From NCBI GenBank assembly GCA_001643675.2, contig LSRY02000019.1, positions 310,001 to 374,000 on the forward strand: a DNA stretch of 64,000 nucleotides, given 5' to 3'. This stretch comes from Monocercomonoides exilis PA203. Lineage: Eukaryota; Protista; Preaxostyla. Made by a program: the position numbers and the translations under genes. The notes below the pieces were generated by a model. It did no database searches. It saw only the letters and a program-made list of their open reading frames with translations, and was not told the origin of the DNA. Below, piece by piece: positions 1 to 64,000 of this stretch. How positions within the stretch are numbered: position 1 is the stretch's first letter; every line of letters starts with the position of its first letter.

Positions 1-336
1 AAAATGAATTAAAAAAAAAATAAAAAAATCGAAAATACAAACTTTTTGATTTGCAGCAAGTTCTCATAATAAAAAATACAAATTAAAAAAAGTAAGATAA
101 CAAAATAGTAATTTAAAACATACACCATTAATAAAGTTTTAGCAGGAAAAATTATAAAATTGATCTAAAACCGTCATTTATAACAAAAGTCCATCGAAGT
201 ATATTACATCGATCATTAATTAAAATATTTGTTTTAAAATGGCTGGGAATCCAGTGTGTAAATTCCAGTTTTCGAGCTTATTATTCTTATTTTTTAAAAT
301 TGTATTAAATTGAAACGAAAACATGCTTCATAATCG

Positions 337-2001
337 ATGCAAACACTTGACAACTATTTTGTTCAGAGTTAGCTTTCATTTTTTTATTAAAACATTAAAT
401 AACATTTATACAAATTTGCACATTTAAATTCTATTATAACGCATTCGTATTTTCGGTTGTAACTGCATTTAGCCGTCGAATACTCAGCATCTGAAAGTTT
501 AGAACAATTGATGAGAGAATCAAATATGCTTCGTGAATCAGGTATTAATTTTGCTTATATAAAATATTCATTAACCAGTTATTGATATATTCATTGAACA
601 ACGTCTTATGCACACTCAGGTCTAAAAGATACTCGAACGAATTCTGCTCGTGCAAATCCAAGCCCTTCAAGATTTCAAACAACGCCAATGCAAGCTGGAC
701 CATTTCAGCAACCTCAATCATCATCTCTTCGTCAGACAACAGGATATGGACAATCATTTTTATCATCTACAACTCCTCTTCCACTTTCATCAACTGCTCC
801 TTCATCAAGCAGTTCAATTGTAATGTGTGACAGTTGCCCTCCTGAATCTCCAAATCAGGCAGTCTATTTCTGTAAACAATGCAGAGGTGTGGGAATTATT
901 TATGAATCATTTTAATACAATTTGTCTATTTCTTTGTTGACCTTAAAAATTTTTTTAAAAGGAAATTTTTGTGAAAATTGCGAAGCGCAATTTCATCCAT
1001 CTCATAACGCTTTGATGAGTAGGCATGTCCGTTTGCCAATAGACTCGTCTCGCTCAGCATTATTTTGTCCAGAACACCCAGAGGAAGAGCTTTCATACTA
1101 TTGCTTAAGCTGCGAAGGCACGTGCATATGCTCTGAATGTGCAATCCGTGGGGCGCACAAAGGTCATGATGTGCAAACAATTAGAAAGAGTTACGGGGAG
1201 ATCAGGAAGCGTATGAACGAGATTGTATCTGCACTTGCGATGAGGCAAGAGGCAGTTAAGAAGATTCTTATGCAGATTGAAGCACATGAACAAGAAATTG
1301 CTGATAACACACGATCCATAAAAGAGTCAATGGCACTTTCATTTAATGAGCTGAGAGAGAAGATAAGAAAGAAGGAATTAGAGTTTATGGCTACAGCAGA
1401 CAAGTTCCAAGAAGAGCAGATTGCAGAATTATCTTCATTCATATCATATGCACAGACAAAGCAGAATGAGATAACAGGAGCAATTTCTCAGATGAAAGGA
1501 GCTAGCGAAAGCTCAGATGAAATAGGACTTCTTAACTTTTATGGAACGCACAAGCAAGTTGCAACAGATCTTCTGAAAGACACACCAATTGATGTGAGGC
1601 TTCCAGAAGTGGCCAGCAGACGATGCTATTTGGATATGGAAAGCGCAAACAAGCAATTAGAGGGACTTTCTGCATTGCATTTGGCAGTAGCTTCGGTTCA
1701 GGCAACATACACACAAGGAATAGAAGGAGCACCTGGAATGCTTCCAGGTGCAGAAACTGGAGCGCCAATGTCGATGTCACTTGGAGACGGAGAAAGTGGA
1801 ACAGAAAGAGAAAGAGGAGCAATGAGAGGGACGCCTTCATCGGCGAGGCAGATGGGGCAGTCTTCTCAAATCGGCATGGGTGGTTATTATGGATCACAAG
1901 GGATGGAGAGCGGAGGAATGGAAGGGAGAGAGAGGATGGGAGGAGGATCAAGCAGGAGAAGCAGAGAAGCAGAAGGAACGGGAAGAAAGAAGAGATTATA
2001 A
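337..2001 (+). CDS. Double B-box zinc finger / coiled-coil (TRIM-like, no RING seen) protein; inferred exons 337-367, 473-541, 620-886, 962-2001
   Basis: Splicing intron 887-961 joins CDSC..CKQCR|GNFCENCEAQFH..H (B-box 1). This is followed by CPEH..YCLSC..CICSECAIRGAHKGH (B-box 2) and a long heptad region. The start is uncertain: ATG337 or ATG239 both give an open frame. Confidence 0.8.
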
Positions 2002-2530
2002 TTGTAAAAAAACCAAAAAAAAAAATCACTTCATAAAAATGAAAAATCTCTTTTTCAATCATTTGTCTCCCAAAGCATTAACAACTTCTTTTAACTGATT
2101 CTATTCAAAAACCCTCTGCAATTTATGAATCTTCATTATTCTATTATCTGTTTTTATCTTTCTTATTGTTTATCTACTTCCTGACAACATAAAATATGTT
2201 TTAATTTTATACATTTCAATTGCTTTACTTTGTTTATTTGGAAAATACTGCATTTTCCTAATATTATTTTCTTTTTTCCAACTGAAAACAATAAGAAGAA
2301 GAAGTTAAAAAAAAGACCAACTCAGAGAACATACAAAAATTACTATACTGAAACTATTTAACAACAACATATCAAAACATTAACTTAAAAAAATAAAATT
2401 TACACAAACAAGTTTCAAAACAATGGTTTTGAACAAAAAATGTAAGTATTTTTTTTTATATTTTTTTTACTTTTTTTTTTCAATTGAGAAAATGTTCCCG
2501 AAAGCAATCACAATCAGAATATGAAATTTA

Positions 2531-5500
2531 TTACTTCTCAGAATTATGAATACTCTTTGCGAACATTTCATCTTTTTCTTTCACTCCCTCTTCGATGCAG
2601 TATCGAAGAGTGCTCACAAAACGCATTGAATCCTCCACAGAACGGAATCTGTACACTACCCTTATAACTTTCAGCTTGTTATCGTTTCTGCGAAGATAAC
2701 GCAGCGCAACAGACAATTCATCATCTGCCACTCCAATGGCACTAACATGGTAACAAAGCACTGAAGGCACATTGTCCGGTGACAAAGAAGATGAGCTTGA
2801 AGAACTTGCAGACAAAGAGGAAGACAATAATTTTGGATAAATTGCTTTTGAGCTGCTTTGTGAAGAACTTTTTTCAATCATCTTTCTGCGCCTGTACCAC
2901 AGCTCGAAGTCAACAAAAGAATTTAAGCTTGTCATTGAATTGAGGTCAACAAAATTGGAGCTGGAACCACAGCCCCAGTTTTCCTCTTGAGGGAAGAACT
3001 CAAACAGATTTGCCCGGGAAACAGCAACAATACGCTGATCATACTCCCCGCCCTCGTCTTTCTTATCGCAGAAGCACCACATGAGAATACGATCAGCCAA
3101 AGAGCAAGGGCGCAGCAGGAATTTGGCAGAGAGCTCTTCCGAATTGCGCACATGAGCAGGCGCAGTGGCCAGCCGGCATTCTGTTGCGATTGAGTTCTCG
3201 CGGAGAATAGCAAATGGGCAGCATGGCACCATCTGCGACGACAATTGAAGCAAAGAATCGTACAAAGTTGCCATTGCAGATACTCTTTTGCTTCCAAAGT
3301 GAACGAAATCATTGTTAGGTGTGCTGATTTCAAAGCCAACATGCGACAAGCTTTCATCAAATACCACACTTCGTATCTTCTCATAAGGGAAAAAGTGCTG
3401 CAGCGCCATTTTCTCTCCGTCCAGATAGAGCGACTCACTGATCAGTGACGAAATACTGCTTGGCCCTTCAAGCCCGTTTGCGTTCTGCTTCCCGCTGCAG
3501 CTGTACGCTCTCTCTAAAAGAACCAATTTCAGAACAGGACTCAGCGAAGGGACAAGAGGAAGCATAGAAGCAGCAGGTTTTTCGAAGCATGAATCCGACT
3601 GAGAACGAACTAAATCTTCTGCATTGTTCATTTCTATCTGGAGGATACTTTCATTTTCTATGCTCCTTTCGAACTGATTAACAGCTCCTCCTCCTCCAAA
3701 GATGCCTCCGTAATTGCCCATTCCGTCAATCCCTTCGTCAGACAAAGACATATCCAGTAAGATTCCACTGGCGTTATCTTTGTCGTATCCGTCGTTTTCT
3801 TCTGCATCTTTCGGTCTCTTCATTTTCTTCAGCACAAACTCCTTAGAACCAATTTTCTGCGGGCTTAAATCCTCCTTCGATAATACTTCTGCCTTTGATG
3901 ACTGGAGAATCATAGAAATTCCCTTGTCTCTTATTTTGGATTCTTCCAGATTGGACAGCGAAAAGAAGAATATGCCCCGTGTGGTAACGATGAGCATCCC
4001 ACTGTTGTTTCCTGTTGAAGAATAGATCGATCCAAAAGCTGTCGACAAAATGTGGCTTTTTGCAAGTTTATTAAGTCCAATTGGAGGCTCTCTGAATGCA
4101 TAGAATGGGTCTGTGTACCTGAAGTGCTTGCTGGCCACGCTATTATGATCTTCTTTATTTATGAACACTGCAGAACTTGCACTGTGATCAGCATCAGATT
4201 CTTCGAAGTTGCTGCTTGAAGATGAAGAAGACGATGACGCGTTTGCTCTGGCAGAAGATTTCGAACCAAAGAAACCAGATCTTTGCGGAGGTGGCTGTGA
4301 CGATGGATGTGCATGACGTAAATATTGTATGAGATGATCTTCAGCAGCTGGTATAGTGATTCCATCAAGGAATGATGGATGGATTGAGACTGGGAATAAG
4401 AACTATAATTGTTGAAATACCAATGAAAGAAAAACAAAATAAAAACAAATACATATTTGATGAATTATAATTTGGAAATTAATGCAAAGAATAAAGTTAA
4501 TAAAGATACAAACCTTTGTTCTTTCGATATACAGAAGTACAGAATAACGCAACTCCGGAACAGTAATCATCCACTCACCAAGTGTCTGCTTGATGTATTG
4601 AATCTGAGTGACAAATGCTTTCCTCTCATCGTTTTTGAACTTGTCTCTCTCTGAGCGAACGGCAATGGCCGACTGTGTTTGGTAAGACGCAGAGTTCGCT
4701 AATTTGCAGTCTCCACGATTTTCTTCCTTTTCAAAATCGAATTCCGGGGTTGCAGATGATGCCCATTCCTGATTGGCCAGTCTGAGATGCCCATGGAAAA
4801 GCAGGCGTACCAAAAGGTGGATTGTGGAAAGAGGAATCAGATGAAGACAGACCGACTCGCGAAATGCAGAAGCAGATGACATAATGCTGGCTGAAGAGAA
4901 TGACGATGCTGACGCGAGAAAATGGAAAAGAGGAAGAATATTGCTTTTTGGTGCATGTTGGGAATTAGCTTCTGAAAGATCAGCTGTTTCTGGGGCAGAT
5001 TCAGTTGCAATTGTTTCAGAGTCAGAGTCAGAATCAGGATCAGAAGCAGGAACAGGTGAAGAAGCCTGCTCCATTTGAGTGCTTGATTCGGAATCAGGCT
5101 GATGTTGAGAGGTTTGTTCAGTGCTGCTAGTTGTGCTTGAGCTTTTCGCAGAGTACATGTTTGAAAATGCAGTCAAGGCTTTAAATTCGTGTTGCTCTTC
5201 ATTTTTAGGTGATGCTTTTGCTTCTTTGCTTTTGCCTTTGTACTTTGCTGATGAAGCATTTGAATCTTGATGGTCGATATCTTCTTCATCAAAAGGAAGC
5301 GAATGAACAACTCTTGCAAAGCGACGATGATGCGATAACTGGGATTTTGATTGGGAAGATGAGGAGGATTCATTTTGTTTATTAACCATATCATTGTGCA
5401 AAGTGACCGATTCGTCAAACATCGAAGACAAAGAGTTCGGATCTTCAAAAGTTAATATTGGTAGAGTTGTAATAACATTCATCATTGCTTTAAGAAGCAG

Positions 5501-8500
5501 AACAACTCCTTCAACAATTGATTCAAGCGCGCCTTCACAGAGAAGAGAAAGCTGGGCAGCCAATGTGTTCTTGTTAAGCACGAATGAGAAGGGGCCTTTC
5601 AATGAAGAGCACACAGATGAAGATGAAGACGCAGATCCAGAAAGAGAAGAAGAAGAAGATATCGCACGAGAAGCAAAAGAACTCGGATCGAAATAAGGTG
5701 ACCATACGAAATCAGCGCGTTTTGTGAAGAAAGTCCGTTGCGGGAGTGTTTGCGATTCCAGCTGCGAAATAAACGGGAGTGCAGAATGGGCATTCAAAGA
5801 GGAAGTGACAGATTTCATTCGAGCTTTTGTGTCTGAATTGGCATAGCGATAAGAGAACGAAATGAGCTTGGATGCTTCGACACTGTAAAATGGATGGAAC
5901 TGTCCATCATTCTTCAAACCGTTCTTCATACTTTCACTTGTATCGTTTTGTGTTGATTCTTTTTCATTTGACAAAGAAGAAGGCCGTGATTCTATTGAAG
6001 CAGATAGTTTGTGATAAGAAAAGAGAACGCTCAGCGATTCGATCAGTGGAGTTAATAGCACGTGAGCGATATGCAGAAGAAACAGCTCATTTCTCAACAA
6101 GACACTTGGAGGACAAATTAAAACTTTTGCTTTATCCTGATTTGATTTCTGGTTAAGCTCATTTTGTTCGTTGGACGTTAAAGAGCTAATTGCTAGCTGC
6201 TCTTCTGAATTGGAGTTATTTTCAGATAATTTCATCAAAGATGATTTCTTTCTCTCCACATTCGTACTGGATTTCGATGATGGCGCTTCCAATTTTCCGA
6301 AATTCAGCTGTTGGAATCGAGATTCTTTGGTTTTGTTGAATTCGCTCAGCCAGTTGATTGGAGTGAACGATTCATCCAAATCATCAAACTGTTCATTTTC
6401 CGGATCCTCAACAATTTCAAAGGGAGCGTCCAATCCATCAGCATCTTCATTTTTCTCTTTGCTCTCTTTCTTTTCTTTCTTTTCTTCCTTTTCTTTTCCA
6501 ATTGTTTCTTTTTCTTTCTTTTTTTCATCTTTTGTGGAAGTCATTTTCTCTTTATTTTCTTTATTCCCTTTATTCTCTTCACTCTTCGATTTCTTCTCTT
6601 CTTTCTTCGATTCTCTTTCTTTACTCGCTTCAGCTTTCTGTTTGCTTCTCTTCTCTGATAAAGCAGCACTCACATCAGTCTTATTCGGTCGTTTAATGAA
6701 AAGCACCTGTTCATCAGAGATCTCCTTTTCTTCCCGTTCACGCAGCTCCACCGAAGTCAACGGAAGCAGAACAGACAGAATAGTCAGAACACGACATCCA
6801 ATTCCACATCCAACAGAAGAAGACAAAGTGGTTCCAAAAGACAATTCATTCGAATACAGTTGATGAGATTTGAATAGTTTTTCATTCCCTCCACTCATCC
6901 CATCACTCGATGATGAATTCTGATTCTGGTTATAAGAAGCTCCAAGTTGCTGTTTCAGGTTAGTTGCAGAAAGTCCAAACCAATGTGCGGAGACTGTATT
7001 CAACAAGATTAGGAAGAACTGTGGTGTTCTGAGTGTCTGCCTAAGTTTGTGCTTCATTGAATTGGGCGCATACCACAACAGAGAAAGAAGCGTTCGCAGA
7101 GCCAGTTCAGATTGAATGCCAATTGAAGGTTCAAATGAAAGATTATGGCGGAGATCTATATCTGGACAAAGTGACGATTTTGAAGAATGCGCAGATGACA
7201 GTCGGCGGTAAGTGTTCGGACTTCTCAACGGATCAGTTTCTGGTAAGCTGTCGCAACTTGACTGTGAGAACGCTTGAAGCGAACAGATTGAGGAAGAGGA
7301 GGAAGAAGAAGATGATGAGGAAAATGAAATTGGAGAAACAGCCAATGAAGGTGTTGGCGCTTCAGAGAAGTAATCATCAGGAAAAGCAGGAGAGAGAGGA
7401 ACGGGAGACGGAGAAGGCATAAAACTAACAGTCGAATCTGAGCGGCTGATGAATGAAGCAAAAGAAGGCGAAGAAAGTGTGGATATTTGCAAAGAAGTTG
7501 GAGGACGAGGATGAGGATTAAAGACAAATGAATGTTGTGGTGTTGATGAACTCTGCTCATAAGGCATGCGAATGTCAAACGACATTGTATGGGTTCTGGA
7601 TGCAGAGCTTGCAACAGATGCTCCTTTTGTCGAAGAGTTTGACCGAGAAAGCACAAACGGAGAAGAAAAGAAAGAGCATTTGGACGAGAACCCACTGCGT
7701 GAATTTAAAATTGAACTTTGTTTTTGTGTTTGTCTCTGTGAGTTCCATTCATTCCGCCCTCCATTTTGCATTGCACGCTTTGCCTGGTTTGGCTTTATGA
7801 ATCCAGTGCTGATTCCAGAGAACGCACTTCCCATCTCTCCACTCTTCTGCCCCGAATTGGCTGTGGATGGGAATGCTGTTGAAGGACGAGGGATGAACTT
7901 GTGCTGCGCCAGCGGAGGAGTCGAGGAATTGATAGGCCTTCTTTGAGATTGAGAAGACAATGAAGAAGTTGCACTTCGAGAAACTGGTGATGCAAGTGGC
8001 TGTAATGCAGTTGGTTTTTTGATTGGTGGCTGATTGGGCGAATTTGGCAGAGGGAAAGATGGAGAGTTGTTCAAAAGCGCAGAGTAGCGATAGCTTGACG
8101 GAGGCGATGGCGCTGGAGTCTTTGATCTGGGTGCCAAATAAGGTTGAGAATTGAATTGTCTGTGGATCGAGCCTGAAGGCATATTTGCTGCAGAAATGCT
8201 ATCTGTTGAGCGCGCTGCTGATGAAGACAGCGGCAACCTTTTGTCAGTGTCAGTTTTATCCATTTTCTGCGGTGTTGTCAAGCTAGTTGCTGATAGCTTT
8301 GTTCGTTTTATCGCAGGAATTGTCTGCGAGGACGGCTCAAAACGAAACTCGTAAAAACACGACGACTCAGTCTCAAAATCGTCAAACACATCAAATGATT
8401 CCTGAAGAAGAAGAGAATGTGACGTTTTCTTGTCTTCCTTTTCCAGTCGCTTAATCTCCGCGTCCAGCTGCTTCTTCTTTTCCTCTTTCTCTTTCCTTCT

Positions 8501-11500
8501 CGCTGCTGCTTCCTTTTTCTCCTTCCGCGAGAGTTTTTCAGCGTCTTCTGCAGAATTCTCATCTTCCTGAAGCGATTTGCGCACTTTCAAACACTCATCC
8601 AAGGCAACTTCTCTTCGCAGCTCAAGCTTTTTGCGCTGGGCAAAAGAAATGCGCCTTTTGAACTCTGCAGCCACTGCCATCTCTCTCCAGGCTTCCCAGA
8701 ACGAGAGCAAAAATGGAGTCACTGCATCGGAAGAAGGAATACCACACTCTTCGAACACATTGCGAGGTGTTTGTGAATATAACGAGAGTGTTGTTGAAAT
8801 ATCGAATCTGGAAGAAGAAGATGATGATGAAGCACTTTCTGATTCATTTTGAGCATTCAAAGCGCTTCTTTCTGATGAAGGTGGAGTGATCGCATAGAAC
8901 CTGTCATAGTCGTTGAATCGCTTTGCTTTTGCGAAAGAGAAACAAAGCTGGATTTGCAGAGCATCCTTGTTGATACCGGGATGAGTAAATTTCAGGCTGT
9001 TCTTTTTTTCTAGCAAACCTTCGACATCTTGAAATACATCATCGCTAAAGAAAACAATCGGAGCGTCGAGCTCTTCTTTCCTCCTTTTTTCATCTGCTTC
9101 CCAAATGCGATTGCTTTCCTTCCAATTCTTCCTTCGCGTCTCCAGCGCAATTGTAGTTCCATTCTGATAATCTTCCAAAGCCGAGTCCTTCGACAGATGC
9201 CTCAATTCTTCTTCTTCTTCACTTACAATCTCTTCGGAAAGGAGAAGATGCTGCAGCTGCTTGTGGTACAAATTCGTATAGAATGCCAGAAAGCGCACGA
9301 TCAAGCTGACTCCGTTGAGAGAAAGAAAAGAAAGTGATGGATGAGAAAATATCGGAGTTGGAGAAAGAAGGGATGAAGGCATTTCGTAGCGAATTGGAGC
9401 GTTTGAGCGGGCCTGCTGCCCATATTCTGCAGGCGAAAACCGATTCAATCGCTCAGATGTTGCCAAAGACGGAGAAGATATCCGCGAGAAGGAAAGACTT
9501 CGCATATGACTTGACTGCCTCATGCCGCCTGAAGCAGCATTTTGCATGCCCTTCACACGAGGATCAGACATCATATCCAAAATGGTCGTGACTGGCGTCT
9601 CTTGCCGTGGCATCGCTTTGTATGTTGGACCCAAAATGCCAAAGGAAGACAACAGCAGCATCGACTCTGAAGCTTTGAGAGCTTGTTGCTTTTGAATAGC
9701 TGAAGAAGGCAGAACAAGAGATCCTTTGGTTGCCACTTGCTCATATGAAAAGTTGCCAATCCAGCGCTGCCGCCAGTTGAAGTTGCGGATGGAGCGTTCT
9801 TCACGCTTTTGCTGAGAGTATCTGACAATAATAGGCAGCGAGCTGTTGCTGCCAAACGAGGAAGAATAAACGCGAGATGGCAGCAGTTCGCTGGAAGAGA
9901 ACGAAGGGAAAAGAGGCTTTTCTGGATCTCCCTCCAAAATGTAAGCGACGCGGCGGAGGAGACGCAGAGATAGTGCAGACGAAGGAGGCACGTATGCAAA
10001 TGCAGACAGCACATTCATCATCTCCAAGCCGACGCACGTCTCCTCAAAGCAGAACTGCGAGCTGCCTCCGTTTGCTGCCTCGTTGACTGCCAGCTGGGCG
10101 ACAACGTCTGTGTGCTGTGACATTCCCAGCGTGGAGCTGCTGAGGATGCTCTTTTCGAGCGACGTGAGGAAGTCGAAGGAAGCTGACCAGATTGACACGT
10201 TCTGCCTCAGAGGAAGCGGGCCAGCCGGGTAGAATGGGCAGGAGCTGGTGAAAGTGATGGGGGAAGAAGAAAGAGGCAGATTGAAAAGCTTTTGAATTAC
10301 GGGGATAAGCGAAGAGGCTTCCACAGAATGGGATTTGTTGTATGGCGTAAGGGAAGTGTTGTTTGATTGATGAGTCCGAGTTGTGGATATATTAGAAGCA
10401 CAATCATCATCTTTATAATCGACTGTGGAATCATTCGAATTTTCTCTTTCACCTCGTCTTCTTGCGTTGATTTCCATTGCAGACAGAACAAGAGGCACAG
10501 CATCCTTCAGAGAGGAGATGATATCATTCAGAGGAGCAAGAGAACTAGAAGATGCAGATCTCTTCGAATTCCCAGGAGCAATAAGAGATGAGAACGGAAG
10601 CTCTTGGTTGTTGTGCTTATCTGATTGCCCAGAAGTCGTTTCACTCGAAATCGGCTGACTTGGCGAAAAAGTATGTGCAGATGATTTTGCTACAAGCACT
10701 TTGTGAATAAGACTCAATGCGCTATCATCGCTACGTGAATCATGTGAATACAACTTTCTAGAAGGAGACTGTGGAAGCAGGCTGAAATCAACAGAAGCTA
10801 TTCGAGTGAGCAGATGAATACAGAGGACAACAATACCATCTGCACGATAGACAAAGGAAGGAAGGAGGAATAAAGGCAGAGAAGCAGAAAGAGAAAGAGA
10901 GGAAGTGGAACAAGATGCTGCTCCCTTTTCTTTCAAGGGAGATTTTGGAATGGATTGAGATGTGCTTGAAGGAGACTGCAAAGTATTATTTGCAGCAACA
11001 ATCTGTGAATCACTTGAAGATTCATTTGCCTCATGTGATGCTTGCTCTTCATTGGCTGTTGACTGAGTTTCTGAAATTTTCTGCCTTTTGTCTTCTTTTC
11101 CTTTGGCTTCAGTTTCATTTTCTTCTCTTTCTTCTTCGCTTCCTTCATCTGATTCATCATCTGTATTTTCATCATCTTTATTCTTCTTTCCACCGAGAAA
11201 CGAAAACATGCCCCCGATGGCTGATGTTAACTTAGCTGCTTTGTTTGCCACTGCTGATAACGCATCGGTTGTTAAATCAGCAATCCCCCCAATCATATTC
11301 TGCATTGCAAGAACAAGATGCTTTCCTGTCGATCCTTTATCTGTCTCTTCTTCTTCCTCTTCCTCTTCAGCCTCATCGTCGCTGTCATCATCCAGCTGAT
11401 TCAGTCTGTCTCGCTCTTCCATCACAGCTCTCTTCCTTTTTCTGAGTTCTTGTTCAACCAACTGCCGATGGAACATCCACATTGCAGCAGGGTTTGAAGG

Positions 11501-14500
11501 AGGCGACTGAGCAGGTGTTGAGCGGAACAAATTGAGGAGAGAAAGCGAAGAAGAGAGAAGAGTGATAAACAGATAGGCAGAACGCACTTGCATGTCGATT
11601 GTGGAGAATGTGGTGAGAAGATCAGAAATTGTCGAATGGAGCGGATAAAATAGCACAGAATGGAAACAGGATGAAGAAAACATGAAGTTCAACGTGGGAG
11701 TCAACGGCGCTCCAGTCCGGTTGTAATAAGAGGACGACGACGATTGTGATGACAAAGTTGAATGCTGAACAGATGAACTGGGATCAACAGACACCAAAGA
11801 TGTTTGAAGAGACCGATTCGCATTTGAAGCCTGCGATGCACCAATTGGCATAAATGAAGACACAGATGATGGCACGATGATGTCTGGTGATGGGATGCTA
11901 ATCAATGGCTGTGCAATTTTCTCGCTTTGTGTCTGATTTTCTGTTTGTGCTGTTGACTTTGCTGACTTCTCTTTCGAAGTGCTCTGAACAGACGGCGAAA
12001 CCATCGATGCACAGCCTGAAGTCATTGAGCGTTTGCACTCCTCCAGATATAAACTGTCCCAGTGTGAAATTCGCCCTCTGAGTGTAAGGCTCATTGGCAG
12101 CGCGGAGAACGACAAGAGTGGCGTGAGTGTTGGCGGAGCAAAGAGTAGATGACAAAGAGTGGGAAGAGCAAGCTCAATGCAGAACGAATGGAGATCTTTG
12201 TGAGGAAGCGTAGAGAATAAGAGAGTGTAGCAGCATCGCACAAAGGAAGAGCCGAACATTAGAAGAAGCAGAGAAGAAGTAGAGGATGAGGAAGGCGGCT
12301 CAAGCGAAGGAATATCTGAGAGGAAAGAGAGGGAGAATGGAGAAGCCTTTTTGGTTGTCTCTGACACAGGTGGTGGAGCAAGCAGTGAAAAAGCAGGAGT
12401 TGCCGATGGATTCAGCTGATAAGTTTTCTCTTTTTGTGAGCTTTCTTCGTTTTCCTCTTTCTTTTTCTCCTTCCCCACACCCAGCAGTTGTTCTGCAAAG
12501 ACAAAGAAATGGATGCAATCAACTGGATTGTCCATGAAAAGGCGTGTGAGAGTCGTGGCGACTGCTCTTGTGGACTCAGCAGCAGTCAAAAGTGTCGTGA
12601 GGATGCAAAGAGAAGCAGACACAAGCGGAATGAGCTGTGAAGACGGAGAGGAATCAAAGTAAAACGAGGAGTCGAGTTCAGGTGTAGCATGCAATTGCGC
12701 TTGGAAGGACGAAATCATTGCGCACGAAGCAGTTCTGGATGGAGTCTCGTTTTGAAAAGCTGCAAAATGAAGGCAAACAATTGGAAGGACAGCACGAACA
12801 AGGCGATCGTTGAGAAAGACAGAGCTGAAAAGTGAGCTTCTGTGAGCAGTGTGTGAAAGAGAGAAAGGATTGGGTTGCACTCGTGAAGATGAATCAGTGG
12901 TGGAAGGAGGAGGAGAAGGAGGAGAAGGAGGAGGAGGTGAAATGACTGCATAACCATTAAGAAGGGGAGATGTTGAAAGTGCAGTTTGAATCGAAGAAGA
13001 AGAAGAAGAAGAAGATGGTGAAAAGTGTGGAACCGGGGGCTGTTGAACAGGCGCAGATGAGTTTGATGCTGATGAAGAGGAGTGCTTGCTCGATGGCAGT
13101 TTTGGAACTGAAGCAGATGGTGACTGTTGTACGCCTTCTGTTTCAAGTCCATTCGATTGTTCGCTGATGGCATTGTAGTTGTCAGAATGTGTTGAAAATG
13201 ACTCTGAATTTTTAGTTGTCAAGCCATTTGACTTGTCTCTCTGATATTTCATCAGAGCATTCAGCAGCTCGCAAATGATGGAATATGAATTTGTGATGAT
13301 TGGAGTGGTGAGCGCATGGAGAATACAGTCCTTTTCTGAATAACTCGTTTCAGTATTTGCAGTCGACGAGACTCCGCTGAAGGCTTTGTTGATTATCTTC
13401 TTGCTTTGCCTGTCCGTTTGCGTTGCTTCGAGAAGAGACAGAAGCCTTAACTCCAAACTGGAGTCGAGGAAGCATGAAGCGATTGAAGGGACTGAGAAAA
13501 GCGACGAAGTAATTGCGAGCATCACCGAGGTGATTGGAAGGAGGAGAATACAATCGCAATGGGTGAGGTCATACGGAGCATGCAAAGGAAAGAGCTCTAT
13601 GAGCTGCAGAACAGAAACATGGCTGATGGAGCAGCAGTTTTCGAGCATCTCAGACAAGTGGTGAAGAATTAGTGATGTCGGGAAGAGTATTCCAGGCTGA
13701 ATAGTTTTGTTGTGTGTACTGGAAGAACAAGAAGCTGAAGAAGTAGCTGAAGAAGTGGCTGCAGAGGAATGTGTCATTGATGATGAAAGCGAAGCAAACG
13801 GAATTAATTCTTTATCTGATATGTCAAACTCATCTGTCTGGTTCATAAGCACAACCGTGTGCAAGAATGAAGGCTGCTGCATCAAGTGAGACAGGAACAG
13901 CATCGCAACCAGGTTTTCCTCGCTGGTGAGGGCAGCAGGAGGGAAGTGGTAGTCCGGATCGCCGGTGGAGTTGAGCTTGCTGCTCTGTCGTAGCACATCC
14001 GATGCATTTTTCTGGTGCAGCGCCGAAAGCGCACTGGAACGCTCTTTCTGCTCCTGAATGTTCTGTTTATCGGGTTCGGGTGTTTGTGGCTTGTCGGAGG
14101 AATTAGAGGAATGAGAGGAGTCAGAAGAGCCTGTTGGATCTGAAGCAGAAGAAGATGAGCTGATTGAAGCGTCAGTTGGTAAGCGATTCTCTTCTTGTCC
14201 TGTTTCATTTGCTTCGTTTGCTTCGCTGGAATTTGGCGCTGATTGTTGTGCATTGTCTGATTCAGAAGAAAGAACAGTCGGTGCTTCTTCTTCAGATTCT
14301 GCAGAATTCTGATTTTCATTGTTGCTCGCACTCAAAGAGGAAGTTGAAGAAGAAGAAGAAGATGATGATGAACCGCTGTCTTCTGTTGAGTTTGAAGAAG
14401 ATCTATCATTATGCTCTTTTGATTTATTATTTGGATTTTCAGGAGCTGTCTCTGATTCATTCAAAGCAGAGGATGAAGCAGAAGATGAAGGCTTGCCTGT

Positions 14501-17500
14501 TGTCTGCTTCACAGAAAGGCTTGTCGGAGCTTCTTCCTGAAGAGAAGGCGCATCTAAGGACATTGCATGTGGCGTGTGCGAAAGTGAAGTGGATGAAGTG
14601 GATGTGAAACGAGTGAATTGATCTTGTTGAGCGAAATAGTCAGACAGAAAATGAGAAGGCGATGTGTGAGTCAACAACGTTGATTGCAACACAAAGGACT
14701 TTGTTCCGTGAGCTGTCCGGTTTTTGTACAGATAAAGAGAAAGCGCATCAGCAACCAGGAAGAGAGCGCGGAGAGAGTGAGGAAGAAGCACTGGGAGGAG
14801 TGGAGAAATCAGCGCGAGAGGAGGATTGAGTAAGATGGTTAGGAACATGACGTGCTGAATGTGATGGGGCACTGAAAGATCGCTGGGACGAGAAGAAGGC
14901 TGGCTTGACAGTGAATTCTCGTTGGGGTTGTGAAACACTTCTGTTTCAGCTTCGAATTCTGAGCTGTTGCACAAAAGTGAGAAAAGCAGGCGAATGAAAG
15001 GACGCTTCAAAGAAAACTGCTTCAGGGGGAAGTTTAAACTGACATTGGATGAAGGCTGTGATGATGATGAGGAGGAGGAAGAGGAGGCTGATGAAGATGA
15101 ACGGGAAGATGAAACAGAAAAAAGCAAAGAAGAGATCAAATTGATCAGACTTTGGTTTTGATCGAACAAAGAGATGGCTCTAGTTACAGAAGTTGGGTCT
15201 AAATATGGAAGAAAAGGAGTTGACGATTCAGAAATAGAAGAATAAGAAGATGATGATGAGGAGGAGACAGAGGCAGAGGAAGATGAAGACGACGAAGACG
15301 AAGATGAAGCTGACATTGATGTAGTTGGAGAAGTCGGAGGAAGCATCGGACTTTTCGATGAAACTGGAAGCTGTCTGAATGCTGTTGCACTGTCAAAGCG
15401 CAGTGCAGAAGATGTAGTGGAAGCCAAAGGAAGACTCGAAAAGAACTTTTTTCCCAGGCGATACAGCAGAGCGAGGACGAGCTCATTGGCAAATGGAGGT
15501 TGCAACAGCTTTTTCTGAGTGCTATAAGAAGAATTAATTGAAGAAATGGATGAAAAAGAAGAGGCGTTTTGAGAGAAGAACAATGGTTTTGTGCTGATTT
15601 CGTGGTCATTTGCGTCTTCTTCTGTTGGATTCCAGTTTGCATAAATAGGAAGAGTCATATCTTCATCATTTTCACCTTCCATTTCATCTGTCTCCTTATC
15701 ATTCGAATCAAAGCGACGGATCCGAAGACTAAGCGATCCATCTGCTTTATTAGTGTGCTCCTTGTCTGACTGACTCTGCGAAGAGAATGAGGGAATCAAA
15801 TCTGCGCCATCAAGAAACCTTCCAGATTGAGTCAGCTGGAGTGCTGTCTTCGTTTTGGAGTCGTCAAAGGCAGTTGCCAATGAGAGCAAGGTAGAATGAA
15901 GAAACGGAAGAGAGAATGTTGTGGTGGCACATCCAGAATGAGAAAGCAGCGATGGGCCAAAAGAGGCTGGGCGGAGAAGAGAAGATGAGTGAAGAGCAGC
16001 GAGATGAGCAGCAAATGCCTCGAACACAGTCTGAAACACCTGCGGAGACACACAGTGAAACAAGTTGTTGTTTGAAAGGATGAAAGCGCAAGCTGCTCCA
16101 AAGTAGCGAGTCTGAATGGTACATAGTAGACACAAAGTGAACAGAGCCATCAGAGCAGACGAGAGGCACATTGCTGGAGAAAGCAACGAGGAAAACACAG
16201 AAGTGACATCTGAACTGCTAAACAAGGTTTTGTCAGCAGTCGCCAGATGGGAAGAAAGTGTGTAGCAGGCAATCATCGTGACGGCAGCCTGGAGGATAGT
16301 TGAGAGGAGGAAGACGAGCGAAGAGAGGTCGAAGTTGGAAGAAGGGATGATTACATCTGCATCGTCGTCTCCCAGCAGAGTGCTGCAAGACTGTTCTTTT
16401 CCGCAGAGAATGAGCTCTTTCACCAGCTGCAGAGGAAGCGAGGGATACAGCAGCTGAAGGACGAAGTCTTCACACTCGGGAATGTTGATCAGAATGAGTG
16501 GAAGCGAAAATGCTGGCGAATACATTAAACCTGAGAAAGGAGCATTTTTGTGGGGGAGATCAGAAGATTGGCTGGAAGATTGCGGGTTGGAGGTAGTAGA
16601 AGAAGAACTCGAAAAAGATGATGATGATGAAGAGGATGATGAAGATGTGGAAGAAGTTAAAGAAGAGGAAGAAGCAGAAGATGCCTCCATTGCTCGTGTA
16701 GGTGATTTTATGCTTTGCATTGGGCAGATTGGAAAAAGATACCCAAATAAAGATGCTATCTGCGTGATCAGAGTGGAAAAAAGAGTTTTGAATGGAGAAA
16801 CAATTGGTTCGTCGGCTGACGTTTCTGAACTCTGAGAAGAGGAGGAGGAGGAAGAAGAAGCAGAAGCAGAAGCAGAAGCAGAAGTTGAAGTTGAAGTTGA
16901 AGTTGAAGTAGAAGATGTTGATTTTCCTGTCTTTTCATTCTTCTGGTCATTCTGTAGGGACGGTGCAGCAGCTGTTGCTGCAGCACGTTCCAGCTGCATC
17001 TGATGTTCTTTCTTTCTTCTTCTACTTGGCTTTGAATAATCCCTCTTTGTCTTCTCAATCTGAGCCATCGTGTCTGCCATCTGCTGCACAATCGATGCAA
17101 TGCGAAAGTAGTCAATCAAAATATCCTTCCGCTTTTGCTTTCGTTCCTGTGAAGGCAAAGCCTGCGATGGAGCAGGAGATTTAGATGTAGCAGAGAAAGA
17201 AGAAGAGGAAGAAGAAGTTGATTGTGATTTCTTAGTTGTATCTGTTTTGTTTTTTGCTGAAGCTTTTGAGGTTTCCTCTTTATCACCTTTACGTGATGCC
17301 TCCTTTGATGATGATGATGCCTCTACAACTGATGTTGTCTTTTTTTCATTCTCAGTTTTGCGTTCTGATTGCTCTGCCTCCTTTTGTTGAGCGTGCGTAT
17401 CTGTTGCAGTTGGTGAATTCATTTGCTGTGTGGCTAACAATTGTGGAGAAACATTGGAATTTTCTTCATTTTCAGTTGGATCCATTAAAGATTCGCTGCT

Positions 17501-18638
17501 TGTGGATGCAGAATTTTGCTGCTCTTCGATTGTTTTGACCAGACTGATGAGCTCTTCATTGTCTTCTGATTTCTCTGCTTCATCTTCCTCTTCTTCATCG
17601 CTGCTGTCATTCTCCAGATAGATGTCGTCGTCATTTATTTCAAGTCCCATCTGCTTTTTTTGCTCTATTTCTTTATTTTTTTCTGCTCGCTCTTCGGCTT
17701 CTTGCTTCATGGCTTCTTTTCCCTCTTCAGTGATTATTAATTCACGAAGTGGAGGCTGCTTCTTCAAAGACTTGACAACTTTCATCCCATCTAGCTTTCG
17801 TATTTTACCTTCCTTAAAAGAGTATATTATGTGGTGCGTCAAATCTTCGCTTGAGTAATACTTCATAAAAGGATTAGGGGATATATCCAAAATTTCAAGT
17901 GAAGTCATCATTCGAAATACGTTCAAGGCTTCTTGTATCTCTTCCACATTCCAGTCGAATAAATTGTGTGAAATGTTGAGCGAATAAAGGGCATGCGAAA
18001 CTTGTATCAACGGGGTTAGGGGTCCAGTTAATCTGTTGTAAGATATGTCCAAAATACGCAGATGGCTATGAATGCGATTCACTGGAAAACTTCGAAGCTA
18101 AAAGATAATGAAAACCGCTTTCGAACTAAAAATTAATAAGAAAATGAACTAACTTTATTGTGCTGCAAATACAACTCCTCAAGCTTCGGAAGAGCATCAA
18201 GTTCAACGGATATAAGTTCGTTGCTGTCAATCCACAAACGTCGAAGTCTGGAAAATCCAGGAGTTGCGCCTGTTTGCGTTCTGCTGGCCTCTAAAAGATT
18301 CAAGTGTTCAAGTTTATTTGTCCTGTGAGCAAAATTATTCGATAGAATATTTCAAAAAATCAAAATCTCTGTTCCAGCTTTAAAAAAACAAACCCAAGAT
18401 CAATTTCTTTGACAAAATCAGGATTTATACAACTTCCAAAACCAGACACGTTAGTCAATGCAAACAAAGGCGTTTTACATCGGTGACAATTAGAATTGAG
18501 GCATATATAGATTGGGTATTTCTTCAGTGAAACTTTTGTTTTTTCGATCAATTTCTGCACTACATCGGAGGTTATTTGATATATAACAGTATTGGAAGGT
18601 TTGATGCATGAATATGAATGATGCTCGCGATTAGACAT
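2531..18638 (-). CDS. Giant (~5,289 aa) leucine-rich-repeat, Ser-rich protein; exons 18638-18394, 18322-18154, 18097-4514, 4402-2531
   Basis: GT-AG introns 18323-18393, 18098-18153 and 4403-4513 join the 92-aa, 4559-aa and 545-aa ORFs in frame (15,870 nt in total). N-terminal LxxLxLxxN repeats: VKEIDLGTNKL, LRRLWIDSNEL, LEELYLQHNKL, LRILDISYNRL, LYSLNISHNLF, LEILDISPNPF. Confidence 0.85.
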
Positions 18639-18762
18639 AAAAAAAAGAAAATAAAAGATAAGTAAAGGTAAATATTGATCATAGAATTAAAAAAGAGTTA
18701 TTTAATCGTTAAACAAAAGAGCTTAACTATTTTTATTATTGTATTTCGTTATTAAATATAAA
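18639..18762. promoter_or_regulatory. Short head-to-head intergenic region (probable bidirectional promoter)
   Basis: 124 bp of AT-rich DNA between the divergent ATGs at 18638 (-) and 18763 (+). Confidence 0.5.
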
Positions 18763-19591
18763 ATGACATTTAGTGGAATGCTTCCAACACAACTGTTGCG
18801 GAAAATACAGAAGGAACAATCACAACAAGCTTCTTCTGGGTCTATTTCGCAAGTGCAAATATCTCAAAAATTTGAACAATATGTGTGATATGATGTATTA
18901 TTTTTGTATCTTTCTTACGAATTGTAACGATAAAATGTAGGCAAGAAGCCTTGAATCCGAATATGAGCGTGATATGTTTCCAACTGAATTGGATGACATG
19001 TATGAACCAGAAATACCAAACGATTATATTTCAGCTGTAAGAGAGCGTGCAGAAATTGAAGCACAAAAAAAGCAAGCGCTTTTAAAAGAGCAGCAACATC
19101 AAAGGCTTGATGCATTAATGAAGCAAATAGATGAAAGAGAGAAAGAATTGAATCCTCGTGGATATAGTATTGATGGGGATGATGATGAAAGCGCTCTTGA
19201 TCTCGATGAAACCGTAGAAGAAATGATGGCAAGAAGAAAGCAGCTTACAGGTTTGTCAATTTTTTTTCCTGAAAATATGATTCAATTCTTTTTCTGGTTC
19301 TCTCATTTTATTTCAGATCGATATTTGGAAAGTAAAGATTCAACTACATCGAATAACAATGAAAGGACCTTCCAGCCAGCAGCTATAGATTCGCAATTTG
19401 CACAGAATTATCTGGCGAAGCATGGTTATGTTCCAGGAAGAGGATTAGGAAGAGACGGTCAAGGAATCGCGGCTCCAATTGTGATGCAGCAGAGAAGCGA
19501 TGGAACAGGAGTTACTGTCCAACTTAATGTGGGTCAAAGTAGTTTTGCTCAAGCGTCTTCGATGAGTGAAATTGGAGAAGATGGCTCTTAG
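18763..19591 (+). CDS. G-patch protein, SPF45/RBM17-like; exons 18763-18882, 18941-19250, 19317-19591
   Basis: DDMYEPEIPNDY resembles the SPF45 motif YDPxxPNDY. G-patch FAQNYLAKHGYVPGRGLGRDGQGIAAPI. GT-AG introns 18883-18940 and 19251-19316 keep the frame. Confidence 0.75.
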
Positions 19592-20689
19592 CTGAAATAA
19601 TACGTGTGGAAATACATTTTTAATCATAAAAAAAACAATTCGTCACCACAATTATATGAATTAGTTGAGCGTTTTAATTCGTAATTAAAGGAAGTTTGAC
19701 ATGCTGCTGAATCGAATTGCATGTTTCGGCACGTTAGTCAACGGGAATAAGACCTACGATATTGCCTCTAATGTGAAAATGAATAACTAATTCCTCTTAC
19801 AATAAAAAAAATAAATGAAAGCAAAAGCTATGTGATCTGGATTTATCCATTTTATTGAACAGTGGGGAAATAACAATTATGTTTCAGTGAGTTCACCAAA
19901 CAGTTTTAACTTTTATTTCATGTTACGTTATGGAAATTGTCTTTTGCATTGCGCTCGTTATAAAAAGCTGTACCAAGAAATAAAAAATATCCAGAAAAGT
20001 TATTTTTCTTTGCTAACTTTAAAAGCTTGATTGCTTTATGTTTTGAGGAAAATAGATGCACTCGACAGTATATATGTGTCAAGTCAAATTAAAATGAGTG
20101 AAATGTTATTTATCAGCAATTGAATAAATATACCAGACTTCAAAATACTTCAATTGAAAAAGATCAATGGAATGCTATTTGAAAACAATTCCATAAAAAT
20201 AAAATGAAATTAAAAATGAAAAAAAACATCACTCTATTCGCAAGAAGCAAACCAAACCTCGAAAAAATAACCTATCAAAGAAACAATGAATAAAAAATTC
20301 TAAAAGCAAAAATCAAAAACTAGACTTTGAATAGAATGCACATAAACTATTTATTTTACTGCCAAAAGCATCTGGCACCAAAAGACGGATTATGTTCGTA
20401 AAAGGAATAACAAAAAATATTCGAGCGTCAAATAAAAAAGTTTGAAAGCATTCAAATATCAAAGAAAATTCTGGATACAAAAAAAAAAAAAGCTCATAAT
20501 ATCTGCACAAAAGAAACAATTTACAAAATTTTAAGAAAAAACCTAATTTGTATTTGGCTGGCTGCTTTTCAAAAGAAACTTGGATTTTGCCTCTTTCCAT
20601 TCACAGACAGACAAAAACGTAAGCATCTCTTCACAAAACAAAAAACGTTGCATACAAAAAAGAAAAGAAAAGAAAAATAAAAGAAACTA

Positions 20690-21167
20690 AGCGATCATTT
20701 CTTCTTCCGTTCCGACAAAGAAATGTTCCAGAAAGAAATTATTAAAGTGAAGAACAGAAAAGTTAACTCTGTTTTAAACAATCATTAAAAATGCTCGTTT
20801 TTTCTGAATAAAACTTTGTGAAGCAAAAAATTCTCAAAATTGTGCTTTTTCTGCTCTGGCAACTGCTCCACTGCAAGTAAAAATTTGGAAACATGATGCT
20901 TTAACACAAAAAGAGTCTTAACGACGATGCAAGCAATGAAAAAGCGGAAAGCATACAAATCAGTTGTGTGAAAGTTCAAAAATGTGTTGAATATATTTTT
21001 TGAGACTTATAAAATGTCTATCATTTTTCTTTTGTCGGTGAAAACATTTAATGCACCTGCAAATAACCCTGAATTGAAAGCTATAAGCTGCTGAATCTTT
21101 CGTTTCCTTAATTGTCATTTTTGAAATTTTTCAGTCAATTTCACCTCCTCAAAAGATGGTTCATTCA
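20690..21167 (-). pseudogene. Possible degenerate ORF (MNEPSFEEVKLTEKFQK*...) of a multicopy hypothetical family
   Basis: One frame runs about 127 codons from ATG~21167 through the 20785-20979 ORF with two internal stops. The family resemblance is from recall only. Confidence 0.25.
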
Positions 21168-21248
21168 TTTTTTTCCCCTCAAACCTTGAATCTTTATTCT
21201 TCTTAGCTGCACATAAATTATTATTCATCCTGCACGAAGTACATCTTG

Positions 21249-24200
21249 CTATTCATTTTGGCCAGAAGAAACAGGTGGTTCTTCATTTCCTTTTGGAGAA
21301 TCAAGAGTTAATTGTTTTGACTCATTTGCCTTTTCTACGCTATTCGTGTCCAAATCATCTTGAACAAAGGGTTCTCCTTCAGAGGAATCAACAGACTCAT
21401 TTTCATCATTTTCTGCAGAATGCAAAGCAGCTGCAAATAATGAAGGAGCAATATATGAAGGCGAAGATGGAGGAGAATCCGAAGTTGTTTGATACAACTT
21501 CAAAGCACTTTCAAAGGGAAGGAATGGTTCGTCATCTGCTGCTTTGTTCTGTTTAGTCTTTTCTGTTGTATCAGAATTTGCAACTGTTGCATCCTCGGCA
21601 GAAGAAAGATGAACCATATCATCTTTGGTTTCTTTTTCAGTTTTCAAAGATTCAGCAATTTGTAAGCAAGGCTTATTACCTGCATTTCCACTTTCACCTT
21701 CATCTTCTGAGTCTTCGTTGTCATCGCTAAATCCCTTTCTGAACTCCTCTTCCTCCAGCTGTCGCAGCAACTCCCTCTGATCCTCAAGTTCTTCTTCTTT
21801 TCTTTTGATTTCGCGCTCCTCCGCTTCTACATCAACAACGGCTGCATAAAAATCTTCAGTTCCTGTAAGCTGCTGGTTCCATTCCGAGTCGTGTACTCCA
21901 TCCTCATCACCTTCAACCGCCAACTTCAGTTCGGAATCCCTAAAGTTGCGATTGTCATTGCTATCATCATTGCTTATTCCAATTATTAATTGGTTGTCTT
22001 TGATTGCAACACCTTCATAATTGCTATTGTCTCCTATATGAAGCATCGATGACCGTTTGGACAAAGCAGTGAATGAGCGTTCTTCATCAAGCGGAATTCT
22101 ACCACAAGATGAAGCTTCATTTTGCAAGTCCTGTGAAGTTGCACCTGCCAAATCTCTTCCATCGGATGTACTTTCCGAAATAGAAACATCTCCGTTAAGA
22201 GAACTGTCGAACTTACTTGTGATAATTTGATTGCTTTGCAGAGAAGAAGTGAATGGAACTGATTCTGTGGCATCTCTTGCATCTTCTTCATCTGAATCTG
22301 CATTGAGCGAATATGAAGGCGAAGCTAAAGGTGAGCGTTCGAATCGCTGAGGATGCGACAGAACTCCATTTGAAGCATCTTTAATGGAAGTCTGTTCTTT
22401 GTTGGAGATTTCTGAATCATCTTTACCTTTTTCATTTTTCTTCTCAACAACTGTTGAGTCTTGTTGTTCAACTTTGACAATCATTAAGACATCTTCTTTA
22501 GTCTGCATTGATCTAAGATCATAATGTTGAACTATGTTGGCTTTCTGATCCTCATTCTGCAGATCTGATATCATTTGCTTGTTTGAAGGAGCGTCTATCA
22601 AATTATCATTATTCAATTGAACAACTGAAGATGAGCTCTCGTTCAACTCCGATATTTTGCTAATGTCTTCAGGAGGAGGAATTAACTGAGGCACCGAAAT
22701 CATCTGCTTTTCTCTGTTCTTTTCCTGACCTTTGCTCAAAAGTGCGTCTTGTGTTTGAAATCCTACATATGAGTACCCGTTGTTAATTATGAAAACATTA
22801 GGAGAAGAAGACATGTTCATACTAATCAAAGGAGATGTTGAAGATGTTGACGAATAACCACTGGACTGTGATGTTTGCACAAGTGGCGTTCTTTCGTTGC
22901 TGTTGGCATAGAAAAAGTTATTTGCCATTGATGTTCCTGCAGAGTTCTGTTGCAGTTGCTCATTCGTTTCTGGCAGAAAGCTGCTTTGTTCTGCGTTCAC
23001 AAAATTCTTTTTATTGTTCATTTTCGCTTTTCCTTTAACATTCTCTCCTTTCTCTGCTTCAAACTTCTTTGCATCTTCCATTTCCTTTTTCATCTCCTTC
23101 AGCACATTTTCTGCCAACGACATTCCCACAGCAGCTGCAGAAGCGCCTGAACCGACTGTCCTTCCTCCAGAAGAAGAAGAGGTAGGCGCAAAAGGAAATG
23201 GCTGCAGAATCCTCTGAAGCGATGCAAATGAGCTTGCCTTCGAACGGAAAGACAGCGAACGGCGCAGCCCACGGAACGGAGGAATCACAAGATTCAGATG
23301 TTTTGATAAGAATCCTGAGGCAGACTGTTGATTAGACCCAACTGACGATGATTGTGTTGAAGATTTTTTATCTCTTTGCTGATGATATGCATGACGGCTG
23401 GACTTGTGTTTTTGCTTTTGGTTGTTATGAGAGGAGCTTGGAATTACTAAGGAGCATTGATCAGAATCAGTGCGTGCTTTTGCATCTCCATTGGCGCTTG
23501 CACCAGAATGAGTATCAGATGTCACATTGGTTGTTCCTGTTGTTGCGTCAGACTTCTTCTGTTTCTTCTTCTTCTTCAGTGTGATTGGAGCCTTGGGCAT
23601 GTCAGGTGGGCGGATGGGAATCACCGAAGATGAAAGATAAGAAGATGTGACAGGAACACGAGACGATGGATGCTTTGTGCGGAATGTGGAGACGGTTTCT
23701 GAAGAATACCCAGACAAAGACGAGGCAGTTGAGGCAGACGATGAAGAAGAATTCGGCTTTGATGAATCAGCTCTCAGCCTGTATTGTGTTGGGAGAGTGG
23801 CAACAGAAAACACTGACAGCCTTGGAGATCTTGGAGTGGCATTATTTTCTGCCTGCTTCTCATCAATCTGGCTGCTCGTGTCTCCTTGCACTGCATTGGC
23901 TTGACTGTCTGCTTGGTTCATTGCCTCTGAGATGAGAGTGTTTCCATCATTAGAATTGTCAGTTGGTGAATGAGAAAGCCCATCTGAAGCATCCACATCC
24001 TTCGACTGAAACACTGTTGCTACAACAGACTGATTCAATGCTTCACCAGAACCCGACCCAATCCCAGTTGAAGATGAATTTTGTGTAGATTTGCTTTTGA
24101 CAAGATGTGGTGGTACAAATTGATCGTCTTCATTTAATGTATCGCTTTCTTTGAATTTCAGTAGTGGTGCGCTTTCGTTATATGTGTGCTCAACTTCGTT

Positions 24201-26256
24201 GGATTTGACTGAAGAAGCACCTGACTGTGTCGTAGCATCCTTGTTTTGTGATGCCTCTTCATTTGAATCAGATGTTTCAGAAGAGTCGAATGAAAGCGAT
24301 GATGATGAGATTGTAGACAAGTCATCAGATGATTGAGAGGATTCGTCATAAACATTTGATTCTTCATTTGAGAGCAGTCCAAGCGTCTCTTCATCGACCT
24401 CTCCTTTTTCGTCTTTGTCCTTTTTTGCTTCCTGCTGTTTTCTGCTTTTTTGCTCTTCTTTTCTCTTTCTTTGTTCTTCTCTTTCTTTCTTTCTTTGATT
24501 CTTCAAAGCAATTCTTGCTTCCTTTTCTTCTGGTGTCTCATTCTTTCTCTCCTCCAATTTGGCTTTTCTTGCTTTTCTCCGTTCTCTCCTCTTTTTCTTT
24601 TCCTCCTCTTTCGCTTCTGCAGATTCCTTTTCTATCTCTTTATTGACTTCTTCTCCTTCTTCCGTTGAGAGTTTCCCTTCTTCAGCTTTCTCGTGTGTCG
24701 ATTCAATCAAATCCGTCTTCTTCCAGCGGCCAATCAGTACAACAACCAGCACAGGCAGCGAGCACGCAAACGAATACGCCACCATCAGGATTGTACCGAT
24801 CATCACTGTCATCTTCCCCTGCTTAGCGAGCAGGATCCCAGGCACCACCACACAGCCCACAAGCGCCAGCAGCGAGCAGACTGTTGGTGTGATCGTGTCA
24901 CCAGATGCCTGGAGAGTGGATGAGAGAGACAGGCACAGCATCTCCCCATACGCAAACGCAGCAAACAGCCTCAGGACAATTTCACCGCTTTCAAGCAGTT
25001 TCGATAGCTCGTCTGGCGAGGTGAAGTCTTCAGGCTCGACAAACATGCGGAGGATGAACCGAGGAATCCCATTGTACAGCCCAGCGACAAACAAAAGGTA
25101 GACTGTGAGGAAAAATACAGCGACCTTAGTCACCCTCACAGCAGCTCCCGGCTGCTTGGCGCCAAGATGCAGCGCAACAAGAATTTCCTGCGCGCCTGCC
25201 ATTCCGTACACAATCATTCCCATCACCTCGTGGACAGTAGTTGCCAGCCCCGTTGCCGTGACTTCCATTGCCCCCACAAACTGCATAAGGAACAAATACA
25301 CCGTCCACACAACCAATTCGAGTGCTCGAACAAGCCCAGAGCAAAAGCCGAGAACACACATTTTCAGAAGAAGCTTTACATCAGGAATGAGTGAACGTAA
25401 TGAAAGCAGTTTGTATTGCTTTCTAAATTTACCGCTGAACAAAAGCCAACTGAAAAACAGCAACGCACCAAAACCCTTTGCTGTCACTGTGCCATATGCA
25501 GCCCCCATATATCCTTTCTTTAAAACAATAATAAACACATAATCTGCTCCGGCATTCACAATAAGTGACAGTATATTCACAACAATAATTGGAATAGGTC
25601 GAGAAATGCCCGCAAATACAGATGCTCCGTGCTCATAAAGAAGAAATGAAATTGCCCATGTTAGAACAAACTTTGAATATTCAATTTCTGCCCTTAGCAA
25701 AAGCCCAGTAGTTGGATTTGATTTGTCATCAAGCAACATGAGCAAAGGCTTCATTGCCGGAATAAAGGCCGCGCACATTCCCCAACAAATGAGTGTGACA
25801 TAGTTAGTTGTCCAAAAAACAACTCCTACTTGATCGTACTGTCCATCGCCAAAAATTTGCGCAATATAATTTGTTGTGAAAAATATTAAGCCAAGCGCAA
25901 GATAAATAACAATCGAAACAGTGCTCCATCCCACTGAGACTATAGCAACGTCTGTTCCAATTTCTCGATCTGGAGGATTGAAACGACTTAAAATCATCTT
26001 TTCAATAAAAACATTGATGATTGATGAAGCCTAAAAATTAATGTAATGAAAATGAAATACAATAAATGGAAAAGAGCACATGCCTCTGAAAGAATCATCG
26101 GAATTGAAAGAACGAACAGTTCTTGGAAATAAAAGATAAAATATTTAATTTTCATGATATACAAAAATTTTTATCACCTTTTAACCCTCCTGGACCGCTC
26201 CAGGCAAACATTCTATCAAAAATGTTCTTTTTTGCCCCTTTGTTATCCTTTCCCAT
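21249..26256 (-). CDS. MATE-family multidrug/toxin efflux transporter with a very long disordered C-terminal tail (~1,632 aa); exons 26256-26178, 26121-26084, 26030-21249
   Basis: About 12 hydrophobic segments with MATE motifs (ELFVLSIPMILSE, GYMGAAYGT, HLGAKQ, LQASGDT..PT). Introns 26122-26177 (GT-AG) and 26031-26083 (GC-AG) restore one frame. Confidence 0.88.
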
Positions 26257-26463
26257 CGGGAAATTTAGATTATTTGATGTGATAAAATTTTGATTTTTAT
26301 TGTGGGTGAAAACTGTTAAGATTATTGAAATGGCCGTTTTTTACACAAATCATTTATTAATAAAATTTCAATAAAAATATATTGAAAAGCATATACAAAT
26401 GGTTTCTCAGATCAGATTCACTTTATTTTTTGTGTTTTTTTGAGATTAGAATTTGCTTAAAGC
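26257..26463. promoter_or_regulatory. Head-to-head intergenic region between the MATE and protease genes
   Basis: 207 bp between divergent ATGs. Confidence 0.45.
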
Positions 26464-28614
26464 ATGATTCGTTTTTGTGCTATATTGCTTTTATCTGTTT
26501 ATTCTGCGGGTTTGTTTCGTTTTAAATGGTTGCGCTATATTTTGTTTTTTTTGAAGCTGATGATGCAAAGCCTTCATTGTACACTGGAGACCAACCTCTT
26601 CCAAAAACGTTTGACTTACGCGATAAATATCCAGAATGTACTCCATTAATTAGACCGCTAAATCAAGGTTTGTTGTATTTTTTGCTTTTTCGTTAATTGT
26701 AAGCGTTCATCAGGAAGTTGCGGAAGTTGTTGGGCTTTTTCAACAACAAGCGTTGCTGCAGATAGATTTTGTATAAATGGGTACACAAATCAGCAAATGG
26801 CTGCTGAACATCAAATTCAATGCGACATTAATAACGGTGCGTGCAATGGAGGTTATATCAACAAAGCCTTTGAATTCCAAGTGAATACCGGACTTGTTCC
26901 TCTTTCTTGTAAGTCGTACCGTGACGCCACAACAAGAAGGTGTTCACAACAATGTGATGATCAAAGTACTATTGATGATTCAATGGTCTATAAGATGGAC
27001 AGCTACAAATCCCTTTTTAAAAGAGATGACCATCAAGCAACTTTGAATCAATGGATGGAAGAATTATTTCTCTATGGGAGCTTTGCTGCGTCATACATGG
27101 TAACTGACAAATTCCAAGCATTTTACAATGATCATGAAGCAACTGTTGTTTACACAAGAGAAGATGATGCAGGAGGTCAGAATATCACTTATCACGCAAT
27201 CAAAGTAATTGGATACGGAGATGGCGTTGATAAAAATGGAAGGGGTGTACCATATTGGCTTATACAAAATAGCTGGGGGCACACATGGGCAGATGGCGGG
27301 TATTTTCGGTTGGAAAGAGGAAACATGACATGTGATATAGAAACTGACGGGTATGCTCCTGAAATCCAAGAGTATTACGATGAGTGCTCAAAGCACATAA
27401 CCTGTGATGAGTGCAAGAGCGATCCGTCATGTGGTTATTGTGTTTCATCTGACATGTGTGTGACGATTAACCCTGAAACTGGGAAGCAGAAGAAAGGGAT
27501 GTGTCCAACGATGCTGAGCAAAGATTCCGTATGTCCGCTCGATGATTGCATTCAGTTTTCGAAAGATCCTCAGCGTTGCTTGTCCCACAAAGGGTGTTTC
27601 TTTTGTGCTCAAAACAACAAGTGCAAAAAAGGAGATCGGAAGACTGGGACAATGAACAGTGGAACTTGCGTCGATCCAATCACTTCAAAGGCCCAGCTCA
27701 TAAAAAAATATCCCTGCGTTCAATATAAAGAACAGAATGAGTGCCTTAATGTAAATGGAGATACAAAATACCAAAAGAAGTGCGTGTGGTGCCATCAGCA
27801 TAATTTGTGCTTGGATAACAATGTTTATTCTACAACAAATAAAACACTGATAAGTAGTTGTTCGGAGGATTATTTTACAGTTGATGGAAATTGGACAGCT
27901 CCTCAAAATTTCTCGTGCTCCGATTTCTCTTTTAAAGCTTGTTTGGTAAACGATCCATGCAAATGGGATTACCATTCAAAACAATGTGTAAATGGATCTG
28001 CTCCGAGTGATCCTGAACAACCTCCCGCAAATCGTTTGATGCCCGTGAAATATTCGCGTAGTGCTAATATGACACAAAGGCAAAAAGAAAACGATGATGC
28101 GTCATCGTCCGAACGCAATGAGGAGGTGTGCTTGTCTTTGTCTTGCGATGCATGCACGCCTGAAGTTGGTTGTCTGTGGTGCCACTCCACCCAGTCGTGT
28201 GTTGCAATTTCCAATCCATCAGCTTCCAACTCCAATTCCTTAAGCACATACATGACAAGCTGCACAGTCAGCTCTAGCAATGGCGATCGTATGAACTGGA
28301 GCGGAATGACAACAACGCGGGCTCGATGCGACCCATGCAGCAAACATGCTTCGTGCATTGACTGCGCAAAACAAGCAGAATGCGGCTGGTTTTCGCAGGC
28401 GTCGATGTGCGTAATGGGCAAGTCGAAGTCGTCTATGGATCCGAAAGAATTTGGTGCTCAGTTCGAAAATGATACGTTTATTGCGTATCAAATGAATTGC
28501 CCTGTAGTTCTTGCACAGGCCGAAGGAGCACACTTTGTGAAGGCATGGAGCGTTTCGATCATATCAATTTTGACAGCGTTTATGCTTATCATCCAATTCG
28601 TGAATTATTCTTAA
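26464..28614 (+). CDS. Cathepsin B-like (papain C1A) cysteine protease with Cys-rich PSI-like repeats and a hydrophobic C-terminus (~685 aa); exons 26464-26509, 26557-26667, 26714-28614
   Basis: Signal peptide MIRFCAILLLSVYSA, then LPKTFDLRDKYPEC. Catalytic motifs QGSCGSCWAF, HAIKVIGYG and QNSWG. Repeated C-x5-C-x2-C-x5-C-G-[YWF]-C units follow. The C-terminus is SVSIISILTAFMLIIQFVNYS. Confidence 0.92.
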
Positions 28615-29510
28615 AGAAATTCACTTTTTTTTCAAAGTTAGATTTTTCTTTTCTCACTGCTTGATTAACACTTTTTTGGTGATAGTATTTCTAGCATCGT
28701 TCGTATTTTTTTGAAGATGCATTTTGCTTCAATTTTATTTGAATGTAATGCTTTGTATCGTTTGAAAAAATACTTTTTTTTCTTTGCGCTTCAATAAATG
28801 GATGAAATTTCATTTATCTTAAGCAAGCTATTTTTGATATTATGCTTTACAATTCACTTTGAATTATTATGTTTATTTTTTTCGGCATATCATTTCCCCT
28901 TGAATTTTATTTTTCACTTCAAACTTGTTTTTGTTTGTCATATATTTTCAATGTTTAAGTTCGCTTCAAAGCAACCTTAGAAGCAAATGCTCGTCAAAGT
29001 GTTATTGCAAAATAAAAAGATGTGAAACAAATAATCGGTGTAAAATGTGAATCTTTTGCAAACGAAAAATAATTTTAATTTTGTGGGAGATTGGAAAATG
29101 ACAATATCTCCATTAAAAAATACTTCTTGAGATAAAAAATTTTGAACATTTTGAGCAAAGATGAAAAATGAGAGTGATTCAAATTTCATGTTTTACATTT
29201 TTCATAGTTGTGCAATTTATTGAATCATTGCTTGAAAAATGAATTTACAAAATGTCTTTTGGAAAAATAGTGTTGAATCAACAAGCGTATTGGTGGGCAT
29301 TGAAAGAGAATTGAGCAATTCAGTTCATAAATTCGAATTCAAACCTTTCACTTCTTCACTTCTGTTTTTCTGTAATGACAAATGATAGTAAAATCTCGCT
29401 GAATTGTTTCTAAAAAAGCATCCATATCTTATAGAAGCTGTAGGCACGATTTAGGTAAGTCGTCTTGGATATTTGTACAATATAATTGTTCGTGTTGCTT
29501 TGAATCATGT

Positions 29511-30213
29511 TCATTCAACATGTTCAAGAAGAGGTTCTTCGTCTGATGCTTCTTCAATAGTTATTCTTCTAACGTATCTATCCATATAAAATCTGTCTGT
29601 ATTAATTTTAATTAATTTTTGATTTTGAACACAAGCAAAAATAAGTTCTGGAATTGGCAGAATGCAGAGAATTGCAAGAAATACAGTTTCCCAAGGTTTT
29701 ACATCATAACCGAAAAAATTCGGTATAAGAAAAAGATATTGCAAAATAGACATTGTTACAAAGTTTGAATATCCCCCAACCTAAAAAAAAGTTAATATTC
29801 CGATCTTCAATCAAAAAAATATATAAAAAGTTCAAACATCCTCCTGGAAATTCGCATCTTTGCCACATTTCAATCTGTATGTATCAATAATCAGCCACAA
29901 TGCTGCGAATACAGGTGAAGTAATTTGCCTCCACAGTAGAAACTCTTCAGTGAAAAACTGAAATTTTTTTGAAATCTTTTTAAAAAAACGCATTTTAACC
30001 TCAAAAAATTTGCAGTATAATGTCAGCGAATAAATGATTGTCCAAAAAATGGAAAGCACCTTGTTCCACCAAAGCAAAATATGAAAAAACAGACTTATAG
30101 TTGAATCTGAAGAATTTAAAATGGAATTGTCAAGAAATCACGAATGCATTTGACACGCCTCTCAGAGGTTCTTTGGAATGGAATAATGGATATCTTTTAA
30201 TATGATTTGTCAT
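29511..30213 (-). CDS. TMEM17/TMEM216-family four-TM protein (ciliary transition-zone type); exons 30213-30159, 30106-30000, 29957-29838, 29780-29511
   Basis: Spliced sequence SLFFHILLWWN...IIDTYRLKCGKDANFQEDV...LQYLFL...PWE follows the family pattern SxxLQxxLyfN...ExxRLyLGxxGNLxE. Confidence 0.7.
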
Positions 30214-30474
30214 TATTTTAATAAGTTCAAGCTTACAATTAATTAAAAATTGATCTAAAAAATAACAAAAAATATCGTTTTCAAAATTCAATCTTTTTGC
30301 ATTCATAATTTGAAAAAGATCTCCTCAAAGAGTATCGATTTTATAGGGAAATAAAAATGAAAGTTCATTCTTGATTTAATTCAAAAAAAAAAAAAGCTGT
30401 TTGGCGTTTATGAAAAGAGACTGATACAAATGAAAACAAAAAACCTTTCGTATTTTTCAGAAAATGTTTGACAC

Positions 30475-32181
30475 TTAATTTGCTTTTCTATGATTTTTTG
30501 ATATTATATTCATTTTAACATCATCATCCCAAGACTGTAATTGATTAACGCGATGCATCATATACCGAACATTTTCCGTTGCTTTGAAAGCATTTGTTTG
30601 TTCAGAAGGTTGATTTGAAGCACGTGGAGATGCCATCATTTGTACCGATATCGATGAAGACGAAGAAGAATGCCCTGCTCCAGAGCCAGCAGACGCACTT
30701 GCATTCGGCACGGCACTCAGCATGAAAGAAGGCGACTGTGGTGTTGGCGGGAAAGCAATGAAGGAAGGAACAGACTGGCGCCGTTCTGTCGACTGGATTG
30801 GAGTCATTGCGCCGTCCATCCCCAAATTTGGGGTCTGTGGAGAAGAAGAAGCAGGGGTTGTTGCACGGTTTATGGAAGCGCAAGAAGATGGCCCCAACGA
30901 TGACAGATACAAAGGCGGGATGCCCTTCAGCAAAGCAGTGATTGGCTTTGATGATGGAGAGATGGACAGAGTCTGTTCAGATGAGCTAGATGAAGAGCCG
31001 AAGCTGCCAGTGCTGCTGCTACTGCCAAGAGACGGTGAGGATGCTGAAGGAGTCGCAGTCGAAGAATAAGGAAGAGAGGAGCGTAGAGGAGATGTTTGGG
31101 AGCGAGCAACTTGATAAGAATCGACAGCTTGGGAAAAGCGAAGAGAAGAAGTAGGGGTTGGCAAAGGCGATCCTTGTGGAGAGTAAGATAAAGGAGAGGA
31201 GAAAGAAGATGCAAAACTTCCGAAACGTTCTGGCGAGGGCGAAAGAGAGTGCTCTGAATCGCTTTCTTCAAGGTTCATTTCTGCTCGGCGACTACGACGC
31301 ATCTTACGCTCAAGTTCTCGTTCTTTCTCGGTAAAGGCATCCACAGGGCGTCCTTTTTCTGTGTCTTTTGACTTTGCTTTTCTCTGTTCTTTTTCTTTAT
31401 CTCTCTTCTTAACGCTTACCAGGAGTCTTGGAATCATCTTTTTCTTTTTCGGTGCTTGTGTCTCTGATTGATCTTCTTTTTCAGGGACTTCATGTTGTTC
31501 AACTTCTTCTTGAACTTTCTTTTCATTTTCATCGAGCTCTTTTAAAATTTCATCTAGAGCTATTGATAGCATCGGTATCTTTTCTCCATTTTCCTCTATT
31601 TCTTTAAATGTCACCTTTTGCTCAAGATCAACAACTTTAGAATCGCCTTTTTTATCATTTGCTTGAGGTCTATAAGAAAGAGCGCGATAGGGCCCTAGTG
31701 CAGATGATGCCCCACCTCCTATTTGTTGAATCCTTGGATCTGAAGACAAAAATGTTGCATCCTCGCTTCTAATTGGAGTGATGTCAAGGTCGGGATCATA
31801 AGGCCCTGTAGAAAATGGTAGTGTTTGTGGAACACCTTCATTTAAAAATTGCATAATTCCTTTCAATTGCCCAATCGTATCATTCAGTAAAGAGCTCACT
31901 GTGTTATCCATTTCTTTTATTGTGGAAGATAACTTTCGAGATTGTGAAAGAGTCTGTTGTTTAGGTACAGGTTTTTCTATATTGTCAAGTTCTTCAATAA
32001 ATGAAATTGAACGAGCAGTATTTTGATTTGAATATACGGGGGAGAAGTTTGGATAAAAAGAAGGCATTTGTTCCTTCAATAAAGTATATTCATCCGGATG
32101 GACAGAAGGTGTTACTTCCTTAGAAAGCAAATTATCGTATCTATCAACAAGTAAATCAAATTGCTCGTTGGTTGAATCCAT
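30475..32181 (-). CDS. Hypothetical Ser/Pro-rich protein (568 aa)
   Basis: Long single ORF with an ATG start, coding-like composition and a charged central segment. No domain recognised. Confidence 0.75.
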   Translation of the reverse strand: MDSTNEQFDLLVDRYDNLLSKEVTPSVHPDEYTLLKEQMPSFYPNFSPVYSNQNTARSISFIEELDNIEKPVPKQQTLSQSRKLSSTIKEMDNTVSSLLNDTIGQLKGIMQFLNEGVPQTLPFSTGPYDPDLDITPIRSEDATFLSSDPRIQQIGGGASSALGPYRALSYRPQANDKKGDSKVVDLEQKVTFKEIEENGEKIPMLSIALDEILKELDENEKKVQEEVEQHEVPEKEDQSETQAPKKKKMIPRLLVSVKKRDKEKEQRKAKSKDTEKGRPVDAFTEKERELERKMRRSRRAEMNLEESDSEHSLSPSPERFGSFASSFSSPLSYSPQGSPLPTPTSSLRFSQAVDSYQVARSQTSPLRSSLPYSSTATPSASSPSLGSSSSTGSFGSSSSSSEQTLSISPSSKPITALLKGIPPLYLSSLGPSSCASINRATTPASSSPQTPNLGMDGAMTPIQSTERRQSVPSFIAFPPTPQSPSFMLSAVPNASASAGSGAGHSSSSSSISVQMMASPRASNQPSEQTNAFKATENVRYMMHRVNQLQSWDDDVKMNIISKNHRKAN

Positions 32182-32890
32182 TTCAAATACTTATAGATCT
32201 AACCATAAAAGATATCATTCTTCTGAGGAAAAAACGAAAGATATTCAAACATTGTTGTTGTTTTTAATCAGACATATTTTTCTTTTCGAACAAGCAAATG
32301 TTTATGGATTTTAGTCAAAATTGCACTGTTCTTTTTAAAATATTAAAAAACAAAAAATATGAAATATCAAATACAAAATTCTTCTTTAATCATTAGTAGC
32401 TGACAAATAAATCAATAAATAAGAAAGCATAAATGAAAATAAAATCTGTAAATAACACTCAAATAGATAAAAACACCTTCTTAACAAATAACATTAATGT
32501 GAATTACCACTTTAAAACTAAAGTTTCCTAAAATACATTTGTTTCATCAAAAAAATAATATTTTAAATTGAGTTAAAATACAAAAAAATTGATTGAGATT
32601 AAAAACATTCTACAATTAAAGAACATACAAATTTAACAGAAAAAAATGCAAAATATCAATGTGAACGAAACACACAAACATAAAAAATAAAAACACAAAA
32701 ATTAACTGAAAATAAAAATCAACTTTATCCAATTGCAAAGTTCAACATTGCTCAAAGTCAATGTCCATCACTTGCAATAATTATAATTTATAAGTGAAAT
32801 AAAAAAATCTATTTGTAACCGTTCTTCTTAGACAATTCGCTTTTTTAATCTCAATTGTGTCTCTCATTTATCTGCAAATTCTGTGCAACC

Positions 32891-34231
32891 CTACAAAAAA
32901 TAATCAACTGTAATTTTCTTTGGAATTTCTCTCTTTGCTTCGTCTTCTTCCGAAAACAGAACAAAATGCTTTTCTTCATTTGCAAACATCTGAAGTATGG
33001 CAGCCACGTTGCCGCAAACATATGAATAATTCGGTGCAGACCACACAGTCACAAGGCATTGCTCTTCAGGAAATGCGTACTTGTATCCTCCAAAAACAAG
33101 TTGATGAGCTCTACAAATTAACGAGATTTTATTCAAATCGCAAAACTTTTTTGAATATTTTTTTTTTTGAAGCAAATAATGTTTAATATTAAATGAATTA
33201 ATAAAACTGTAAACCTGATGATTAATTAAACATTGCAAGTGTATAATTTGTTTTGCACAAAACATAAAGGAAAATATAATAAATAACAAAAGAATGATGA
33301 CATCTATTTCATACCCTTTTTGTAACTTTGTATCCAAATAAATATCCACAGAAGCGAGGAGATGGCCCCCATGATTCAACACTTGCTTCAGGATCACTCC
33401 ACAATAAATCCGCAAATGGACCCTTAAGTGGGACTTCCAAACGGCGTGGAATTAGACGAATCTGATCGATTGTGCGAACATCAGGAGAAAGTCCTCCATG
33501 AACACAAAGAGTCGTTTCATCAATTAGCTTTTAGTTAAGTGAACAATTAAATTATTTCAATTATTTCCAAAGAAGATATAATATGCCAAACCGCAGCAAG
33601 TGGTAAACAATCAAAAACTTCAACGCTTTTAGTCCATGGTAGAAGATTTCCGTACTGCTTCATGCAATCATCAAAAAACCCATACGAATGAGAAATATTC
33701 CGCGTTTCATGATTTCCCCGAAGAAGTGTAATTCTTTCAGGATATCTTTGTTTCACATATATTTAGACGGAAAAAGAGAGAGAAAAAGAATAAAAGCATG
33801 CCTTGCTTTTAGACATAGCAAAAATGTTAATGTTTCCAAAGAATATCTTCCTCTATCAACATAATCACCCTGAATGGGGGGGAAAAACAACAATAAGCAA
33901 TGATTTTTATTTGATAGTATAAAACAATTGTTAAAAGAAATGAAAACCATAAAAATATATCTTTGTTGAGGAATCGGACCTCCAACTTTGAAAAGTTTAA
34001 AAAGATCGAATAATTGACCGTGAATATCACCACAAATGTTTATTGGTGTTGATAATGAAATGACCGTAGCCTCTTCTAAAAGAATTTCAATAACCTGCAC
34101 AATTAATATCAGTGAATTTCAAAAAAGTTAAAAAAAAAGCACACATAATCGCACAAAGATAAGAAATCTATTTCCTCAAGTGGTTGTCGCTTTTTTGCAG
34201 TTTCAATAAATTTCTCAAGATCAAATGGCAT
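32891..34231 (-). CDS. PPP6C: PPP-family Ser/Thr phosphatase, PP6/SIT4-like catalytic subunit; exons 34231-34145, 34094-33948, 33869-33802, 33745-33592, 33527-33315, 33145-32891
   Basis: Motifs [49 protein letters not shown] and C-terminal YFL. STP..ICGD and [10 protein letters not shown] fit the PP6 subfamily better than PP2A. Confidence 0.9.
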
Positions 34232-34476
34232 TTTTAATTGTTATCAATGAAATAACTTCTATAAAAGATCAATGGATGTATTATGACGTGCATCAAAAAC
34301 AAAAAAAATAAAAAATAAGGTTGATTTATTGTTTTGTTTTTAAAAAATATGCAATGCATTTCTTTCAACTTTTCAATTACGATAGCGTGCAATTCAATGT
34401 ATTTTTGATTGCCAATGAATTGCTTTATAAATATTGTTGAAAAAACACCATCGAAAAAAAATATTTTTTGAAATTT

Positions 34477-35130
34477 GTGTGTCACAAATCCGGGACATGT
34501 TATAAATCCGGGACAATCCTAAATTTTCAGTTTTTATTGGACTTTTCGCTTATTCATTTGTTTCAAATCAAATCAAGAAATCGTTTTAAGTTATAATAAT
34601 TGCTTTTTAATAATTATTATGTTTAATAAAACACTTCATCTTTTTATTTCATTTCAAACACAAAATATGAAGAAAAAGTGTTTTTTCAAACACAATAATT
34701 GGCTGATCCTTTTTGAAACCAAACTTTCGTTCGAGTTTTGATCATAATTTTTATCTCTTTGGGATTTGTGTCAAAATTTGTCTTTGCAATAGCAATATCA
34801 TAAACAATAAGTTTTCCCTATTTCAGCTCATTTTTTTCAAAATCCCAAAGAGATAAAAATTATGATCAAAACTCGAACGAAAGTTTGGTTTCAAAAAGGA
34901 TCAGCCAATTATTGTGTTTGAAAAAACACTTTTTCTTCATATTTTGTGTTTGAAATGAAATAAAAAGATGAAGTGTTTTATTAAACATAATAATTATTAA
35001 AAAGCAATTATTATAACTTAAAACGATTTCTTGATTTGATTTGAAACAAATGAATAAGCGAAAAGTCCAATAAAAACTGAAAATTTAGGATTGTCCCGGA
35101 TTTATAACATGTCCCTGATTTGTGACACAC
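34477..35130. mobile_element. Foldback/MITE-like element: 291-bp inverted arms (34477-34767, 34840-35130) with a 72-bp spacer
   Basis: The arms are reverse complements with one mismatch seen. The terminal GTGTGTCACAAATCCGGGACATGTTATAAATCCGGGACA contains a duplicated AAATCCGGGACA motif. No clean TSD. Confidence 0.85.
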
Positions 35131-35542
35131 TAGTAACAAAAAATGCATTATTCGTTTAAAAAATATGTGTGACAGATAAAAAATTTTTGTCTAGTCCATT
35201 AGCAATTGAGAATTAACTTCAGAATTAGTCTTTTTCCACTATTTTTTATTCGAAATTGGTAAACTTATTTTTCGAAATAATTAAAATTGTATATTATTTT
35301 ATTAAATATTTTTTGTGAAAAATTGATTTTTGGATAAATGTTAGAAAGTGACAAAAATGTAACATTCAGTCGAATTCGAAATATTGATGAGAAATTGTAT
35401 CTCATATATTATTATTTATCGAAAAACATAAAAAAAATTAACATTTTCAGAAAAAAAATCATCATCGTTGAAATCGTATAATTTTCGAATGAATTCAAAT
35501 CACATTGTTAGAGTATGCAATTTTTTATCAAGACTAACGATA

Positions 35543-37192
35543 GGGTGATCCATTTTATTTTGCGCTAAGAATAAAAAAAGTGTCAATTAAAAATGAATTA
35601 TCAAAAAATTATTGATATAACAAAGTTTTGCAATTTGATTGGAATGAACACTGAACAAATTTATTAAAAACTTCAACTTGCTAACAGTTTGAAGCTTCCA
35701 GATTTCCGAACAATCTGTTCATGGAACGCAAAAATTCTTCGACGAAAAGATATCGACAAAAGGCATCACAACTGTGGAAGACCATGAAACGACGATTTAA
35801 TTATAATGATTCAACACGCTGCTGAAGACAACCAATATATAAGCTGCAAAGTGTTGGCGGAGTAATCACACATGGGGAAAACAACAGTTTTAAGAATTTT
35901 TCATGAAAAACTTCATTATCAATCTAGCAAAATCAGATGCGTTCCATATCCGCTAAGTGAAGATCAAAAAAAAATGTGTGTGCAAATTGGCTTTCAGTTT
36001 AAGTCTAAGCCGGATATAATCACATAGAATATAATCAACATCGGTTATAGTCACATTTTTTCTATGCGCCGACATTTTTTGTTTGTTTTTCATTCATTTT
36101 CCATCGCATATAATCACAGGGCTGAAAATATGTAATCACATTTTTTCATGTTATGGGTGATTTTTTCAATGAAAAATCGATTTTTTGATCAAAATTTACC
36201 ATTTTTCGCTTTTTCAAATATATGCTCAAATAAGTTAAAATAACACAATAAAATCCAAAAAATTATATTTTCTATTGAAAAATACGTTTTCATGTAGAAT
36301 TTTCAAAAACAAAAAATTTGACCCAAAATTAATTATTTCAAAAATTAATTTAAATATTTTCTGTGTTAAGCAGCATCGGATATTATCACAATCGGATATA
36401 GTCACAAAAAGTTGTACAAAAACCGATGTGATTATATCCGGTTTAGACTGTACTTGAAAATTTGGTCAATTTTAAAAAAAGGAATTTCGTAGGATTAATT
36501 ACTGGAGACGAATCGTTTTTCAACAAAAGATATAATTCGGATTGCGAATGGAGAAAAGATAAAACTGAAAAATCAACTATTTCTAATAACACGTTTTTTT
36601 GGATAAAATATACATGTTCAAAATTTTTTTTGGTTGATGAGTTGTTTTTTATAAAAAGAATATTTATTTAAAAAAAAGTCAAAATGGAAGCTGAATATTT
36701 TATTAAAACTGTATTTAAACAGATATGTCAGATCTGTGACGAGAAGTCTTCTGTTTCACCAGTGGATTTTCCCATTCTTTTTGATAACGCTCAACCTCAC
36801 ACCACTTCAGTTCCAAAAGATTTTGAAGAAGAAAATGATTTGAATATTCTTCCACATCAACCATATCCCCCTGATGTCGCTCCGTGTGATTTTTTTCTAT
36901 TCGGATGCATTAAACAGGCTTTGAAAGGAAAAAGTGTTTCTAATTCAGATGAATTGGAAATAGTAATAAGAAAAATTCTTCAATCTATATTTTATGAAAT
37001 GAATATTAGAGTTTTTAATAGTTGAATAACACTATTTCAGTTTATCACAACACTAGATGAAGATTGTTTTTAAAATAGACTTTTATTTTATACATCAATT
37101 TTTGTATCATATTTAATTATTTATTTATTCACTTATTCATTTATTTAATTTAAATTTTTTCTTTTTTTTTAGTAAAATGAAAAGGACCACCC
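35543..37192 (+). mobile_element. Decayed Tc1/mariner (DD34D-type) transposon
   Basis: TA|GGGTGATCCATTTTATTTT ... AAAATGAAAAGGACCACCC|TA. Transposase fragments CVPYPLSEDQK, ITGDESFF, LFDNAQPHT and PHQPYPPDVAPCDFFLFG, broken by stops, frameshifts and a MITE. Confidence 0.88.
36002..36450. mobile_element. MITE family A copy 1 (~450 bp) inserted in the mariner transposase
   Basis: TIRs (C)AGTCTAAGCCGGATATAATCACA / TGTGATTATATCCGGTTTAGACTG|TA. Near-identical to 40746-41197 in the opposite orientation. Confidence 0.88.
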
Positions 37193-37640
37193 TATATTTA
37201 TTCAAATGAAAACGATGAAAATAGACATTTTTCTCGTTTGAAAAAATAAATTAATTAACATTCTTAATTCTTCATTTGTTTAATGTTGTTCTCCTTCACA
37301 AATGTGATTACAGATTCCTTTTCTTGATAAAAAATTGCATACTCTAACAATGTGATTTGAATTCATTCGAAAATTATACGATTTCAACGATGATGATTTT
37401 TTTTCTGAAAATGTTAATTTTTTTTATGTTTTTCGATAAATAATAATATATGAGATACAATTTCTCATCAATATTTCGAATTCGACTGAATGTTACATTT
37501 TTGTCACTTTCTAACATTTATCCAAAAATCAATTTTTCACAAAAAATATTTAATAAAATAATATACAATTTTAATTATTTCGAAAAATAAGTTTACCAAT
37601 TTCGAATAAAAATGGTGAAATAAATTATTATTACAAAATA

Positions 37641-38193
37641 TACCTCTGTGACCTGACAAATAACTTGAAGCCTCGTCTGTCACAAAAAAAAAAGAAAGAA
37701 AGAAAGAAAAAAGAAAAATAAAAAGAAAAATAAAAAGTAATGAAATGAAAAGAATAGAAAAGAATAGAATAGAATAGAATAGAATAATCAAATTTAAATA
37801 AAATAAAATAAAATTTAAACTTATTAAACGATAGCTAAAACTTCTAAAGGTTTTCAAAGCATTTTGGAAAAGATTTGTTGATAGCATCTGTAATATCTTG
37901 TCGTTTTTTCTCTTATGTCAGTGACCGTCAGTGGCTGTCAATGACAAATTGTGACAAAAATATTCCTCAACTGACATTTCGTGTCAAAAAAAATAAATAT
38001 TGGGAACATGATCACATAAAAAAATTTGATTTTTTCAAAATAATAAGAATTATTTCATGAAGATTTTCAAATAAATTATTATAGCAATAAAGAATTATGA
38101 AATCGTTATAAATAACCCTTTTTGACAAGTCCAAAATATCTTGTCAGTCATTTTGTCATTTTTTCAATTTTCTCTTGTCATGTCACAGAGGTG
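37641..38193. mobile_element. MITE family B (553 bp) with many TGACA/TGTCA motifs and an internal AAAG/AATAG microsatellite
   Basis: TA|TACCTCTGTGACCTGACAA ... TTGTCATGTCACAGAGGTG|TA. Confidence 0.78.
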
Positions 38194-38314
38194 TATTACA
38201 AAATTTCGGGATTTCGTTATCTAAATTAATTTTCATATATTTATTCATTTCGTTTTTTTCTTCAAACTGAACTTCGTATCATTTATAAAATAAATAAATA
38301 TTTCATTGCCGTAT

Positions 38315-38569
38315 GGGTGATTATTTCTGAAATTTTATTTTTTCATTCAGAATTTTCGGTTCGAAAAATTCACTCGAATATTAACAAAAGAACGCTGAAA
38401 AGTGAAAATATTTATAAAAGATAACTTTATCTTTGTTTCAGCTATAACATTTGTTTTTGAAATGGTTTTGATGATTTTTATTATCCAAATACAAAATCTC
38501 TTCCTTATATCAAACAACCTTAGAGAAATCAACACCCCGAAATAATATGTGATTTCAAAAATACTAACC
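38315..38569. mobile_element. Degenerate GGGT...ACCC MITE with AT flanks
   Basis: AT|GGGTGATTATTTCTGAAA ... TTTCAAAAATACTAACCC|AT. A related right end lies at about 43800-43844. Confidence 0.55.
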
Positions 38570-39343
38570 CATATTCTGACTCCATTTACAGTCACTGACT
38601 TCATTTATAGTTCGATGATCAAAAAATATTCTTAATTTGATTTTTTGTCAATATCTTTTTTAAAAAACCAATTTTTATTCAACGCTTATTTGAAATAATA
38701 TTTTATAATATTTGCGTTCAAAATTAATGTTGCAATAATTGAGGTTCCGATATGAAAATAATTTTTCTGTTTGTCAGGAAATCAAATATATCTGTCAATG
38801 ATCAAGAAGTCACACATAATAAGTTAAGATGAATGGTTATTTTTGTCTTCAATAAAATTGAAATATGTTACGTGACATCAAGATCATATCATAATTATAG
38901 AAAGAAGTGAAAGTTCAATCAAAAAAAGGAAAAATTATTCTTCTTTATTCTTCAAAATTTCATTAACAAATTTATAGTTTTTGAATTTCAAAAAAATCTT
39001 TTTCTCAAATCCAAGATTTTAAAATCAATCATCGTCATCAAGAAAGAGACTGAAAAAGAGTTACCAACCTGATTTAAAATCATTAAGGAAGAAAAGAGAA
39101 ACACAAATTACCAGTGTCGAAGAGCAAACATAATATTCAGATGAAAGTCAAGAGGAAAAAGAACATTACGGATTGTTTCTTGATGAGTTTATTTAGAAAA
39201 AGGAAAAATGGTTATTCTTTTTGAAAAGTCGCAGATGTTTAATACACAAAAAATTATTCAACATCGAAAAACTTTAATTCAAAGTCGAGAATCATTCGAA
39301 ATCGTAAAAGTTTAATTCGAAATCGAAAAACTTTTAACAACAT

Positions 39344-39583
39344 GGGTGATTCTTTTTGAAAAGTCACAAATGTTTAATTTTCAAATATATCAAAAATTTC
39401 ATATTTTGCTCAAATTTCTGTTTCAGCTCACAAATCTCCTCAAGAACGTTTGAAATGGCATTTTAAAGGAATAGATTTTATTATAACTGAGTTTGATATT
39501 TGTTAACAAAATATTTAGCAAAATATGAAATTTTTGGTTTATTTGAAAATTAAACATTTGTGACTTTTCAAAAAGAATCACCC
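39344..39583. mobile_element. MITE family C copy 1 (240 bp, ~70-bp TIRs)
   Basis: AT|GGGTGATTCTTTTTGAAAAGTCACAAATGTTT ... AAACATTTGTGACTTTTCAAAAAGAATCACCC|AC. Confidence 0.85.
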
Positions 39584-40070
39584 ACATCGAAAATTCTTTA
39601 TCATCAAAATATTTGAAAAAAATTTAAAAATACATACTCATGTGAGTTTCTTTTATTTCGAAGCACGATCTGAGAAATGTGTCAATTTCAATTAGAAATA
39701 TATTTTTTGATGTTTTTTGGTGTTTGATTTTGTATAATAGTGGAAAAAGGATAAAACAGAATTTTTATTAAACTTTTCACGTGTATTCAGGTGATTAGAA
39801 GGAATTTGAGGAAAAAATAAAAGTGATAGGATAGTTCATAATCTCGTTTTTTGTGCAAAATGACAGAAATTTGTTTCATTTATTGAAAACAAAATGTTTT
39901 GAATTTCATTTATTGCATTGGACGCTGATAAAATATAACATTTTCAATTTTCAAAATGAGAAAAGTATCAATGAATATCAGTCTTTATCATTGAAAACAG
40001 TAGTTAAAAATGAAAAAAAACATTTCCAATAAATAAGCATAAGTTATTATCAACATTTGTTTCAATATAT

Positions 40071-40338
40071 GGGACAAAATATTTGATTTCAGGCATTTTC
40101 ATTAAAAAATTATGCATCTTGGATGATATTTTTGTGATAAAATAATTTGAAGAAAATAGGTTTATTTTTTGATATTCGTTTGAGGTCACAAAACATTTTG
40201 TTATTATATCAATGATGCCTGTTTACGGATATGAAAATCAAATTTATTTTGAAATCTGGCAAAGTTTAATAATGTAATTAGTGAAACAATTTTTTCAAAC
40301 TTTGTGCATAAAAAGCTTGAAAGTCCGTATTTTCCCCC
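40071..40338. mobile_element. MITE family D copy (268 bp), AT target duplication
   Basis: AT|GGGACAAAATA ... GTATTTTCCCCC|AT. Homologous to 42191-42457, ~43956-44223 and ~44437-44708. Confidence 0.75.
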
Positions 40339-40344
40339 ATATGT

Positions 40345-40581
40345 CTAAATTTTTTTGAAAAGTTCCTTTTGTTTTATTTTCAAATAAAATAATAATTTTA
40401 AATTTCGATCAAATTTCGGCTCTCAAATACGAAATTACATGAAAATTTAAATAGAATCTTGACAATGTTATTATTTCCATTTTTGTGAAGTTTCGTATTT
40501 AAGAACCGAAATTTGATCGAAAGATGTTTTTTTTTCTTTTTTATTTGAAAATTAAACAAAAGGAACTTTTCAAAAATTTTT
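40345..40581. mobile_element. Palindromic MITE family E copy 1
   Basis: TTTTTGAAAAGTTCCTTTTGTTT...TTCGATCAAATTTCGG / CCGAAATTTGATCGAA...AAACAAAAGGAACTTTTCAAAAA. Confidence 0.7.
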
Positions 40582-40745
40582 ATTCAAATTTTCATTTGTT
40601 TTGATTTGAATAGAAATTCTGAACTAATAAACTTCTTTATCGATTAGAAAAATTTTATTTTTGATGTTGAATTTAAGTTTTTCGATATTGTCTTTAACTT
40701 TTTCAATTTTGAATAATTTTTGATGAATCGGAATAAACAGAAATA

Positions 40746-41197
40746 CAGTCTTAACCGGATATAATCACATCGGTTTTTGTACAACTTTTTGTGACTATAT
40801 CCGATTGTGATAATATCCGATGCTGCTTAACACATAAAAAAATAAAAAATTAATTAACTAATTAATTAATTTTTGGTCGAATTTTTTGTTTTTGAAAATT
40901 CTACATGAAAACGTATTTTTCAATAGAAAATATAATTTTTTGGATTTTATTGTGTTATTTTAACTTATTTGAGCATATATTTGAAAAAGCGAAAAATGGT
41001 AAATTTTGATCAAAAAATCGATTTTTCATTGAAAAAATCACCCATAACATGAAAAAATGTGATTACATATTTTCAGCCCTGTGATTATATGCGATGGAAA
41101 ATGAATGAAAAACAAACAAAAAATGTCGGCGCATAGAAAAAATGTGACTATAACCGATGTTGATTATATTCTATGTGATTATATGCGGCTTGGACTG
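40746..41197. mobile_element. MITE family A copy 2 (452 bp), TA target duplication
   Basis: TA|CAGTCTTAACCGGATATAATCACA ... TGTGATTATATGCGGCTTGGACTG|TA. Confidence 0.9.
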
Positions 41198-41224
41198 TAT
41201 TCCGATTTTGAACATTTTTTTGCA

Positions 41225-42030
41225 ATGAACCCATCAAACATTGAAAGTTTGCCTATAAGAATTTTTAAACGATTTGATACTAGAATATGTGCATTGCGGA
41301 GAAATTTGATGGATTTATCACCAAAAATTTTCCAATAAGATTTAATTTAGAATGACCCAGATATTAAACATTTGAAACTTTTCAAAAAGAACAACCAATA
41401 TGAGAAACTAAGAATCACAAAAGAAGCAGTTATCGAATTGTGCAATTTGATTTCATTCCACATAAGCACATTGCCAAAAAGAGGCCAAACAAAAATTCTT
41501 TTCATTCACAATCAATTAATTGTTTGCTCAGAATGGTTATCGAGAAAAACCATTGTGAAAGGAATTGTTTGTTTTCATGGATTGTCAAAAACAATATCCA
41601 GCAATAGTATTCGAGAGATAAGGCCATATTTCCTTTTAGTCTTGGACACGATATTCAAAAACCAACCAAAACCTAAAAAGTTCATTTCCGAAGTATTTCC
41701 GTCTGTCGCCTTGCCTGTTGACGCAACCACTGTCAAACGTTCTGTTCCAGTTGGAGACTTTGATATGTTAGGCAATTGTTTGATGGGCACCACAACTCTT
41801 ACAGCATGATAATAGAAGTTGTTGTATCATCCTGGCCTCCTTTTAAAGCGTTGTTTGTTTCGAAATCAGTTCCTGGAAGTGTTCATGATGTTACCCTTTT
41901 CAGAAATGGCAAGCATCGGTATGTCGAATATCTAAAAAAAAACAGAAGAAGAAAAGATTGGAAATGCCGTTCATAACAAAAATGACAGTTGGTTAATAAT
42001 GGCTGATAAAGTGTTTCAAGACCATAAGCC
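41225..42030 (+). pseudogene. PIF/Harbinger-ISL2EU-type (DDE_Tnp_4-like) transposase remnant
   Basis: ALPVDATT, FDGHHNSYSMIIEVVV, LFVSKSVPGSVHDVTLF and WLIMADKVFQ across frameshifted ORFs. Confidence 0.78.
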
Positions 42031-42190
42031 CAAAACGTCAAACAAATTTCTTCAATAAAAAAATTTTACAAAGCAAACAAAACTTTGAATAAAAAAGATT
42101 TCCAACATTCATAATTTGAATCCATTTTTTTATCTAAAATTAATAGAACTATTTATCAATTCATCTCTTATTATTTGAATTATAAAATAT

Positions 42191-42457
42191 GGGGGAAAAT
42201 TCAGGTTTTCAAGCTTTTTTGCACAATGCATGAAAAAATTGTTTCTCTTATAACTTTGTTTCTCATTCTCAGACGACAAAATAAATTTGATTTTCAGATC
42301 GGTATTCAAACATCATTGATATAACAACATTATGTTTTGAGATCTTACTTGAATTGCATATAATAAATCCATCTATTTCAAATTTTTTGATCACAAAAAA
42401 TTCATCCACAGTGCATAATTTTTTAATGAATATGCTTGAAGTGTCATATTTCACCCC
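42191..42457. mobile_element. MITE family D copy (267 bp), AT target duplication
   Basis: AT|GGGGGAAAATTCAGGTTTTCAAGC ... GCTTGAAGTGTCATATTTCACCCC|AT. Confidence 0.78.
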
Positions 42458-42659
42458 ATATTATGAAACTATCATATTTTGAAATTTGATTAACGGGATT
42501 CACTACGAAACAAAATTTTTATGCAAACATTTCTGATAAGTTTTGTTTCAATTTTGATGTTAATTTTTTCATGAAAGCTCTTCTGAACCAGTTTTCATCA
42601 TTCATATTATATTGCTTTCCACTTATCTAATTGATGAAGGTGACAGTTTGAGTGTATAT

Positions 42660-42899
42660 GGGTAAATCTTTTTGAAAAGTCGCAAATGTTTATTTTTCAA
42701 ATAAATTAAAATTTTCATATTTTGCTCAAATTTCTGTTCCCATTCACGAAACTTCACTAATATGGAATCAATTTCTGGATAATGCTATTTCAAACATTCT
42801 TGAAAAAATTCGTGAGTAAATACAGAAATTTGAGCAAAATATGAAAATTTTGATATATTTGAAAAATAAACATTTGCGACTTTTCAAAAAGAATTACCC
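42660..42899. mobile_element. MITE family C copy 2 (240 bp), AT target duplication
   Basis: AT|GGGTAAATCTTTTTGAAAAGTCGCAAATGTTT ... AAACATTTGCGACTTTTCAAAAAGAATTACCC|AT. Confidence 0.87.
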
Positions 42900-43955
42900 A
42901 TATAAAAAAATTGTAAAACTTATTTCTATATATGATTATTCTTTTTATTCGAAATTTGAAAACTTTTTATTCAAATTTCAAAAAATTGAGTATAATTAAT
43001 TGAAAAGCTTTTTCGTCAAAAAAATTGTTTTTGTTTGAATATTATAAAGTTTTTATAATGTCTTTTTTTCATAATTCATAAAAAGGAAGAAAAATTGAAT
43101 CTTAATAAATATTCATTGAAAACAAACATAAAAGTGAACACTTTTTCTGAAAAAAAATCATAATCATTGAAATCTGAAATTTTTCAAATGAATTCACCTC
43201 ACATAGTCAAATTACACATCAATCAATCAAAAATAGTTATTTGCATCAATTTACAAACTGAATATAATAATTTTTCACATTCGAATATATTCATGAATGA
43301 ACTTTCGGAATTCTTTATAGCAACGTGGTTAACCCACACAATTGCACAAACCAGCACACATGATTTCGAAAAACAGTTTGGATAATTTTTTTCGAAAAAA
43401 TAATTCATATTTTTTAATTTGACTCATTATAAGAGGAAAACAATACAAATTAAAAATCAAAGCAATTCATTAAGTGGCATTTAATATCCGAAAGGAATGA
43501 AGTTTTTATTCAAGTATTTGGTCTTTAACTCATTCGCTCATCATCATTAAAACAATAATTAATAATTAAGATAAAATTGTTTTGATTATTATTATATCTT
43601 TTGAAATCCTTTTTTTCATTCAAAATCTTCGGTACAAAAATTTTTCTTGAAAATCAACAAAAGAACATTGAAAAGTTAAAAGGCTTATTGAATACATTTT
43701 TATCTATGATTCGGCAAAAAACATTTGTTTTTTGAAAAAAATATCATGCTTTTTCTCCTTTGACTTTAAATTTTCTATCAAAAAACTAACAATCTTTGAA
43801 AAATCAACACCCGGAAAAAGGATATGATTTTAAAAATAATCACCCAATAAAAAATTATTTTTAAAAAACTTATAACATATTCCGTTAATAGACACAGCAA
43901 TTATACAATTATATTTTATTTATGGCAAAGAATGCAAAAGAATGAGAGAACATTT

Positions 43956-44223
43956 AAGACAAAATATTTGACTTCAGGCATTTTCATAGAAAAATTATGC
44001 ATCTTTGATGAACTTTTTGTGATCAAAAAATATGAAAAAAATGGGGTTTTTTTTTTGAAATACATGTGAGGCCACAAAGCATTTTGTTGGTACATCAATC
44101 ATGTTTGTTTTCAGTGTGAAAACTTATTTATTTTGTAATCTGAGAAAGCGAAATAAAGTTATGAGAAAAGTGATTTTTCAATGCCTTGTGTAAAAAAAAG
44201 TTTTAAAGTCCGTATTTTCACCC
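43956..44223. mobile_element. MITE family D degenerate copy
   Basis: GACAAAATATTTGACTTCAGGCATTTTCAT...AAGTCCGTATTTTCACCC is colinear with 40071-40338. Confidence 0.65.
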
Positions 44224-44436
44224 AAATAAATAAATAAAATCAAAATCAAAATAAAAATTTTAAAAATATTAATAATTTTTTATGAAAAAAAAATAAATGA
44301 AAATGAAAAATTATTAAATCGGGAAATGTGAATTTGAGTAAATAATTCATAGAAACAGAAAGAACATTCAATTTTGATTAATAAAGATAATTGAAAAACA
44401 AATAATGATTTGAATCCCATAAAATTGTTGTTAATG

Positions 44437-44708
44437 TGGGGGGATATACGGTCTTTCAAAGCTTTTTTTTTACATAAAGCATCGAAAAATTGCTTCACTC
44501 ATAACTTTGTTTCGCTTTCTCAGATTTTGAAACAAATTTGATTTTCAGATCCGTAAACAAACATCGTTGATATCATAATATGAAGTTTCCCAACATTTCA
44601 CGAATGTCAAAAAATGGACATATTTTTTAGTATATTTTTATATAAAAAAAGTCAATGAAAAGTACACAATTCTACAACGAAAATGCCTGAAGAAAAATAT
44701 TTTTTTTC
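44437..44708. mobile_element. MITE family D degenerate copy
   Basis: GGGGGGATATACGGTCTTTCAAAGC...ATAACTTTGTTTC...ATTTGATTTTCAGATC is colinear with 42191-42457. Confidence 0.65.
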
Positions 44709-44829
44709 ATGTGGGGAAACGTTTGTCAACATTATTTCTTCAAAAAAATCTCCTTTTCATCCACTTTTTTTATGTGTACAATATGAAACTGTCATCTCTC
44801 CCCTGTTCTTTGATCTCTTTTTCACATTA

Positions 44830-45500
44830 ATAAGGTCACAGGAGATGAGTCGGTTGATGGCATCCATCTGCTTTGACTGTTAAAAGAAGAGTGAAGTGAT
44901 GAATAGGAGGCATTTTTAAAAATTGAATGAAAGGGCATTTTCTTGGAACATTTCTCAAGTTTTCTCTTTTGCCCGATGACTGAAAGCTGATTTCATTCAA
45001 CTGAAATACCAACGAAAAGTGACACTTTTTTTGTTTCATTAATTCACGCAAATGCATCAAAAACAAAAGAACATTGCTTTTCGAAAAAGTGCTTTGTCGA
45101 GCATTGTCCAATTTAATTGTGTGAATTGTTTTGAGCTGTTGGTGTCTTTCGAGAAGGCTACACACACTTCGTATGCTTTGCATCAAAATGCATATAGCAG
45201 ATTTTTTTGTATATTGAATAAAAATTTTCCTTGCCTGTGAAAAAAATTAATTTAAAGACGAAATTGAAATTGTTTAACAAGCTGTTCTAGGGATGTCTTT
45301 AGTTGTTAACTGTGTAACAACATCATCCCAATTGAAAAGTGTTTTTTCCTATCTTTCCGCTTCTTCTTCCGATAAATACCTTAGCCTTCAATTTTTCACT
45401 ATCAATTCTCCAATGAAAATCATTTGAGAAGCTCTTTGTTGGCGATAATTTCGATTGAACTGTTATTTGATTAAATAAATCTTTTCCTTTTTCATTCCAT
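44830..45500 (-). pseudogene. pogo/Tigger-like (DDE_1) transposase remnant
   Basis: IKLDNARQ...LVFQLNEISF...HFTLLLTVKADG..PTHLL resembles the NxDET / TLLxxxxADG..P.LLW part of DDE_1 transposases. Confidence 0.55.
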
Positions 45501-45635
45501 GCATTTCTGAAAACATCAGATAGGATTTCACAGCAACTTTTTATTTTTTCAGAAAAATAAAAATTAAGAAGAAAACCATATTTAAAAAGAATAATCCATA
45601 GAAATATTTAATTCATTATTATTATTTAATAATTT

Positions 45636-45878
45636 ATCTAAATAAATTTGAAAAGTTCCTTTTGTTTAATTTTCAGAAAGAATAAAAATTTCATATTTCA
45701 ATCAATTTTCTGTTCTCTCTCATGAAACTTCACAAAAATGGAAATAATAACATTGTCAATATTTTGTTTTCATAATAGCACCATATGGTGAGTGAAAACA
45801 GAAATTTGATAGAAACATGAAATTAAGATTTTGATAAAAAATAAAACAAAAGGAACTTTGCAAAAAAAATTTTAACAT
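45636..45878. mobile_element. Palindromic MITE family E copy 2
   Basis: TTTGAAAAGTTCCTTTTGTTT ... AAACAAAAGGAACTTTGCAAA. Shares the internal GAAACTTCACAAAAATGGAAATAATAACATTGTCAA with 40345-40581 (inverted). Confidence 0.68.
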
Positions 45879-45954
45879 ATCTTCATGGTTTTCATTATTG
45901 GAAAAAATAAAAAAAAAAACAAAAAAAAAAAAAAAAGATCAGTCAGTGCCTGAT

Positions 45955-47343
45955 TTTTTATATTGGTGAAACTGGAATCAGTTTTTATAAATCAGATAAA
46001 AAGAACATTATCACATTATCAGATCGAAAACAGCCAGTATTACATTTATAACAGCATGAGCCTAAAGTGACATTAATTTTCGGAGTTTTCTCCGATGGAT
46101 CTTCTTTGAATCCATTGATGTTGTGGCCTTTGAGAACAGTTCCGAAAGATTTTCAACTTTTGAAGTTTTGAAATGTTGGAATTATTGCCAATTGAAGTGA
46201 ATGGATTTCAAAAAGTGACTGCGAAGAAATTATGATGAAAAACATTTTACCTGCAATAGACAAAAAAAGAATTGAACTGAATGGATCGGAAGCATCGGCT
46301 CTTTTTATCATGGACGGGCATTCACCGAGGCTTTGCTTGTTTGTTTGTACATGGTGTCACAAACATTCTATTGAAATTGTTATTCTTCCATCTCATACAA
46401 CTCATTTTTCTCAACACCTTGATCGCTATGTATTTGTGTAAATCAAAAAATAATTGTATTCATCTTTAAAGCCTCCTTCCGAAAGTGGAGTATCTGCCAA
46501 TAGAAAAACTCTTGTTCCAGCTTTGGAAGATGCAGTGAGTGCTGAGCTTGATTCCAGCATAATCAGAAAATAATTTTATGAATGCGGAATTGAGCCCTTC
46601 GATCCTTCCGTTGTTCTGGATCGATTGCCCAATCAGTTGTCAATCGCAAAAATTTCTTCGCTAACTTTTTCATGCACTTTTTCCCTTATCATGAACAAAA
46701 AGATAATCACAAGTGATGAATTTGTTGAGGAGAACACCCCACGTGAGGAAGGTTTGAATTATTAAAATCATATTTTTAAGGTTTATTTTTCAGAAAATTG
46801 TTTTTTTTTTTTTTTTTCACAGGAAAATGTGAACTGAACAAATATAGTATCGTCCAATCCAAGCTGATATCAATGATTCAACATAATGATCAACAGAACA
46901 AAAGAAGAGATAAAACAATTTCTGGACAAAACTTTGAAGCAGAAATCAGGGAGAATGTATTGTTTGCGGCTGAAAAACGAAAAAGAAAGAAGGTTTCAAA
47001 ATCATCTTGGGGAAGACAGTATGATTTTAACAAAATAGCATTTCTCTTTTCAAAAAACAAAATCTTTGAATACTGATTTATAAATATTCGTTTTTGTTTT
47101 ATAAATAACAAATGCCAAACACTTCGGTAAATGTATTTTTTCACACAAGAGTAATTAAAAAAGAAAAGAATTCATTCAAAAAGCCACTTTAATAGAAATT
47201 ATTTTCCATTTTTTAGTTTTTTTCCAGATGTATGTGAACAACAAATTCAATTAAACAAAGAAAAATATTAGAATTTGAAGAAATTGAAAACCGTGGGGAA
47301 TGTTTCCGGGTTTTGTCCCTTTCCCGGGTTTTGTCCATGACTA
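45955..47343 (+). mobile_element. 5'-truncated pogo-like (DDE_1) transposon with a right TIR
   Basis: YIGETGI, VTLIFGVFSDGSSLNPLMLWP, LFIMDGHSPR and ILPSHTTHFSQHLD. Right end GTTTCCGGGTTTTGTCCCTTTCCCGGGTTTTGTCCATGACTA|TA with a duplicated motif. Confidence 0.78.
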
Positions 47344-47575
47344 TATATGAGATACTATTTCTCATATTCATTCCTAATATTGACTTAAGATAATTTTCCC
47401 ATCACTTTCTGATATTCATCCAAAAATTATTTTTCACAAATAAATATTTCCAAATAATACTCAATTTGATTCAATTTGAACAAGAAGTTAAACGATTTCG
47501 AATAATAAGTTAACCAAATCTGAATAATAAATGGTGTAACACTGAAGTCACCTTTTCTCAAAAAAATCAATAATA

Positions 47576-49200
47576 CAGTGGGTGCTTAACCCGATCCAAG
47601 TGCAAAACCCGATCCGAAACAAAGAATAATAAACAGTATTTTCAAAATGAAAAAAGAATTACAATTGGACATTCCAAACTTTGTTCACTGTTTTATTGGA
47701 ATGAGACAATCAGTCCATTAATAAAGAGCTTGAATATTAAAAACGATTCATTATCTGAAAATCAAAAACTTATGAAAGTTTCATATTACAAGACAATAAG
47801 CAATAAAAAGTGTTTGTGTGTTTTTGCGTATTTTTTAATAGTTATCAAGGAGATAAATCCTTGACATTTGCATTTTTTTGACTTTCATTGGATCTTAAAA
47901 GCTTATATTTCTTGTTGATCAAATCCATAATGAATTATTAAAAGCATGGAATCAACTCCTTTTCAGTTACATAGAGAACTTGCAGCAAGTGAATATAGAG
48001 CTTTTGAGTCACCTATAAAAAATATTTGTTATTAAACATAACTTTCATGTAAAATGGCAAACTGCAGTTCAAAAAAAAATAATATCAAAAGGTGCTTGGT
48101 TTCGTGCAAAAAAGGCAGAAAAGGAAGGAAGAGAAATCGGACACGATGGACACCCATTAATAATTACCGACAATCAGCTAGAAACAATTGAGAATCAAGT
48201 ATTGGCTCTTTTGTCGGAGCAAGCTACTGTTCGTGTCAAAGATATTCAATCGATGGAATGTGATTATTTTGTTTCAACTTTTCGAATCTATCATTTCATT
48301 TTAGTGCGTTGATTTGCTTGAAAAAAGTTCAGCTGCAGATCAGGAGCCAAAAAAAATCAACAAAAAGAATGCCAATAAATTTCGTTAATGGAGTAGCATA
48401 CTGCATGCGGCTGTTTCCTGACAAATGGAAATAAAGAAAATTGATGCGCAATCTCCCTACAAAATAAGATCTTGGTTCACTGAATTATCATCTCTCATTT
48501 CGGGGAATAAAATCAGGTCTTTTGATATTTACAATTTTGATGAATCATCTTTGTCAATTGGTGAAACAACTTCATAACTTGTTGTTTGCCTCAAAGGACA
48601 AAATTCACCTGCTCCTCCATCACCTCCAAAAGTGACTAATTCAACTTTGTGCATGTGTGTTTGTGCTTGTGGCTCATCATTACCCAGTTATCTTCTTTGG
48701 CCTTCGAAAGATCTTCCTTCAGAATTTTCTTCTCTTTCCTGTATCAACATCCACTTCATTCCAGCTTCTTCTGGATGGATCACAAAAGAAATACTTAAAT
48801 CCATCATGTTGAATAACTGGTTTCCTATTATCATCAATAAATCAAAACCATCTCAAACACACAAAGCTTTTCCGCTAATGGACTACCACCGAACACATTA
48901 CGATGAGTACGTATCAAACATTACAAAAGAAAAATGAATTCTTCAAAAATTCTTCCCTCCAAACATGACGCATCTTCTACAACCATGCGATTCGTGCGTG
49001 TTTTCTCAATTGAAAAATACTCTTTACAACAAGTTTTGTACACCTAATCCGTTTTCAATAACCAGTAACAGATCTTCATTGGCAGAAGCACTTCCTGATG
49101 CAGTTGCAGCTGCATCAGCTCCATCAACCATTCGATCCTCTTTCATTTAAACAGGAACTTGGCGTATGATGTCAGCTCATGTGTTGGAAAGAATAGCAGG
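47576..49200 (+). mobile_element. Decayed pogo-like (DDE_1) transposon with a left TIR
   Basis: TA|CAGTGGGTGCTTAACCCGATCCAAGTGCAAAACCCGATCCG. Fragments IYNFDESS, STLCMCVCACGSSLPSYLLWP, SSGWIT, LMDYHRTH and PPNMTHLLQPCD. No matching right TIR found. Confidence 0.8.
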
Positions 49201-51169
49201 ATCTCCCCAAACAGATAGCAACACAGAATCTTCGTCGTGCGAAACAACCACTCAATAAAAAGAAAAACTTTTTGGAGAATTTTATCCGAAATAGGAAACA
49301 CGAAAAAATGAAAATCAACAAGAAACAAATAACGAGTTTTCCATAAATGAGCAATCTTCATCCATCGATACATCTTCTTCATCTTCTCAGCCGCAAGCAA
49401 TTGTGAAAGGATTGGACGGACATTCAGAAGATAAAAAAAACAACAAACAAAAAAACGCTTGATGAATTAGAGGATCAAATAAAGCATGCATTGAATCATT
49501 TGCATTATCTTCAAGAGCAATAAGAACAAGCAAAAATTACAAAAAATATGAAAAAAGATAAAAAACGTTCACCAAAACGTTCCAGAAAAGAATTTTGGAA
49601 CCTGACAGAAGAAAACGAACAGAAACATCTTAGTTAAAAGATTGCAAGGAGCAGAAAAAAGATCCGCATTCGCAATGATAATAACGAAGACATTCTCAAA
49701 AAAGTTCACGAAGTTAAGGAAGAATAATTCTTGAAGCCTCCGAGATTGCTTTCACCTGTTTGTTGCAAGAAAGAAAAGGAAATCAGAGAAAAATATTATG
49801 AAAAATTGAAAGTTTAGAAATAATATTTTCGAAAAACGTTCATTACAAATTTCTCAAAATGAGAGTTACTTTTGATTAGTTTTTCTTTTCTGTTTTTTCT
49901 TTCATTCCATCTTTTCAATGCATGCAAAAGAAACAGAAAGAACAAATGAGGTATCTTTCACAAGTTTTTATTCTATTAATTGAATTAAAAAGGATATTGC
50001 ATCGGATTTGTAAATTCTATTTAATTTGATTGAAGATTTTTGAAACACCATGAGTAACAAGTTTTGCTTGAGAAAGTCATTTCGCAAGAAATCAAGCCAA
50101 TTATAAGCCTGTGTTACAAGTGAAAAAATCCCTCGTCACGTCCGTCAAATTGAATTACTCTTGTCAAAGAAAAAAATTAATTTGAAAAAATATAATTTTT
50201 TATCATTGTTTTTAATAATACCAAAAATATTTCAATTAGGAAAAAATTTGAAATTTTCAGTAATTAAAATTTTATAAAATTTTATATATATATTGCCGAA
50301 AAACCCATTATAATATCTTTTTTGAGTTAAGAGAAAAAATAGACTTTTTCACATTTTCTTAAATTAAAATGTCTTAATAAATTGTTTTAATGTTTGCATT
50401 TTCACATTCTTTGTTATCACCGATTGCTCAAACTTTTTAATCTGTTATTCTCCTTTGAATTTATAAGAAATGTTATTCTCAATTTTTTTCGTTGGTTAAA
50501 TGAAATCCATTTTTATTTTTATACGAATTCGATTTGAACTTATTCTATTTGAAAAAGAACATATTATTACATTTCAATTCGCGTTTCAAAATCAATTTAT
50601 TTTATACTTTTTGTTTGTTGTTTTTATTAGCTTTGAAAAGGCAAAATTTTATGAAGAGATTAATGTCAAAGAAAAACATAAAATGCCTTCAAACTTTAAA
50701 ACTTAAGAATCAACCAAAAATGTTTGTTTTTTTATATGGAACTAAAAACTTCATTGTATCTTCATTAAAACTCATTAATCCTATGATTTTTCATTGTGAA
50801 AATGCTAACATTTTGTTAAGTTGAAAATAAATTTTCCTTTATAATATAAATTAATGTGATATTATGTAATTAATGAAGAGTAAAGAAACAAAGCAAAATA
50901 CACCAACACATTTTTTTAAAAACTGATAGAATTGTCGTGTTATCGGATCTAATTTTCATACCAATAAATAATACCATATTGTTGGGAAAAAAAAAGAAAA
51001 AATGGAAAAAGAAAAGCCCAAGAAGTTTTTCTTCAAAAAGTTTATGATTTTTTTGATTCAACACAAAAACGAAATATTCATCACAAGTCGAACTTCTTAT
51101 TTCTTTCTTTTTGGTATAAACAATGAACCGGCATTTGTGAAAAAAACAAATATGCGAACAACCTTCTTT

Positions 51170-51715
51170 CGCTTATCAACTTTCAATTATTCTTCCTTCT
51201 ATTTTTCTTTCTCCTCCTTTTCTTCTTTCTCTCCTATTCTTCCTCAGCATCCATTCTGTCATCTTTTCCACAGCATTTTCGCTCCAACGCACGCATAGCC
51301 ACCATTATCTCCTTACCTCCCTTCAATTTCTCTTCTCGCTCATCCAACAGGCGAATGAGGATCATCTCAGAATTGTATGAGCCATTCATTCATTTCGCCT
51401 ATTACAGGCAACTCTTGAAACCCTCAAAGAAATAAGAATTTCCACCCATTCTGAACTCTTTCTTTTCTTCTTCCTCCTCTTCCTCTTCCTCTTCCTCTTC
51501 CTCTTCCTCTTCCTCTTCTTCGTCTTCGTCTTCCTCATCAAATTCTTCTTCCTCCTCTTCCTCCTCATGTTCTTCTTCTACTTCTATTCTCAATCTCTTT
51601 CTTCTCCGTTTCATTAAACGATCATACAATTCTTCTTTTTTTCCCTCTTCTTCTTCTTCTTCTTCTTTTTCTTCTGCTTTAACTTTTTACATCTTCAATG
51701 TTGAAGCTTCTTCCA
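51170..51715 (-). pseudogene. Degenerate C-terminal fragment of a multicopy Glu-rich hypothetical protein family
   Basis: Poly-Glu tract followed by frameshifted NSEMILIRLLDERE...GGYACVGAKMLWK. The family match is from recall. Confidence 0.5.
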
Positions 51716-51773
51716 CATGAGTGTTTCCGACTAAACAACAACGAGAAGAAGTTCGAAGAAAGAGAAGAAAAAG

Positions 51774-54499
51774 GGCATAGGTGTAACTGCGTCCCTTTTG
51801 CAATTCTTGTTTTTAGACATTAATTTTGTGATGTTTGAAATGCAAAAATTATTTAAAAACTTTTGTATGGACCGATTTTTCGCAAAAATTTTTGTTTCTC
51901 GTGAAAAAACTATTTTAAAAAATGACCCATAAATATGAGTATTTTTTCAAAAAATAAATAAAACAAGATAATTATGAAATAAAAAGTAGATAAAATGTTA
52001 TTTATTATTATATTGTCCTATTTTAATAATAATGATTTGGGAAATAAAACATAAAAAAAAATAAATTAAAAAATTAAAATATTTTGATCAATCCCACAAT
52101 TAAATTTTTAATATCCAAAAAATAAGAAATTAGTTTCTTTCGTCAAGAATAGAACCCTCGCTTGCGAACATATAACAAATCAAATGTTTAGAAATATTAT
52201 AAAAGTGTGCACTAAATGATTATTAACATTTCATTCAATTCTTTACAATTTTTGATTATGATTTTTAGGAAGATTATTTGCATGCTGCACAAGGATATTA
52301 TTATTAAACTATGGTGCCAATGAATAAAGAAGAACAAACAAATCGTGTGAAACATTCTTTTTAATTATTAACATTGTTTTATTAAAATTTTTGATAAAAC
52401 ATGAAAAATTTTATTATCTTTCTTCCAAAGAGAGATGCGTATGAAAACAAAGCTCCTGTTAACACAGCAACAGCAAAGAAAATAGAGGAGAAATGTTTCA
52501 GGCAACGAAATGAAGAGAAAAAATGAATTTTGCATTTGTGAAGATGAAGTTAGATACAGACACAACCAGCATGAGGAATGTATTTTCATTGATTGTTACA
52601 ACATCACATCCCAGATCAATGAAAGTCAATTTCTGTTTGATCTTCGAGAGGGACATAACACTCGTAATAATGCAATTAATGGAAAAGATTATTGCGAACA
52701 CCACAGCGATACGGATTTGAATGGATTTGTAACAATTCATCAAAGTGATACGATTATTGTGAGCAGCGTGAATGGATCAAACGAAAAACAGTGTGGAACA
52801 AACACACTTCCATGTTATTCAATTGAGCATGGGCTGGTGCATCTGACTTCTGATTTCATGAGCGTGATGATTGTTGTTGAAGAGAGTGTAATAGGAAGAG
52901 ATAAATCTGAAGGAGATGGGTTTTAAAGGGGGAGAAGGAATGGAGAAAAACACATCTCTGCGGATATTGGATGAGGGATGTCAATTGGGAGGAATCGCGA
53001 GTGAAAGAGGATCATCATTTTTCATCCCTGTCTTGGAAGAAGTGAAGAGCACAACACAGGCGAGTGGGGACATGGACTTGAGCATTCGTGGGAAGCTGCT
53101 TCTTCCTCACAAATTGTCTCTGAAGATCAGCATGAAAAATGGGGATGAAGAGGAGATTGTGAGAAAAGGGATTGAAGAAGAAGGGTTTGTTTCAGAGAAT
53201 GAGATTCGCTCAGTTATTTCATGTTCAGAATTGGAGAAAGTGAGAGACGAGACAGAAGTGAGCGTGTGCATTCTGTTTGGAAAAGTTGATTCTCCTTCAT
53301 CAACTGAGTCTTTCATTCTGAAAAATGGAAGCGAAACACATTCAAGTGGAGATGAAAAACTTGTTGAGGGAGGAAAAGAAGGAAAATCATTTTGGCCGAT
53401 TGCTGTTGTTGTTTGAGTTGTTGTTTTATTGTTTGTAATCATTGTTTCTGTGATATTTGCAGTCAGATGAAGAAAACAAAAGAGAAGAACAAAGGAATTG
53501 GAGGAGATTGTGAATGACACAGTGAAAAAGAATCCGAAGGCATTTGAGGTGGTGACGATGGAGATGTCGCCTGAAGAGCAGTGGAGGAGAGCAGAGAGGG
53601 AAGCAGAGAAGAAGAATGAAGAGAGGATAAAGAAGAGAATATATGATACGAATATGCAACATTCGGAGTCGTCTGAGCATTTGTTGAGTGAGAGTGGATC
53701 AACTGAATACATTCTTGGAAAAGACTCAGACAAAATTCCTGATTGGGCATTGGAGAAAGATGAAGAAGAAGAGGAAGATACAAGAAAGAGAACACCTTCA
53801 CCTTCCATCTCTTCCACATCCACAACTGATTCAGATTCAACATTTGTTCGAGGAGAGGATCTGTGCCCAACCACCTCATCCATGTCGAATCTTGTCGATG
53901 CAATGGCCTGCTCATCTCCTCATGAGAAGCTGATTGTGGATCTGAGGGATTCGCTGTTCATGCTGTTGCATGGAAGGAATAAGACGAAGGAGATGGCAAT
54001 AGGAACTCTGAAGGAGAGGGAGCAAACAGCTGCTCAGATCCTGTTCTGGGTGGCTAATCTCGCGCTCCATTCATTTGACGAAATGAACAATACTCTTTCT
54101 TCCCTTGCCAACCTCAGTCCTCACATTGTGTTGTTTTCAGAGCACATGGTGATTGCGATTGCCATGCACTCCGACTGCTCCTCTGATGATTCAGATTCAT
54201 CCTCCATCTCATCATCAACAGTTGTGACATCTGCCAGTGGCAACGATGATGATGATGATGACTCCATTCCCTCATCGGCATTTGAAGAGGATGAGGATGC
54301 CTTCAGAAAGGAGTGCCTGAGGTGGAAGGCACCAGAGCTGCTGATGAACAAGAAGATGGGGGCAACAAAGGAGTCAGTTGCCTTTTCGATTGGGATGATG
54401 TTGTGGGATTGTTTGACCCTTCAAATCCCTATTGGAGATTATAAGGCAGAAGTGGCAGGGCAGAAGATTGTGAATGGAGAGATATCGAATATGAAAAAA
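51774..54499 (+). repeat. Left inverted arm (2,726 bp)
   Basis: Reverse complement of 57250-59988. Mirrored ORFs are identical, e.g. 52510-52926 vs 58836-59252 and 52916-53416 vs 58346-58846. Confidence 0.95.
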
Positions 54500-54758
54500 T
54501 GGTTTGAAGGACAGGCTAAAGCAGAAAGTTAAGATGAGTGTGTTATCGCATTTTGAAGACAGACTATCGCACGTGGTAATAAAGTGTGTGCTGGTTGAAG
54601 ATTTTCCTGAAGGTGCAACTGTGAAGACAATGACTGACATAATCGGGATTGCAGCAGAGTCCATTGGAAAGAGTGCATTGTCTGAGCATATTTGTGTCTT
54701 GCGCGTGAAGATGGAACAAATAAGTGAAGCAAATGTTAATGCCAATATGTGTTTGTGA
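52510..54758 (+). pseudogene. Captured fragment of a membrane receptor / pseudokinase multigene family (left arm)
   Basis: Ectodomain piece (CGTNTLPCYSIEHG), a TM segment with in-frame stops (FWPIAVVV*VVVLLFVIIVSVIFAVR*RKQK) and a kinase-like C-lobe (LRWKAPELL...VAFSIGMMLWDCLTLQIP). Frameshifts present. Confidence 0.8.
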
Positions 54759-55008
54759 AGCATGGTTTCAACAATATAATGAAACAAATGAAAATTTATA
54801 TGCTGATGGACATGCGTATGGACTTATTTATGTTTACGATTACAAGATTGTTAACTCATTTGCATCGAAATGTGTAATTCAAATTTCACAAAAAGGAGAT
54901 GAAGTTTGTTTTTATTAGAAATTCATTTACGAACACTTGCGTTAATTAGGATTTTTTTTGCAACGTGATCAAAATGTGATGTGATTGATAGTGTTGTGAA
55001 ATAAAAAT

Positions 55009-56550
55009 TCATAAATTTATTGGAGACTGTTCTGTTCCAATATTTGTTGACTTAATAAAACTTCTTAGTATTTTTCGATTAAGAATTGCATTTGTTTTAT
55101 CTTTTTCTTTTTTCTCCATTTCTTCAATCTTTCTCTCTTTTTTTTCACAAAACTTTAGGGTTTCAAACTCTAACGTTTTTAACTGTTGGCTGTCGTTGTT
55201 TTTCAGAAATCTTCCATCGCATGATCTATATCTTTTCTTTTTCTTCTTTCTTGCAGTTTTGCAATCAATGTCTGATGAAAATATATCATCTTCAGTTTCA
55301 ACTTTTGTTTCTGTTTCTTTCTCTTCTTTCTCTTCTTTCTCTTCTTTCTCTTCTTTCTCTTCTTTCTCTTCTTTCTCTTCTTTCTCTTCTTTCTCATCTT
55401 CATCATCTATTTTTCTTCTTTTTAAATTTGTTGATTCTTTTATTTCTAATATTAGCTTTAATGATCTTTTTTTCTTCAACATTTCATCAAGTTCATTTTC
55501 ATCATACATTTCATAGTTGTTTCTTTTTCTCAATTCCTCTTTCTTTAATAAATAAGAAGACAATTTAAATTTCCTTTCTTTCAGAAGAATGCTTTTCAAA
55601 CTTGCAACGCTTTCATTGTAAGAACGAAGAAAAATATCCAAACTTTTCTTGCTGATTTTTGAAAGTTCCTTTATGTATGCTGCAGGTGTGAGTCTGTTGT
55701 TGAATCGATATTGAAATTCATAAACATATTCTTTTGTCTTAATGAATGTTCTTCCTCTTTTTGGAATGTGGTTTTTCAGATGAGACCACACACTTTCGAT
55801 TGTTTGAGTGTAAACTTTAGGATTTTCAGGCTTAACAAAATTGAGAGAATGATTTACACTGTCAATGGTGAAGCCGTTTTCACTAATGCAGTTATATGCC
55901 GACCATTTGTCAGACATTATAGTTGAAGATCTTTCAATGTTCTTTTTTACAAAATACAATATGGTATCAGCTTTTCGATCTGGAAGAAATTCGACAATCA
56001 ATTTTTGTGGCTTTCCAATTTCTTTTCTCTCTACTACTCCCCATAGCCATTGCTGTTCTCTGCATCTCCCAACACCGTTCTTTCTTTTATGAATTAAAGT
56101 TTCATCTATTTCCACTATTCGATCTTTTCCTATTTTTTCCATTTCGAATGTTTCAAAATAACAGCATATTCTTCTTAACTTTTCAAATAATTTCACTACT
56201 GTTTTGTTTGATATTTTCGATTCAAAAGTGACTTCCTTAATTGAGTGTTTGTACCAAAAATGATACAACAATGATGTAAGTTTGAATGGTGAAAGATGAA
56301 ATTCCATAAAAATTGAATCATAATTCCAGCTGTAATTTTTCCCACATTTCGTGCATTTATAAGCATAGTAATCACTTTCTTTTTTTTGCATCCTTAATTC
56401 CATTGCTTTTTCGCATTTCCAGCACATTCGATTTCTTTTTATTATCCCAAATTTGGAAAGCAATTCAATAGCCAATTGATTTTTCCCATTCGATCGCATT
56501 AAAAACTCACTGAATGTTAATTCTTTTTCAAATGATTTGTTTTCAACCAT
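55009..56550 (-). CDS. Merlin/IS1595-family (ISXO2-like) DDE transposase, intact, 513 aa
   Basis: N-terminal CWKC..CTKC zinc ribbon. VEIDET, WLWGVVER, PDRKADT, TIMSDKWSAY, VNHSLNFV, TQTIESVWSHLK and YEFQYR. Charged C-terminal extension. Confidence 0.93.
   Translation of the reverse strand: MVENKSFEKELTFSEFLMRSNGKNQLAIELLSKFGIIKRNRMCWKCEKAMELRMQKKESDYYAYKCTKCGKNYSWNYDSIFMEFHLSPFKLTSLLYHFWYKHSIKEVTFESKISNKTVVKLFEKLRRICCYFETFEMEKIGKDRIVEIDETLIHKRKNGVGRCREQQWLWGVVERKEIGKPQKLIVEFLPDRKADTILYFVKKNIERSSTIMSDKWSAYNCISENGFTIDSVNHSLNFVKPENPKVYTQTIESVWSHLKNHIPKRGRTFIKTKEYVYEFQYRFNNRLTPAAYIKELSKISKKSLDIFLRSYNESVASLKSILLKERKFKLSSYLLKKEELRKRNNYEMYDENELDEMLKKKRSLKLILEIKESTNLKRRKIDDEDEKEEKEEKEEKEEKEEKEEKEEKEEKETETKVETEDDIFSSDIDCKTARKKKKKRYRSCDGRFLKNNDSQQLKTLEFETLKFCEKKERKIEEMEKKEKDKTNAILNRKILRSFIKSTNIGTEQSPINL
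55316..55395. repeat. 9-bp tandem repeat (TCTTTCTCT)n encoding (EEK)n in the transposase tail
   Basis: About 8 consecutive units read directly. Confidence 0.9.
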
Positions 56551-57104
56551 TTGTGAAATGGATTGACTTTGCTAAAGTTAAAAAATTTGAATTAATGTAT
56601 ATTAATAATGGCTCTTTTTTTTATGTTTTCGAGTGAAATATGCACTTTAATATTTTGAATTTTTAAAGAAAGAAAAACATATTTTATTTTAATATTATTT
56701 GCACAGTTTTTAATGAAGTTTCAAAATAAAACAACATTTATAAAAATACAAAAATGCAAGAAATTCAAACATTGAATTCATTCGATTTTTCAATATATGC
56801 AAAAATAAAGAGTTTGTTCTATAAAACAATTATCACAATTCAGAACAAAAAAAATTTTATTCCCTTTGAGTTAATTTGAAGTATTTATTTGCATGCAACA
56901 ATCCATGTATAAACGCATTCACACATACACATTTCATTTGTTTCAAAATTGTCTTTTCAATTTCTTTCGCTTTTGTTGTTTGTGCTGTTCCCATTGCCAA
57001 CAACGATAATATCTTTGTGCTCATCTATCAGAACACACTCCACTATTCTGCTGTTTTTTTGAGCAAAGAAATCGACTCTTTCTTCTCAAATTCCTCCCGC
57101 ATAG

Positions 57105-59252
57105 CACATCGCATTTGACACAATCTGTATTGCTGCATAGTCACGAAACTACCAAATGAATTTTTTTATCATTTCTGAAAATGATATTCTATCTGGCATC
57201 TGAACCGGTACACTTTTTTTATCATATATTTCAGTCGAAACCACTCAACTTTTTTCATATTCGATATCTCTCCATTCACAATCTTCTGCCCTGCCACTTC
57301 TGCCTTATAATCTCCAATAGGGATTTGAAGGGTCAAACAATCCCACAACATCATCCCAATCGAAAAGGCAACTGACTCCTTTGTTGCCCCCATCTTCTTG
57401 TTCATCAGCAGCTCTGGTGCCTTCCACCTCAGGCACTCCTTTCTGAAGGCATCCTCATCCTCTTCAAATGCCGATGAGGGAATGGAGTCATCATCATCAT
57501 CATCGTTGCCACTGGCAGATGTCACAACTGTTGATGATGAGATGGAGGATGAATCTGAATCATCAGAGGAGCAGTCGGAGTGCATGGCAATCGCAATCAC
57601 CATGTGCTCTGAAAACAACACAATGTGAGGACTGAGGTTGGCAAGGGAAGAAAGAGTATTGTTCATTTCATCAAATGAATGGAGAGCTCCATTCGCCACC
57701 CAGAACAGGATTTGAGCAGCTGTCTGCTCTCTTTGCTGAAGACTCCCAATCGCCATTTCTTTCTTCTCATTCCTTCCATGAAGCAGCATGAACAGCGAAT
57801 CCCTCAGATCCACAATCAGCTTCTCATGGGGGAGACGAGCAGGCCATAGCATCCACCAGATTCGACATGGATGAAGTGGTTGGACACAAATCCTCCCCTC
57901 GAACAAATGTGAAATCTGAATCAGTTGTTGATGTGGTTGAAGTGGTTGAAGTCGATGAAATGGATGGAGAAGGTGTTCTCTTCCTTATCTCTTCTTCCTC
58001 ATCTTTCTCCAATGCCCATTCAGGAATCTTGTCAGAGTCTCTTCCAAGGATGTATTCAGTCGAACCACTCTCAGATAGAAGATGCTCAGATGACTCTGAA
58101 TGTTCCATATTTGAATCATACACCCTCTTCTTTATCCTCTCTTCATTCTTCTTTTCTGCCTCTTTCTCTGCTCTTCGCCACTGCTCTTCAGGCGACATCT
58201 CCATCGTCACCACCTCAAATGCCTTCGGATTCTTTTTCACTGTGTCATTCACAATCTCCTCCAATTCCTTTGTTCTTCTCTTTTGTTTTCTTCATCTGAC
58301 TGCAAATATCACAGAAACAATGATTACAAACAATAAAACAACAACTCAAACAACAACAGCAATCGGCCAAAATGATTTTCCTTCTTTTCCTCCCTCAACA
58401 AGTTTTTCATCTCCACTTGAATGTGTTTCGCTTCCATTTTTCAGAATGAAAGACTCAGTTGATGAAGGAGAATCAACTTTTCCAAACAGAATGCACACGC
58501 TCACTTCTGTCTCGTCTCTCACTTTCTCCAATTCTGAACATGAAATAACTGAGCGAATCTCATTCTCTGAAACAAACCCTTCTTCTTCAATCCCTTTTCT
58601 CACAATCTCCTCTTCATCCCCATTTTTCATGCTGATCTTCAGAGACAATTTGTGAGGAAGAAGCAGCTTCCCACGAATGCTCAAGTCCATGTCCCCACTC
58701 GCCTGTGTTGTGCTCTTCACTTCTTCCAAGACAGGGATGAAAAATGATGATCCTCTTTCACTCGCGATTCCTCCCAATTGACATCCCTCATCCAATATCC
58801 GCAGAGATGTGTTTTTCTCCATTCCTTCTCCCCCTTTAAAACCCATCTCCTTCAGATTTATCTCTTCCTATTACACTCTCTTCAACAACAATCATCACGC
58901 TCATGAAATCAGAAGTCAGATGCACCAGCCCATGCTCAATTGAATAACATGGAAGTGTGTTTGTTCCACACTGTTTTTCGTTTGATCCATTCACGCTGCT
59001 CACAATAATCGTATCACTTTGATGAATTGTTACAAATCCATTCAAATCCGTATCGCTGTGGTGTTCGCAATAATCTTTTCCATTAATTGCATTATTACGA
59101 GTGTTATGTCCCTCTCGAAGATCAAACAGAAATTGACTTTCATTGATCTGGGATGTGATGTTGTAACAATCAATGAAAATACATTCCTCATGCTGGTTGT
59201 GTCTGTATCTAACTTCATCTTCACAAATGCAAAATTCATTTTTTCTCTTCAT
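57105..59252 (-). pseudogene. Captured fragment of the same receptor / pseudokinase family (right arm)
   Basis: Mirror of the left-arm fragment with the same stops, plus a +1 frameshift near 57830. It has a different 3' continuation beyond 57250. Confidence 0.8.
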
Positions 59253-59988
59253 TTCGTTGCCTGAAACATTTCTCCTCTATTTTCTTTGCTGTTGCTGTGT
59301 TAACAGGAGCTTTGTTTTCATACGCATCTCTCTTTGGAAGAAAGATAATAAAATTTTTCATGTTTTATCAAAAATTTTAATAAAACAATGTTAATAATTA
59401 AAAAGAATGTTTCACACGATTTGTTTGTTCTTCTTTATTCATTGGCACCATAGTTTAATAATAATATCCTTGTGCAGCATGCAAATAATCTTCCTAAAAA
59501 TCATAATCAAAAATTGTAAAGAATTGAATGAAATGTTAATAATCATTTAGTGCACACTTTTATAATATTTCTAAACATTTGATTTGTTATATGTTCGCAA
59601 GCGAGGGTTCTATTCTTGACGAAAGAAACTAATTTCTTATTTTTTGGATATTAAAAATTTAATTGTGGGATTGATCAAAATATTTTAATTTTTTAATTTA
59701 TTTTTTTTTATGTTTTATTTCCCAAATCATTATTATTAAAATAGGACAATATAATAATAAATAACATTTTATCTACTTTTTATTTCATAATTATCTTGTT
59801 TTATTTATTTTTTGAAAAAATACTCATATTTATGGGTCATTTTTTAAAATAGTTTTTTCACGAGAAACAAAAATTTTTGCGAAAAATCGGTCCATACAAA
59901 AGTTTTTAAATAATTTTTGCATTTCAAACATCACAAAATTAATGTCTAAAAACAAGAATTGCAAAAGGGACGCAGTTACACCTATGCC
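57250..59988 (-). repeat. Right inverted arm (2,739 bp)
   Basis: Reverse complement of 51774-54499. The 13-bp length difference lies wholly in the divergent patch 57670-58177. Confidence 0.95.
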
Positions 59989-59999
59989 AGAAAAAGAAT

Positions 60000-62003
60000 G
60001 GTTCGAGAAACGGCATCTGAAAAATTTGCAGAAGCTGATGATGATCATCAGTTACAACAGTACAAGGGAAAGCGATGAAGATTTATATTAGATCTTCAGA
60101 ACGCTCCATGGCCCGTTTGCCCATTCCCTGTTTTCTCTGTCGCCTTCACTCTTCCTCTCACAAGAGAATGAAGGCACAATATCCTTTGAACCATTGACGC
60201 ACTCCGGCCTTGCATCTGCACTGCCTTCTGCTTCATCTCCAGAAAAGAGCGTTATTTTACGGCAAACAAATATCAGGATTATCAAGCCGACAAAAAACGG
60301 ATCACTATTATATACTTCCTGCTTCTTCGAAATCATCGATGTCTTTTTCCTCATGAAAATCATTTTCAAAAGATCATTCATCTTCTATATCATCATTGTT
60401 TTTTTTCTTTTCACGATTTTAATCGGATCACATCCGCACCTTAACAGCATTCACTCCTTTGCACCTGACAAATCATTCGATCTCCAGCAATTATCATATT
60501 GATACTGAAACAATTGCAACAACCTGTCAAGCCGCTCTACCAAACATCCCGTGGAGCGACAACATCGATGAAAGCTGCAATAAAGACAGGGAAGAAGAAG
60601 AAGAAAGGCTAAATAGTGAAGACAGAAATTCGATCAGCGCAGAGATAGTGCAGAGTGAACAGTCGGAAGAGCCACTGATGAAGAAGTGTGAAGCTAAAGA
60701 TATGGAGCCAAAATTCAAACATAAAAATCAATTACAGAATGAATCAAAAATGAAATCGAAGAAGAAAGAAAGGGATAAATCACATGAATGAAGAAAAGGC
60801 GGTGCAGAAGGAAAAGACGAAAATGAAAAAAAAACGAGCAAGCTGTTTCTGAAAGACGATTTTGCAAGTGAAGGAGAAGCGCAAAGTGAATCGTTGTCAA
60901 ACAGCTTTTTGCTAACACAACTTATTTTAGGGTGCGATGGGTGATGGCTCTTTGGCGAGTGAAGTGGGTCATTGCAGTTCAGAACACTTTTAGATGAACT
61001 CGCATATCTCCATCTTAATCGCAGAGAATAATTAGCCTCCACTACGTAATATATAAGTTACTGTTGATTCTGAATTGTTCCAATACGTTGTTTGCATGGA
61101 ATTCACACAATTTCCTTCAGTCTGTTCGATATAAGCAGCTTCCTCCACACAACTCTCAGAGCTTCCTCCACTGTCTGTTCCTTCTTCATTCGATCAGCCT
61201 TTTCCATCGAGTCCTTTTCCATTATCGACTAAGTCTTCCTCAGTGCTTCCTCTCCCTTCATCTTTTTCTTTTCAATTGTTTTCTTTCTCTTTCTCTTCAT
61301 TTGCTTCCACTTCATTCATTTCAAATCTTATTTCAGCTCAACAAATCACTACCACACTCTTCACTCGCTGCACTTCGACTTTCTTCATTTTCCATCAACA
61401 AATCATGGTCCATCACTGAAGCTGAACAAAAACAAAGATAACAAAAAATGCAAAGAAATTTTGTTTCTTCTTCAGACCCTCCTCTATTGCAGTACACTCC
61501 CTTGACACGCAGTGAAATGCTATTTCTTCGAAGCTGGTTCCAGCACGACCATTGAAACAACTTGTGTACTTGTTCTCGTTTATCCTCCACTTCGAGTCAC
61601 AAGGCGTCAACACACTCGAAGACATTTTCTACGACATGCTTGGAGCAGAAGGCATCACACAGTGCTTTGTTCATCAGAGGGAAAAGATAATTGAGTCAAG
61701 CTGAATTCGATGAGGCTGCAGGACGCTGTTGAGAAATAGGCAAGGAAATAAATGATTGAAGACACAATTAACAATAAGCGTTTTTTGAAGAACCAGTTTG
61801 TGAAAAACACGTTTTCTCCTTCAATTACTTCGTCGTCTGCTTCTTTTTTTTTCATTATCATAACAATCACTTACACCTCATTTTGTTTCATCCGCACATG
61901 GCTCATCCTCAGTTCTCTTGAACTCATTTGTTTTTTTCTTTGACGATCCATCTGTACAACCAATTCACAACCTGTGCTGCTCAAAATATCATCGCTTTTC
62001 ATA
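60000..62003. pseudogene. Mosaic of decayed coding fragments on both strands
   Basis: Coding-like GC content and short Glu/Lys-rich ORFs broken by stops. No coherent gene model. Confidence 0.35.
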
Positions 62004-62418
62004 AAGTTATTTCTTTGAAAAAAATTCACTCAAAATTATAAAGAAGATAATAAAAATGGAATAAAAGCATAAATACAATTGTTTGAAACATTTAGATCAA
62101 AAGTGAGCCATCTGTAATCTACAGATGAAATGTTTTTGTTTGTAAATGGATGAAGTGTTTTAAAGGGGATATGATTCACTCAAAGAAAAAAAGAATTTGA
62201 GAGTGTCATCTTTCCAAAATAAGTTTTCAACAAGTATTAATGTCCAAAAAAACTTCTTTTGGTTTAAAAAAAAAATACAAGCAAAAATTTGTTGATTATG
62301 AAAAATTGAAGACTTTTTGTGAATAAAGGATTGTTACGTTTTAAAATCCAATATCAATAAATTATCTTCTATTCTGAAAATGCAACCTTTCCTATGCAAT
62401 TGCGTCTTATATCTGGAT

Positions 62419-64000
62419 TCATAAGAAAAGATAAAAAAAATTTAAAAACATATCAATAAATAAATAATAACTAACTTGTAATAATGCATTTAACGATTGA
62501 ATGCTAAGGGAGCACCTTTTATCTCCAAGAATATTCTTCATTCTCGAAATCACTCTTTCGCAACTAACCTCACTGCATGGCGATGTAATTAAAGTCAGGC
62601 ACAATCCAGCGTATATTGTTTGAAGGTCTCCGTATGAGGAAAAAGCATTGTTAAAAATTTCCGAATCTTCTTCGATGACTGAAGATGAGCTTCCTTTAAA
62701 AAATCGTTGAAACAACTTGCAGCAACCGGATTTTATTTTTGGATCGTAATGTCCAATAACTTTATTTGCATATTTAGCAAACGAAGACAATAACCTGGGG
62801 AACCAATCTGTCAACAATTCTTTTTCAATCATTTTAATTGATTCTTCTTCTTTTTCGTATGATTGTTCTATGATCATTGACATTTTGCTTGTAGAAAATA
62901 GAATTTCCACCTCATCGAAAGATAAATTATCAATAATTTTTTCCTTATAAATGTCTGAATTTTCGTCATTTTCACAATCGCTGAGACTATCATCCATTGA
63001 TATTTCTTCATCCATGAAAGTTGTGCATTCTCGATGATCTTCAATTTCTGAAGAAGAAAAAGAAGAAGAGGAAGAGGAAGAAGAGGAAGAGGAAGAAGAA
63101 GAAGAAGAAGAAGAAGAAGAAGAAGGAAAGGAAGAAGAGGAGGAGGAGGAGGATGATGATGATATTGATGAAGATGATGAAGAAAAAGAAGAAGAAGATA
63201 TTTCAAACATGTCATTAATCGCTTCATCCTCTGCTTCAAGAAGTCCATATTCATCATCAGTTTCCTCACTTAATTCATCCTTTTCACTTAAAGATGAATT
63301 TATTGAGGTTTCAAATTTTGATGAATCAAAATTTTCATTGATGATTTCAATAATTTGTAAAATATCTTCCAATTTTCTGTCGTGATCATTTTCACATTCC
63401 TCTTTTGTTTTTTTCGCCAAATATTGAGTCATACCCTCACAATTGTCGACATCGTTTGACAGTTCGTCGTCAAGGTTCCTGAAAGCTTGTGCTTGCCGTT
63501 CGCTGTCCAATGGAGAAAACATCCTTGTTGTTGAATGAAAACCAGAGGAATAAAAACCCGAGCACATGTTTGAAGATGACATCAACGAAGATAAAGTGAT
63601 TGCAGTTTGCGAACAATCGGACAAAGCAATATTCTTTCTTCGTCCTTTATTAAAAGAAGGTCGAGTTTCTGGATCATAATTGAATTTATCAAATAAATTA
63701 AAATACTTGAAATAATCAAAAGAAAATTGTTGTGAACGGTACTTTTGCATTCCTGTTTGAGTTAAGGCAAATGATAGCACTATAAGTTCTCCTTTTGTTC
63801 CAATCAAAAAGTAATTATGTAATTGAATTAAAAAGTTTGTAATAACATTGTGCCAAACTCCATGATTGAAAAAAGTATGTTTTGATAAACAAATTAAAAA
63901 ACCTATTGCTTGCAAAATGAAAACAAATACATTGCACAGTTTCGAGTGATTGTTTTCAAACTGAAGATGTAATCGAAATAATGGATAAAGAATAATTTCC
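62419..64000 (-). CDS. hAT-family transposase-like protein, C-terminal part (5' end probably at or beyond the window edge)
   Basis: LTLITSPCSEVSCERVISRMKNILGDKRCSLSIQSLNALL matches the hAT dimerisation-domain pattern. Internal acidic and poly-Ser tract. A probable intron (CAA|GTTAGT) lies near 62474. Confidence 0.72.
   Translation of the reverse strand, partial: EIILYPLFRLHLQFENNHSKLCNVFVFILQAIGFLICLSKHTFFNHGVWHNVITNFLIQLHNYFLIGTKGELIVLSFALTQTGMQKYRSQQFSFDYFKYFNLFDKFNYDPETRPSFNKGRRKNIALSDCSQTAITLSSLMSSSNMCSGFYSSGFHSTTRMFSPLDSERQAQAFRNLDDELSNDVDNCEGMTQYLAKKTKEECENDHDRKLEDILQIIEIINENFDSSKFETSINSSLSEKDELSEETDDEYGLLEAEDEAINDMFEISSSSFSSSSSSISSSSSSSSSSSFPSSSSSSSSSSSSSSSSSSSSSFSSSEIEDHRECTTFMDEEISMDDSLSDCENDENSDIYKEKIIDNLSFDEVEILFSTSKMSMIIEQSYEKEEESIKMIEKELLTDWFPRLLSSFAKYANKVIGHYDPKIKSGCCKLFQRFFKGSSSSVIEEDSEIFNNAFSSYGDLQTIYAGLCLTLITSPCSEVSCERVISRMKNILGDKRCSLSIQSLNALLQVSYYLFIDMFLNFFYLFL

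Follow-up and report, generated by a model that had tools for sequence, protein, structure and literature searches.

How can a Merlin transposon carry kilobase arms that contain part of a host gene, and how do the two arms stay alike? This question is raised by an 8.2-kb cut-and-paste transposon found in a window of 64,000 nucleotides from the protist Monocercomonoides exilis PA203, which has no mitochondrion (assembly GCA_001643675.2, contig LSRY02000019.1, positions 310,001–374,000). Its features are listed in Table 1, with positions counted from the first nucleotide of the window. A preliminary annotation based on the letters only (the sequence-only reading) had described it as an autonomous, recently active Merlin of Pack/Foldback type.

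Table 1. Features of the focal element (51774–59988) and its target site duplications (TSDs).
Feature	Positions	Strand	Remark
Left TSD, 8 bp	51766–51773	+	Single copy at the empty paralogous sites C23 and C37
Left arm, inverted repeat, 2,726 bp	51774–54499	+	Arm comparison
Core of the terminal inverted repeat (TIR), AT-rich, non-coding, ~700 bp, starts with GG	51774–52470	+	Common to related elements; inner edge approximate
Receptor ectodomain fragment	52582–52893	+	Residues 1543–1650 in a host receptor kinase of 2,592 aa, 42%
Host-gene part with membrane-proximal, transmembrane and kinase-like regions	52907–54499	+	Residues 1966–2500, 67%
Arm-divergent tract, putative unhomogenised conversion tract	53585–54079	+	Against right arm, dS 0.66, dN/dS 0.08
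Left cargo kinase gene, degenerate 3' tail	54500–54758	+	Outside the inverted repeat
Merlin/IS1595-type DDE transposase, 513 aa, open	55009–56550	-	D149, D214, E252; two N-terminal CxxC motifs
Right cargo kinase gene, degenerate 3' tail	56950–57249	-	Unlike left tail; common to copies C8, C61 and C80; left edge approximate
Right arm, 2,739 bp, mirror of left arm	57250–59988	-	One-base frameshift near 57832
Divergent tract, right-arm version	57670–58177	-	Arm comparison
Right TSD, 8 bp	59989–59996	+	Matches left TSD

The element has GG...CC termini and is flanked by the TSD AGAAAAAG. The arms enclose a spacer of 2,750 bp, in which the transposase open reading frame (ORF) lies. Arm alignment and the Pfam match given below confirmed the arms, ends, TSD, spacer and intact transposase as first described. 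The arms are 96.6–96.7% identical. They show no difference across the outer 1,811 bp, clear divergence is confined to one tract, and the inner 420 bp, inward of this tract, are identical again. Insertion as one unit had been argued from an ORF restored by removing the element. The quoted peptide is correct, but the frame is merely 45 codons from stop to stop and is no evidence of a gene. Better proof comes from the two empty paralogous sites (96–99% identical), where both flanks are joined with one copy of the 8-mer. A second copy (C40) is 99.9% identical to the focal element and has its own, different exact TSD. These facts show mobility, and the second copy upholds the claim of recent activity. 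The 8.2-kb element moves as one unit with 8-bp TSDs.

The transposase matches PF12762 (E 7e-21, 75 bits against a cut-off of 27), and the catalytic residues of DDE_Tnp_IS1595 are conserved. No Pfam match to a P-superfamily (THAP) transposase is present in the element. Merlin is characterized by 5'-GG...CC-3' termini, as seen here, and by TSDs of 8 or 9 bp; 8 bp are found in the focal element and 12 further pairs, 9 bp in none. The proposed Merlin identity is thereby borne out. The M. exilis Merlin families F1–F7 are about 1.5 kb long with TIRs mostly of 23–29 bp, and the TIRs of Merlin in general range over 24–462 bp (PMC8101967). The focal arms exceed this range, which is descriptive and not a defining trait. 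The focal terminus differs from the 5' termini of all seven families (supplement files 109–115), and the size of 1.5 kb does not fit either. The element is a true Merlin DNA transposon that moved recently, and its family is outside the seven published ones. A word-limited search for transposase homologues returned only two M. exilis proteins, which does not imply absence elsewhere. As for the autonomy claimed before, the intact ORF with its DDE residues stands, and on this basis the element is apparently autonomous. The open ORF and the nearly identical second copy suggest that the transposase is active.

Searching the terminus against the genome gave 51 matches and none for the reversed control, which excludes chance. 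Among 23 paired termini, 13 show an exact 8-bp TSD and 2 more match at 7 of 8 positions. A matching TSD is absent from the other 8, including the full-length copies C25 and C80, and cross-matching the unmatched TSDs between elements revealed no convincing exchange partner. The focal family consists of GGCATAGG-ended elements that measure 2.7–14 kb and have repeats of at most 3.8 kb. A sister family, whose transposase is 57% identical, has 4.4-kb arms at 99.8% identity together with an exact TSD. Each family contains about 25 elements, not all of which carry kinase sequence. One 2.7-kb relative (C27a) lacks the transposase and carries an ectodomain fragment; in others, long frames are still open (C7, 916 aa; C61, 586 and 1,280 aa). 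Since other copies with different TSDs have long arms as well, these are not confined to this locus.

The length of the inverted repeat differs among copies: 357, 1,583, 2,503, ~2,720 and 3,766 bp (0.36–3.8 kb). Within a copy the arms are about 99–100% identical (C25, 99.9% over 2,719 bp; C7, 99.3% over 3,766 bp; C8, 99.9% over 1,583 bp; C61, 99.6% over 2,503 bp; C80, one difference in 2.15 kb), whereas between lineages the identity is only 75–86%. C80 has 240 private substitutions at positions 331–1474, each in both arms. A Trp-to-stop change is present in both focal arms and in neither arm of C25. The higher identity within copies and the new stop in both arms indicate that arms evolve in concert. 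At the inner junction, the left arm had received right-type sequence by copying before the focal copy and C25 separated. No direct repeat of at least 100 bp is seen in any stitched element. The comparison of copies within one assembly points to both transposition and arm-to-arm conversion, and the arm length is probably set by this conversion rather than being a fixed TIR of the family.

Host kinase palindromes without a transposase also have arms that are 97.5–99.9% identical, which indicates that inverted repeats in this genome commonly convert each other. The idea that most of these palindromes are giant TIR elements was rejected for the two followed outward, where the repeat ends inside a long ORF. 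The transposase is absent from the three palindrome centres examined.

Just inside the 0.7-kb TIR core, each focal arm carries an inward-facing fragment of a host giant receptor-like kinase gene, which bears out the host-gene sequence in both TIRs proposed by the sequence-only reading. It lacks the N-terminal 1,500 residues, and a deletion of ~315 codons joins the ectodomain piece to the kinase-side piece. In the left arm, stop codons are found at 53414–53416 and 53468–53470. The statement that each jump spreads two copies of a host gene fragment is right in that both arms hold one, but the fragments are internally deleted and stop-containing, and no working gene is spread. Most likely, the cargo is carried along without a function.

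The transposase and the cargo differ greatly in divergence. The dS values of transposase and kinase are 0.014 and 0.80 between the focal element and C25 (kinase dN/dS 0.09), 0.086 and 0.68–0.78 for C80, and 0.11 and 0.78 for C7. Across copies the kinase dN/dS is 0.09–0.13, the same as against host genes. In C25, a near-identical transposase but a kinase dS of 0.80 in both arms implies replacement from host paralogues. In a tree, the kinase segments of the elements fall at various places between host paralogues (9 changes, against a mean of 10.6 after shuffling). Its resolution is weak, with 7 of 26 branches starred, and some of the sequences entered as host may themselves come from elements. 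The arms thus compared appear to have been repeatedly rewritten from the largest gene family of the host.

A new-family Merlin with arm-to-arm conversion and input of kinase tracts from host paralogues is the probable explanation. The transposase would cut at the GG ends and carry everything between them. A break in one arm would be repaired from the other arm by gene conversion, which is proposed to be possible because both sides hold homologous sequence, and the arms would stay identical. Such repair could lengthen the repeat at its inner end, and the arm length would then differ among copies. The kinase part may also recombine with many host paralogues, so that a tract enters one arm first and the second arm later receives it by copying. 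The mismatch tract of 495 bp could be a host tract that has so far reached only one arm, or a leftover that still awaits homogenisation.

Alternatively, the same element with arm conversion could hold kinase segments from old independent captures or swaps between copies, the likeness of transposase and outer TIR being due to conversion between elements, with no fresh host input. This is rather unlikely, although several facts agree with it. The left and right tails are from different kinase genes, which means that two different paralogues gave rise to the cargos, and elements may have recombined with one another, to judge from the eight pairs without a matching TSD. For either tract version or the C25 segment, no donor above 89% was found among the 40 of about 1,000 candidates scored per search, though under host input the event should be recent. 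Against old captures, the deletion junction, the inner junction, both tails and one stop codon are common to the focal element and C25, and their divergent patches (element positions 1475–1587 and from 1802) lie inside an otherwise near-identical backbone. Besides, among the matches listed, each arm version best matches different loci outside known elements. It is improbable that the cargo is under selection, with arms encoding or regulating receptor kinases (e.g., by hairpin RNA or truncated proteins). The kinase dN/dS of ~0.1 would then reflect function in the element, and the long frames of C7 and C61 fit this, but the focal fragment is truncated, deleted, interrupted by two stops and frameshifted in one arm, and a dS of 0.8 cannot accumulate while that of the transposase is 0.014. 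That nanopore fold-back reads or Pilon made or perfected the palindrome is hardly credible: the assembly (Canu, Nanopolish and ten Pilon rounds) is imperfectly polished in multicopy regions according to its authors (PMC8767320) and T-run indels in the C40 transposase resemble polishing errors, but exact TSDs lie at distinct sites, paralogous sites are empty, two copies on different contigs have the same asymmetric tract, different tails lie inside the spacer, 75–82% of the words of 54400–57400 are found in four sequencing runs (two from 2016; same sample, not independent), and polishing might mask a few arm differences, not hundreds.

The element links transposons to the receptor-kinase family of M. 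exilis. This family is the largest in the genome (Karnkowska et al., PMC6759080) and overlaps unclassified repeats (Treitli et al., PMC8767320). It can be speculated, with considerable doubt, that long-armed Merlins are mobile conversion relays for it. A kinase tract would be taken up, duplicated in the second arm, transported to new sites and returned to the family, and a nearly complete gene would now and then be moved as well. In this way the elements might contribute to the growth and diversity of the family and account for some of the overlap with unclassified repeats. Their share is modest, with ~25 elements in each family, whereas the candidate kinase loci number roughly 1,000. The Merlin TIR length is stretched roughly six- to ten-fold past the published range. 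The evidence that the TIRs evolve in concert is unusually clean: private substitutions and a stop codon occur in both arms, conversion has a direction, and one tract is confined to a single arm. The literature searched contained no description of an autonomous gene-carrying Merlin, or of a Merlin with a broken host-gene piece in both arms that are kept identical and rewritten from a host family.

Like Merlin F1–F7 of the same species, the focal element has GG termini, an 8-bp TSD and a single DDE_Tnp_IS1595 transposase; unlike them, its family has the larger sizes and repeats given above and host-gene cargo (PMC8101967). Pack-TYPE elements (Pack-MULE, Pack-CACTA, Pack-hAT, Pack-PIF and Pack-Mariner) are defined as non-autonomous plant elements, and Merlin is not mentioned in their description (PMC8903248, PMC3310237). 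Galileo of the P superfamily has TIRs of 18–1,250 bp extended with its own spacer DNA and tandem repeats, and exchange with a host gene family is not reported in the passages considered (PMC3573991). Like Galileo and Foldback, the focal family has long TIRs of variable length, internal sequence recruited into the TIR and chimeric copies, with conversion proposed as the cause; unlike Galileo, it belongs to a different superfamily and its arms are extended with host coding sequence (PMC3573991). As in Pack-TYPE elements, host coding fragments between the TIRs are copied by transposition, but the transposase is kept, each arm has its own copy of the cargo, and this was apparently replaced after capture. 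The Pack/Foldback label given at first holds for the host fragments and the long, variable TIRs, and does not extend to the retained IS1595-type transposase. In the palindromes of the Y chromosome, gene conversion proceeds from arm to arm. The kilobase inverted repeats of the focal element are homogenised likewise, but they form a palindrome that moves and has ends for a transposase. The M. exilis genome also contains kinase palindromes that are not mobile. The focal element thus combines capture of Pack type with TIR extension of Galileo type in an apparently autonomous Merlin.

The arms, spacer transposase, GG...CC termini and exact 8-bp TSDs on both sides that the sequence-only reading had described were borne out by re-measurement of the 8.2-kb Merlin copy in the window. 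Its arms are 96.6% identical and are separated by a 2,750-bp spacer. Their similarity is uneven: they agree at every base over the outer 1,811 bp and over the inner 420 bp, and diverge in a 495-bp tract. D149, D214 and E252 of the transposase sit in Merlin-like motifs. The element is real. Of the words of 54400–57400, 75–82% are present in four sequencing runs, all of one sample.

Coordinates of the Merlin copy and of other features in the window
Feature	Position	Strand	Details
Left arm	51774–54499		Sequence comparison
Right arm	57250–59988		Sequence comparison
Divergent tract between the arms	53585–54079		495 bp
Transposase ORF	55009–56550	minus	513 aa, in spacer; DDE_Tnp_IS1595, E 7e-21
Inverted repeat	35243–37612		291-bp arms, 100%
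Inverted repeat	36002–41196		~455-bp arms, 96%
Hairpin	34463–35144		305-bp
Single open frame	4406–18097	minus	4,564 codons; leucine-rich-repeat-like sequence at start, acidic tracts
Open frame	26662–28611	plus	Papain-like cysteine protease motif CGSCWAF

Several older inverted repeats are among those in the AT-rich cluster at 34463–47508, which are probably nested non-autonomous elements. The open frame with the protease motif possibly belongs to the expanded cathepsin B genes.

The window copy is recently mobile. Contig C40 carries a copy that is 99.9% identical to it and is flanked by an exact TSD of another sequence, as the earlier reading had proposed to look for. C23 and C37 each hold a paralogous site, 96–99% identical, at which the two flanks of the window copy meet with a single copy of the 8-mer. 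These empty sites mark the insertion as young and its target as a low-copy repeat; together with the C40 copy, they back the claim that the element inserted as one unit. The restored open reading frame, offered earlier as an argument for insertion, is no evidence of it, being 45 codons long. Older copies of the target repeat are seen on C58 and C56. A weak hAT dimerisation match (E 0.007) in a nearby 498-aa ORF (62419–63915, minus strand) raises the possibility that a hAT-like element served as the target.

In the M. exilis genome (82.3 Mb, 101 contigs), the terminus has 51 matches, against 0 for the control, and its pairs span 2.7 to 14 kb. Among 23 examined pairs, TSDs are exact over 8 bp in 13, match at 7 of 8 positions in two and are unmatched in eight (C25:1445505–1453691, C80:233961–242125, C25:765401, and pairs on C57, C91, C29, C21 and C52). 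Recombination between copies or adjacent deletions could possibly account for the unmatched TSDs; exchange partners were sought for these eight pairs and none was identified. At C25:1201151–1214079, a 12.9-kb member contains a nested 3.9-kb member, each with its own exact TSD. Activity and expression of the element are inferred.

Each arm of the window copy opens with an AT-rich TIR core of ~700 bp. Inward of it, a giant receptor-like kinase gene has contributed two pieces, corresponding to residues 1543–1650 and 1966–2500 of a 2,592-aa host frame. The N-terminal 1,500 residues are absent, a deletion of ~315 codons separates the two pieces, and the transmembrane region is broken by two stops. 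Degenerate kinase 3' tails, different on the left and right, extend both arms into the spacer. Because both arms combine the core with receptor gene pieces that run into the spacer as these tails, the family plan has the transposase in the middle, a receptor gene fragment facing inward on either side of it, and a TIR core at each outer end. In the copies on C8 and C61 the kinase part is confined to the right side; that of C61 is long, with frames of 586 and 1,280 aa. The arm ORF has at least 120 homologues, all M. exilis proteins among the matches listed. By eye, the kinase-like domain (53498–54532 and host frames) contains no recognisable HRD or DFG motif in cargo and host genes alike, which suggests a pseudokinase family; its catalytic-loop position reads ANLSPHIVLF.

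Judged from the alignments, the two arms of a copy evolve in concert. The repeat length is 357 bp in C27a (a 2.7-kb relative without transposase), 1,583 bp in C8, 2,503 bp in C61, ~2,720 bp in the window, C40, C25 and C80 copies, and 3,766 bp in C7. Arms within one copy are 99.3–99.9% identical in C25, C7, C8 and C61, and their outer 1.8–2.1 kb are identical in the window, C40 and C80 copies; identity between lineages is 75–86%. Positions 331–1474 of C80 contain 240 private substitutions common to both its arms. The two arms of the window copy share a Trp-to-stop change that both C25 arms lack. The inner junction records a transfer of right-arm sequence to the left arm in the common ancestor of these two copies.

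The trait extends beyond one family, since a sister family, whose transposase is 57% identical, has 4.4-kb arms at 99.8% identity, an exact TSD and 56 terminus matches. Its 10.8-kb member at C13:173742–184510 carries receptor ectodomain sequence in the arms and an exact 8-bp TSD; terminus pairs range from 1.7 to 20 kb. Host kinase genes also occur as inverted pairs of 97.5–99.9% identity with no transposase at the centre. These pairs suggest that conversion between inverted repeats is general in this genome. Tail-to-tail kinase palindromes with short or no spacer are found at C10:1444200–1448200, C18:1181600–1184900 and C8:1497500–1500500, and many further inverted pairs with equal scores are among the genome matches to element sequence. 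Two palindromes were traced outward and rejected as TIR elements, the repeat stopping within a long ORF.

The cargo appears to have been replaced after capture. Between the window and C25 copies, transposase dS is 0.014 and the outer 1,470 bp contain two base differences, whereas the kinase segments show dS 0.80 and dN/dS 0.09 in both arms. The same pattern is seen for C80 (transposase 0.086, kinase 0.68–0.78) and C7 (0.11 and 0.78). In the 495-bp tract, dS between the left-arm and right-arm versions is 0.66 and dN/dS is 0.08. Such high dS with low dN/dS indicates that the divergence must have accumulated in genes under purifying selection. Element-borne kinase segments are interspersed with host paralogues in the tree, with 9 changes against a mean of 10.6 after shuffling; branch support is weak. 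On the simplest reading, ectopic conversion from a host kinase gene would have altered one arm, and the converted tract would then have been copied to the second. No donor above 89% was found for the kinase segments or the tract among the 40 of ~1,000 candidates scored per search. This is the weak point of the reading, and exchange among element copies or old independent captures may instead account for the kinase divergence. Conversion itself is inferred.

By its transposase, termini and TSD, in all of which it resembles known Merlin transposons, the element is classified as Merlin. Seven M. exilis Merlin families of ~1.5 kb, with TIRs mostly of 23–29 bp, are already published (PMC8101967). 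The present family is additional to them, based on its different size (pairs of 2.7–14 kb), TIR length and initial sequences. No description of a Merlin combining host-gene cargo with TIRs extended in this way was found in the literature searched, the coverage of which is incomplete. Galileo (PMC3573991) shares the extension of TIRs through recruited internal sequence, although its TIRs reach up to 1,250 bp and are built from the element's own DNA.
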